In this document: positions 1 to 64,000 of the stretch, in pieces
Numbering within the stretch: position 1 is the stretch's first letter
Layout: each line of letters opens with the position of its first letter
Assembly (NCBI GenBank): GCA_964016885.1
Contig: OZ024751.1
Coordinates: 45,260,001-45,324,000 of the forward strand
Direction: 5' to 3'
Origin: Eledone cirrhosa
Lineage: Eukaryota
DNA: 64,000 nucleotides
Translations under genes and position numbers: made by a program
The notes under the pieces: model-generated
Told to the model about the DNA's origin: nothing
Database searches by the model: none
The model's input: only the letters and a program-made list of their open reading frames with translations

Positions 1-99
1 ATATTTAAAAGGAAGAATCATACTTATTATTTTAAAAAATATATATTAAATGAAATGGATTTATTGAAAATATATATTTAGCGTAAATATTTAGATATA

Positions 100-300
100 T
101 ACGGGGATCGGCTGACTATGAAGGAGTGACGCTAAAGCTGTATGACGTTAGAGCTGTGAAATCTTGAATGTATTAATCTCAACTCTTCTTATTAGTAACT
201 GCATTGTTTCTTTCCAAGGACTATGTTGAAAAATAAACCTCATTAGCTTACTCCATGAGAGTGTCTTGGTCTGCCTATGAATTTTAAGCCGACCCTCGTA
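100..300. mobile_element. Mariner-like MITE
   Basis: Imperfect TIRs TA-CGGGGATCGGCT ... AGCCGACCCTCG-TA with TA at both ends; CGAGGG-type ends are typical of mariner. Confidence 0.7.
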
Positions 301-589
301 AACAGCAAGCTGTTTCTATTGGCTTTAGATCTTGGAACAATCTTTTAAATATTTAAATAATTTGTCGACAAAGAGAAAGTCTATATTACATCGTTTATGT
401 TTTAAAAACAAAATAAGTTTAAGGGATATAATAAGTGCTATACTATTTTTTTTTATAAAAAAAAATTAAACTACATTAAAACCTCAGCATTCGATCTTTT
501 TCACTGTAATGGAAAAAACGCAACGATTAAACGGAAAAGTGAAGTGTTACCAGAAAAATCATCTACATTTTATAAAGAGCTATTATTGC

Positions 590-930
590 TAGAGTAGTCC
601 AATCCTTCTCACTCCTGTTAGAGGAACTCCTCCCTGGTTGACCTCCACTGCTTTGTTTGGTTTTGGCCATGTTAGGGGTGTAGCTGTTTCACCACACTTG
701 GTCAATTGCGGGCTATTTAAACCCTAGTTGGATGTACGTTGACTCCGAAGAGTTCATCCGCCCTTTTAACAGCTCTTGCTTTTTTTGTACTGCTGGGGAT
801 TCCACTTACTCTCCTCACCAGACCAAGGTTTGGTTGGGGAGCTAGTTTAGTCGCCAACTACTTAACTATGAAGCAGATTGTACTGGTTTACATGGTACCA
901 GTAGCAGGCAGAAGCCTGACCTGACTCCCA
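590..930 (-). mobile_element. Fragment of putative RTE-type LINE 5' region (copy A)
   Basis: Shares ctcctcacca, agtttagtcgccaac, ttgtactgg, taccagtagca and gacctga with 61590-61769; RTE assignment is inferred. Confidence 0.6.
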
Positions 931-1140
931 GAGTTGTATGACATTTTAATTTATTTTTTTGTGGTCATATAATCTTGTGTTGAAAGAGTCAGTGTAAAGA
1001 TAAGGTTACTTAGTACAGAAAACACGCATCACCGGGCAATGAGACTTTACAGGGTTGCTAGACATGCTAGAAATAACAGCCAGATGTCCATAAAATTACA
1101 CCCCACCGTCTTTATAAAAGGAAAAGCATATTAAATAAAG

Positions 1141-1610
1141 TTTTCATGTCTCAGGGAACCCCTACAAAATATTATTAGATACCCCGCCGAGGTTCACTTT
1201 GCTTTTCATCCTTACGGGATCGATAAAATAAAGTACCAGTAATGTAATGAGTATTTGCTGGCCTTGTGCCAAAGTAGAAACAATTATTAATCTCTAATCC
1301 TTTTATAATTTTATCGTAGTTCACGTCGTAAACATAATATATTTGTTTCCGATAACTGGTTTAAAGAAATCCTGATCCTCTTTTTGTCAAATTTATTGGT
1401 AATGCAAAAAAGAAAAGCAACAAAAAACAACCATACTGTTCCTAAGTCCACACATTAACTTTGCCTTTTATCCTTACGGCGTCGATAAAATAAAGTACCA
1501 GTAATGCACCGAGTATTTATTGGCCTTGTGCCAAAAGTAGAAACAATTATCTTATCACTGTTTCTCGCGGAACCCTAAGATTCCGGAGAACACCGGTCGA
1601 GAAACGCTAC
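1141..1610. mobile_element. hAT/Charlie-like MITE (left end lost) carrying two SINE fragments
   Basis: ttcatgtctcagggaacccctaca and tatcactg.ttctcgcggaaccc...gagaaacgct match the element at 23820-24219; SINE pieces at ~1184-1290 and ~1455-1550. Confidence 0.7.
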
Positions 1611-2744
1611 TCTACAGGGTTGCTCGACATGCTAGAAATAGCAGCCAAATGTCCATAAAGTCACACATCCCATCGTCTTAATAAAAGGAAAAGCATATTA
1701 GATAAAGTATACCCCCCAGGTAATGAGACTACAGGGTTGCCATAAATGCTAGAAATAGCAGCCAGATGTCCATAAAATCACACATCCCACCGTCTTAATA
1801 AAAGGAAAAACATATCAGATAAAGTATAGCCCTAGATCTACTAGGTCCTCTCGTCGACTCATGTCCGTATAAATATATAAATCTACAGATACCTGTGAGT
1901 CTGTACGTATTTGATACAACCATACACAAGTAACCCTAACCAGCATCAAAATAAATTAATTCGGTAAATCTGACGAAATATTTTCTCATTTCAAAATCTA
2001 TTGTCAATGAAACTCTTTTTAAAGGGTGAAAACAATATTAAATGACTTTTTAAAAATAAAGATTTTTAAGGTGATGTAATAACGAGAACAGTTAAAACTA
2101 ATAAGCCACCTGATGATTACTGAATATTAAAAATGTGGTTAGTCCGATAAATTACCTTATTCTGTTGATGTAACACACACATATGTGTGTCTGTGTATGT
2201 ACGTATTTATATATGTATGTATGTGTGGATATGCATGTATGTATGGATATATATGTATGTATACATGAAAGATTAAATCGTCATTCTTATAGTTTAGCTC
2301 CAGGTCAGTTCTGATTGAACAGTTGCAGTCTTGATCAGGGCTGATACATCATCAATCGGTGTGGTGAGATTTGAGGAAGATTTAGCTGATATTTCCAGTG
2401 ACCACGTAGAAGCCCCCTCATTGTACAAAGCCGTGGATTCTTTCTTAGAAAATACACATTGGCACAACTTTGTGGAATATACCAATATTAAATGATTTAT
2501 AAAATAATAAATAACATTTGACAATTTTTGGCTTTACTCTCGCATCCTGCGATAAGAGACTAGCTAGATTGTTTAAGAAAATTATGTTCTAAAGATTACG
2601 ATCGGTTTTAGAGGTAATGATATATATATATACATAGTTCGTTTTGTATTTGTTTTGCAAGGTTTTTGGTGTGTAAACGTATAAAAACATATTGTTATAC
2701 TTTGGGAGGGTCTTGCAACACACACACACACATATATGTGTGTG

Positions 2745-3330
2745 TATAACCCAATAACAACTCGTCACACGGTCGACGTCGACTAAACCATCAACCCCAT
2801 TTGTTTGGTGAGGAGGGTGGTTTTTGGATACCCTGCAGGATAAAAGGCAAACCCTGTCAAAAGGCGAAGAACTCTGGAGAGTCAATGGCCATCCAATAAT
2901 GTGTACCCCCCCCCCCAAAAAAAAAAGAGTAGACAGAACTTTTTAGCCATGGTCGACTGTGTATCTAGAAGAAGGATCACTCTGATTTCGAAACCAGTGT
3001 AGATAGGACTCCTTAGTCACCCTGGTGACAACCTTTCAAGTGGCCAACAGCTTCATCTTTGTAATGAAGATGGATAATCTGTGGCTCGGTATCCAGCTTT
3101 CGAATAATGGTCGGACGAGGATTAGGGACCCACCAATGTCACATTTTAATCCTTTGAAAATCATTGACATGAAGCATCATATAAATGAGCACTGGTGCCA
3201 ATGTCCATGGTCCCCGACTCTCAGCAGTGATGGTGGGATGAAACCAATACATAAATAAGGGATTCGATTCCTCGCAGTCATCTCTTTCCATTCTTTCCCA
3301 TCTCCAGGGGTAATCTACCTGATTTTCTCA
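2745..3330 (+). mobile_element. Fragment of putative RTE-type LINE 5' region (copy C)
   Basis: gactaaac...ttggtgaggagggtg...cctgcagga...ctgtcaaa...gagtcaatggccatcc matches the reverse complement of 61575-61710; 3' boundary uncertain. Confidence 0.6.
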
Positions 3331-4409
3331 TCTATTATCTATAGTGATCGACTGTTATTACAGTTATATTCGGCGTTTGGGATTTTCCTATACACACATA
3401 TATATATATATATAACTTATTCTTCTTCCTGCAAGAGTGAAACTAATACACTTCACGTTATTGCATCCTTGTTAGTTCGTTTCGTTTCCTTGACTTATAT
3501 ATATATGATTAATATGAAGTTTACGAAAACATGATAGATTAGCAATTGTATTGAAAGCAAATCTTATATTTATATTATAAAATCTTATATTATGCACGCA
3601 AGCTATACATTAAAAGAATTCAACACACATACACTCTATATATATATATATAACAGATTTAAATTAACGTTTCTGTTTATATATATATATAACAGAAACG
3701 TTCATTTAAATGTTAAACCATAAATATCAAAGTGGGTGATTGATAGCATGATAAGAGAAAAATGGACATTTAAATCTTGATAAACACAGAAAGTACTGCC
3801 TTCTTTTTTAAGCCAACGTTTCTGCCTGTCTTTTTTTTTTTTGGTAACTATATATGATTCCAAGACAATCAATTAGTGTCGATAAAAATTGGTGATGAAT
3901 AATAATAAAATCCAGCTGATATATATATATGAATAAAATATTTGTATATACGTAGAAAGTAAATTTAGAGTAAAATGAGGATAGTAAGAAAACGGAAGGA
4001 GAAGAAGGAGAAAGAGACAATATATTTGAACATCATCAATGTAGTAAATCACATGACCTGCTAAAGCGACGTAGAACATACCGTACAAAAAGAAAGTCTT
4101 TCCGCACTAAAAAAATATAGATCTCTGTTAATATTAAACTGTAGGCGTGTAAAAGCGACTGACTAAAAAAATATATATACATGATAGTTACAATGGAGTT
4201 GTTTAACAATTAACATTGTAAATTAAGGTTTTTTTTTTCTTTACGGATATTCAAGTAGTGAATTATTTAAAAAAAACAACAACAAAACAAATACAAAAAC
4301 GAAATAGTTGAGAGTTAGTCATATGCGCATTATTCTCCCTCCGGTTGACCTGAGTGAAGAGGTGGAGGCTGTACGTACATGACCGGGAGGTAGTTGACTG
4401 AACAAGGTT

Positions 4410-4414
<5 letters not shown>

Positions 4415-4468
<54 letters not shown>

Positions 4469-4483
4469 TATATTTATATACAC

Positions 4484-4541
<58 letters not shown>

Positions 4542-4580
4542 GTGTGTGTGTGTATATATATATATATGTGTGTATACACA
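4415..4580. repeat. (TA)n/(CA)n/(TG)n compound microsatellite just upstream of USP3 exon 1
   Basis: Direct reading. Confidence 0.95.
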
Positions 4581-4758
4581 GACTGTGAAACAAGCTCATT
4601 GTGTTATTTCTATTTGAAAAATTTTTGAAAACTTTAAAAAAAACCCACAAAAATCAAAATAGGAAAAAAAAACAAAACAAAAATTCCTCCCCCTCCTCCT
4701 CTTCTTCCCGCACAAATAACACAAAACTGGATAACTTGATCGTGAAATCTACGTATAA

Positions 4759-4846
4759 ATGGAGTGTCCGCATCTTGAGGAAAGTGCAAAAATTACAGCG
4801 CCTTCTGTAAAGTCAGAAAACCTTCCCCAGCAGTTTACTTGTTCAG
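4759..4846 (+). CDS. USP3: USP3 exon 1
   Basis: ATG at 4759, [29 protein letters not shown], donor G|gtaatg. Confidence 0.92.
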
Positions 4847-7800
4847 GTAATGTGTCAATAATGTTAAAAAAAACCCACATAACATAACATAACAATCTTT
4901 GTTTTTCTCAGCAATATCTCCCCTAACCCTTTCTTGTCATTAAAATAATTCCCTTAGTACAACCACTACCACCATCACTTAGAACTATTATTTATTATGC
5001 CTGTATATATATATATATATATATATATATCATCATCATCTATATGTGTATGTATGTGTGTCTGTAAAAGTGGAACCGGCTTAAAAAAATTTCATCTTCA
5101 CGTCTCTCTTTTGATGTTACGCTTCATTAATTTCATCATCGTTTCTTAGCCTACAATTCCAACCGAACCAACTTTAAACATGTGCTTATAAGCTGTAACG
5201 TTTATCTTCGTCTCGTCCTCTCCTTAAACCAACCCCAAATATATCTTTCATTGTTAATTAATCTAATTATTATTTTGATCGTTTTTTTCCCACTTATTAT
5301 TGCACCCCCCTCATTTTATTTTATTTTATTTCAATCAATTTCTTGATTTAAACAAAACGATCATTGTATATATCTATGTATTATATTATCTTTATTTATT
5401 TCATATAAATTATTTTTTTAAAACACTGAAATGATCCGTGAGAACTTTTTAGAATGTATTTCTTACTGATAATAATTGTTTTATTTTTTTTTTAAATAAC
5501 CGCAATGATAATCTGATAGTTACACACACACACACATATGTGTGTGTTATTTTTCTTGGGTGGAAACTAACAATCAGAAACTGGTTTGATTAAATATTTC
5601 AATTTGTATGCAATATTACAAGATGTGAAAAATATATATAGAAATTATTAAGTTTAAACAAGAGGGGAAAAATAAAAAAAAAATATGAGGAACAACAAAG
5701 AACGCTTCGCACTGTTTTGAAATATTGGGAGGAAACGGTGTAATCGTTAAAATACTCTCCTGTTTATTTGTTCCGTTTTTACAACCTCGCCAATTAATAC
5801 CTGTACAACCTTAATAATGCACACATGTTCGTCTTTATATTCTGGATTTTATAGATATTGATTTAATTGGATTAAAATTGCGTTTTTTAATGAGATCTAT
5901 TATGTAATTTCTTCACATTCGCATATGATTCTAGAACATTTAAGTTTTAAGCAGTAATGGGATTATATTTTTTATCTATCTATCTATTAATGGGGTGTTT
6001 TGTGTATAATTATACATACATATTGCCAAATAATAACTGATTTAGCATTCAATACATTTAACTGTAAATGTTACGTTTTCAAAGAAAAATGTGACAGGGA
6101 CAGGACTTCTAAGTTTCGATTGTGAATTCGCCTCAAGTAATATAAAATGAAAAAAATCGAATTTACGTTTAATTTAATGCATACGAATAGCTAATTAATT
6201 GATTAATTAATTAGTATTGTTTAAATACGTGCGGTCTATAGCTGCTGGTGTTGGCATGTGGACAGTAATTTCAATCTCAAAATGACAGTTAAAACGTTGA
6301 AAGCCAGTTTGCTAGCTACCTTATTCACATGGTTTATATATTTATATATATATATACACTACACACATATATAATCCCGCTTACAATTTTCCTTCTCCCT
6401 CCCCCTTCCTTTTTTCTTTTATGAACTTTAGTGAGTCATTGCCCCCCCCCCCATTTAGGGGTTCTCGTTGGACAAAATGGCCCCAATTAGCCTTTTTCCC
6501 CTTCCACCACAGCTTGTCATTTCATCATTTCAAATTGTTGTCTTCGAGACGAGAGAATTTTACTTTCTCCTTAGACAATATTTAGGCGGTCTTGTTGGCA
6601 GACACACCAGTTTATTGATTTACCTTTTTCAACAAGGATTAAAATCGAAAAGAAATCGAATATTTCTTTCCTTAATTTATATTTTATTTGTTAATTTAAT
6701 AGCACTGTTGTTGTTTAGTTCCTTCGTCAGGCTCTGGAACGAGCAGACTTGTATCGAACAGAAAGCATTTAAGCTGTGACCATCCTCATCTTTTATTTCA
6801 TATATTCTGTATCTAAAACTACATTATTTATTATTATCCAAGTGTGACCTTTTCTGTTGTAAAATAGTTAAGGATGAAGGTTTCACTGTTATTTCTAGGA
6901 GGTCGAGTGATCACATAGAGGCTCTTTTCGTTGTGTTGTGCTGTTATATTTTTGCCGTTTCAAAATTGTTGCCATTACAGAATTAATAAAAATAATTATT
7001 TTATTTGCCACAGGGGCGTCGACTGGAGGAGATGTTACAAATAGAAATTATGATCATTTACTTCGACATTTATGATGACTAGGCAATTCTAAAGAGATAC
7101 AAACAAACTCCCTTCTACACCCACACACTAACTAATTGATCTTCCATATTCAGCTGTTGTAAATTAACAGCCATTTGGTCACTAATTTCTTTCCATCAAA
7201 CAAAACCCCAGTCATCGTCCTTTAACTCCGAATAACCGACGCCATCTAAACGCATAACAACGGCGATTCATCGAGTGAGCCCTATCTCTCTTTCTATGTT
7301 TTCGCTCAGTCTTGTAAAAATGGCAGTCAAATCTCACCTCAAATCACACCTAACCTTATGTATGTATATATACATGGATGTATGAAGGGACCTGGGAGAA
7401 ATAGCAGCTAGATCCCCCTCAATTCACATCCTATTGTCTTATGTAGCAGCTACCGCAGGAATGTCTACGTATATATGGATATATATGAGCCTCTACATGG
7501 TAGCTTAGACCTGTTAAAAATAGTCAAATTTTCCTCAAATCATGTCCTACTGTCCTATGTATGTATGGATGTATATGAGCCTCTACGTGTTAGAGAGACC
7601 TGTTAGAAATGGCAGTCAAATCTCCCTCGAACAACGTTTACTGTTTTATAAGTGTATGAACATATATAAGCCGCTACGCAATAGCTAGATCTATTAGAAA
7701 TAGCAGTCAAATCTTCCTCAAATCACATCCTACCCTCATATATATGTGTGTGTGTGTGAGCCAATGAGGGAGACCTCTACATCGTAACTAGACCTGTTGG

Positions 7801-10800
7801 AAATAACAGCCAAATTCCCTTTAATTCACACTCTACTATGTCATGTATGAGCAATCGAAGGAGACTACCTGATAGCCAGACCTAGTATAGAAATAGCAGC
7901 CAAATCGTCCTCAAATCCTAATATACCGTCTTGAATAAGGAAAATACAAGATAATACAGTAGTCTTATATAGTCCTGCAAAATGAGATGGTCACAGCTGG
8001 AATGTCTTTGATTTTGACTCAAACTATGTTTGAATATGTTTTAAAAGCAAGGCTGACCAACAATACCTCATTACAAATAAAGGGGTCCCTCTCTGCGTTG
8101 TCGCTCAACCTGCTAGAGATAGCAGCCACTTCTTCCTCATCACACCTTACAGACTATTTAAGAAAAATGGCACATTGGATGATATTGTCTGTCTGTTTCA
8201 AATACAGAATGTCTGAGAAAGAAAATGACGTAATGGTCATGGCTAGTATATCTTGGATTGGAGTTCACCTTCGGCTAAACAAAAGCAATTATACATTAAA
8301 AATGTTCTAAGATTGATAAGTAGTATTACATTAAAAAAAAAATCATTCACCATTAATATCTTTTTTGATTATACACAGCTACGACTGTTTCACAGATGGG
8401 TGGCTCAGGATCCATGTAAATGCTATAGACACGATTCCAGCCCGATCTGCTCACCAGACTTGTTAATCAAGCAAAATCAAAATCTCATCTCTCTCTCTCA
8501 CACACACACATGTATGTATGTGTGTGTATATTTGTGTATACACACCCATGTATGTATGTGTGTGTATATATATGTGTATATTTGTGTATGTATGTGTATA
8601 TGTATATTTTTATATATTTATATGTATATATGTGTGTGTGTATGAAGTTCTTCCCTTCTTGCTACTTGATATTCTCAGGCTATTTGCAAGCAGCAAGGGT
8701 TAAATGGATTTAGTTTTCAGTCTAACCCCCCCTCCCTCCTCTCTCTCTCTCTCTCTCCATGTGGTATTAAAAACTAAAGTACATCCAGAAAGGAATGCTC
8801 TCTTCTTTCCTCTCTTTATAGCTGTTTCTTCAAGGTAGACTTGGCTTAGCCTTAATTTTATTCATTTGCAATCTTATATGATTTTTTTTCACCCAAGAAA
8901 TCCCCTATCGTGGTTGTTCGACCTACATGAAATAGCAGCCAAATCTATCAGTAAGTCACTTCCTTCTGTTGTAACAGCGGAAGGATGCACCTTGTGAGTA
9001 GAATTTACTAAGAATAAATACGACGTATTATAAATATAATAATACTAATGATAGTGATTTCGTTTGTGTGTGTATTCTTAGATATACAGAGACGGGGTGG
9101 TCAGGAATTGAACATATGTCTGCTCAATCAGGGTTGACTTGGGGATTAACAAACTCTTCTCATCCAGTTATGCTGGAAGCAGAAGGTAGACAGATGGTTT
9201 ACTTTATTCTATTTATTTATTCAATTACTCTTGTTTAGCCCCAGGCCAGCCCTGATTCAGTGTTCCCACCGTGACTTTCTATATTTTCCCCCTCAGACAG
9301 TATAATATAGGGTCACATTACCCAATGTGTCCTACCTCCCTTTTTTTTCTTTAAAAAAAACGAGATGTGAACGAGAACAGGTCAAGCTTGGTCTTTGTTG
9401 CTTGACTGGCGAATTTTTTTTTTATTGTCCTGGGCACGATGGTGGGAAAGTTAATGCTATGTCTAGCAGTTAACTGTAAGTTCAAGGAGAAGGAGAGGGA
9501 ATAAGTAGGCAGATCTCCCCGCTAAATCTCTCAACATGCTAGCTACTTATTTGGACATTGTCAAACAGGCTGAAATTGAATCAAGGAAAGGCAGAAAGCT
9601 GTCATTATTCTCTTCCTTTCAACGTGTTTTTGTCTGAAGTATATTTTACATTTATCCTTTACGAATGAACATCGTCACGCGACCTGCTAGAAATAGCAGA
9701 CAAATCACACATGGTTGTCTTTGTGGGTGAGAAGAAAAGATGTACAACAATATATGGTGGGTTTTGTAGTCGTAGTTTTATGCAGTTGAAGGCAGTGTTA
9801 TGTAAAGGAGAGGAGGTACACAATATAGTTTTATATATATTTCTAAAAGGATGAGACGATCATGGTTGGAATACATTTGATAATGGATCTGTTCAACTAG
9901 AGTTGACTTGAGTCGAAACGGTGACATCATATGATATAGTTCATATTGTTTTAACTAGAACAGTGAGATAGATCTATTGTATCTAGACTGATATTATGGA
10001 GTTACATAACTGCTATCGATTAGTCACTTTATCGATATTATCACGGTTCATTTCTCTTTTTGAAACGATCGTAAAACAATGAAATAATTAAGTACTAAAT
10101 CTCGCCGCCTTTGTTTTCATTGTTCAACTTATATAGAAGATTTCGTATATTTAAAAAAAAAGGCTTTCGATTTGGCAATGTGTGGTAGGGCGTTCAATAA
10201 AAAAGGTTTCCATATTTGTTGCGGTTCACTAAGCTCTGAGTTCAAATCTCGCCGAAGTCAACTTTACCTTTCATCCTTTCGAGATCGATAAATAAAGTAC
10301 TAGTCCAGTATCAGGATCGATTCTTGTCTGGAAGAAATCGGCTGTTCAAACCCGAAGAGGGATGAGCTCTGCCGGGTTTAAATTGCCCAAGACACGCTGA
10401 GTATCAGGATTTCGCCCTTACGACTCCTCTATCAGGAGTTAAGGACCCTTTATATTTCAAACTAATTAGCTGTTGTCTCATAGCCGTTCTCTAATCGATA
10501 GTTTTAATTATTAACAGATCAAAACTATTGTCAGAATTTATGATACTAAAGAAAACAAAATAGCTGTTCTTAAATGGAAGACACACAATTTTAGCAATCT
10601 AGGCAATTCATGTTTTAAACTGCTGCTTTCAGTCTATAATTATGACAATCTAGTAATTATCGGTTAGCTAGTAAATCTAGAAAAATAGCTGGTACAACTA
10701 TATTATTTTAGCTGAATTAAATGGTAGACAGCTATGGAAATAAATCTTGATTGATTTGTACTGTTGGCCATTGATGAATTATATACACTCCATTCAATAT

Positions 10801-13201
10801 GATCTGGCTGTCTGTCTGAATGATATATCTCCAGACATCTGTCTCTATCTATCTGTCACACACATCTCTTGACTCCTATGATCTATCTATCTGTCTGAAT
10901 TATACATCTCACGACTCCTCTCACTATAATTTATCCATCTACCTACCTATCTAGCTATCCACCTATCCATTTAAATGATAATCTGAAGACGCCCCCCCCC
11001 CCTCACTATATGTCTGTCTACCTGTCTGTCTGTCTGTCTGATACATCTCAAGACTCTTCTCACTGTGATCTATCTCAATCTGTGATACATTTAGGTTACA
11101 TTTGATGGAAATCTCGGTCGGATGGGGGGGGGGGGGGTAACAGAAGACTAGTAACTTACGATAGTATTGAAGGCCATATTCGTTCATAACATCAGAAATC
11201 ACAGGAAAAACAAATTTCATCCTCATAATTCTAACCAAACATATCAACTAAGTTAATTTTTTCTTCTTTATTAATGCATTCGATACAGGTGTATTAATAA
11301 AAGATTACCGAGGTCTTTTTCCAATTGAAAGTTACTCACGATTAAGGCTTTTGTGTTGATATATTTAATATGTCCTTTTTAACATAAAATCAGTTCTATT
11401 GAGGGAAGAGTATGGCCAATTGAAAGTTCAATATCAAAGTGGCTGTGAGTTGTGGACGGAGCAGTGGTGAGTTGTGGACGGAGCAGTGGTGACTTGGACA
11501 CAAACCGGAGCTTGATTAACTCAGCAGGTGAAAGTCCGGTTCTGTGAACAAAACAAGTGTTGCTTATTTTATCATCACTGCAAATGAGGCGGCGAATGCG
11601 AGGATAGACCGCTTTACGGTATTCAACCTGCTCTCTGAGTTTAAATCTCACCGCGGTCAACTTTGCTTTTCATCCTTTCGAGGTCGATAACAAAAAGTAC
11701 CAGTTCACTACTGACTGGGGGTCAGTTCTTCCTCTATTATATCTCTATTATATTTCTCTGGAAGAAATCCGATGTGTTCAGACCTGGAGAAGGATGGCAT
11801 CCGCCTGGTTTAAAGTGGTCAAGATACGTTGTATGTCAATACGGCGCCCCTCTGACTCCATTAGGTGTTACGGTTGTCATACATAACAAAGTTGAAATAT
11901 CGAGTTAGTTGCTGATCTATACGAACACTGAACAAAGACACACCCAAACTGGATATATTAAAAAGTAATAAATCACTTTCCATTGTAGCTTGACCTATTA
12001 GCAATACCAGTTGAACTTCACATCCTACCGTTAAAAAAATAGAAAGTCACGTTAAATAAGGTAGTCAAGATACAATATATCTAGGAAATGAGATGGTTAT
12101 AGCTGGATGCCTTCGATCGTGGATCAAGACTACTTTAAGTGGGTCTTAACAAAAAATAATTTTCTACTTTTGGCACAAGGCCAGCAATTACTCAGTGCAT
12201 TGCTGGTACTTCATTTTATCGACCCCGTAAGGATGAAAGGCAAAGTTAACCTCAACGGGATTTGAACTCAGAATGGCAAGAGCCGTAACTCTATGCGTCA
12301 AAGCATGGCGTGCGACACTCTACCGATACTGCCAATCCAATAATAAAACTATAGATCGCTGATGCTGGATGGGTGCCTTACATGTAGTGAGAACATTCAA
12401 TGGATGAAAATAACACCATGAACATTATTGGTATCGATATTTCATCGTGTTGTCTGTTAACAGTGCTTAGTTGTTATTGTTTAAGCCTAAGGACAGACAG
12501 ACCTTCTCTAGCGGCAACCTGGTGGGGCGTTCGGCCGCCAGCCAGCCAGGCCGAAGAGGAGGGCAACTGTCAAAGTCTCGGATTCTCTCTGATAGGTTTG
12601 TGGTAGAGCCTGTGGCAACAGTGGAGATTTACTGTGTTCTTGTACCCCCCCCCCCCCCCACACACACACACTTCCAGACTAGCGGAGCGGAGTTGGCTTG
12701 TCGCTGGTGCGAGATCCGCCACACACAGTGGCTGTTCTGTTCCAGCATATCTTCCTTGCCGTCCCCCGAGGCAATGCCTTCTCCAGTCTGACGGCCGAGA
12801 CTACGTTAAGTAGATTCGTGGTTTACTCATATGTGAAACGGTCGTAAGAATCAATCAAAACATACATATATCGTCTAATCCTTGCTAGCAGGGAAAATGA
12901 GATCAGACCTTCAGACCTAATTTAGCAAGCCTGTGATATTCTAGCCGTGACTAATTCATCTGTTTTTCTAGACTTTTTTTTTTTTTTTTAGAGATAGTAA
13001 TGGGAAATTTAGGGATATTTAATTGCTATTTCTTGTAAATCGTGCAGATGTATAAAATTACCAGTAATATACTGTATTTCATCAAATCAAATGCTGCACT
13101 GAATAAGAAAATAAGAATCGTATGCTGCTTAAGACAAACATCTTAATTTAGAAGTGGATAAAATGAAATCAAATAAAAGAAACGTTTGGTATATATGTAC
13201 A

Positions 13202-13258
<57 letters not shown>

Positions 13259-13318
13259 CTTTTTCCTTCTTACTTATAACCTTTGATTTGTTTGAAACTA
13301 ACTTTACCCCCTTTTCAG

Positions 13319-13373
<55 letters not shown>

Positions 13374-16300
13374 CATACACACACACAGTTTATATCTTGA
13401 AGCCATCGTATTGAACATGTTCTATCATTATAAATGTTGAACAGTATCAGGTATGCCATGAAACCTGATCTAGATATGGCATGCGTGGTGGATCTCTGCG
13501 ATAGAAGAGAGAGAAGAAGCAGCTTTGAAAGACTTCAATGTGGCATGTGTGGTGGATCTCTAAGATAGAAGAGAGAGAAAGAGAAGCTTTGAAAGACTTT
13601 AATATGGCATATGTGGTGGATCTCTAGGATAGGAGAGAGAAGCTTTGAAAGATTTTATAAAGACAGGAATAAAAATTTAACATTGCTGCTTTTTTTTTTT
13701 TTTTTTGCTGTTTTATGATTGATTATATCTCAGATTTTCACTCCAAGTTGTTTATTAATAATAATACTTTTTTTTTAACCCTACAATATAATCTTTTACT
13801 ACTTGATACCACTAGAAATCCCAGACAACCATCAAACATCACACTAAAAGTTGAAAAGCAGGTTTATTATTATTATTATTTTATTCCACCGATGAAAAGT
13901 ATAGGTTTCTTTTTGTTATTGGTTGTTTATTTTTGGCAAATATATTTTCTATATTGTTTTTTTTTCCTCCCTTTTTTCTTTCTCATCTTTACTGTAGTGA
14001 TGGTGATTAGGTATTATTTCAACAGCATTTTCATATGATGTGTGTCGTTTGACAGCATTGCTGGGGTTTCATTTATAAAAATCTGTGAAAGGCTTTTTTT
14101 TTTCTTCTTTTTTTCATTTACATGCCAAGCCATGAGTGTGTTGATGGGTTTATTATTATCATGTGGTTAAATGAAGTTTTTATTTATTTATTTATTTTTT
14201 AATAAAATATTGCTGCTGTTTTCATTACTGATTTATGGAATATAACAGTTGTGTGAAATATATTGAGGCGAACGTTACATTTTAAATCTTGTAGACTTCT
14301 TTTCTCTCCCTAATTCAGTGTAAGGGGTGGATATACTGATTTATGGAATAAAACTGTTGTGTGAAGTTATATTAAGGCGTACGTTACATTTTAAATCTTG
14401 TAGATTTTTTTCTCCTTCCTGGTGTAATAATTCAGCGTAAAGGGGTGGACAGGTTCTTTTCAGTGTTTGGAAGTTTTCCAGTATTTTTTTAAAGCTTCAA
14501 TTGGATATTTTATGTGTGAAACGGTAGCTTTATTCCCCCTAACATTTCCTTATTAACTGTTAGGTATTTCCTGTCATAATAGTGTAGCTAACCCTTTCGT
14601 CTGGTTCGGTATAGAGAAACCAACATTGAGGATAAACTGTGGTATATTTGTATTTGTGGTTTTTGAGGCGATATGTTTCGGAAAGGGAACTCAAATACAA
14701 TCTGGTTCTTGTTCACCCAATTCTGTTCTATCTCCGAGAAAGACGAACTCCAAAATATTTCCCTTCCCTTAATATCTTATGTACAATTTTACTGTCTTTG
14801 TGCTTCAGTAAGAAATTACATAGTTGTTAGGTCGGATAGAATGCCTTGCGGTATTTGTTTTGACTCTCTGCTCTTTGAGTTCAAATCCCGTCGAGGCCAA
14901 CTTTGCCTTTCACCCATTTGAGGTCGATAAAAAAAGTACCAGTCTAGTACTGGAGTCGATTCTTCTTCTATATCTCTTTGTCACTTTTATTCTCCCACTC
15001 TCTATCCTTCTCTGGAAGAAATCTGCTGGAGAGGAGATGGGCTCCATCAGGGCATTTTTTTTAAAGCCATAGAAACGCCTGTCAATACGGTGCCCCAACG
15101 ACTCCCTCAGGAGTTAAAAGAACAAAAAAGAAATAGTGGTTGGTACTGACTTTCTTGGTGAAAGCTCTTAAATAAAATGCTCGAATCCAAAGACTGCTTC
15201 CTCTCAGCGAGCCGAGACAGACGACAGCACGAGTTCTTACGAAAAACAAACATCACCAATTCCCTATTCCCATCCTCTATAAATCATACCACTCTTTCTG
15301 TTTATTTATTTAAGAACATTATCTCTGCTTTGTGATAACTACATTACCCCCTGTGTCTCGTGTTTTTTACATTTCAAAATCTCACTGAAATTCGACTTTC
15401 TTCACTGAATAATAATAATAATAATAATTGTTTCTAATTTTGGCACAAGGCCAGCATTTATCCACTACATTATTGGTACTTTATTTTATCGACCCCGTAA
15501 GGATGAAAGGCAAAGTTAACCTTAGAGGGATTTGAACTTAGATCATAAAGGGACGTAACTATGCTGGAAAGCATGTCCGACCCTCTACCGATACTGCTAA
15601 TTCACTTCCCTTATAATAATAATGGTTTCTTATATAGGCACAAGGCCAGCAATTTTGGGGGGGAGGGAAAAGTCGATGAAATTGACCCCAGTGCGTGACT
15701 GGTACTTTATTTTATCGACCCCGTAAGGATGAAAGGCAAAGTTAACCTCGGCGGGATTTGAACTCGGACTGTAAAGGGACGTAACTCTATGCGTCAAAGC
15801 ATGGCGTCCGACCCCCTACCGATACTGCCAATCCAATTGTTTCTACATTTGGCACAATGCCAGCAATTATCCCAGTGTATTATTGGTGCTTATTTTATCG
15901 ACCCCGTAAGCATGAAGGTTTTTAATTTAAGCACAAGAACAGCAATTTTGGTGGTAGAGATTATAGATTATGTCGACACCAGTACATAACTGGTACTTTA
16001 TTATCGACCGTGAAATAATGGGAGATGAAGTTGACCATGACGGGATTTGAACTCAGATCCAGGATACAATATTTCAATGCATTTCTCCTGACTATTTTAA
16101 GAACTCTGCCAATTCTCGCTCCTTTCACTTGATAATAATAGCAGTAATATATTGAGGTTCAACAGATCTGCTGTGCTTCAGTAAGAAATTGCTGATGTGG
16201 TTGGTACTTTCTTGGTGAAAGAAACCAAGCTAAACAGTAGACAGTTGTACTAGATACGGTATGCCATGGCGATCTGTAATTGATATAGTATTTAAAAACA

Positions 16301-19300
16301 AATACGTAATGGTTAATATATTTTAGAAAACCAAGAGATAATTTGTTTAAAAAATAACTAGGAACGGAGTAATATATATATTTAATCTTTTACTTTAGAC
16401 TGCGCCCATGCTAGGGCACCGCCTTCAATTGATTTTAGTCGATAATATAGATTCCAGTGAATATTTTTCAAGTCTAAAAGTTACTTTTGTCATCTAACGA
16501 TTTGTTAATTTTGATTTTTGTTGTTTTTTCAGTGTGTAAAACAGAAAAAAGTCCGTGGATTTGTTTATATTGTGGAGTAGTGAATTGTGGCAGGTAAATA
16601 TATATTCTTTCCCCCACGTCTTTTTAATTCAGTATTTTTATTGGACAAACATTTTAAATTGAATGAAACTATATTAAGAGGAAATGTCAATTAAAAATCA
16701 ATAGTTGTCTTTATAACCGATTATATTATGGTTGAAAGATCACTATCGTTGATGTCGTCTTTCATATCTTCATCGCCAGGTTTTCAATATTCTGGATGCA
16801 TAAGCATTGTGTCTTTAGGGTCCACAATATTTACGTATGACTGCTGATTTAGGCACAAGGCCAACTATTCTTTGGAAGGGGCAAGACGTTTAAATCTACC
16901 TCATTACGTTACTGGTACTTTATTTTATCGACTCCATAAGGATAAAAGGCAAAATTTGAATTCAGAAAGTAAAGGGACCTAACTCTATGCCGCAAAGCAT
17001 GTTGTCCGGCGCTCTACCGATCACTGCCAATCAACCACACGTCTAACAAGCTACCAGGGCGGAGTTAGTCATCCGCAGGAGTGAGTTTGGAATGGCTATT
17101 TCAACTCGTCCCCCCTCACTATCTTCCGGAGCAACATTTTCTTTAGTCCGTTGGGACCACGGGGCATATTGTACCTAGAATTCTTATGGACATCGGACTG
17201 CGTTCTCCCATATTGATCAGACATATATCATTGTAGTAGCGACGGTATGTATAGGTTGCTGATATTTATGCTTAAACACATGCACACCAGAACTATGGCT
17301 ATTGAAAACATATGTATGTAGTTTATATGCAATCAAAAGCATAACATGACAAATACAAAGAAAACACGAGAAAGAATTCTCAAACATCGCTACGTCAATG
17401 ATACGTGTCCGGGTGGTATGAGAGAACGCTCTCTGGCGTGTAGAACCGAAGGTAAAAACCACTTTGTGGTTCCTGAGGACAGTATCGACGAAATGTTACC
17501 CCGCAGGATAGGAAGGGTGATGTGTTGAAATGAACATTTCAACTTGCGGGTGCCCAACTCTACCTTGATTGCAGTAAGTAACGAGGTGCTACGGGGACCA
17601 TGAACGCTAGAAGTTGGCACCGCCAACAGAACTATGTATGCTAGAAACTTTGAACTAATTCTTGAAAACAACAACAAAACTGCCATTATATATATATATA
17701 TAAATAGTGATGAGATTTGTGTACTCGCAGGATCTTCAAAACTCAACTTCGGTATTGAGTACTCATTCTCGCGTCCGTCAATATGGCTATATATATACAC
17801 ACACACAAAATTTAATAAGTAGAGAAATCTACTTTATTATGAAATAACAAAACGATCCATATATATATATATATAAAAACAAACAAATCAAACTATATGA
17901 ATATAAACAAGACATTTGAAGAAAATTGAAAATTAATAGCAACTACAAAAGAAACTTTATCTCCATTAAAACTGAAGATTTCGTTAAAGGGAAATAAATA
18001 TGTATATAATGCATACTAATGCGAGATTTTTTTAATACGAAAATATCACCATAAACTATATTTTAAGACCTCCCGGACTTTGTTTTCTTAATAATGTGTA
18101 TTTTTAAATAAAATTTTGCAAAGCTACGATTTCGATGATGTAGATAACGATTGTTGGGTGGTGTGTTAAGTGTTATCCTGACGGTATTGTTTGGTTGGTA
18201 GGTATGACGAGTTTAGCCTCCAATAAATACGGACGGAAAGTTATGAAAACAAAATGCCTCTGCAGAATAGCTGCCACTCACCAAATCCATTCTCACCAAC
18301 GATAAATTAATATATATAAGACTAATAATATAATTGTTTCTACTTTAGGCACAAGGCCAGCAATTACCCAGTGCATTACTGGTACTTTATTTTATCGACC
18401 CCGTAAGGATGAAAGGCAAAGTCAACTTCGGCGGGATTTGAACTCAGATCGTAAAGGGACGTAACTATGCTGGAAAGCATGGCGTCCGACCCTCTACCGA
18501 TACTGCCAATCCAATATAATGTAATAATTTCTAATTTAGGCAAACGTTGGGGAGAGAAAAGTCGGTTATATCGACTCCAGATTTTTATTGATATCCCGGA
18601 AAGATGAAAGGCGGTGTGGTTTGAACACCGAACGTTAAGGGACGTAACTAAATGCAGTAAAGCATGTCCGACGAATTAATTTATTCCATCTTTGGGGTGA
18701 GGTAGGGGGTTGCGTGCAGGCTGTTCCGTTGATCGAAACACTTGTCGTTGGACACAACCAAATATCGATAAGGAAAACAAACAATTCTTTTTATGTAACG
18801 TTACATATTCAATGATATCCTCAAGCTAAATGAAGTGAACAGTCCCTGTTGAAAAAGACGCTGCTACCACAATCTCCACCCCTCCCCATTTCACTGTTAC
18901 CACCTCTATACTGCCCCACGATCATCATCATTGCCACCTCCCTCACTACTGCAAACAGCGCCATCACCGCCACCACTACCATCTCAAGTAGTGCTGCTAC
19001 CACCACTACCAACAACACCACCATCACCAGACAGACAAAACGCAACGTTATCTAAACTAAACATCTCTTTCTTCCTATCTTGACCATCAACAGTAACATA
19101 GCAACAATTTTCCTGAGGAAAATGGATGCAAGTCAGCAAGATTTGACTTTCTATTTTTATTAATTTTATTTACTAATTCTCTTCCTACCGTAACCACCAC
19201 CATTATCATCTCCATTGCCTCACTACAGTCGTCACCACCACCATCACCCTCACCATCTTCTTCATCACTGCCATCATGTTCATTGCTCCCCAACAACCAT

Positions 19301-22300
19301 CACTTCCTGCATCACAACCATCACCTTCACTCCTCCTACCACCATCACCATCTACACCCCTCCCACTACGACCATCACCACCTACTCTTACTCTCACCAT
19401 CACCCTCTTAAATGATAAAAGTGTGATTAACTCCACCATCAGCCATTACAATCCACCTTTGCCTGTTTTAGCAGGATGAGCTCCAACAACACCTAATAAA
19501 CTGCATCAATAATTAAATTATATTAATTTCAGATTAAATATTTCTGATAGAAATAGACACAAATATTTTACAGATATCACCTAACAAAGTATTTTTATCT
19601 CGCAGAGTGGTGGGGGTGGGGTATCTGATAAAAAATTGTCCACACTCACACCTATGCACATGCATGCACACATACAACGATAGACCTCCATGTGTTTCAG
19701 TGTTGGATGTCCCAAATGTATGATCAATGGAACATCCGCTCATGAAGTTAACATGCATGTGGCTGAGCATTTTCCACAGACACGTGTACCCTTAATGTAA
19801 TTCTCAGGAAGATTCAGCATAGACACAGAGGATAATATATGAAGGAAGGCTGGAGAGAAATGAAGCTAGCATGCTTCGATGGATGTGCAATGATAAAGGG
19901 ATGAACTGAGAGACAAACTCGGCACGAGGAATCAGATATTGTGTACAAGAGAAAGGACTGTTCTGGTATGGACATATGATACATATGGATAATGATTGCT
20001 GGCTGAAGAAGTGCTAAGAAATCCCAGTAGAGGGAGACCAAGGAAGACTTGGGCAGAAGCTCACAGAAATGATGGACTGTGATGAGAAGAGAGATGCAAC
20101 TCATGAAAGCTTTGAAAAGCAGGCATGATAATATATGACATGGCTGGACCTTTGAATTTCAAGCATGATCCCTTAGATGGGGTTCCACACTGTTTCCATC
20201 TAATTTCACTCATAAGGCTTTGGTCAACGTGAGTTTTGTGAAGCTAATGTTCAATTTCAACCTTTATAGATCAACATCTGAGAAAACATGAGCAGTGTGT
20301 AGCTAATAAGGGAACCTCTACATAATCATTCAATCTACCAGAAATAGCAGTTAAATCTAACTCAAATCACATCCTTTTTTAAAAAGGGTGCATACATTGG
20401 TTCTATGAAATATAACCACCTATTATAAAGGGTTTTTACTTAAATTAAGATCTAACACAATTTTTGTTATTTTAATAATAAAATAATTACTGTATATACT
20501 TGAATATAAGCCGACTCCACTATTTTATGTCTGAGAAATGGGCAAAAATCCAAACTTTATGTAGAATTTGAAGTTGATGAAAATCATCAAAATATAAGCC
20601 AACACCTCTTTTAGTCACATATTTCTCAGCTTATATTTGTGTATTTATGGTAATAATCTTATTAAATCCCTCCAAATTATTTATTAATTAACTGTAATAT
20701 TATATGTTTCTCTAGAAATATGGTAATAAATGGGTTAATGTGCTCCTAAATACTCTGTATTTGAAAATGAAAACAAAAACAAAGAAGGATGGCATGGTTG
20801 GATTGTCAGTAACTTAAGTTCCAGATCAGTTACAGTAGAACTGCATCAGTGACTAGGTCACAAATAGTGTGACAAAAACTTTTAGTGCCAAGAAATGATA
20901 AATGTAAAGTAAATCTAATGGTATTTGTGAGTGTGTAAATAGTTAAGATGACTCTACAATGATGTAATAGCTTTAGTTTCAACTTACAGTCTCAGATCAA
21001 GCAACTTGCCAAACAACTACAACTCTGAAATCAATTAATAAATAATTATAGAAAATGATATTATAAAACATCTATATTTAGATGTTTTATTTGTATTTTT
21101 GTTTTATTTTTTTTCCTAAAGGTCATACTTATTTCATATACTTCAACTTCTTTATTATTTTACAATCCCCTTTCTTCTTCCTTAATTTTTAATCTAATTT
21201 TCAAACATTATTTATGAAATTAAGCCCCAACAAAATCAATATTTTGTTAATGAGACACAAGTTTATTGACATAATAATGTGAACATAATAATTATCACTG
21301 TCTGGCTATATGGTGTAAGATATGAACTACTTTACTGTATATACATACATATCACTTGAAAAGCTAAGGAGTCAATGTATACATGAGTGCTAGACCTGCT
21401 AGAAATAGCAACCAATTCTTTGGATGTGCAGTGTTTGAAGTAAAGATTGTGTGGTTGTAATCATGAGCCTGTTTTCAATCCAGTTTGTCTGGAGGTTAAA
21501 CAACCTCAGACATTGAAACGAGGTAAATTTTGCGTTTCATCCTTATGAAGTGCAAATCCAAGGTGGTGGATTTGCAGAATTGCTAGGGCTTCAAAGGAGA
21601 TACCATGCTGGGAAACTGGTCATGTCAAGGCTCCTTCTGACGATATAGTTTAAGGCAATGTCGAAAGAACCGACCATACCACCACAACAGTACTTGTGTG
21701 ATTCAGGCAGAGGTGCTAGGTGCACTCACGATTAAGAAGGGTACAGGTAGATGAGGAGAGCACTGGATTGTGTTCTTACACACACATACATACTTAATTG
21801 GCAGTAGCAGTAGTATATGCTTACATACATACATCCTTTTTAGTTCCCATTATCATTGTTTAACATCCGTTTACCCTGCTAGCAAGGGTTGGATGAGTGT
21901 ATGTAGACCAAGCCAGTACTAAAGTGGGGCTACTGACCTCTCAGACAGGCTGGGAGGCAGGATGCATTTTACTTACGTATGATCTTACATTCTATTGAGT
22001 GCAGAGAAATTGTCATCTTTTTGACACAACTGAAGGGTCCTCCCAACTCTTTGTTTGACAAACTTTCTATGGGTGAAACCCTTCCTATTAGCAACCACTT
22101 TACAGCATGTACTGGATGTTTTTATCATGTAGATCATTAACACTAGGGAGGTTGTCATGTCCCTGACACAACTGAAGGGCCCCATACGAGAGTTGATTCT
22201 CTTGAGTTTTAAATACACTTAACTCTCATAAGTGGGAAACAATAAAACTAACAATGAAAACATTGTCAAGAACCACCAAACACATATGAGTATTTCTCAT

Positions 22301-25300
22301 TGGTAATACCATTAATTGTATTTAAGTGTACCAGACTAAAATCAATGGTTTGATAACCAACATATCTAAATCAGCATCCCACTGTTCTGAGTTCAAATTC
22401 TTTTAAAATTGACCCTTTAGCATTTACTGGTGCTACGCAGTAATACAGAAGACCCACCTTGCCTATGTACAAAGCGAAACCTACAGTCAGTAGGCACCTC
22501 TTAACCAAATATACACCACAATCCACTACCCCTCCCACTCCCACCAACACAGCCCTCTCTCTGTAAAGTTGGTACCACAACATCCAGTCCAAATAAATGA
22601 GATAATGAGATCGAGATTGTGTAGGTGTCACAACAAAAAACACAGTCAACACTGTAATGTGGTCGTGTAGGTAACACGGTAAAAAGTTCCCAGTTCCACA
22701 TTGTAAATGTGGTTGGTGTTAGGAAGGGCATCCAGCCGTAGAAAACCTGCCAGATAGTCCTATATGAGCGAGACACGGTCACCTGACCAACCTTGACTCA
22801 AATTGGGACAACTCTCGTCTAACCCATGCTAGCGTGGAAAATGGACGTTAAACGAAGATGATGATGATGATTACTCTATATTTACTATTGTATTTTTGTG
22901 GTAAAGTCTTTATCTTACATAATTGTTTCTACTTTTGGCACAAGGCCAACAATTATCCAGTACATTACTGGTACTTTATTTTATCGACCCCCACTAGGAT
23001 GAAAGGCAAAGTTAACCTCGGCGGGATTTGAACTCAGAATTGCAAGGGCCGTAACTCTATGCGTCAAAGCATGGCGTCCGACCCTCTACCGATACTGCCA
23101 ATCCATCTCACATAATATTGAATCTATGAGATTTTGATATTATTTATATTGAGAACAATGTCTTAACATCACTACAAGTGGCAAGTTACGGCTGGTTTGA
23201 ACAGAAAGAGGTGAGAGAATTCTGGCTGGATATGGCCGATTTAAATGCTAAAGGGTTAATAGAACAAATATCAGTAATTTGCTGGTGTTAAAACTCAGCT
23301 ACATTCCAACCTTAGAAACTTTATACATTACATTCAAACAAAAAAGAAAATGTTATTGAACAATGTAAAATAACCAATCCTGGTGATAATTGAAATATAA
23401 AACATTCCTCTCAAGTTAATTATAAAATGTAATAAATATAATTAGAATATAATTAAGAAAGAAAATCATGAAAATAAAACAAATCTGAAAACACACACAC
23501 ATGTGTGTGTATATATGTATATATATATATATATATATAGCTTAAACTAAAATATGTTCTTTGGAACTTGTTAGTTTTCAAATTCAATAATTGCTATTTC
23601 TTTATTGATTTAAATGTAATTGAAATAAAATTCATTATTCTCATAAAATGTCTAGCAGTAGTTTTGCTGCAGGCCTGCCTTTAGGAGACTTATGATCAAA
23701 GGCTTTTCAGCTATGACCATCATGTTTTCTTTTCTTAGGCAGTGTATACCCATGATCACATTACCAAGTCTGTCCTTTGTTTTTTAGGCATTGTACACCT
23801 ACAATCACATTATCTAGTGCAGCGTTTCTCAACCTTTTTACCATTGTGGAACCCTTGAAATAGGTTCATGTCTCAGGGAACCCCTACATAAAAATTATTA
23901 TATACCATTATTAATATCTATCTCTTATATTGACCTAGTTTTAAATAATTGTTTCTACTTTAGGCACAAGGCCAACAATTACCTAGTGCATTACTGGTAC
24001 TTTATTTTATCGACCCCCGTAAGGCCTAGTTTTAAATAATATAAGAGGTTGAAGCCTTTTACGACAATATGCCGTAAATGTATAGTAAAATTACGAATAT
24101 AAAATTAAACAAAAATTACTTTTTAAAATACATTAGTTTATTTATCACTGGTTCTCGCGGAACCCCTAGCGACCTTGCGGAATCCCAGGGTTCCGGGGAA
24201 CATCGGTTGAGAAACGCTGATCTAGTGTGTCCTTTTTTCTGAGGCAGTATACTCCCACATATTTGTCCTCTTCGAAGTATGCCCCTCCCACTATCTTGTA
24301 CCTCCTCCACACACCACACGTAGTCCAGTGATCCTTCTACTGTTTGAAGGATGTTTGGAATGCTTCTCCAGAATTGCTGTCTACATGATGTCCTATCGAC
24401 TCAAAGCTAAAGCTTTTCAGTGGCATCTTCATTTTTGGGAATGGGGATTTCTTAAGCAAGAAACCTTGAATTAATTATGACAAATGAACTGGTGCCTTGT
24501 CATGGTGCGGTTACCAGGTTTGCGAGGCCCACAGATCTAGTCTCTTGCACAAAACTGCATCATTTTTACATCCATTTTCTATGCTTCTAAAGTGCATGCT
24601 AGTTGTGTGTGTGTCTATATGTATATAGATAGATAGATAGATACATACATATGCAGACAAATATTTAAGTTTACTCTTTACTTTTAAATCTACCTGTCCC
24701 TGTTTCAGATTGTTATTCTGTATCCCCCCCCCCCCCTCTCTCCTCTACCTTTCCCTTGATCCCCCTCTCCTTTTCTCTTTTCTTTTGTCTGTCTTACCTG
24801 CAATTCTCTCAATCTCTCAGGCTAATCTAAATATATCTAACACATACTCTCACCCCTCCCTCTCTATCACCAACTTTCCTCTTCAGTAATCCTACCCACC
24901 CCTGTCTCCAGCACTTCATCAACCCTCTTCTCCACTATCTACCCTCTCTTGCTATCCACCCTGCGATCTACCCTGCCAGCAGTAAATACAGACCAAGATT
25001 GATAAACACCTGCCTGTATATCAGTCATTAGATCTGGTCACTCCTGCTTCCTTCTCTCTCACACCACACCTCATTTTCTTCTCCTTCCTTCACCCTCTCA
25101 CACCCTGATCCCCCTCCTCCTCTCTGAGCCTTTCTCACCATATTCCTCTTACTGTCTCTTCCTCCCCCTCCCTCTTATTGATACAGTAATGATTGATGAC
25201 CAACAGCCTGTCCAGGATGGGGAAGTGGAGGGGATAGGACCAATCTTTAGAAATAGAACAGTTTTTAACATTTTGGTCAACAAACTCACTTCCAAGAAGG

Positions 25301-26006
25301 AAGTAATTAAAAGTACATCAAAATGTTTTTTTTTTTGTATGTATGTGTGTTCCTATATATGTCAACAACGAAAAAAAAAAAGAAAAAAAAACTACATGAG
25401 AACAATACAATCCAATGATAGTGTCTATTCCTCCCCTCTCCCTTTTTTTCATTGATTCTTTTTCTTTTCATTTCCCTTTTTTTGTTCCTTTTAATAGTGT
25501 TTTGTTTTTGTATAAACAGCTTTGTAAAATAAAATAACTTAAAACAAAACTCCAATGATAGTATATTAGTTTAATGCTTGATAGAGTTGGAAGAGAGTCT
25601 TAATGTTTTTGGCTAGTATCGCATGAGAATATGGAAAGAGAGGATGTTTGAGAGATAGTGAAGGAAAGAAAAGGTATGTGTTAGTCAGTCATCTGTATGT
25701 ATGTGTGTGTGTATATCATCATCATCATCATCATTTAAAGCAAGGTGTTGATAAGTTACCATAGACCAAATCAGTACTTTAGCCCTCTCTGACAATCCTA
25801 TTTATATATATATATATAACAAAGGAATTGTGGTAAGGAACCAGATGGACCATAACGCACCAGAGTACTCAATACTTAGGGTAGTAGAGTGGGAAATAGG
25901 AAAAAGTATGACCCCGACGGCAGAGCTCAAGCCGTTTCGATGGCTATTTCTGTCCAGAAATAGCCGTCGAAACGGCTTGAGCTCTGCCGTCGGGGTCATA
26001 CTTTTT

Positions 26007-26040
<34 letters not shown>

Positions 26041-28779
26041 AAAGTATCAAAGGAAACTCAATCTTTTTTCAACAAATAATAGCTTTTAATCCCTTACAAA
26101 TGTTTCAGATGAACTATGACTTCGAATTATTCAAATTTCATTTCCACACACACACACCCACACATATATCTATCTATACATATGTATATACACACACACA
26201 CAGCCAGGCACTTAAACACCATCACAAACAAATATATAGCTTATTCCTCCAATATATATGCTGATACACAAAAAATTAAAAATACAACACACAAGCACTC
26301 ACATGTCACCCTTTTAAAAATTTTATATTTTCTAATCTATCTACTCATGTACTCGCCTGTTGAAGGGCTAACGTCCAATGTATCAACCTTCGTTTGTAAT
26401 TTATATAAATGAAATAATTACTGTATATACTCAAATGTAATCTGACCCCACTTTTTTATGTCTGAAAAATGGGCAAAAATCCAAACCTTATTTACATAGA
26501 ATTTGAAGTTGGTGAAAATCGTTAAAATATTGACCCCCAAAAATATATATATTTATATATATATATATCAATGATATTAATAAATGGAAACTATATTTAT
26601 AAAACCATATTTATTCTATTATATATATTTCAAGGGTATCAAAACTTTGGTACGCTATCATCAGATAAAATACAAAGTTTGTTTTATAAATATTGACATA
26701 TCCAGGAATGAGACCTTAACGGTTCAAGTTTCACCTGGATATCTAGTTTTGGTACTCTTGAAATATATATAATAGAATAAATATGGTTTTATAAATATAG
26801 TTTCCATTTATTAATATTATTGATATTATACTCCAGAAAACCTGTTGAGTGCTTCGAATCTGTTATAAATATATTTGTTGAATTACCAACAAATTAAATA
26901 TCCCTTTGCTTATATATATATATATATATTTTTTTTTTTTTTGTCACATATTCCTCGGTTTTTATTCGAGTATATACGATGTATACTTGCAGTTTAAACC
27001 CAGACTTGAAAGTAGCTATAAATGGAGCACAAAGCTATAAATGGAGCACAATTGTTGTTAATGATGACATCTAATTCCTAGTTAGTGTCAAGTCTCCTAT
27101 GATCTACATTCTTGGCAACATTTATCTTGCAGTGTTTCTTGTCACACAGCTAATTTGGAATTTATTTTCTTCTCAATGTATTTATTTTACTGAAATTACT
27201 GGATATTTTTGTTTAATTCTTTTCTTCAATAAATTTGAATTAAATTATGTTTGTAATAATAAAAAAAAAAAAAAAAAAAAAAAAAAATGAAATTGTGAAA
27301 ATAATGGAAATGAGTGGCAGCTGACTCTATACCCCAGTCTATGCTGTGAAAGAAAGAGGGGGAGGAGGTAATATGACACTGAAAGAGTGGTGAATTATGA
27401 AAATGTGTAGAGCGTTAGATAAAATGCCATTGTGGTATTCGTTCTGGCTCTTTACATTCTGAGTTCAAATCCCACTTAGGTCAACTTTGCTTTTCATCTT
27501 TCCAAGGGTCAATGTGGGGGTTGATCTTATGAACTTACCCCTTCTGAATTTGCTGGCCTTGTACTTAAATTAGAAAAAAAATATTATGGGACTGAGAATG
27601 ACAGTAAAAGGTAGAGAGCTAAAACCACTGTGGTGGCAGTAGAGAAGCAGGCAATAGCTACATGTAAATAAAAAGAGAAAGGGAAAAGTATGTCCTAGAC
27701 ACAGAGAAAGATATAATAGATGTTTCTACTGTATATTTCTTCATCTTTATCTTAGATATGTTAATGGTCATGCAAGAAAGCACTACGAAGAAGCCAATAC
27801 ACGTACACACTCAGTTTGCATGGATTGTGATAGTTACTCTGCCTTTTGGTAAGTACACAAACACATTTTATTATACAATTCCTTACCGTATTCCTTGATT
27901 TTTGTTTTATTTAATTTTACCGTATAAAATTCACCCTGTCAACCCTGTAATGTGGTAGTGTTGATGTCATGATAAAACACATCCAGTTCACTCTGTAATG
28001 TGTTATTGTTGGTGTCAAGATAAAACACATCTAGGTATTTCAGCCATAACCATCCTGACTTTTTATGGGTATCTAAGACTATATTATCTAATATGTCCAC
28101 CTGAGGGTGTATTTGAGGGAGATTTGGCTGCTATTTCTAGTAAAGTTTTGTCATTAAATCTTTAACATCTTGTACCACATGAAAAGCACAAACACCACTA
28201 TGACTGTATCATATTAAGAATGAAAGTCTTTGCTCTAATATTTAACATTTTCACAACAATCTGTCCACTAGTAAAGACACAATAAACATTTGAATTAACA
28301 AACCTTTTTTTTTTAAGACATTTTATGCTAAACCATTATAGGAGATAACTAAATTTTTTCTATTTAACTGATGTTTTTTTTTTTTTTTTTTTTTCTAAAT
28401 GTAGAACAGACAGCTTTCTGTTGTCTTAAGGCTATTTACTCTGTCATAATTAATATTCTAATTAATAATTGCCAGACTTTTTAATTAACTTACACTCTGT
28501 ATTTCTCCCCCACCACCTTCTATTTATTATAATGTATTAAAAAAATTATCTAGATTTTCTTCCATCAATGTTGTGTTTAATCTTACTTATAGTCAACACA
28601 TTTTACCTCCTCCTTCTCCTCCATTGCCCATTACCCACACCACTGTCTACTATCTTCGTCCAATTTCCATGCTGGCATGGGTTGGACAGGATTGTTACTC
28701 TCTGGGTCAGTTCCTATTCACAGTCACACCTCCCCCACTCCTAGATGGAGGTCAGAAGACCATATCTCTTGCTTAAAAC

Positions 28780-28828
<49 letters not shown>

Positions 28829-31547
28829 ATTTTTTAATTCTATTTTCCCTGTCCATATTTTTCAAAGCTTGAATACATTATTAGATAGAGCTTGGAGATG
28901 ACAGAACAGATGTTATTGGCAGGACTATGGTAATAGAGAATTAATCCAAAGACCCAGTAGTCGACTACTATAACCATCTAGCCACACACAGACAGAGTTA
29001 GTATTATTGGCATGACTGTGGTAAAAGAGAATCAATCCAAAGACCCAGTAGCCGTGTATATCTATCTAGCCTCACACACACACACACACACACACACAGT
29101 GTTACTGGCATGACTGTGGTAATAGAGAATCAATCCAAAGACCCAGTAGCGATCTAGTATCTATCTAGCCTCACACACACACACACACAGTGTTACTGGC
29201 ATGGCTGTGGTAAAAGAGAATCAATCCCAAAACCCAGTAGCCGTCTATATCTATCTAGCCTCACACACACACAGTGTTACTGGCATGGCTGTGGTAAAAG
29301 AGAATCAATCCAAAAACCCAGTAGCCGTCTATATCTATCTAGCCTCACACACACACACACACAGTGTTACTGGCATGGCTGTGGTAAAAGAGAATCAATC
29401 CAAAGACCCAGTAGCCGTCTATATCTATCTAGCCTCACACACACACACACACACAGTGTTACTGGCATGGCTGTGGTAAAAGAGAATCAATCCAAAGACC
29501 CAGTAGCAATCTGTCTACACCCACCTAGCCTATGGCTCTAGACATCTTACAAATGAATGATGCTGCAGCTAATATTGTTTATCATTACTATCATCATCAT
29601 TACCATTATCATCACTACAGCCACTATCACTACCATTACCATCATCACCACCATTACCATGATCATCACCACAACCATCACTATTATCACGATCATTATC
29701 ACCACCATTATTATTACTAGATAAATGTTATTGCTCTTTCCTCTGTCTGTCTGTCTGTGGGTCCTTGTGTGTGTGTGTGCAATCAAGACTATATGTAAAT
29801 ATATTTGTATTTAATGCATTCCTCTACATGTGTGTATGTGTTTGCATTTGTAACTGTCTGTGTATATGTAAGTTCATATCTGTGTGATATCTTCTCTTCC
29901 CCTCCCTCCCCCTGTTCCCACCCCAGACCTCCCACCAGTTAAAGAATCAATAACTATATTTAGTTTAGTAGTCAGTTTTAATCTTACTCTTAGTCAAACA
30001 TATTGATTGGAAATGACTAAACTTTCCACTTAAATTCTCCATTATGTTGCTGTTGTTGTTGTTAAGCAGGATTCAGTAATTTGATTTTTGTTTTTACTTA
30101 TTTTACATTTTTTTTAAATGTATATATGTGCGTGTGATATATATTGATGTATAGATATACACACACACACATGTGTATATATTTTAAGAATTACGTTTAT
30201 TTGTGAATTTACTTATTTTCTGAGTTCATTTTGATTTTATCTTTTTGTCTTGTTTTTTTTCTTTTCTGAATTGATAAAATATGTACCTGTTATTGAGTGG
30301 GGTTGATAAAATATATACTTGTTATTGACTGGGGTTGGTATCTGTCATCGACTGGGGATGATGAAATATGTACCTGGGGTTGATTTAATTAACTACATCC
30401 CTATCGGTAATCATTCAGACATACGACAAAGATTTTTAGTCAATTTTATTTCAGAGTTGTCTCTCTTGAATTTCTTGACAATAATTAATGAAGTTTTCAA
30501 TAACTCCTGTTTTAGTTGGTTGAATAATTTTTGTTGTGGTAAGGTGTGCTCCCACTTAACTATATATTCTTCATGTGGGAAATACTCATATGTATGTGTA
30601 CATCGCAAATTCTAGAATGCGGTGTCAGGAAGGGATCTGGCTGTAAAAAAATTCTCAAAACATCCCATCCAGCCCATGCCAGCATGGAAAAGTGCACATA
30701 AAATGATGATGATAATATCACACACACACACATATATATATATACACACACATCATCATTTAATGTCTATTTTCCATGATGGCATGAGTTAAGCAGACTG
30801 TCTTGTTATGAGGTCAGACGGATCAGGTGACCACGTCTTAATCATACAATCTGGTTTTGGCTTGGTTTCCTAGTTGGATGCCTTTCATATATTGAAAGCT
30901 TTTTTTTTTTCTTGACATCAGCATTGCCACCATACAGGGTGGATTGGGTGCTTTTCGTCATGCCACTAGTACAACCACTTTACAGGGTAAACTGTCAGTC
31001 TAGATGTAATATATGTCTTTATCTGTAGTAATAGAAGCAGTAGTACCACCAGATGTGTGTGTCTAGATGATAATATACAGATGTAATAGATGTCATTATC
31101 AGCAGTAACAGATGAGTGTGTGTACCAGTCTAGATGTAATATGTCTTTATCTGTAGTAATAGTAAGAGTAATGTCACCAGATGTGTGTGTGCCAGTCTAG
31201 ATGGCAATATACAGATGTAATATGTCTTTATTTGTAGTAATAGTAGCAATAGTACCACCAGATGTATGTATGCTAGTCTAGATGGCAATATACAGATGTA
31301 ATGTTTATCTTCATCTGTAGTAACAATAGTAGAAGTATAGTATCACCAGATGTAATGTGTGTTTATCTGTAGTAATAGTAGTAGCAGTAATGTCACCAGA
31401 TGTAAAATGACATTTACAATTATCATTACTCATAACTCCTGACTAAAACATAGCAAATTTCATGTTTTATTCATCAAACTTCATCCATTTTAGCTTTGCA
31501 ATATTTCTCTCTCTCGTTCTCACACTTTCTCTTATATTATCTCTTAA

Positions 31548-31604
<57 letters not shown>

Positions 31605-33130
31605 TCATCATCACCGTTTTACGTCCGTTCTTCCACGCTAGCATGGGTTAGACGGGTTGTCTGGTTGGCTGACCTTGTCTTGCTCATACGGGAACTGATT
31701 CTGGCTTGATTTCTACAGCTGGATGCCCTTCCTAACACCAACCTCATTTACAGTGAGTTCTGGGTGCTTTTTTTTTTTTCGTGGCACCTCCATGACCACT
31801 TTGCAGTGGAATGATAGAGACCCCAGTCCCTATCATCTCATTTCTACAGCTAAGTAAACTGGAGCAATGTGAAATAAAGTGTCTTGCTCACGGAAACAAC
31901 ACATCATCCGGTCCAAGAATTGAACTCACAACCTTTCGATTGTAAGCCCAATGTGTAACCACTAAGCCATGCGCCTTCATTTATAATATATATATACACA
32001 TGTACTTTAACATTTATTTCCATGCTTGCATGGGTCAGACAGCTGTCATATGCTGAGGTTGGGCTGGTCAGTTGACGAGCTCCTGCATGTATGCTAGGTT
32101 TTGGTTAGGTATTTTATGGCTGGATGCCCTTCCTAACACCGACCACTTTACAGCATGGCTCTAGAAGTATCACCTTATAGGGTGGATTGGTTGCAGCACT
32201 ACCTCATTAAAACACTAGGGGAGCTCAGTGTCCTTTGTCTGGCTGGGGGAGGCATTGTTTGGGGTGGCAGACAGGGAAAGTACAGACATCACACTGTCAG
32301 GAGGAGGATGGTGGGTTGAAATGGCCTTGAGGCATGTGTGTGGTGTCTGATATATGGGGTGTGTCTGAACTAAATGTGTGTGGAGGGCGTTTATATGCTA
32401 CTTGCAAAGGATGGAGGTGTCGGAATATATTTATGTATATACATGTGTGTATGTGTATATATGTAATATAATTTAGCATTCATCTTCCTTTTCGTATTAT
32501 TTGCTGTTATTCTTTACTCCACCCCACCTATCTTACTGTTATTTTAACCCTCCCCCATCCCTCAACCATCTCATTCCACCCCCACACCTCGCTGTTATTC
32601 CACCCTCACCCCACCCCTCTCATTCTAAAGAAAGGAAAATAATGAATTTCTCCTGATTACTTTTTGCCTTGTCTTATTCAACTCTCCCTCTCTTTATTTT
32701 GTTCTCTCCCTCATCCTGTTTTTCTTTCATTCGCTCTCTCCCTCTTTTTCTTTCATTATCTCTCTCTCTGTACAAGATATCATTTTCCTCATTCACCTCA
32801 CCTCCTCCTTATTCTTACTTCACCCTTAAATTTTATTTCATATTTCATAAATCTCTTTTTCCCTTTAGCTACCTGTTGTTGTTGTTGTTCTTCTTCTTCT
32901 CACCACCACCACCACCACCTCACCACTGCCTCCATCTCCATCATGACCATCACCATCTAAATGGAACCAAACTGATTGATTCAAAAATACATCTTGATTA
33001 TTAAACTTCAATGTTTTACTGTATATACTCCGATATATATATTTATTTATTTACTGTATATACATCCATAAATATACTATATATACGTCCATATATATAA
33101 TATATTTATATATATATATATATATAAATA

Positions 33131-33168
<38 letters not shown>

Positions 33169-33729
33169 TTATATATATATATATATATAATCTACTGTAT
33201 ATACATTCATCTTTTAGCAATCCCCCTCCACCTTTAACCTTCTTCACCACCTTTGCCTCTTTCCTTCTCCTTCAGTTCTTTCTTTCACACCACCACCACA
33301 ACCGACTTTTACCTCTTCTCAACCACCACCTACCCTTTACCTCCTCCTCTACGACCACATATCTTTTTAGTTCCTCTACCCCCCCCCCCCCCCCCCCCCC
33401 CACCACCACCACCACCACCACCACCACCCACCACTGCCAGGAAGATTTTTCTATTTTTTAAAATTTCATTTTCAGGTGATGTAAATTGCTGAATCTTTAA
33501 TACATAACATAATTAGAGTTGTGTGTATGTCTGCCTGTGTCATCACCATTTAACGTGAGCTTTTCCATGCTAGCAGCTCTCTTTCTCTCCCTCTCTCTCG
33601 AGTGAGAGAGATATGTATAAGTGTATGTATACACTCACACACACACACACATATATATACACACATATGTATGTATATATATGTGATCATCATTTAAAGT
33701 CTGTTTTCCCTGCTACCACATACATACAC

Positions 33730-33801
<72 letters not shown>

Positions 33802-33934
33802 GATAAGGTGGACAAAATATGACAAAAAGGGAGACTCCCCTCTCTGCAAAACAACAATAACAAACCTTACTCTTAAAGTTGAATTAAGTACAGATAGAAA
33901 ATACTAACTGAAGGAGTATGCTCTAGAAATTGTG

Positions 33935-33977
<43 letters not shown>

Positions 33978-36288
33978 ATGCTGATGTCTATAAATTCATA
34001 AATACATACACACGTGTATGTATGATTCTGATGATGTATCCATAAATACACACGCGTGTATTTGTATATTGAACAATGAAAATAAAACAAATGTTGGTTC
34101 TTAATTAGTTCATTGTTTATATATGCATATGTGTGTGTATGTATGTGTATATATGTGTATATATATATAATGCTGTTGCTCATGATGTAAATAAATCCAT
34201 ATATGCATAAATATATATATATATATATCTATTGTGTGTGTATGGGAAAAAGGGCTGTTAAATGATGATGAGGATGATAATAAGCATATGTATTTATATA
34301 TATATAGATAGATAGATAGATAGATAGATATGCGCACACAAATATGAATATATACATATACATAATTATGTATTCAGATATATTCACGCACACATGAGAG
34401 AGAGATAGAATTATTGCTTTTTTAATCAATGCAATCTTAATGAAGTCATTGTTTTCCTGGGGTTTGGTATTAAAAAACAAAAATCCACAATTTCTGTGTG
34501 GAACTTTCATCTGTTGGAAATTAACGAAGGATTGAGACTTGCAAATTAAAAACATCAAATGATGCTTCACAAAATGAGGCACTAATAGTGTGTGTGTGTA
34601 TGTGTGTATAGATATGTGTATGTATGTAAGTATATATATATATGTGTGTGTATGTATATGTGCAAATCTGTATGTGGTGTCTCACTAATACCTTACAGAG
34701 TATACTGGGTGCATTTTATCATGGCATCAGCACTAACACCTTACAGAGTGTACTGGGTGCATTTTATCATGACACCACCACTGACACCGTACTGGGTGCA
34801 TTTTATCATGGCACCAACACTGCCACTTTACTGAGTGCACCGGGTGCATTTTATCATGGCACCAACACTTCCACCTTACTGAGTGCACTGGGTGCGTTTT
34901 ATCATGGCAGCAGTACTAAAGAGGTTGTCATATCTTTGACCAGATTAAAAGGTCCTCTCTATCTGTTAACGTCTTTCTTGTGTACTATCATAGCACTAGC
35001 ACTAGAGATGTTGTCTTGTCCTTGACAAGACTATTTGGTCCTCTTAGCACTAGAGATCTTGTCTCCACTCTTCTCCATCATCATTTTACAGAGTGTACTG
35101 GGTATAATTTAATACTAGCGATGTTGCCATGTCCTTGACAAGACCCTAAAACCCTCTCTGTCTTGCGTTGTCTCCACTCCCTTCCATCACTAGTGACAAA
35201 TGAGATACTTTCCTTATGACTCAGTGTTTGTTATTTTATAGATTTCAAGTGATCAGGCTGTTACTGCACACATGTAGAAGAAAATGGAGGAATGCATGGC
35301 ATATAAGTAATTGTGTGTGTGTGTGTGTGCACATGTTTGAGTGTCTGTCTGTGTGTATGCATGTGTGTGTGCACATGTTTGGGTGTTTGTCTTGGTGTGT
35401 TTGCACATCTGTTTGGGTGTCTGTCTGTGTGTATGCATGTGTATGTTTGTGTCTGAATACATGCATGTGTGTTTCATCCATTTATATTATGTAGAACAAA
35501 GATGTCTTTTATATGTGGCTACCTATCCTTTAGTTAGCCACTCCACCTGTCAAGTAGGAAGTGGTGACATTCATTGTTTGACTGTAAACACAAAGCAACT
35601 ATTTAACGGTCGCTTTGTGGGTATATGTGTATGTGTGCGTCCCTGTCTCCTTGTAGATATGTTGGTGTCTGTGTCTCCTTATATGTAAGGTGGTGTGTCT
35701 GTGTCTATGTCCTCTCCCCTGTGTCTCCTTATACATATTTTGGTGTGTATGTCTGACCCTGTGTCTCCTTGTGGATGTGTGTGTGTGTCTCCTTGTACAT
35801 TTGTACATATGTTGGTGTCTCTGTCCCCGTGTGTCTCCTTGTACGTGTGTTAGTGTGTGTGTGTCACTGTCTGGGGTTGTATGGGTATATGTATCTGTGT
35901 ATGTGGATTTTGTCTCCTTGTATATATGTGTTTACTTCTTGTGTATATGTGGGAGTGGATGAATGTGTGTATGTCTGTGTGTCTATACATTATATTTCTT
36001 GAGATAAAGCACTTTAATGCAAATCTTGAAAAGGCAGACAAAATGATGTTGATGATGATAAAAACACTCCTCTCCTTCAATACCTGGTAGACTTATAGCC
36101 ACACCTCTCCTTCAATATGTTGTTGTTTAGCCCTAGGTCAGCCTGAGACACTTACAGTCATTAAACTATCTAGAACAGATATGTGGTGCTGACTAGACAA
36201 AGGCACCCCTAACACTAACAGCTTTGAGTGTATATGTATATACACATATATATGTTGAACAATGAAAATAAAAAGACTAAGTTTAGTG

Positions 36289-36359
<71 letters not shown>

Positions 36360-36461
36360 CACAGAGAGAGATAATGATGTAAGATAAACCACTTATATTT
36401 GCTTCTAGTAGTGTTTAAATAGTTGATTTTGAATCAGTTGCAATATATTGTAGGTGATAAC

Positions 36462-36501
<40 letters not shown>

Positions 36502-37445
36502 ATAAATTTATAACACTGTGCCACACACCGTCTCACTCAATACTAACTGAAATGACTCCTAGTAACAGAGTTACTTCACTTAACAGAATCAGTGGTGTAA
36601 TGGCAATATTGAACAGACTGATTAGGTTTAGCAATATATTTCTTACTCTTGTTTCTCTTTCGATTTTTCTCTCTCTCTTCCAATGAAGGACCAATGTCTG
36701 AAACATTAAGACTATTTTCTTACTACATCAAATGTTAAACTAATATATATCATTATATTGTATTCTTTTCCTATAATGTTTTTTTTTGTTTGTTGACTCT
36801 TTGCATACACGCATGCATGTGTGTGTATATATATATATATATATACACGCATGCATGTGCGTGTGTATATATATATATATATATTGTTATACTTTGGGAG
36901 GGTCATGTTGCCAATAAGAAACACACGCACCAGTTGCTTTCACTTCAATTTAATTTAATATATATTTATAAATTTCTGGTTGGTTGGTTGGTTCCACAAC
37001 CAGATAGTTGTTTATATATATATAGTCATAGTTCTTTCGTCACACACTCTGTGACCTCTTCAGTGACTGGGGATTTCTTTCTTCGTTTCTGTGCCTTTCC
37101 TTTCTTCTATCCTACGCCATTTTGTTTGTGTGTCACACAAACAAAATGGCGTAGGATAGAAGAAAGGAAAGGCACAGAAACGAAGAAAGAAATCCCCAGT
37201 CACTGAAGAGGTCACAGAGTGTGTGACGAAAGAACTATGACTATATATATATAAACAACTATCTGGTTGTGGAACCAACCAACCAACCAGAAATTTATAA
37301 ATTTATAAATATATATTAAATTAAATTGAAGTGAAAGCAACTGGTGCGTGTGTTTCTTATTGGCAACATGACCCTCCCAAAGTATAACAATATCGGTTTC
37401 AACACACGATTTCAGATAAAGAATCTTGCTAAACAAATTCAGAAA

Positions 37446-37483
<38 letters not shown>

Positions 37484-37489
37484 GCATGC

Positions 37490-37535
<46 letters not shown>

Positions 37536-37635
37536 GCATGCATGTGTGTATATATATATATATACACGCATGCATGTGTGTATATATATATATATACACG
37601 CATGCATGTGTATATATATATATATACACGCATGC

Positions 37636-37668
<33 letters not shown>

Positions 37669-37706
37669 CACGCATGCATGTGTATATATATATATATACA
37701 CGCATG

Positions 37707-37750
<44 letters not shown>

Positions 37751-37756
37751 CACGCA

Positions 37757-37812
<56 letters not shown>

Positions 37813-37818
37813 CACGCA

Positions 37819-37853
<35 letters not shown>

Positions 37854-40045
37854 TTACATATGTATAAGTGTATATGTGTGTGTGTGTGTATATACATACA
37901 CACACACAGGGTGTCCCAAAATATGTATACACACTTTGATTATAATGCTGTTGAAGTATGTATATATTTTTGGGGGACACTCTGGATATGCATGAGTATA
38001 TATATGTGTATATGTGTGTGTGTGTGTGTGTTCATTAATCTTCAAAGAATCTCAGTATAGAACCTGTGTTTGTCTTCTATTTATCACCATGACAACATGA
38101 TAGCAGTGCTACTAAATCTCTTTCCATCTCTATGTGCTTTCGGTTTCTATTATTTTCTTTTTTGTTAGCTTTTATAATATTTTCCCAGCTTCATAGATTG
38201 GAGGTAAACTCCATGCTACCTTCAATATGTTACCTTTTGTCCCTGAGTACATTTGGCTGACACAGGTGACATCTTTCACTTTCAGTGGTCACTCATCATC
38301 ATCATCAACATTTAATGTCCATTTTCCCTGCTAGCAAGGGTTGGACAGGTTGTTACAAACCAACTCAGTACTTAATCTGGTATTACTGACCTCTCCGGCA
38401 GGTGGTGTTACCAAGGACAACTCTTCAGTCATAGAAACTGAGCAAAATACAGAACATATGAGTAAGATGTGGTTACCTCACTTGTATAGCCTTACTGTTT
38501 GACAGCTTGTCTAACCCATGCAAGCTTGGCAAATAGACATTAGACATTGCTGATAAAGATGATGATGATGATACTGTGGATAGTGATGATATGTATGTAT
38601 AAAGCAGAGACTGCTATATTTTGTGAAGGCACATAGCTCAGTGGTTAGAACATTAGGGTGTTAGTTCAATTCCCATACCAAGCAGTGTGTTGTGTCCTTG
38701 AGTAAGACACTTTATTTCACGTTACTCCAGTTTACTCAGCTGTCGAAATGAGGAGTTGCAACGTCACTCGTCTTCCACAAACAACCTTACCCAGACTTAT
38801 GTCTCGGAGGGAGACCAAAGGGAGTCTTTACCTTTTATTATATTGAGATTGGCAGAATCGGTGGAGGGTCGGACGCCATGCTTTGACGCATAGAGTTACG
38901 TCCCTTTACGATCTGAGTTCAAATCCCGCCGAGGTTAACTTTGCCTTTTTCATCCTTACGGGGTCGATAAAATAAAGTACCAGTAATAGACTGGGATAAT
39001 TGCTGGCCTTGTGCCAAAGGTAGAAACAATTATATTGAGATTACTCTCTGTGAGTTCCTTGGGTTCCTGCTTGATCAGAGAGAACCCATGAGAGTAATCT
39101 CAGTAAAATATACAAATAAATATAATATATGACACACAAGCCAAGACCCCTTAGCACTGCGGTTGGGATTTTACATTCATTCATTCATTTTCATTTCATT
39201 TTATGTCCGTTTTTCCCTGCTTGCAAGGGTGGGACGGGAACTGATTCTGGCTTGATTTCTACAGCTGGATGCCCTTCCTAACACCAACCTCATTTACAGT
39301 GAGTGCTGGGTGCTTTTTTGTCGTGGCACCTCCACGACTACTTTGCAGTGGAATGATATGGACCCCGGTCCCTATCATCTCATTTCTACAGCTGAGTAAA
39401 TTGGAGCAATGTGAAATAAAGTGTCTTGCTCAAGGAAACAGCACATCATCCGCTCTATAAATAAATATATTGAAATTCTGCCGTTCTGAAACTAGGGTGA
39501 CCGCAAATCAGAGTAGTACTCTATGCATGGGAAGAAGCAGAGTTGGTATAGAGGAAGGAGCATTTAGTTATGGCACTATGTTCAGAGCTGAAATTCAACT
39601 TTGCCTTTCACCCTTCCGATGTCTATAAAATAAAGTACCAGTAATGTACTGGGGCCTTTCCCCCTCAAATTGCTGGCCCTGTGTCTAAATTAGAAACTAT
39701 TATAAAAAAATAACCTAAGGACTACAGTGAATGTTTATATAATTATATTTTTCACTTCCTCTCTCACCTATCCACTCTCTTTCTCTATCATTCTCTCCTT
39801 ATCTATCTGTCTGTGTGTCTTTCTACTTACCTACCTCTCACCTATCTATCTATCTACTTACCTGTCTCTCTCTATCTACCCCCCCAATCTCGCATTCTCT
39901 GTCTATCACTAATTATTACAAATCTAATAGGCTTACCACCTCTGTGTCATCTAAAATATAGCTGCCTGGGCATCCTTATTGATTTTTTATTGTAGATTAA
40001 ATTAATTACTTCACTAGCTATTATTGCTAAACTTTAGATTTAATC

Positions 40046-40085
<40 letters not shown>

Positions 40086-42310
40086 AAAGGGAGAGACATA
40101 GAGACTGTATGTGTGTGTGTGTCTAAGAGAGAGAGAGACTGTGTGTGTGTCAAAGAGAAAGACACAGGGACTGTGTGTGTGTGTGAGAGATAGCGACAGA
40201 CAAAGATTGTGTCAAAAGAGAGAGAGAGAGAGGCAGAGGCTTGTGTGTGTGTGTCAAAGAGTGAATGAAAGAAACAGCGCATGTATATATGTATCTGTTT
40301 ATATAAGATGTTATTACTATTGGTCAGACTGTAGTTATATGTTGTCCATCCCCCTACCTTTCCTACTTAGTATACTGTAAATACATTTGATAGTGCCATC
40401 CATATACCCACTTCCTATCCTGCATTATTTTCTAATCTATCTGGGAGTGTTTCCACATTACTGTCTTATGGGGATATATAATGAAATACATGTTTCAATT
40501 ATTTAATGCAAAATTTAGAGGGTTTTACTATAATTTTTCTGTGAAGTCATCCATTTTAAAAAGGTTTCTATTTAAATTAATACCTAACATACTTTTATAT
40601 ATGAACCTTGTGATAAGTTATGTTACAAATACCAGCTTGATAATGAACGTGTGCTATGTTATGAACATGATGTGGATGTGATGTGAACATGGATGATGTG
40701 AACATGTGCAATATTATTAATTATTTTAACCAAATGCAGCTGTAGTGAATTGTAAGATTATTTATGGTTTATTTAATCTTATTTTAAGTTAATAACTATA
40801 TTTTATTTTCTAAATTAGCCGTCATTTCATTATTTTATATAAGCTTCATAATTATTGTCTCTCTCTCTTCTGTCCAGTTATATCTGTGATGAATTTGTGG
40901 TCAATGATACGAAAGGAGGACACCTGGAAAAACTCCGAAAACATCTCCAGTCACTGAACAGGTATTTATCTTTACACTACATACTTAGTACACTTATATA
41001 GAGTAGTTGGTGATAAGGACATCCAGCTGTAAATAACTTGTCAAACAAACGTTTGAGAGGACTCTTCCGTCATCTCTCTAGTGTTGCTGCCATGATAAAA
41101 TGTACCTAGTACACTCTGTAGAGTGTGGGAACATATGTAAGTGGGATGTGAGCCCCACTGCCCTATCAGTACCAACGATTAAATACTGACTTAACTTGTG
41201 ACGATCCATCCATCTTTTGCTGGCAGGGAAATATGTTAAATGATGATGATGGTGATGATGACCACCCTCTGGCTCTATTATTGCTTGATATCCTACTTAT
41301 TTAAGTATTTTCTAATATATACACACGCATGTATGTGTATGTGTGTTTAAGTTAAAGTCTGTTCTAAGCCGAAGGGTCGTCAGGCTGGTGCTTATCTCTG
41401 GTTTCCTTGGTGTTAAATGACTGAGAATAAAAGACTCTCTCTGGATAGGATGCTGGTCTATCGCTGGATTAACTACCCAGGCTATTGCTGGTACTAACTC
41501 ACAGCTGAGTGTACTGGAGCAATCTTAAATGAAGTGTTTTGCTCAAGAACATGACATACAACCCAGTCCAGGAATGAAGCTGACATTATAATTATAAGTC
41601 CAATATCCTTACCACTTAGCCATGTCTGTGTTTGTATGTATATTGTGTATGATGGTCATTTTCTTCTTAACTCCCACAGTCGACATACAAATGTGTGTGT
41701 GTGTGTATATTATGTATGACAGTTTTCTTTGTCTTCTCAACCCCCACAGCCACAGAGACGTGTATGTTATGTATGATTATATTTTTCTTCTTAACTCCCG
41801 CCACAGCCCACAGAGTCGACTGAGAGATAAATCAAAAAGAACTTCTCAAACAGATTCAGTTGAAAATAACAAAAGGAAAAAAATCAAATTGGTGAGTGAT
41901 CTGCCCCCTTTTTTACGTTGAAGATAAGAGAGTAGTGTGGGTGTTAGATATATAGTAGGTAGTAGTGGAAGTGGTGATGGCTGTGGTAATATTATATGTA
42001 GTGGTTGTGGTAGTATGATTTTTAAATAATTTTGAAAATAGTCAAGAATTCAAAGGAGTTTACTAAATTAACTAACATTCTCATTATTAAGTTGGTGTCT
42101 GGAACAACAAATGTTCTTACATAAGACTATGATGGAATGATTGTTTTTGATAAAATTAAACCCTTTAGAATAAACAGTTTTCTATTGTAGAAACGGGTGA
42201 TTTCAGGTGGTTTGATATCAAAATGGTTAAAGCTTTGACAGACTATTATCTCACATAAATTGAATATCTTTATATTGATGTTTTCTTTATATATGTGTGT
42301 GTATATATGT

Positions 42311-42348
<38 letters not shown>

Positions 42349-45300
42349 TGTTTTGTTTTGAATCAGGACAAAGACACCAATCCCAGGTCATCTGGTCTTC
42401 GAAATTTGGGGAACACATGTTTCATGAATGCAGTTTTACAGTCGCTCAGGTAGGATATTTTGTGATTATTTTGTCAGAATTTCTCAGATGAAGGTGAACA
42501 ATTATCATAAACTGACTTATTTGAACTAGTAAGGCAGTGGATTGGCAGAATCATTAGAATGTCGGATAGAATGCTTTGTAGTATTCGTTCCAGTTCTCAA
42601 ATCCTGCCAAAGTTAACTTTCATCTTTTCAAAGTTAATAAAAAGCATTACCAGTCAAGTACTGTGGTTGATTCTCTCTCTCTCTCTCTCTCTCTCAACAG
42701 AAAGGTGTGTGTGGGGGGGGGGGGGGGGGGGCTGTTCGGAGATGTGTTGGAACAACATGCTTTTGTTATAGCTGACTATACAAAATAAATTTTCAGATAT
42801 TACTGGGGATTAATAGTTGAGAGAAAAGCATGTACTAATAATAAATACTATATATATATATATATATATAAATAAATTAGTCAATTGAAAACTGGTTCTA
42901 TTTGTTATTGAATGTCTGTGTTTTATTTTATGTTGCAGCAATATCGAGGAATTCTGTGGTTACATTAAGCGGTTGCCTTCTTTGGAAGATCAAGTATACA
43001 AAATGAGGAAATGTCATTATGCTAAACGAACAAAAAATGGGGAAGATGTGTAAGTATAACCTCATTTTTTATTTATATACCCTGAAGGTGTGTGGCTAAG
43101 TGGTTAGAGAATTGGATTCACAATCATGAGATTGTGAGTTCGATTCCTGGACCGGGCGATGCGTTATGTCCTTGAGCAAGACACTTTATTTCACATTGCG
43201 ACCGATAGATAGTATTAGCAATTGAAAAGACCAGCAGAAACATTGTTTTCTCGGTCTGATTTGACGAAAGTCGATCGACTGGTGATACCCTGTATGTGTG
43301 TGTGTGTGCATGTATATGTGTCTGTTTATATATATATATGCATGTATGTGTGTTCTTCTGATTTTATAAATTTTTACCATTATTGGAAAGTGTTGGATAA
43401 AATGCACCCAGTACACCCTGTAAAGTGGTTGGCTTTAGGAAAAGTATCTGGTTGTAGAAACCATGTCATATATGGAACGTAATGAAAAAAATTGTTTGCT
43501 TTGACCCATTTGATCTTGGACCGTGACAACCTGTCCAACACATGCCAGCATGGAAAGGGAAAGTAAAAGATGATGATGGTAGTGGTGGTGTTGATGATGA
43601 CGATGATGATTCATTTTTTTTTTTTTTGTTCTTGTAGGCTTTTAGTGGAAGAACTGCGGAAAACGTTGATAGCTTTATGGCAGGGAACCAAGACAGCTAT
43701 ATCTCCAGACTCTCTCTTCTCGGTGATCTGGCAAGTTGTACCCAGATTTAGGTTTGTATAGAAATGTTACATATTTCTAGTACTCTTTTCTTTCATCACA
43801 GTTATTTAATCTTCTTAACCGTACTTAATATAATAATAATAATAATGGTTTCTGATTTAGGCACATGGCCAACAATTTTGGTGGGAGGGGAAAGTTGATT
43901 AAATCAATCCCAGTACATTACTTGTGCTTTATTTTATCGACCCTACAAGGATGAAAGGCAAAGCTAATCTTGGTGGGATTTGAAATTGGAATGTAAAGAG
44001 CTGTAACTCTGCTGTGAAGCATGGTGTCCGCCACTCTACCAATAATGATATTAATAATCAACATATAAGGCAATTGAGTGAATCTAGTGATCCTTTATTT
44101 TGGTGTCAGCTCTGCCAAGAACATGATAACTTCCCTAGTGTTGGTGCCATGATAAAATGCACTTGGTAGAACACGGGATGGCATGTCGGGGCCTCTGGCC
44201 TCCATAGAGTTCAGTCTCCCCTATTACTACTACCACCACCACTACCACCAAAATCATTACTACTACTACTACATGCAAGTAAATCTCTATATTTGCTATA
44301 TTCCAGAGGTTACCAACAACAAGATGCCCACGAGTTCATGCGTTACCTTTTAGACAGACTCCACACAGAATTACTCACTCTTTTACCTTATCCAAATGAC
44401 AACAGTCCGTTTATTGGTCCAAAAGGCAAGAGTACTATAGTTACAGCCATATTTGGTGGTTTACTACAGAATGAGGTCAACTGTCTGATATGTAACATGG
44501 AATCTAAAAAACACGATCCTTTTCTTGGTAAATCTTTTTTCTTTTTTTCTATTGTTGTTGTTACAACACGCACTTCGTAGGTTTAACTAGTCTCCCATGA
44601 AATCACATTGCATATGAGGTTTCGTGGAGGTGTGTTTTTAACCCTTTTGTGATATGAAACTGCCTGAAACTATCTAAGCTTCAATGATTCAAAACTTTGT
44701 TTTACAGTGTTTATATCATCTTTAAAAAAAAAAACCTTCCATCATAATTTTATGTAAGCACTTTTAAGTTATTTTTCAAAGACTAACCTAATAATCAAAA
44801 AAGTTGTCCAATTAATTCAAATTTTTGATTATTTTCAAAATCATATGATAATTAAAAATATGGTAATGAAAAGGTTAAAGATACGTGTTTCAGTCTTTGT
44901 CACTAATTTTCCCAGTAACATGAGGTGAGATCTGAACTCAGAACACAAAGAGCTAGGACAAATACCACACAACATCCTGTCCAACACTGTAATAATTCTG
45001 CCAGTCGACCACCCTGGACTGAAACTTTAATTAGTTTAAATCACTAATGAAAACTTGACATCAGTTCCAATTTTAGGTTAATGTTGTTTCCCCCAAACCA
45101 ACCATTTCCTAACCAGGCCTACATATAAAATGCTGTGGGACTATTTCTTCAGTTTAGTTGCCAGGGCTCATAAACCATTTGGGTTCCCCTTCTTGCAGCT
45201 TTCAGCTGTTGACTCCTTCAAATATTCCAGGGGTTCAATTTTCACAGCTTTATTGTCTGTAGCCCTCTTCAAATGTTTTAGGGTCCCCTCAGGAAGTTGT

Positions 45301-45534
45301 ACAATCCCCTGTTGAAAATAACTGATTTGCTACATAAACTGACATTATTATTTATACTTCTATATTCTACATTTGTCTGTCTTCTAGATTTATCATTAGA
45401 TATTCCAATCCAGTATTGTTCAAAAGCAGCCCTCAAGTCCAAAGAAAGTGAAGGAAGGTGTAAATTAACTGGTGAGGACAAACTTAATTTTCTTCTCTAT
45501 ATTACAGACAAGTGTGTTTATGTATGAGTGTGTG

Positions 45535-45596
<62 letters not shown>

Positions 45597-48500
45597 GTCA
45601 TCTTCATCACTGTTTAGCATCTTTTTTCTTTATATTGTTTATATTGTTATATTACTCACACATTTTCTCTGTGTGTCTGTATATATGTATGGTCATATAG
45701 TCATCATCACCATTTAACATCTATTTTCCATGCTTGTTATATTTTTTTAATTGATGACACCCTCACCACCTTTTGACAGGGAGGACTGGATGCTTTTTAT
45801 TTTATCGTAATACCAACACTACTACTGTGCACTGTGTATATATATATATATATATATGACTGAAACCAGTAAAAGAATCTATATTTTCTTTTCTCTCACA
45901 AACATCCTTTCTTCCCTCTGCTTCTATCTTCCTTTGAAGGACATATATCTGAAACATTAAGACACTTTTCTAACTCTATTAAGTGCTATACTAATATACC
46001 ATTATTGCATTGTATTATCTTCATGTTCACTTTTCTGATTAAGCTAGAAATAAAAGACAAATCTCTAATTTATTTATTTCTATATATTTTCAGATTGTCT
46101 GACCAGTTTTACAGATATAGAAGAGTTAGAAGAATCAGAACTTTATATGTGTAGCAATTGTAAGAAAAAACAACATTCAACTAAAAAGTTTTGGATTAGA
46201 CGTTTACCAAATGTAAATAGATTATTTATTTATCTGCCAACTTTGTCTTTTAAACTCTGGTAAAATTTGGTTGTCATAGCAACTGTATCAACATCTATTC
46301 TGGTTCCTATAGCAACTATATTGCCATCTATTTTAGCAAGTTTCTCCTTTACTATAGGTGTTCTCTGGTTCTCTTATAAAGATGTTTCATAACAGTTGTC
46401 TGTATATATTTAATTTTACTAAATACAATCTGTTATTGACATTGTATAACCCTTATGTGACGGCTATGGGTTTGAACTCTCATAGCCTCAACACACTTAT
46501 TAGGCTTACATTTATGTCAGAGGTTCCTCACTGGTAAGGGTGTTGGACTTACGATCATAATGTTGTGGATTTGATTCCTGGACAGAGTTGTGTGTGTTCT
46601 TGAGTAAAACACTTGATTTCATGTTGCTCAAGTATACTCAGCTGAGAATGAGTACCTGCAACAGCTGGGGGCTTAACCCTGCTATGGACTGGCGTCCTGT
46701 CCAGAGAGGGAGTCTTGTACTCTGTTGCTTCACTCCTTGGAAACCGAGATAAGTACCTCCGAACTCAAGATAGACTTTAACTCTGCAATGGACTGGTGTC
46801 ATGTCCAGGGGAAAGTCATGTACTCTCAGTCGTTATACCCCTTGGAAACTGAGTTAACCACCGACCTGATGAGAGACAGACTTTAGACTTCTTTTTTTCC
46901 CCTCACTGCCTTTTTTAATCTGTGGCTTATTCTCTCTTATGTCAATAATATTTTAACATGAGATTTATTTCTATTCAGGTTCTATGTTTGCATTTGAAGA
47001 GATTTCGATGGAATTCTGTGTTTAGATTAAAAATTGAAACTTTTGTTGAGTTTCCAATACGTGGTCTTGATATGAACCGATATGTGTTAAACAACTTGGT
47101 AAGTTAGTATACAATACATAATATTTAACCCAGTACTGGTCAATATTCTGATTTCTTTTTTACTGCATTTCAAATACATGACATAAACTACCACCATCAT
47201 CAAATACATGAAACCTGTCTGTTTTATGGTTATCTTTCTTGCTATAGTTATCTCTCTTTATAAGAGATTACAAAATAATTAAAAATACTAAGAATGTGGG
47301 GCCTAATTTCACACAGATACGGCTCCCTGTATTGATGTTCTAGTAATCACTGTGTTATTCTGACCCTAGACATAGCTGAATGGTTAAGGAGCTTGCTTTA
47401 CAATCATGTAATTTAGGGTTCATTCACACTTTTTCTTTACCTTAGCAATGGGTCAACACAAGAACTGTTCATGAAATTAAGTAGACAGACACAATTGTTA
47501 ATGGTTACTTTGAGTTTTGGGCAGCTGACTTTTAAATCTTTTTACTTTTATCTCTACAATTGTGTATTCTAAATTTTTTATTTAAAAAATGACGAAAATG
47601 TTTCTCGTCTGTTAAACTGTGAATTTTGGTCATTTTTTCCAGCATGAGACACGAGGTAGCTTCTCTGGCAGCAACCTTTATGATTTAGCTGCTGTTATTG
47701 TCCACCATGGTTCTGGGTGAGTATATTTTCTCAACATCATCTGCTTCACCATATTTTCAAAATTCAAAATTAACTCAATGCTATGTGAATATAAATGATT
47801 CAATGTTTACATCAACTGACCAAAAGATTAGGCTTAATGATGGGTAAGTGGTCAGTCTTGCTTTGGTGTAATAGAATAGCACAGCTGTCCAGCATACAGT
47901 GTGTATGTGTTTGAGTCCTACACACAATATTACCTGATTTTCCCATCTCTAGGGGTTTATTATATACCTAAAGTTTTTTGACTATCATAGTAAAAGAAAC
48001 AGTTTATTTTAAACTATCGTCCTTTCAAAATCTAATCTCTGTTTTATTCCTTATTTGCCAGTGCTGGTTCAGGACATTATACTTCATATGCTATTCACAA
48101 AGGTGAGATCAATTTATATACTTCAAATGAACTGTTTGGTGGCAGGTATTAAATGTATGCTATTATGATTGATTGGTATTTGAGGAATAATTGTTTCTAC
48201 TTTTGGCACAAGGCCAGCAATTACCCAGTGCATTACTGGTACTTTATTTTATCGACCCCGTAAGGATGAAAGGCAAAGTTAACCTTGGCGGGATTTGAAC
48301 TCAGTCCGTAAAAGGGACGTAACTATGCTGCAAAGCATAGCATCCGACCCTTTACTGATACTGCCAATCCACCGCCCTCACGTATTTGAGGAATAATGAA
48401 ATGTATTATTGGTTGATAATCAACAAAATCCCAGACCTCATTCACTTACTTAATTGGAGTGGAACTCATCAAATCAGACCAAGGAAACAATGTTTCTATT

Positions 48501-48831
48501 GGTTTTTCCATTGCAATTCTTGGCAGAAAGAGCAATGCGAAATGAAGTGTCTTGCTCACCCAGTCTGAGAATCAAACTCACAACCTCACAATTGCAAATC
48601 TAATTCTGTAACCACTAAGCAGTGTTTTTCATAAGAAATATGGTAGCGAAAGTGTTACATTCTCTTCCTTTCTTTCTCGTTTCAGGTGTTTGGTACCACT
48701 TTAACGACAGTAATGTCACAGTGTGTAATGAAGAGACTGTGTCACGCTGTAAAGCCTATATCCTATTCTATGTGAGACGTGAATTTAAGCTTCCCGAAAA
48801 CATTGGAGTAAACAACAAAATTGATGATTAG
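4759..48831 (+). CDS. USP3: Ubiquitin carboxyl-terminal hydrolase 3 (ZnF-UBP + USP catalytic domain); 15 coding exons: 4759-4846,16533-16593,27756-27848,40878-40961,41807-41891,42367-42449,42939-43049,43638-43751,44307-44527,45388-45471,46094-46212,46979-47098,47643-47716,48062-48102,48686-48831
   Basis: Manual splice assembly gives a continuous 1524-nt frame (507 aa) with GT-AG at every junction. N-terminus MECPHL...CSVC...SPWICLYC...[13 protein letters not shown] matches the USP3 ZnF-UBP. Also present: Cys box [25 protein letters not shown], His box HHGSGAGSGHYT and WYHFND, and C-terminal KAYILFY. Confidence 0.96.
7300..8290 (+). repeat. Tandem array (~7 degenerate units of ~90-100 bp) of a common interspersed repeat segment, followed by longer copies
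   Basis: Recurrent gacctg(t/c)tagaaatagcagccaaat(c)tccctcaaatcaca; dispersed copies also at ~1045-1140, 1610-1830, 8900-8960, 9680, 20310, 48930 and 28110 (-). Confidence 0.8.
12155..12340 (-). mobile_element. tRNA-head SINE (major family)
   Basis: Reverse complement of TTGGCAGTATCGG...GAGTTCAAATCC (B box)...GGTCGATAAAAT.AAGTACCAG...GCTGGCCTTGTGCC. Confidence 0.85.
13475..13660. repeat. ~60-bp tandem repeat x3
   Basis: tggcat.tgtggtggatctct..gatag.agagagaagctttgaaaga repeated. Confidence 0.85.
15425..16120 (-). mobile_element. Cluster of four tandem SINE copies/fragments (major family)
   Basis: Repeated ggcacaaggccagc...ggtactttattttatcgaccccgtaaggatgaaaggcaaagttaacc...gatttgaactc. Confidence 0.85.
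16533..16593 (+). CDS. USP3: USP3 exon 2 (ZnF-UBP)
   Basis: ttttttcag| [21 protein letters not shown] |gtaaat. Confidence 0.95.
18330..18675 (-). mobile_element. Two adjacent SINE copies (major family); another at ~16845-17035
   Basis: Same consensus motifs as the other copies. Confidence 0.85.
19830..20105 (+). pseudogene. Degenerate 3' end of an RTE-clade LINE ORF
   Basis: Translated fragments [31 protein letters not shown] and [10 protein letters not shown] match RTE C-terminal motifs; interrupted by stops and frameshifts. Confidence 0.75.
20488..20652. mobile_element. pogo/Tigger-like MITE (copy 1, uninterrupted)
   Basis: TA-CTGTATATACTTGAATATAAGC ... GCTTATATTTGTGTATTTATGG-TA degenerate TIRs; homologous to 26419-26983. 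Confidence 0.65.
22690..22870 (+). mobile_element. SINE with RTE-like 3' tail ending in (GAT)n
   Basis: ggtgttaggaagggcatccagccgtagaaa...aacccatgctagcgtggaaaatggacgttaaacgaagatgatgatg; many reverse copies (31605-31800, 38295-38400, 39200-39340, 50265-50520). Confidence 0.75.
22922..23105 (-). mobile_element. Near-full-length SINE (major family) inserted in a TTAA-ended MITE-like repeat (22870-23259)
   Basis: SINE consensus flanked by the imperfect duplication atct(t/c)acataat; flanks match 54680-54840 inverted and end in AGGG-TTAA. Confidence 0.75.
23820..24219. mobile_element. hAT/Charlie-like MITE with 8-bp TSD and nested truncated SINE
   Basis: Perfect TIRs CAGCGTTTCTCAACC/GGTTGAGAAACGCTG; TSD ATCTAGTG at 23812-23819 and 24220-24227; nested SINE 23950-24024 with 16-bp TSD cctagttttaaataat. 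Confidence 0.92.
25818..26010 (-). mobile_element. Penelope-like fold-back insert in a (TA)n tract with hammerhead 3' half
   Basis: 56-bp arms (25897-25952 / 25955-26010, one G.T mismatch), GAAA-cggc..gccg-TC motif, TA runs on both sides. Confidence 0.65.
26419..26983. mobile_element. pogo/Tigger-like MITE (copy 2) interrupted by a TA-flanked inverted-repeat insert
   Basis: Ends homologous to 20488-20652; extra ~390 bp in the middle containing an 82-bp inverted repeat. Confidence 0.7.
27756..27848 (+). CDS. USP3: USP3 exon 3 (ZnF-UBP)
   Basis: cttag| [31 protein letters not shown] |gtaagt. Confidence 0.95.
28910..29530. repeat. Minisatellite, ~7 units of ~85-95 bp, each with an internal (CA)n
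   Basis: gtgttactggcatggctgtggtaaaagagaatcaatccaaagacccagtagccgtctatatctatctagcct(ca)n. Confidence 0.92.
29575..29720. repeat. Degenerate (CAT/CAC)n trinucleotide repeat
   Basis: Direct reading. Confidence 0.85.
30995..31405. repeat. Degenerate ~60-75 bp tandem repeat
   Basis: Recurrent gtctagatg...atacagatgtaatatgtctttatctgtagtaatagtag...caccagatg. Confidence 0.85.
31830..31980 (-). mobile_element. Second tRNA-head SINE family (CORE/Meta-like central motif)
   Basis: Reverse complement of aggcgcatggcttagtggtta...gagttcaattc...gagcaagacactttatttcacattgctccag; other copies ~38625-38760(+), 41480-41620(-), 43085-43200(+), 46530-46660(+), 48520-48622(-). Confidence 0.75.
34690..34915. repeat. 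~43-bp tandem repeat x5 derived from a SINE segment
   Basis: gagtgtactgggtgcattttatcatggcaccaacact repeated; same motif is dispersed elsewhere (e.g. reverse at 41085-41125). Confidence 0.85.
36881..37449 (+). mobile_element. Penelope-like fold-back element: ~250-bp inverted repeat with a minimal hammerhead in each arm
   Basis: Arms 36881-37132 / 37134-37393 are perfect apart from one 8-nt duplication; unpaired 3' tail to 37449; embedded in a TA-rich array. Confidence 0.75.
37198..37242 (+). ncRNA. Minimal type I hammerhead ribozyme (possibly degenerate)
   Basis: agtca-CTGAAGA-g-gtcaca[gagtg]tgtgac-GAAA-gaac-TA-tgact: stem I agtca/tgact, conserved core, stem II, tetraloop in place of stem III, UH site at 37236-37237. 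Confidence 0.7.
37450..37850. repeat. Compound array of (TA)n plus the near-palindromic unit TACACGCATGCATGTGTGTA
   Basis: About 9 units here and two more at 36805-36880, on the other side of the fold-back. Confidence 0.9.
37907..37984. mobile_element. Tiny Tc1/mariner-like MITE (78 bp)
   Basis: TIRs CAGGGTGTCCC...GGGACACTCTG with further internal inverted similarity. Confidence 0.6.
38851..39028 (+). mobile_element. Young SINE (major family) with 14-bp TSD
   Basis: TSD attatattgagatt at 38837-38850 and 39029-39042; B box GAGTTCAAATCC; CpGs retained. Confidence 0.9.
40878..40961 (+). CDS. USP3: USP3 exon 4
   Basis: tgtccag| [27 protein letters not shown] |gtattt. Confidence 0.95.
41807..41891 (+). 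CDS. USP3: USP3 exon 5 (linker with basic NLS-like KRKKIK)
   Basis: ccacag| [29 protein letters not shown] |gtgagt; converts phase 2 to phase 0 as exon 6 requires; alternative acceptors possible (see findings). Confidence 0.85.
42367..42449 (+). CDS. USP3: USP3 exon 6 (Cys box)
   Basis: aatcag| [28 protein letters not shown] |gtagga. Confidence 0.96.
42939..43049 (+). CDS. USP3: USP3 exon 7
   Basis: ttgcag| [37 protein letters not shown] |gtaagt. Confidence 0.93.
43638..43751 (+). CDS. USP3: USP3 exon 8
   Basis: ttgtag| [38 protein letters not shown] |gtttgt. Confidence 0.95.
   Translation, partial: AFSGRTAENVDSFMAGNQDSYISRLSLLGDLASCTQI
44307..44527 (+). CDS. USP3: USP3 exon 9
   Basis: ttccag| [19 protein letters not shown]...[26 protein letters not shown] |gtaaat. 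Confidence 0.96.
44638..44878. mobile_element. TTAA-flanked piggyBac-like MITE
   Basis: TTAA-CCCTTT ... AAAGG-TTAA ends; related inverted copy at ~42010-42232. Confidence 0.55.
45388..45471 (+). CDS. USP3: USP3 exon 10
   Basis: ttctag| [28 protein letters not shown] |gtgagg. Confidence 0.95.
46094..46212 (+). CDS. USP3: USP3 exon 11
   Basis: tttcag| [40 protein letters not shown] |gtaaat. Confidence 0.96.
46979..47098 (+). CDS. USP3: USP3 exon 12
   Basis: attcag| [40 protein letters not shown] |gtaagt. Confidence 0.96.
47643..47716 (+). CDS. USP3: USP3 exon 13
   Basis: ttccag| [25 protein letters not shown] |gtgagt. Confidence 0.95.
48062..48102 (+). CDS. USP3: USP3 exon 14 (catalytic His)
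   Basis: tgccag| [13 protein letters not shown] |gtgaga. Confidence 0.95.
48192..48381 (-). mobile_element. Full-length SINE (major family) with 16-bp TSD
   Basis: TSD gtatttgaggaataat at 48176-48191 and 48382-48397; 5' end GAGGGCGGTGGATTGGCAG with A/B boxes. Confidence 0.92.
48686..48831 (+). CDS. USP3: USP3 exon 15 (terminal coding exon)
   Basis: tttcag| [48 protein letters not shown]. Confidence 0.96.
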
Positions 48832-49714
48832 ATAAGCCATGAATGTGTTATGGGCAGACCACCATGTCCAACACTTACACACACATGCATACATACATAT
48901 ACATACATGAGCCAACAAGGGGAGCCCTGACGTGGTCGATCAACCTGCTAGATATAGCAGGCAATTTTCCCTACCATCTTGAAAAAAAGAAAGAAAAAAA
49001 GATATCTAATTAGGCTTGTTTGCTACTCAAATTTTGGGCCTCAAAAGCAAAGGGGGAGGGGGTTTCTTTCTCTCCAGGCTTACTGGTCTTCTGCTAGTGT
49101 TGCTATTTGTCTTGGTGACCTCGTGATTTAGGGTACCAACCCTTAACCTGGAGTATCTGTTAACAGAGAGACATAGAGAACGAGAGAGAGAGAGAGTGAG
49201 AAACTTAAGAGAGAACCAAGTTGTGGAACTGATTTGATTCATTAAGTTTTTGCGAGCCTGCTCTTGCTGCTACTGCTGCTGTTGTTCAGTTCTATTCCAG
49301 CTGTACCAATTGACTCTGCCACAATAAACTGACTATTCTTCAGTGTTACAGCTTTGTACAGAGATCAGCCTTCCTTGAATCCCAGATTCAGTTTCAATAT
49401 TTGCTGGAAGTCCCCACCTCAGGCCCTCCTCCCTCACATACACACCAGTCAAAGTTAGAAGCTTTTATAATTAATTCTACCTCATTGTGCTTCAGCTTCA
49501 CTGGCTGGAATACTTTTCCTATTTTTATTTGGGTTTTTTTTTTTTTTAAATTTAAAAAAAAAAAATGTTTATCCCTTCAAACACCCCCAGCATCCAGTTC
49601 TTATTTTCATAACAATGTTTTCAAAACTATTTACAATTTTTTATTTTATTTTTACTTTCGACAATAACATCTGATAGGAGGTTATTTAGCTGTGGAGTCA
49701 CTCAGTCCCTCCCT

Positions 49715-49912
49715 CAACCAGGCAATCATTCACTCTTACTCCCTCCCTTCCCTTGCTCAGGCAATCATTCACTCCCACTCACTCAATCCCTCCCTCATCC
49801 AGGCAATCATTCACTCCCACTCACTCAATCCCTCCCTCATCCAGGCAATCATTCACTCCCACTCACTCAATCCTACCCTCATCCAGGCAATCATTCACTC
49901 CCACTCACTCAA
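49715..49912. repeat. 42-bp minisatellite x~5 (probably in the USP3 3' UTR or just downstream)
   Basis: caggcaatcattcactcccactcactcaatccctccctcatc. Confidence 0.9.
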
Positions 49913-51004
49913 CATTTGTCAAATACAGCAATATAATAGCAGTTTTATTTTATTTTTCTTCATTGTCAACCAATCTAATTCTTTCACCCACCACCAACAC
50001 CACCATTACAATCATCATAACTACCATCTAGTTTAGTATATTTGGTTAAATTTTAAATATTTCCATTCTATTTTGGACTAAAACATTTTGTTAGAATAAA
50101 ATATTGGATTTATTTGAAAGCCAAGAAATTTTTAGATGTGACTTTCCATGTTTGAAACTCTCCTCAGAATTTATAGTAAAACATTCATTTGGAATTTTTA
50201 TTCTTACGAACAATAGCAAAGTATTTATGTTCATTTTATTATATTTCATATTCCATCATCATTTCATTTTAACGTCCTCTATCCCTGTTATCAAGGCTTG
50301 GATGGGTCTACATAGACCAAGTCAGTAACTGAAACTGAAGCAGAGCCATTGATTTCCCAGACAGACCAGGAATCTGTGTCTTGCTTATGTATGGTTTCAC
50401 AGTCTACCAAGTGCACAGAAGGGATTGCCATGTCTTTGACACAACTGAGGGTCACCCCAACCTTTTGTTTGTCAAGACTTCTATGGCTGAATGTCTTCCC
50501 TATCACCAACTACTATACACCATTTATTGTGTAGATCACCAACACTAGGGAGTTTGACAAGACCGAAGGGTCTGCCCAACTATTTCATATTTCAACAATT
50601 TTTTTTATTTTTATTTTGGTTTGGCATCATTCTTCATTGATAAAGCCATTGAGTTGCTAGTTTGGAACAACTGACTGAATGACTTAGTTTAATGTATTGA
50701 GTTCTTATGAAGCATCATAATTAATCATCATCAGATCAACAACAACAGCAGTAGCAGCAGCAGTATCACAGCCAGTGTAAAAAGTGGGAAATAAAAGATA
50801 TCGGCCAATGCCTTACCATTTCTATAAGAAGCAGTTCTTTCACCACGTGTTATCAGTTGAATGAGATTTTGTGATTTAGAGAAAAATTATCTCTGAGTAA
50901 GGAATTTTTCGATAAGTATAAGACCAAATAGAGTTCCATATACTTATTGCTTGTTCTTGTTATTATTATTATTATTCTTTTTTAAATTTTTTATTAAGGT
51001 GTAT

Positions 51005-51175
51005 TATTTGTTCCAGCGCTTTATGCTCTGAGTTCAAATCCCGCTACGGTTAACTTTGCCTTTCATCTTTACGGGGTTGATAAAATAAAGTGCCAGTAAT
51101 GCACTGGGGTCAATTTAATTGACTTTTCTCTCCTCCAAAAATTGTTGGCCTTGTGCCTAAATCAGAAACCATTAT
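51005..51175 (+). mobile_element. SINE (major family); further copies at ~51530-51670 and 53040-53480
   Basis: ctgagttcaaatcccgc...gataaaataaagtgccag...ggccttgtgcc. Confidence 0.8.
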
Positions 51176-51430
51176 TATTTCCACAGAACATAATGAATTC
51201 TTGCAACATTACCAAATGAAGTGAGTTTCTTCCTTGTTGGTTAGCTAATAGCAACATTGTTTCTCTGATATCTCAGTTACACCAACTACTGTAAAGATTA
51301 AGGAAAACCTTATTCATGCTAACACACAGCAATATTGCCTGACTTGCCATACTATTTTAGAATCTATTATTTATTTATATTTTTTGTAAGATTTTCCCCC
51401 CTTAAACTGAGGCTTCTTCCTTCCAGTTTA

Positions 51431-51521
51431 ACACTAATCAACACCAATCAACACTAATCAACACTAATCAACACCAATCAACACTAATCAACACCAATCA
51501 ACACTAATCAACACCAATCAA
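51431..51521. repeat. 10-bp tandem repeat ACAC(T/C)AATCA x9
   Basis: Direct reading. Confidence 0.92.
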
Positions 51522-54500
51522 TTACAGCCTACGACGTTCTGAGTTGAAATCCCCTCGAGGTCAATTTTGCGTTTCATTCTTCCGAGGTTGAAAAAATAAA
51601 GTACTAGAGTCGATATAATTGACTTCCCCTTTCCCACAAATGGGCTTGTGCCTAAAGCAGAAACCATTAATGGGGTTTGAACTCAAAGTGAAAAAACAAA
51701 AACTGCCTATGATTTTCAAATAATTTGGAAAATAAAGAATTTTATGGGATTTAGTAAAACAGCTAGCTTTCTCATTTTTGAATTTTGTTTTCGAAACAAA
51801 ATTTCCTTACATAAAATTATGATTAATGGTTGAAATTTAAATGTGAACACTTTAAAGGATTTTGTATCGATAGAGCTATGGCTTAGTGTTAGATGGGTTA
51901 AAATTCCATACATTTGAATAACATTACAGTCAACAAGCAAATTATAAGATATGGTAGCTGTTATAGAATTTAGAGCTAATTAGTTACTCAATTTACACTA
52001 CCACCAACACTTGGCTATCTTGAATAATACATGGTTGTTTCTATAGAATTAGACCTTACTGGTCACTCAATTTAACACCACCACCACCGTTTGACCCTTG
52101 GTTACCTTGAAAGTCCACCCTGTTGCAAGAATTTTGACCTAAGTGTCTGATCTGGATTTAACCCATGAGTCGTTTTTTGTTCAATTTCCCCTCTCATCCA
52201 CCAATATCTGGAGCCCTTCAAAGTGGGCTCAATTCTTCTTGCCCTAAGTCATAAAAAAATTTCAGGAAGTTCCTAAACAAATTTTTCTTAACACGTCATC
52301 TTCAAGATACCATTTAAAGAGATTCCATGATACAACCCAACCGTGTCTAGTTTTTTTTTTTTTTTCTTGTTGAATTCATTAAAAAAAAAAATTCTATTTA
52401 TTTTTCATCTTCACCCATTTCTCTTCTGTTCCTGACCATAAGAATCACAAAACTAGAACCCCCCCCCCCCTGATTCTTCATTATAGTAACTATGTCTGTG
52501 TTATCCATTTTATTTACACACGAGGAACTTGACTGAAAATTAAGCCATTATTCAGCTCTTCTTAACATAACTTTAGTAAAAGTTTGATAAATGTAATTTC
52601 AAAATCTTGATATCTACTCCATGTATATTTCATATATTTTGCAAAAACAGTGGTCCGTTTAAACTATGTAAGTCTTCACTCTGAAAGGATAATGGTGAAA
52701 TTTTGGTCCTGGGCAGTGCTCTGTGTTCAACATCATCATTATCATGTCGAATTTCCTCAGATACCATTGATAATTATACTTCTGCACTTGTCCCTCGCGG
52801 GTTCATTCTTTCTAAGATTCGTATTTTTACAATCCCATTCCAGAAACGTAGCATGAGGCCGACCTCTTGCAGGTTCCCATAACAGTATCTGGTGTAATGC
52901 CTTTACTTGATCCATCAGACTGAGTCTTCTAGCCTTTATGATGTCTCTAATCAGTCACAGGTACTCAACATACATTGACATAATACACATGCATATGTTT
53001 ATTATATTTCAGTAATACTAATTATATTTACTAAGCTTTGATAGGTTGGTAGAATCATTAATACTTCAGATGAAATATATTGCAGTATTCAGTACGGATC
53101 ACTACATTCTGAGGTCAAATCGTGCCAAGGTTGATGAAAAATAAAGTACCAGTAAAGTACTGCAGTTGATATAATCAACTTTTCCCTTTCCCAGAAATTG
53201 CAGGCCTTGTGCCTAAATATAGAAATCATTATTATATTTCTGGCCTTTGATGTTTCGAGTTCAACTTTACTTTTCATCCTTTCACTAGTTAAAGTACCAG
53301 CCATTGACTTGCCCCCATCCCCTAAAATTGTTGACCTTTTGCCTAAATTAGCTGGAAATATGATAATGATAAAAGTTTCTGAGTTCAAATTCTGCAGAGA
53401 TCAATTTTTCTTTTTATCTTTCCGAGTCAACAAAATAAAGTATCAGTCCAATACTGTTGTCCATATAATCGACTCCTTTCTCTCCTCCTTATGGCCTTGT
53501 AATAAAGTTTTTAGTCTGTCCCAAGCCTGGAGGCTCATCAGGTCAGAGCTTATCCTGGTTTCATTGGTGTTAAGTAATTGAGAGTACAAGACCTCACCTT
53601 GGATAGGACACCAGTCCATCTCTGGGTTACCTTCCAGATGATGCTAGTTGAACAATGCAAACTGAAGTGTTTTGCTGAAGGACACAACCTGCCCAATCTA
53701 GTCTAGGACTCGAACCTACAAAAGTATGACTGCATCCTAACACCCTAACCACTACATTGCAAATCATCATCATGGCATAAATAACAGAAGTATAACAGAA
53801 AGGAGGCAGAACCAGTAAAACAATCAACAGCATTCCATATGTTTAGGTTTAGTTCACTGATTAAAAATCTTGAAGTTTTTATTTTGGCCTAATGGTGTAA
53901 ATTTTCACAATCTATCCACTTAATTACTATTTTTTTTTTTTTACTGTAGTGGGTGAAAGATAAGTTCCAGAGGGGGGGCCCCAAAAATACATAAAAGACT
54001 AGGGTTTCACAGGGATTAAGGGCCACTTCAGTTTTTTTTTTTTTTTGCTGAGGCACATTTACTTGTATCCTAGGGTTCTAAAAGTATCTGAAAAGCTAGG
54101 GACCCAATATGGCCCTGCACAAATCCTTACTCTAAGAGAAAATCGACTGATTCCACCTGGAAGAACTGGTGCTGGGTAGGTTCAGACAGATTTTAATTCT
54201 AAAATGAAATCCTTAATCAAGACCCCCCCCCCCCCCCTTCTTGCCGTGTTTTAGTCTACTTCATTGAAATATTGTGAAAAATCACTGGCTGGTATGCTAG
54301 AGCTTCTATCCCATGTATGTTTATAAACAAGAGAATTCAAGACAATAGCTACTGTTATAGGGTGGGGGTCACACACCAGATTCCGGTGGTAACTTGAGAG
54401 TTTCGGAGCTGGTGCAGTGTGAGGAATAAAAATTACAAAATACATCTCTTTTACCCTCTTTCTCTCGAAGCCTCTTTGGACTGAGATAATGGACACAAAT

Positions 54501-55280
54501 AAATAAAAAAACAACTCCTTCAAACCCCTAAAAATAAAACTGTACAATCATAAAATATTCTTTTCTATGTAGATTGGTTCAATATCTACATTTCCCTGGT
54601 ATTGAGAGAATAAATTATTTTTGTTTTGCATGAATTCATTATATTTTCTTGAATATCTTAAGATTCTACTTGTTTCAGTTTACTGTTTAAACCGGCTGTA
54701 TCCGGCCAGAATTCTCTCACCTTTTCTGTTCAAACTGGTCACTCATTCTAGTGTTATGGTATTGTTCTAAAAATCTCAGAGATTCGATATTATGTGAGAT
54801 AGTGCTTACCATGAAAATACAATAGTAAATATAGTGTAATGTTAAATTTGTGATATTTTCTCTTCAACATAGCCCCTGATTCCACTTCCTACCAATCTGT
54901 TATTGCTCTATAGCTTCTCTATATTGAGACAACAGAAAATTCCAGGCCAAATGATCTTAATGTCAACAACAACATGATTTACACGTTGCTCCAGTTTACT
55001 TAGCTATAGAAATGAGTTGCGATGTCACTGGTGCCAAAATGTACCGGTCTTTGCCTTTCCCTTGGACAACATTGGAGACCTAGAGCAGGAAGACTGGTAT
55101 GCATGGCTGACTTTTGCCTCAGAGATGAGCTTTCTAGGCGTAAATGTCATGGTCATTCATGACTGAGAGGGGTCTTTTCCATATATATATATATATATAT
55201 GAACGAAGGTAAAAACCTGACCACTACACGCTGGTTGTTTATATTCGCTTGTATTCGGCCATTTAAATTTGTGTGTACGT

Positions 55281-55328
<48 letters not shown>

Positions 55329-57129
55329 GTTGGACAGCCATGGTTTAGGTACAAAGACAAGTAGAAGAGTAATCTTTCGGCAGCCAATATATGTCATTGA
55401 GACATTTGAGCTAGTGAAAGGACTGAAGATCTGTGTCATAATGGTATCAGTAACTTTGAATCTGGTTGTATCCATCGGCTACAAGGAGCACGAGGGAGGA
55501 GAAAACCTCACCGTTGCAGAATCTGTGGACTTGCTTGTAAATCCTTGGCAGGTCTAAAATGTCATACCTGATATAAACATCCAAAATGAATAGATTGTTT
55601 GGATCCTCATATGTTGTATTCGATGGGAGAGTCCATCATATACATATCTCTGTTTACACTACAGCTAGTCGATTAATTGGTCAACCAACGTTTCTTTACT
55701 TGAATAATTATATATAAATATATCAGGGCTGGTTTAGCTTTTTGCATGCTAAAATGTGCAATTTGAGTCCAAGCAGGTCATATTACATTTACAGCTTTCA
55801 ATAATTATAAAGGGATTAAAATGACCTATGAAATCTGTCTGAATACACATACCAGCAATTGGCAAATAGCGATATGTGGAGAAGTTATGATATGACAAAA
55901 AAAATTTAGTATGAAGGTTAAAATAATATATTACAATGTTATCAAATATCAACCAAACTATAAAAAGAAACTTCGATGTGCGATAAACATAACGTACATA
56001 AATTGTAGCGCATATACAAATAGATGTGTGTTTATGTTCATACACCATGCAGAGAGGGAAAGCGCTAATTTTGGTTTCACTGTATGACCAACTACCCAGG
56101 CCGTACACATTATGGGGAAGTGGCCATAACTGGGCCTTGAAAACTAAGGTATCCCCTTTTTGTTTTGAGTGTGAACAGCTCTTACACTACTTTCTTTACC
56201 ACACTCGGCTATTTTGTGCTACAAATACATAAATATAAATATATATACGCGACTACGTATAATATATATATATGTATATCTACACGAATCGAACACGTTT
56301 CATTAGATTTATAACGTACGAATAATTAAGAAACGAATCCTGGGTATTGAAAGATAAATGCGTGTGTGCAGATATTTGGTTCAAATGTGGTCAAGGGGAG
56401 ATAAGCAGTTTCCGGCTTTAGTCAACTGTCGTCTGTTGAGTTGTACTGAATCAGTTTAAAACTCCTTAAAACTAATAATAACATACATTTGCAACAATAA
56501 TATGAATTAGAAAAGCTTGAGGGTTAGTAGTGGATGGTTAGGGACTCGATGATTTTACTATTCACCCTTGTGTTAGAGGTAGAAACCCCATAAAACACAA
56601 GTCAGTGACTCTTTTGTCTTTTCCAACATCCGAGATTAACAAAATAAACAACTGAAATAAAATGTTTTCTAAAACCTCGTGGAATTATAATTATTTTTAC
56701 CGATATAAAATTACTTGATGTTATCCAGTTACAAATATATACACTTCACAAATTTACCCGTTTTATGACGAGTCGCACTCGATTGTACTGGGAGTACCAA
56801 CAGACATACATAAAAACACGCGCGTAAACTCACACTCACACACAAATACCCTTGATTAACCCAACAAGGTATCGTTTTGTGTATCGAAGATGACTGTGCA
56901 CTGTATCGCTGAGTGGGTTTGTTTAGGGAGATTTGGTTGCCATTTCTAGCACATCTCAACAAGGAAAGTCCCTATACGAGCGCTCAAACAAGAAAAAGCA
57001 GACAAATCTTCATAAAAAATAAACACCCAAATGCCTTTAAATGTATATAAAAGTTAACTCATGGAACTTACCTTGGATGTATTCCATCATAACAGCACAT
57101 TAAGCTTCCCGGCAACTTGTACAGTCAAA

Positions 57130-59180
57130 GGAAAGTGTAGGGGGAGAGAGTGACCATAGGAGGGAAACAGAGAAAGAGAAAAAGAAGAAGAGAAAAGACT
57201 AAGAGAAGGACTAGCAAAAAGAGAGTGAAAGAAGCGACTGTGTGAGAGGGGAAAGAAAGAGTGAGACAGTAAGTAACTGTGAAGGGGAAGTTAGGTGACA
57301 GTGATGTGATTAAATGGAAGAAAACCAAACGACACAATATATAATATTAAACACGATATTAGAAAAATATTTTTGTAAATAAGACAATAATTTCTAGACA
57401 TTCATGCATACATAAATAAATATATACACATGTTTACAAGTATATTTATATATGTACACACATGTAACTACCGTCTGCGAATACTTAGTGTGGTGGTAAG
57501 ATGAGGTCGGATGTAAAGACAAAGAGAGGGATAGGGGGTGAAAGGGAGAGAAATGCAAAGGAGTTGCAGAGAGAGCTAGAGAGACAAACAGATAGAGAGA
57601 GGGGTGTTGAGTGAATATGAGGTAAGGCAGAGAGAAGGAAAGAAGAAACAAATAGAGGGAGAGAGAATGGCGGGAGTCAAAAAGAGAAAGTAGGATTTGA
57701 GAATGGAAGTAGAAAGTGAAGAGTAAAAGAGAGGGAAAAAGAAAAAGAGAGAGTGACTATAGAAAGGAAACAGCGACAAAGAGAAAGAGAAAAAGAAGGA
57801 AAGGAAAAAGAGAGATAGAGAAAAGGATGTGCGAGAGAAGGGGTCGGCAAAAAGAGAGAGAAACAATAGTCTGTGGAAGAGGGGAAAGAAAGAGAGTGAT
57901 ACAGTAAGAACACAATATGAAATATTAAACACGATATTAGAAAAATATTTTTGTAAATAAGACAATTTATATACATACATGCATAAAAAATATACATATG
58001 TTACACATGACATGTAACTATCGTCTGCGAATACTTTTAACAGAATTTCACGAAGTTCAGGTTTTCATTTTACAATTACTTCGTTATTTTTCATTATCAA
58101 TGTTTTATTATAAAGTTGTGGATGTAATTATGGCGAATACATTGATGTTTCATAGTCGTTTTATTAATTAATTTATTTTGTTCGAGATATTTTTACCTGG
58201 TAGAGCGCCTATATGAATCTTGGTGTCGTTCTGTATGTTTACATATTTACTACTCTCCTCGACTGTAAAATTGATCTGATTTTGTACACCCGCAAACGGA
58301 GAAGAGGTGGGGTGAGAGGGTCTATTTCGTTGGTGAGAGAGACAGAAAGAAAATAGTATAGTCGTAGGAGGGGGTAGCTCTCTGTATGCCTACAGAATTA
58401 CTTCCCCCTTGACTGTAAAATTTATTTGATTTTGCACACCCGCAAACGGAGAAGAGGTGAGGTGAGAGAGACAGACAGAAGATAGTGTTGTGGTAGGAGG
58501 GGGCAGCTTGTTGTATGTTTACAGAATTACTTCCCCCTTAACTGTAAAATCTATTTGATTCTGCACACCCGCAATTTTATTCCAGGAGAGAGAACGGGGA
58601 AGAGAAGAGGTGAGAGTATTTATGTTTGGTCGTTGAGAGAGAGAAAGAGAAAGGAGATAGTGTGGTAATAGGAGGGGGTCCGATGTGAAGACATAGAGAG
58701 AGGAGTGAAAGGCAGAGAAATACAGAGAAGCTGCAGAGAGAGGGAGAGAGACACGGACAGATAGAGAGGGGAGGATGTTGAGTGAATAGAGGGTAAGGCA
58801 GAGAGAGAGAGAGAGAAAGAAGAAGGGACAGAGAGAGAAAGAGAGAGGGAGAACAGCAGGAGGCAAAAGAAAGATTTGAGAATGAGAGAGAAAAGGAGAG
58901 GGAAGTAGAAAGTGCAGAGTAAGAGAGAGGAGGAAACAGAAAGAAAGAGTAACTATAGGAGGAGGACAGCGACAGAAAGAAAGAGACAAAGAAGGAAGGG
59001 AGGAGAGAGAGCAAAGACATGTGAGAGAGAAGGGGCTAGCAAAAAGAGAGAAAGAAAAGCAGAGAGAATGTGACAGTTAGAGAACGAAGGGGGGTTCGTT
59101 GAAAATAATGTGATTAAATGGAAGAAAACCAGACGACAACACGATATTAGAAAAACATTTTTGTAAATAAGACAATCATT
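57130..59180. repeat. Local segmental duplication: three diverged purine-rich units plus a ~130-bp unit x3
   Basis: acacgatattagaaaa.atttttgtaaataagacaat at ~57351, ~57930 and ~59140; actgtaaaatt.at.tgatt.tg.acacccgcaa at ~58262, ~58412 and ~58541. Confidence 0.8.
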
Positions 59181-59201
59181 TATATGGCAATACAATGCTA
59201 T

Positions 59202-59364
59202 TAGCTGTCAGTCGAAAGCAGCCGATGAAAGCAAAACATCGTTTATTTCCGTATTACTACCACGCGTAAGTGGAGTTACTTGGTGGTAGTAATACGGAAA
59301 TAAACGATGACGAATGACGTCACCTTCGCCTACTTTCATCGGCTGCTTTCACGACTGACAGCTA
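59202..59364. mobile_element. Fold-back MITE with ~28-bp TIRs, TA TSD and a 27-bp internal inverted repeat
   Basis: TA-gctgtcagtcgaaagcagccgatgaaag ... ctttcatcggctgctttcacgactgacagc-TA; inner perfect IR 59237-59263 / 59283-59309. Confidence 0.8.
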
Positions 59365-60155
59365 TATATCACGTGAACACAATCACATTATTCTTTCAAA
59401 AGGAAAAGTTTGGCGCCATTTTTCTCCAGGGAAATGTAAACAAACGCAGGAATAAACAGCATTCTTTCATCGTTACAACTTATATCCACATTAATGATGA
59501 CAAATTGTAAAAGCAAAAGACAAGAACTGGTAAGTAATATCAAATAATTATTATATATTATTGTTAAGACTATATATTATTAGAAGAATATATTCACACA
59601 TATACACACGCAAATATACATACATATAAATATATATACACACGTATAAACATATATACATATATATCTACGTATATAATATATACATACAAAATATAAA
59701 GGATTTTTTAAATTTAAGATATAGGAATCTTATAAAATCAGAGAAAATCATTTCTATGTAATATCAAAGCAGCGTGAAGGAAAATTACGTTATTTAGTTA
59801 TATAAATGTTACAATTGTTAAGATATTAAAGGAAATTTTATGTTATACACACTTTGTTATTATACAAATTTTTTTTATATAAGTTTTATATTTATTAAGA
59901 TTATCTGTTATGTAGTTATGACTGTTATTATATATGTTTATTTGTCACGAACCTTAGGATAATCCCTATAAATAAGTGTAATCGAATTGCATGCATATAC
60001 ACACACATATATATACACACATATATATATATATATACATACACAATTCCCACATATACATACATATACGTACTCACACAAATAGGTAGATATGCATCAC
60101 ATATATATACATAAATACACATACACGCATAAAACATACGTACACGTATATCAAT

Positions 60156-60192
<37 letters not shown>

Positions 60193-60315
60193 CACTCATA
60201 TAGAGAGAGAAGTATATATAAATACAGTACATAGTATAATTGAAGTACATAAAATACAAAAGAATTATATTACGATTTGGAAATATAACTATAAGCAATA
60301 TAACTTTAAAACAAT

Positions 60316-61161
<846 letters not shown>

Positions 61162-61769
61162 GGTGGCTGCCAACTCGTTTTCGAGTACGGCCACTACTTT
61201 ATATCCATGTAGGAGAACCCCTACCGATGCGCTGAACGAGTGACTTTTTAGTCCAGCCCAGCGACTTGAAAAACTCTGGTACAAACACTACACTTGTGAC
61301 AATTATTGACACATAGTGCTTTGCCTTTGGTACCATGTGACGACAAGTGCAGAGAGATCTCCAGATACAAAGCAATGGCCTGTGCCGTGAAGCTTTTATA
61401 GTGAGCAAAGGCAATGCACAAAGCCAGTCCACTCTCTTAACCAAGATGATATTTACCAAAAAGAAGAACAAGTCAACATCATTGGATACCATCAGGGTTG
61501 CAGGTGTTATATCAGAGTTTTCCTTCTCCTAGAATTCTGCCTTGACAAAGGCTAAGGGGTCATCTCTCCCACTGATTTTGGATGGCCATTGACTCTTAAG
61601 AGCTCCTTTGCCCTTTGACAGGTTTTGTTTTTAGTCCTGCAGGATGTCCAAAGTCACCCTCCTCACCAAGAAACCTTGGTGGGGTTGCCAGTTTAGTCGC
61701 CAACGACCCGACCATGAGACAGGTTGTACTGGGATACATGTTACCAGTAGCACCAAGTGGTGACCTGAC
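61162..61769 (-). mobile_element. Putative RTE-type LINE 5' region (copy B) isolated between two TA arrays
   Basis: Homologous to 590-930 and 2745-3000; minus strand carries CTAGGAGAAGGAAAACTCTGA, a motif I associate with RTE 5' UTRs. Confidence 0.6.
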
Positions 61770-63460
<1,691 letters not shown>

Positions 63461-63473
63461 TGTATATACTATA

Positions 63474-64000
63474 TACTACAGAGGGCATGTCTGAGAGAGC
63501 CACCAAAAACAGTAGTGGTCCCAGGACTGTCCCCTGGGGCACCCCACTTGTTATTAGTGTTTCCTTTGAGAGGGCCCCATTTGCTGCGACTGCCTGGTTT
63601 CTGTCCTTTAGGAAGCCATGCAGCCACTCACCTACTTTTCCAGTTATGCCGAGTCCGTGTAGTTTGTGACATATCATTCCGTGGTTGACCTTGTCAAAGG
63701 CCTTCGCAAAGTCAAGGTATATCACGTCTACATGTGAGCTGTCTAGTAGTTGTTTCAGTACCCAGTCGTGATGTAGCAGCTGTGTAAGGCAGCTTCTTCC
63801 TGGGCGGAAGCCATGTTGCGTGCTAGTCAGGCGGTCATTTTCTTCGAGGAAAGTGATCAGTTTCTTTTTGACGACTCGCTCCATGACCTTACTGATATGC
63901 GACGTCAGGGAGACTGGCCTATAGTTCTTGGCCTCCGCTCTACTACCTCCTTTATGGATAGGGCATATTGTGCCTTCTTTCAGCTCCCTGGGTAGTACAC
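63474..64000 (-). mobile_element. CR1/L2-group non-LTR retrotransposon reverse transcriptase fragment
   Basis: Open frame ...[33 protein letters not shown]...[14 protein letters not shown]...[15 protein letters not shown]...[14 protein letters not shown]...DMPSVV; runs off the window end and stops at the TA array before the (Y/F)ADD motif. Confidence 0.92.

What the first reader, a model, noticed from the sequence alone, without database searches (positions are those of the whole stretch)
25818..37449. Family-level pattern: (TA)n-targeted fold-back mini-elements carrying hammerhead parts (Penelope-like self-priming system)
Seen: three long inverted-repeat inserts (25818-26010, 26565-26910, 36881-37449) and a small one (3651-3715) all lie in (TA)n tracts. 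The three long ones share an asymmetric layout of two mirror arms plus an unpaired tail on one side. Two contain recognisable hammerhead core elements, and two tails share TTGAGT(A/G)CT, also found in a TA-flanked orphan at ~17755. Known: Penelope-like elements carry minimal type I hammerheads in their pLTRs and often have inverted 5' ends. Inference: these are non-autonomous, microsatellite-targeting PLE derivatives from at least three unrelated subfamilies, made by cDNA fold-back synthesis. They would plant long perfect dsRNA hairpins in host introns.
Basis: partly seen in the sequence, partly recalled or inferred. Interest (0 to 1): 0.8.

Follow-up and report, generated by a model that had tools for sequence, protein, structure and literature searches.

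The report
Octopus Penelope-type head-to-head mini-inserts
Three short mirror-image inserts, each with a one-sided tail and hammerhead-ribozyme motifs, sit between TA microsatellites in introns of a mollusc (likely octopus) gene; they are likely pieces of Penelope-like retrotransposons in a layout already published, and relatives' junctions suggest they were likely made by two DNA copies joined head to head rather than by fold-back.

Summary
The three long inverted repeats are real (arms 57, 82 and 252 bp). Each has (TA)n on both sides and a 54-84 nt tail on one side, and all lie in introns of a molluscan, likely octopus, USP3 gene. B and C carry complete minimal type I hammerhead motifs; A has only the 3' half. 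Reads show A and B are very high-copy families whose short arm often meets (TA)n at one fixed site.

This layout (inverted truncated copy, one-sided tail, hammerhead, (TA)n target) is published for Penelope-like elements, including the Hydra clade with an octopus member. The shared TTGAGTRCT is chance-level alone, but it is one strand of a bulged hairpin that also occurs at the termini of published Hydra elements. That links A, B and the orphan to that clade, so they are not unrelated.

Fold-back synthesis is not supported. In other A copies the unit starts at a fixed point while the inverted piece is variably short, often tail only. Two cDNAs primed from both cut ends and joined head to head fit better. 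The small insert at 3651 is unlinked, and no parent ORF was found. Known kind, with two modest new details.

The parts
25819..25895 (-). Element A: unpaired 3' tail (77 nt), continuing from the long arm and ending at (TA)n
   Evidence: highest-depth part of the family in reads, also present in organism B
25864..25890 (-). Element A: bulged tail hairpin (ACTC-TAC-loop-GTA-TT-GAGT-ACT)
25896..25952 (-). Element A: long (tail-bearing) arm
25952..26011 (+). Element A: short arm, the family's unit, with a fixed 5' start near 25952 and a 3' end sharing TAT with the (TA)n tract
   Evidence: joints and loose ends
25969..25991 (+). Element A: 3' half of a hammerhead-like motif (GAAA, 5-bp helix III, GUC); no CUGANGA half
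   Evidence: read from the sequence; absent from descriptor hits
26565..26744 (-). Element B: short arm (26565-26646) plus its own upstream 98 nt, including an internal hairpin
26614..26670 (-). Element B: minimal type I hammerhead (6-bp helix I, CUGAUGA, decayed helix II, GAAA, palindromic helix III)
   Evidence: other subfamilies keep the core with different helix II letters (loose ends at 26636, 26641, 26759)
26745..26826 (+). Element B: long arm, starting in loop II of the hammerhead
26827..26910 (+). Element B: unpaired 3' tail (84 nt) with bulged hairpin at 26830-26853
36881..37132 (-). Element C: short arm (252 nt), with mirror hammerhead at 37024-37068
37134..37393 (+). Element C: long arm (260 nt), a pLTR-like unit
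37198..37242 (+). Element C: minimal type I hammerhead (5-bp helix I, CUGAAGA, extra base, 5-6-bp helix II with G-C closing pair, GAAA, 2-bp helix III, CUA site)
37368..37447 (+). Element C: ATG and open frame running through the tail (about 27 codons); possible start of a parent ORF; tail is 37394-37447
   Evidence: no protein relative found
17703..17787 (+). Orphan E: 85 nt between two (TA)n tracts, with the same tail hairpin (17741-17763); likely a truncated tail-bearing copy of another subfamily
2633..2715 (-). F: 5'-truncated, diverged (78%) copy of C's 3' end and tail, ending at a (TA)n tract, with no inverted partner
3650..3716 (.). D: small imperfect inverted repeat around a central (TA)n; no link to the others found
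4759..48825 (+). Host gene USP3 (coding exons at 4759, 16529, 27754, 40879 ... 48825); E, A and B lie in intron 2, C in intron 3, D and F upstream of the start codon

Best explanation
A, B and C are short non-coding inserts with mirror arms, a one-sided tail and hammerhead motifs between (TA)n tracts; they are likely 3'-end (pLTR plus tail) derivatives of Penelope-like retroelements, likely Hydra-type for A and B, and were likely made when both ends of a cut (TA)n tract each primed a cDNA and the two cDNAs were joined head to head. Steps: (1) Inferred: a Penelope RT/GIY-YIG protein, supplied in trans, binds a short RNA, probably at the conserved tail hairpin. (2) Inferred from PMC11167929: it cuts both strands of the self-complementary (TA)n. 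(3) Shown as geometry, inferred as chemistry: one 3' end primes at the end of the tail, the other at an internal UAU/AUAU just upstream of the tail, which matches the target by 3-4 nt in 3 of 3 elements. (4) Shown for family A in reads: the internally primed copy runs to a fixed 5' point, while the tail-primed copy stops anywhere. (5) Inferred: the two are joined, sometimes with 1-11 extra bases, and filled in. When both copies are long, a near-perfect hairpin with a one-sided tail results. The hammerhead rides along and does not set A's 5' end. In USP3 pre-mRNA the arms would form 57-, 82- and 252-bp duplexes.
For: Geometry and 3-4 nt junction microhomology in 3 of 3 elements. Hammerhead motifs fit the published minimal PLE type, and B subfamilies keep the core while helix II letters change.

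(two contig sets and one raw-read set of this organism, one contig set of another): depth on A and B is 10^5-10^6 against about 6 on unique flank in X1, and thousands against about 0 in X7. Loose ends at 25896 are (AT)n in 286 X1 contigs and 3503 X7 reads. Of 15 joints listed, 12 are A-type skips; all 12 resume at 25948-25960 (9 at 25952-25955), they leave from 25849-25920, and 9 of 12 leave inside the tail. Seven A-type joints in table 5c have 1-11 letters between.

Tail hairpin: 3 in the window against a mean of 0.05, 0 of 100 shuffles reaching 3 (pattern made after seeing them). By eye, the same stem-bulge-stem with other paired letters is at termini of published Hydra consensus sequences: clear in Hydra-2_Amil, Hydra-2_Ajap and Hydra-1_Ajap, degenerate in Hydra-1_Amil and Hydra-1_Crog, not seen in Hydra-1_Obim. 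Hydra elements have hammerheads, nearly all insert in (TA)n, and include an octopus family. A PLE protein cuts and extends both strands and has two RT starts that bracket the tail.
Against: No RT or GIY-YIG sequence is linked to any copy: none in 150 of 462 window frames of 48 aa or more, no relative for C's short frame, and no whole genome to search. Rfam hammerhead models do not hit, and neither motif folds better than shuffles. A lacks the CUGANGA half. Tails are 54-84 nt against the published 30-40. PMC11167929 reports priming without homology to the cut DNA, unlike the microhomology seen here. The octopus Hydra consensus lacks the tail hairpin and shows no likeness to A, B or C by eye. 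10 of the 12 A joints are flagged 'between: not known', 150 joints and 1461 loose ends were not shown, and X1 may be the sample the window came from. The 1-2 nt loops of A and C also fit fold-back. A paralogue of the repeat that hosts B has no (TA)n at the matching site.
Confidence: 0.68

Rival explanations
1. Fold-back self-priming: one cDNA folds on itself and copies itself to make the mirror arm (first reader; also proposed for PLE palindromes in PMC3846280).
For: A and C have 2-nt and 1-nt loops with essentially perfect arms. Contigs from other loci cross A's centre in one piece (records 1, 2, 9, 10). Published hypothesis.
Against: In B the short arm has 98 nt of its own upstream and the long arm has its own tail; one strand copying itself cannot give both. 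In 9 of 12 listed A joints the inverted piece lies wholly in the tail, which has no mirror in the unit, and the breakpoint is fixed on one side only.
Confidence: 0.13
2. Same mechanism, but these are extreme 5' truncations of ordinary autonomous PLEs, not copies of short non-autonomous master RNAs; the fixed start in A would be a strong RT stop at a structured site.
For: PLEs are heavily 5'-truncated. F is a plain truncated copy of C. C carries an ATG and an open frame into the tail, as Pen2a_Av does. A's start lies where loop II of a hammerhead would be.
Against: The loose ends upstream of 25952 have no common sequence (agreement 0.46, 168 contigs), and no listed contig continues into an ORF (most rows not shown). 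The A unit differs between subfamilies and species while the tail is kept.
Confidence: 0.25
3. The (TA)n flanks are seeded or expanded by the insertion rather than chosen as targets.
For: A paralogue of the host repeat around B (20463-20647) has about 13 non-TA bases where B's locus has TA tract, B, TA tract. Short arms end in TAT/ATAT, which could slip.
Against: One paralogue only, 16-20% diverged. C sits in the middle of a compound TA minisatellite present on both sides. (TA)n preference is reported across Hydra and Naiad clades.
Confidence: 0.15
4. DNA transposon derivatives (MITE or foldback type) inserted at TA.
For: Inverted repeats and TA flanks; MITE-like elements occur in this window (59202-59364).
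Against: Ends are not mirror images (tail on one side); variable truncation; a copy with no inverted partner (F); hammerhead cores kept across subfamilies.
Confidence: 0.03
5. Assembly or library fold-back artefact.
For: C's arms have no substitution, and C was not tested on reads. No listed contig spans these exact loci.
Against: Arms differ within A, B and C (1 and 3 substitutions, an 8-nt indel). Flanks are different on the two sides. Diverged hairpin-form copies and TA junctions appear in a second sample and in raw reads of another study.
Confidence: 0.02

Closest known systems
Hydra clade of C-terminal EN+ Penelope-like elements (Craig et al. 2021, PMC8557442), including Hydra-1_Obim from Octopus bimaculoides
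   Same: Type I hammerhead near the 3' end; insertion in (TA)n; an inverted 5'-truncated copy noted for Penelope-13_HM; a tail hairpin of the same architecture at the termini of 3 of 6 new consensus sequences clearly and 2 of 6 loosely (my reading of the supplement).
   Different: [quoted passage not shown]
Inverted pLTR plus one-sided tail of Penelope/Poseidon elements (Arkhipova et al. 2013, PMC3846280; Frangieh et al. 2024, PMC11167929)
   Same: Head-to-head inverted copy, palindrome at the junction, tail on one end only, two RT start sites bracketing the tail, AT-rich target; C has the ORF-start-in-pLTR layout of Pen2a_Av.
   Different: Whole insert is only the two termini; tails 54-84 nt rather than 30-40; short end shows 3-4 nt microhomology to the target; junction pattern argues against the self-priming proposed there.
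Minimal type I hammerheads of metazoan PLEs (Cervera and de la Pena 2014, PMC4209133)
   Same: Short helix I, long helix II, extra base after A9, tiny helix III (palindromic in B), mostly solitary copies; pairs on opposite strands 100-700 bp apart were noted in Schistosoma.
   Different: C's helix III is not palindromic; A has lost the 5' half; activity untested.
Animal non-LTR retrozymes (bioRxiv 10.64898/2026.07.22.740005) and non-autonomous Chlamys elements such as MRC1 (PMC8557442)
   Same: Short non-coding PLE derivatives moved in trans; hammerheads in retrozymes.
   Different: Retrozymes are head-to-tail tandems with a hammerhead in each unit; these are solitary head-to-head pairs in (TA)n.
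Twin priming of LINE-1 (recalled, from no call)
   Same: Both target ends prime cDNA, and the two are joined to give a 5' inversion.
   Different: Here both primers start near the 3' end of the element, so the two copies overlap and form an inverted repeat.

Membership tests
EN+ Penelope-like elements | ORF with telomerase-like RT and GIY-YIG endonuclease | tested here: not met
   No such ORF in or beside the copies; they can be filed only as non-coding derivatives. The parent could not be searched.
EN+ Penelope-like elements | Inverted 5'-truncated copy adjoining the element | tested here: met
   other copies
EN+ Penelope-like elements | Tail extension at one end only | tested here: met
   77, 84 and 54 nt, longer than the 30-40 bp in PMC8557442
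EN+ Penelope-like elements | Type I (minimal) hammerhead in the terminal repeat | tested here: met
   Met for C and B; only the 3' half in A; no Rfam model hit
EN+ Penelope-like elements | Variable 5' truncation | tested here: met
   Copy F; joints
Hydra clade | Insertion into (TA)n | tested here: met
   6 of 6 ends in the window; (AT)n loose ends at A's short end. Tail-side flanks of other copies were not reported because the tool skips repeats.
Hydra clade | Protein motifs (RWK, DKT, CxCX5C linker, no CCHH) | not testable with these tools
   No ORF in hand
Hydra clade | Canonical hammerhead with 3-5 bp helix III near the 3' end | tested here: inconclusive
   B palindromic 3-4 bp, A 5 bp but half motif, C 2 bp; compared by eye with File S2
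Hydra clade | Terminal bulged hairpin (my observation, not a published criterion) | tested here: met
   A, B and E have it, C does not; Hydra consensus ends read
Non-LTR retrozymes | Head-to-tail tandem units, each with a hammerhead | tested here: not met
   Solitary head-to-head pairs
Non-LTR retrozymes | Circular RNA intermediate | not testable with these tools
   No RNA run to lay
MITE / foldback DNA transposons | Matching terminal inverted repeats at both ends | tested here: not met
   One end carries a tail the other lacks
Naiad clade | Lack of a canonical hammerhead | tested here: not met
   B and C have the full core; four motifs from A and C were absent from the paper's Naiad, Chlamys and Hydra consensus files (exact matches only)

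The most novel reading that the evidence does not exclude
Octopods carry SINE-like mini-elements, in the order of tens of thousands of copies or more, that hijack Hydra-type Penelope proteins through a small tail hairpin conserved from corals and sea cucumbers to octopus. Their junctions record a two-ended priming mechanism that explains the long-puzzling inverted ends and tails of Penelope elements, and the complete events seed long double-stranded RNA in introns of an animal group known for heavy ADAR editing.
Probability: 0.35. Interest if true: 0.62.

Novelty: new member of a known kind. Interest (0 to 1): 0.4.

Why it matters
The layout is known, but how Penelope elements make inverted ends and one-sided tails is still open; the papers read call for mechanistic work. 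A family with a very large number of short copies is a natural dataset: tabulating its junctions separates self-priming from two-ended priming with no experiment. The tail hairpin shared with Hydra elements of distant phyla is a concrete candidate for the RNA signal the protein recognises, which also bears on using these enzymes for insertion. Complete copies would add long duplexes to pre-mRNAs, possible ADAR or small-RNA substrates, but no expression or editing was examined.

Tried and rejected
Genome and databases: no whole genome is held, so no genome-wide BLAST was possible. The cluster look-up for the closest USP3 could not be made. The organism rests on molluscan USP3 hits and a 74% match of a LINE RT to a named Octopus protein.

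RNA families: Rfam on the whole window gave 234 matches, 150 shown, none above its gathering score and none a hammerhead; they are miRNA-like hairpin noise. Targeted scans gave no hammerhead. RNAalifold on three tail segments gave no structure because the alignment was out of register; three sequences are too few for covariation counts.

Parent ORF: C's 40-residue frame had no relative. Pfam on 150 of 462 frames found USP3 domains and two weak below-cutoff hits only.

Pattern scans: metagenome contigs 0, prokaryote genomes 0, viral contigs 3 chance 18-mers.

Reads: no RNA holder listed. No empty-site joint was listed.

Weak matches set aside: C-like matches at 20846, 20976 and 40943, and hammerhead-core-like strings at 17473, 21637 and five other places that lack helix I or II. 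D was set aside as unlinked. The idea that hammerhead cleavage sets A's 5' end was rejected, because the fixed start is 40 nt upstream of the putative cut.

Earlier findings: none near this place or with like sequence.
Full report
Context. The window is 34.6% G+C and rich in microsatellites (231 TA tracts of 8 nt or more). It holds a USP3 gene on the + strand with coding exons from 4759 to 48825. Its best named relatives are molluscan. A LINE RT fragment at 63480-63998 has, as its most identical named match, an Octopus protein at 74%. An octopod source is likely but not shown. No whole genome is held. A, B and the orphan E lie in intron 2, C in intron 3; D and F lie upstream of the start codon.

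Observation. A hairpin scan blind to flanks found four non-microsatellite hairpin loci: A, B, C and a MITE-like element at 59202-59364. The arms are 57 bp with 1 mismatch (A), 82 bp with 3 (B), and 252 bp with none plus an 8-nt indel (C). Each long arm continues into an unpaired tail of 77, 84 or 54 nt. All six ends touch (TA)n, against 0.78% of background positions per side. In all three, the short arm stops at TAT or ATAT, shared with the tract. D has its TA tract in the centre and on the left only, has no tail or hammerhead, and matches nothing else of note; I exclude it.

Hammerheads. C has a complete type I motif with a 5-bp helix I, an extra base after A9, a G-C closing pair, a 5-6 bp helix II and a 2-bp helix III. 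The descriptor found it on both arms, against a mean of 0.05 hits in 200 shuffles. This fits the minimal PLE hammerheads of PMC4209133 (parts 1-2 of 4 read), except that helix III is not palindromic. B has a complete but decayed motif on the minus strand with a palindromic helix III. Reads from other B subfamilies keep the core and GAAA with different, still largely pairing helix II letters (loose ends at 26636, 26641 and 26759; my reading). A has only the 3' half; its apparent helix II is the mirror arm. Rfam models did not hit, and the motifs do not fold better than shuffles. Activity is untested.

Reads. I laid four of nine listed runs on 25560-27200 at 80% likeness; C could not be included in the single call. 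X1 may be the sample the window came from. X4 is another sample of that study, X7 is raw RAD reads of another study, and X5 is another organism. Summed depth in X1 is 3.7 million on A's tail and 1.5 million on B's arm, against about 6 on unique flank. X7 gives about 14,000 against about 0. The tool warns that this is no copy number; I infer only an order of 10^4 copies or more. X5 holds A's tail (5559) far more than its arms (969 and 51) and almost no B. At A's short end the loose letters are (AT)n in 286 X1 contigs (agreement 0.64) and 3503 X7 reads (0.78). A's one mismatch is private: 6910 of 7386 plus-oriented X7 reads have the pairing base. Four listed contigs from other loci cross A's centre, so the hairpin form exists elsewhere.

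Junctions. Of 15 joints listed (150 not shown), 12 are A-type skips: 11 in X1, 2 of which also appear in X7, and 1 in X4. All 12 resume at 25948-25960, 9 of them at 25952-25955. They leave from 25849 to 25920, and 9 leave inside the tail. Ten are flagged 'between: not known'. Seven A-type joints in table 5c (12 rows shown, 98 not) have 1-11 letters between. Loose ends upstream of 25952 share no consensus (0.46). So the unit has a fixed start and the inverted, tail-bearing piece is variably short. A strand that folds back must mirror the sequence next to the fold, so tail-only inverted pieces do not fit fold-back. Hairpin-tip deletion should vary on both sides. B in this window gives the same message: each arm has an extension the other lacks. 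The four distinct B skip joints listed vary on both sides, so a fixed start is shown only for A.

The shared motif. Alone, TTGAGTRCT is chance-level. It is the 3' strand of a stem-bulge-stem: ACTC pairs with GAGT, a two-base bulge follows, and the inner stem is TAC/GTA in A and CAG/CTG in B, with one mismatch in E. The pattern occurs 3 times against a mean of 0.05, with 0 of 100 shuffles reaching 3; it was drawn from these same sites, so that figure is not independent. Independent support comes from the supplement of PMC8557442. By eye, the same architecture with other paired letters lies at termini of Hydra consensus sequences: clear in 3 of 6, degenerate in 2, not seen in the octopus one, whose consensus stops at a TA-like end. 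Six 9-letter variants occurred 7 times in the 584,000-character supplement, 4 of them at Hydra termini. In Hydra-1_Ajap the hairpin is at the 5' start, which fits the tail being the start of the next tandem unit.

Mechanism. PMC11167929 (parts 1-2 of 4 read) shows a PLE protein, predicted to be a dimer, cutting and extending both strands of AT-rich DNA. It has two RT starts that bracket the tail, and hammerhead cleavage is not needed. With the geometry here, the simplest model is two-ended priming: both ends of a cut (TA)n prime cDNA, one at the tail end and one at an internal AU-rich site, and the two cDNAs are joined head to head. Shown: layout, microhomology, fixed and variable breakpoints, TA junctions. 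Inferred: the enzyme, the double cut, the joining step and the role of the hairpin. One difference from that paper: it found priming without homology to the cut DNA. Whether the templates are short master RNAs or truncated full-length RNAs is open. So is whether (TA)n precedes insertion: a paralogue of the repeat hosting B lacks it.

What is known. PMC8557442 (passages, sections 3 and 11, supplement parts 2, 24, 52 and 53 of 59, and searches) describes inverted truncated copies, one-sided tails, (TA)n targets, non-autonomous PLEs, and an octopus Hydra family with a hammerhead. PMC3846280 (parts 1-4 of 5) describes inverted pLTRs with junction palindromes and proposes self-priming. The retrozyme preprint (part 1 of 5 and passages; supplements closed) derives retrozymes from PLEs. 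PMC13282606 (parts 1-2 of 3) reports 31 recently active PLE families in O. vulgaris; its supplement and library were not read and may list these families. PMC8969392 was read as passages. I found no description of the tail hairpin, of two-ended priming for PLEs, or of these families in searches. That library lacks most subscription papers, Repbase and Dfam. Heavy ADAR editing in cephalopods and LINE-1 twin priming are recalled; one search gave only a listing.

Verdict. Real, biological and mostly explained: new families of a known kind. The tail hairpin and the junction asymmetry are small new leads that make an open mechanistic question testable. Interest 0.4.

Noticed in passing
window 59202-59364: MITE-like element with terminal inverted repeats that begin and end in TA, and a nested 27-bp perfect inner hairpin; not related to A-C.
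   Followed up: no
window 26393-26976 and 20463-20647: B is inserted inside another repeat with short terminal inverted repeats; a paralogue at 20463-20647 lacks both B and the (TA)n tract.
   Followed up: partly
window 36800-36884 and 37448-37850: C sits inside a compound minisatellite of (TA)n plus a palindromic 16-nt unit, present on both sides.
   Followed up: no
window 61596-63998 (minus strand): A LINE-type RT frame runs without a stop into a 1.7-kb TA-rich microsatellite, giving a spurious 800-aa open frame.
   Followed up: partly
window 1183-1288, 12153-12348, 15422-15601, 18327-18520, 22919-23103, 38833-39036, 48186-48369 and others: A SINE-like repeat of about 200 nt occurs in more than ten copies in both orientations within the USP3 region, another possible source of intronic double-stranded RNA.
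   Followed up: no
window 37134-37155: C's unit begins with an AAAATGGCG motif that resembles a YY1/initiator site (recalled, from no call), and a TATA-like run follows the hammerhead; the unit may start at a transcription start.
   Followed up: no
window 17000-17686: A unique, GC-richer stretch ends in an A-rich segment weakly like C's tail just before the TA tract that borders E, and contains a hammerhead-core-like string at 17473 without clear helices.
   Followed up: partly
PMC8557442 supplement, Hydra-1_Ajap 5' end: Two tandem copies of the bulged hairpin at the very start of the consensus, suggesting it belongs to the 5' UTR of Hydra elements.
   Followed up: partly
PMC8557442 supplement, 3' ends of Naiad_Obim and Naiad_Ovul: The hammerhead core halves stand in swapped order (GAAAC upstream of CTGATGA), as in a type II permutation; the paper labels Naiad_Ovul a half core.
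   Followed up: no

Follow-up and report, generated by a model that had tools for sequence, protein, structure and literature searches.

Insertions of Penelope-like elements (PLEs) that carry an inverted, truncated copy of the pLTR, a palindrome at the junction of the two copies and a tail on one side only are already known (PMC8557442; PMC3846280), and the origin of their inverted ends is named as an open question in the pertinent section of PMC8557442. The reading published for these junctions, as given in the corresponding part of PMC3846280, is self-priming on an antisense template. The PAc protein of Anolis Poseidon, a PLE of another clade, cuts and extends both target strands in vitro, and initiates reverse transcription at two sites, one at either limit of the tail (PMC11167929). 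The clade closest to the element described below is Hydra, which is characterized in section 11 of PMC8557442 by an RWK-like motif, DKT, a CxCx5C linker, the lack of CX2-5CxxC and (TA)n targets. Variant ribozymes are also on record, as Cercyon PLEs of Schistosoma have U3-A8 in place of C3-G8 in the PLE type I hammerhead, which in their case is minimal and needs dimers (PMC4209133).

The stretch of DNA analysed here (64,000 nucleotides of Eledone cirrhosa, contig OZ024751.1, positions 45,260,001 to 45,324,000; hereafter the window) contains an inverted repeat with arms at 25896-25952 and 25955-26011, which pair over 57 bp with one mismatch (25941/25966) and enclose a loop of 2 nt (25953-25954). 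The fold has a z-score of -15.87, and 0 of 200 shuffles were equally stable, so that the hairpin and its 2-nt loop, as described in the first-pass annotation, are real. The extent given there (25897..26010) falls short of the full insertion, since the left arm reaches about 25814 via an unmirrored tail of 82 nt. Positions with a sign are hereafter counted in the sense of the element, with the G of GAAA as 0. The tail-bearing arm (25814..25952, minus strand) comprises element positions -14 to +124 and is 97% identical over 140-150 nt to the parent copies L143 and L138, and the short arm (25952..26011, plus strand) comprises -17 to +42, its terminal TAT blending into (TA)n. The tail itself (+43 to +124; 25814..25895, minus strand) leads into the 5′ leader and the ORF in ORF-bearing copies. 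The two arms meet head to head at 25952..25955, as read directly against intact copies; G25952 is common to both and thus constitutes a 1-nt microhomology, and the 2-nt loop is a continuation of the short, tail-less arm. By sequence, the target microsatellite forms a left (TA)n flank at 25803..25818 and a right one at 26009..26037, and no target-site duplication is readable at the locus.

Each arm contains the 3′ half of a hammerhead motif. The half in the short arm (25958..25998, plus strand), read directly and laid out according to intact copies, consists of the stem II 3′ strand (25958-25968), GAAA (25969-25972), stem III (25973-25989, with 4 bp at 25973-25976/25986-25989), the UC site (25990-25991) and the stem I 3′ strand from 25992 onward; the half in the tail-bearing arm (25909..25949, minus strand), also read directly, has its GAAA at 25938-25935. 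Reading of the sequence thus confirmed the GAAA, the 4-bp stem III and the UC reported earlier, and likewise that the 5′ half of the ribozyme is missing and that the mirror arm stands in its place. A complete hammerhead core on one strand is absent from the locus, the 5′ half lacking on both strands, and the sequence folds as a single long hairpin; the locus itself cannot be an active ribozyme. At its centre, position -14 of one arm is joined to -17 of the other, within the 3′ strand of stem II (distal helix). The locus is an ordinary copy of a high-copy element, and its value lies in the statistics of the family. Elsewhere in the window are found a MITE-like inverted repeat at 26565-26826 (82-nt arms, 96% complementary, 98 nt apart) and a tandem array at 28900-29540 (seven copies of a unit of about 90 nt, with (CA)n tracts).

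The hairpin is a head-to-head pair of 5′-truncated ends of a Hydra-clade PLE lying in (TA)n. Its parent, about 3 kb long, was reached through longer copies, one of which (L143) shows the order inverted copy, pLTR half, tail, ORF, 3′ UTR and final pLTR ending at +42. Both L143 and L142 carry, in damaged form, a reverse transcriptase (RT) with YRDD, a C-terminal GIY-YIG-like motif and the same pLTR. The ORF pieces contain RWR, DKT, YRDD, CxCx5C, the GIY-YIG-like motif, CxxC and CxH; the CX2-5CxxC motif is absent from them, and a Pfam search with them gave no match at E 0.1. The parent has the organization of an EN+ PLE, namely a single ORF with RT and C-terminal GIY-YIG (in damaged copies), a pLTR, partial tandems, an inverted 5′-truncated copy and a tail at one end only. 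It fits the published description of the Hydra clade, judging from motifs and targets, in having RWR for RWK, DKT instead of DKG, the CxCx5C linker, CxxC and CxH near the end of the endonuclease, insertion into (TA)n and a length of about 3 kb or less. Hydra-1_Obim, as far as it is depicted in PMC8557442, shares with it the order RT then GIY-YIG, the motifs RWR (for RWK), DKT, CxCx5C, CxxC and CxH, the length of about 3 kb, the (TA)n target and the presence of a hammerhead close to the 3′ end; however, comparison by eye with the published protein fragments places the two in different families, and a 16-nt motif of the present family has 0 matches in the supplement of PMC8557442. A pyrimidine-rich segment of the window at 24730-25220 resembles the 3′ part of another retroelement and does not match the Hydra-clade parent.

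An exact 33-mer of the arm occurs 9,545 times in the 3.0-Gb genome, and at least 12,010 hairpins were found genome-wide as two exact arm anchors lying head to head no more than 30 nt apart; the reversed-pattern controls gave 0 in both searches. The earlier proposal that the inversion is tied to retrotransposition is borne out. With the inverted 5′-truncated pLTR insertions described so far the family shares the inverted head-to-head copy, the junction palindrome and the tail at one end only (PMC8557442; PMC3846280). It differs from them in that the whole insertion is an inverted pair of 200 bp, of which there are more than 12,000 copies sharing a single sharp 5′ boundary, and in that the tail is 82 nt long instead of the 30-40 nt given for them in these sources.

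The putative ribozyme of the parent is a variant one. Canonical CTGANGA was found in 0 of 107 intact arms, 69 of which have U3 with A8 and 35 C3 with A8, and in 30 further loci of other subfamilies, counted by eye, TTGAGAA occurs 20 times, CTGAGAA four times and the canonical sequence not at all. The core of intact copies is therefore UUGANAA (U3-A8) or CUGAGAA, and since position 7 varies freely among intact arms (C, A, T or G), the register of the hammerhead core is fixed. A canonical type I hammerhead in the parent can thus be ruled out. The missing half had been taken to be CUGANGA, and CTGANGA was expected upstream in intact relatives, its absence being what the annotation itself had named as contrary evidence; intact relatives do lack it, though a variant core stands at that place. 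The genome does hold 41 matches to CTGANGA upstream of an arm, but these are junction insertions or chimeras, and no matched string has the stem II 5′ strand right after the core. With its U3-A8 pair, its free N7 and three stems around the core, the parent has the features of a candidate U3-A8 variant of the type I hammerhead.

In intact copies stem II is long (about 55 nt, -56 to -1). Its proximal helix of 9 bp, next to a G-C pair, is separated by an internal loop from a distal helix of 7 bp, and the apical loop occupies -29 to -22. The 2-nt loop of the locus had been said to sit where the loop of stem II would be; the -14/-17 junction lies elsewhere. The three-stem shape is the minimum-energy structure of L338, from a further subfamily, with a z-score of -0.08 against shuffles (not significant), and it is not the minimum-energy fold of L341. 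The Rfam hammerhead models gave no match on the intact copy L138, and no hammerhead was among the best 150 of 234 Rfam matches on the window, which were nearly all to microRNA models on simple repeats. The predicted motif shares U3-A8 with Cercyon, but its stem III is complete at 4 bp and its stem II is long and in two parts, where the hammerheads treated in PMC4209133 are minimal; Hydra elements, in turn, are said in the relevant part of PMC8557442 to have canonical cores, unlike the present family with its U3-A8 or C3/A8 and its 55-nt stem II. One subfamily (L002, L301-L330) keeps the C3/A8 core mismatch in 33 of 34 arms, two others having U3-A8, and a loss with compensatory repair of the core pair is a possible explanation. 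A few arms, that of L079 and others with ends at +16 to +23, break off close to or exactly at the cleavage site predicted for the motif (+22/+23); this is no evidence of cleavage, because a 7-nt direct repeat at that place yields the same result by deletion.

The 5′ ends of the arms were mapped in 85 consecutive loci of one contig (C1), picked by one exact 33-mer and hence anchored on exact motifs. There is a sharp 5′ boundary near -18 to -21. Among the 155 arms of this sample, 117 end at -11 to -25, 23 at 0 to -10 and two further upstream, and 13 run through the whole ribozyme. The commonest end points are -18, -17, -14 and -12, tailed and tail-less arms behaving alike, and the 3′ ends lie almost without exception at +42 or +124. 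The expectation that inversion breakpoints should cluster at stem II is fulfilled by these counts. In 4,343 hairpins of the genome, neither arm ends short of -18. The boundary does not depend on a mirror, as 56 of 79 arms without an intact one stop at -11 to -21, in a set that takes in some damaged mirrors and loci preselected through the search for upstream CTGANGA. Arms joined to (TA)n, to unrelated DNA, to other repeats or to ORF-internal sequence also stop at -17 to -20 (L005, L039, L048, L052, L059, L084, L092, L102, L188, L208, L210, L218, L224, L227 and L286), and at eight loci (L062, L063, L075, L096, L176, L192, L199 and L200) the tail-less arm ends at the boundary while its tailed partner ends at +48 to +99. 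Most ORF-bearing copies examined extend upstream beyond -18, so other, longer templates (read-through tandems) must be used too; one ORF-bearing copy (L208) opens with the same hairpin. As an observation in its own right, seven loci (L032, L034, L039, L043, L049, L052 and L059) are chimeras: an arm of the family breaks off at -12 to -19 and is followed by ribozyme-region sequence from a second family or from a third repeat. In five others (L208, L210, L218, L224 and L227) ORF-internal sequence runs, without inversion, into an arm that begins at -17 to -19, and L210 and L218 have an identical junction; such joints resemble the outcome of a template jump at the end of the RNA, or of a deletion in the source copy.

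The junctions themselves are varied. Exactly one arm is tailed in 96 of 99 hairpins, both are in three, and neither in none; 72 different centres occur among the 99, the commonest six times, which means that most of them are independent events. The loop of 57 clean junctions continues the tailed arm in 27 cases, the tail-less arm in 22 (the type to which the copy at the locus belongs) and neither in eight, where the arms end equally; this count drops 42 of the 99 hairpins, which have insertions of more than 1 nt, damaged arms or two tails, and it rests on stricter references, a laxer variant rule having given 26, 17 and 10 of 53. A cDNA primed at +124 that folds on itself must own the loop, so a loop owned by the tail-less arm cannot come from one self-folding cDNA without a further cut. 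The junctions show 0-2 nt of microhomology or short insertions, some of the insertions being templated.

We consider it somewhat probable that each hairpin arises from two cDNAs, one per target strand and each with its own fixed priming site, which run off the RNA at a fixed 5′ end and are then connected tip to tip; the loop-owner counts and the arms without a mirror favour this reading over single-strand self-priming. The endonuclease would nick both strands of the (TA)n target, each nick would prime one cDNA, one at +42 and the other at +124, mostly from the same RNA or from the same source copy or a sister RNA, and both cDNAs would halt at the RNA 5′ end. Their two 3′ tips would then be joined via 0-2 nt of microhomology, either directly or after one tip has formed a short snap-back and then switched to the other. 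A process of this kind is known from L1 twin priming, in which the two opposite strands of the target each prime once and the resulting inversion is joined by microhomology; L1 inversions are not known to duplicate sequence. The present family differs from L1 in that both arms copy the same 57 nt, starting at two fixed sites. Poseidon PAc offers a likeness in its two RT start sites, which lie downstream of the hammerhead and bound the tail, in the cutting and extension of both target strands and in its AT-rich targets, but neither a fixed 5′ boundary nor a joining of inverted pairs is described in the main text of that report (PMC11167929). The published reading of PLE junctions, self-priming in the account of PMC3846280, contrasts with our counts, which favour two cDNAs from sense RNA. 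The joining step itself may be a minute snap-back at the extreme end of a cDNA that has run off its template.

A single cDNA could also yield such pairs: primed at +124, it would run off the end of the RNA and snap back at its tip through a single base pair (not through stem II). Copying would turn it into a duplex capped by a hairpin, and resolution by a nick near +42, on one strand or the other, would then produce both loop orientations. This route fits the one tailed and one tail-less arm of nearly all hairpins. Self-priming has been proposed for PLE junction palindromes in the discussion given by PMC3846280, and endonuclease resolution for the tail in that of PMC8557442. In most clean junctions a loop of 2-6 nt could be closed by a single base pair. 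The register of the copy at the locus is that of 24 of the 99 hairpins and coincides with the axis of an imperfect inverted repeat native to the element (-25 to -6); both features suit a snap-back. The subfamily variants, scored by eye, are nearly always common to both arms, with L246 and L238 as clear exceptions, and this speaks against two cDNAs in so far as a fold-back on a single template predicts it too. However, tail-less arms with the same boundary exist without a mirror, no usable loop is left by the equal-ended junctions (8/57) or by the five of 50 listed loci in which both arms stand at -18 with one base between them, L246 pairs arms from two subfamilies, and two RT starts have been seen in vitro in another PLE (PMC11167929). 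We regard the single-cDNA route as unlikely, but as a rival to be taken seriously.

It is improbable that the insertions began as long palindromes whose centres were later eroded by cruciform breakage and end joining. Sixteen distinct long inverted pairs, with centres of 88-1,513 nt, do exist, and the junctions carry microhomologies and templated insertions, but erosion leaves unexplained the sharp edge at -18 to -21, which is seen in non-mirror arms as well, and a near-perfect palindrome of 513 nt persists in the window. Still less credible is a short non-autonomous master hairpin copied as a unit: its outer ends are fixed, and many copies have the junction of the locus (picked by a query including that junction), but the diversity of centres speaks against it, as does the finding of an equal centre in both orientations and in different subfamilies.

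The palindrome just mentioned (36881-37393) belongs to a second family, each of its arms containing a complete canonical minimal hammerhead (core starting at 37203, GAAA at 37228-37231). The palindrome is centred outside the ribozyme, some 70 nt upstream of the core. Genome-wide, 730 hairpins of this family have that centre, by a search pattern that detects such centres only and so gives no denominator; among second-family copies met by chance in other loci, five have the same centre and two run on upstream. The junction is usually a single G-C pair a few bases upstream of a start-codon-like ATG, which is followed by one codon and a stop. A fixed centre thus needs no stem II, because this family places its hairpins outside its ribozyme. 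The mechanism first put forward, in which stem II of the ribozyme folds the cDNA back on itself, lends its loop to the hairpin and so sets the inversion point, agrees with the breakpoints falling within the stem II region but is very hard to maintain. The product expected from it, whose arms would end at -53 and -11 around a loop of 33 nt, has 0 exact matches, in a search covering one subfamily with no mismatches, against 648 arms that cross the distal helix; the observed centre is displaced from the apical loop by 5-8 nt in the 3′ direction; and loops owned by the tail-less arm, stops without a mirror and the second family all contradict this mechanism.

Returning to the reading with two cDNAs, we infer that the boundary is explained most simply, for all kinds of arm, by an RNA with a fixed 5′ end. 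The bases T-T-A-G-T at -20 to -16, which we take to resemble an initiator with its A at -18, are constant across subfamilies while their neighbours change. An internal pLTR promoter is described for Penelope of D. virilis in the relevant part of PMC2377424, and the chances that the boundary is the transcription start of such a promoter seem to us evenly balanced. The extra G expected from copying of a cap is found in 8 of 11 insertion junctions against 3 of 10 non-mirror arms, and non-templated ends, 34 of them scored by eye, include 13 of G type versus 16 of C type. Many arms reach -19 to -22, adjoining the apical loop of stem II, so a cut in the RNA or a hard RT stop next to that loop is a possible alternative cause.

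A search of the open-access literature found no description of a fixed breakpoint or of twin priming in PLEs; neither a sharp 5′ boundary common to the arms and lying within the ribozyme nor counts that speak against single-strand self-priming were encountered there. With thousands of independent junctions whose ends are fixed, the family turns the question of the inverted ends of PLEs into one of counts and of a simple assay. Taken together, the observations allow a tentative reading, which we hold to be rather doubtful as a whole, in which transcription would start inside stem II, so that the capped mRNA, with half of a monomer-competent hammerhead, could not remove its own cap, read-through tandem RNAs would hold the whole ribozyme, and a dimeric enzyme would prime both target strands on the short leader. 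If this were true, the more than 12,000 hairpins would be a base-resolution record of both RT start sites, of the RNA start and of the joining step behind the inverted ends of Penelope elements.
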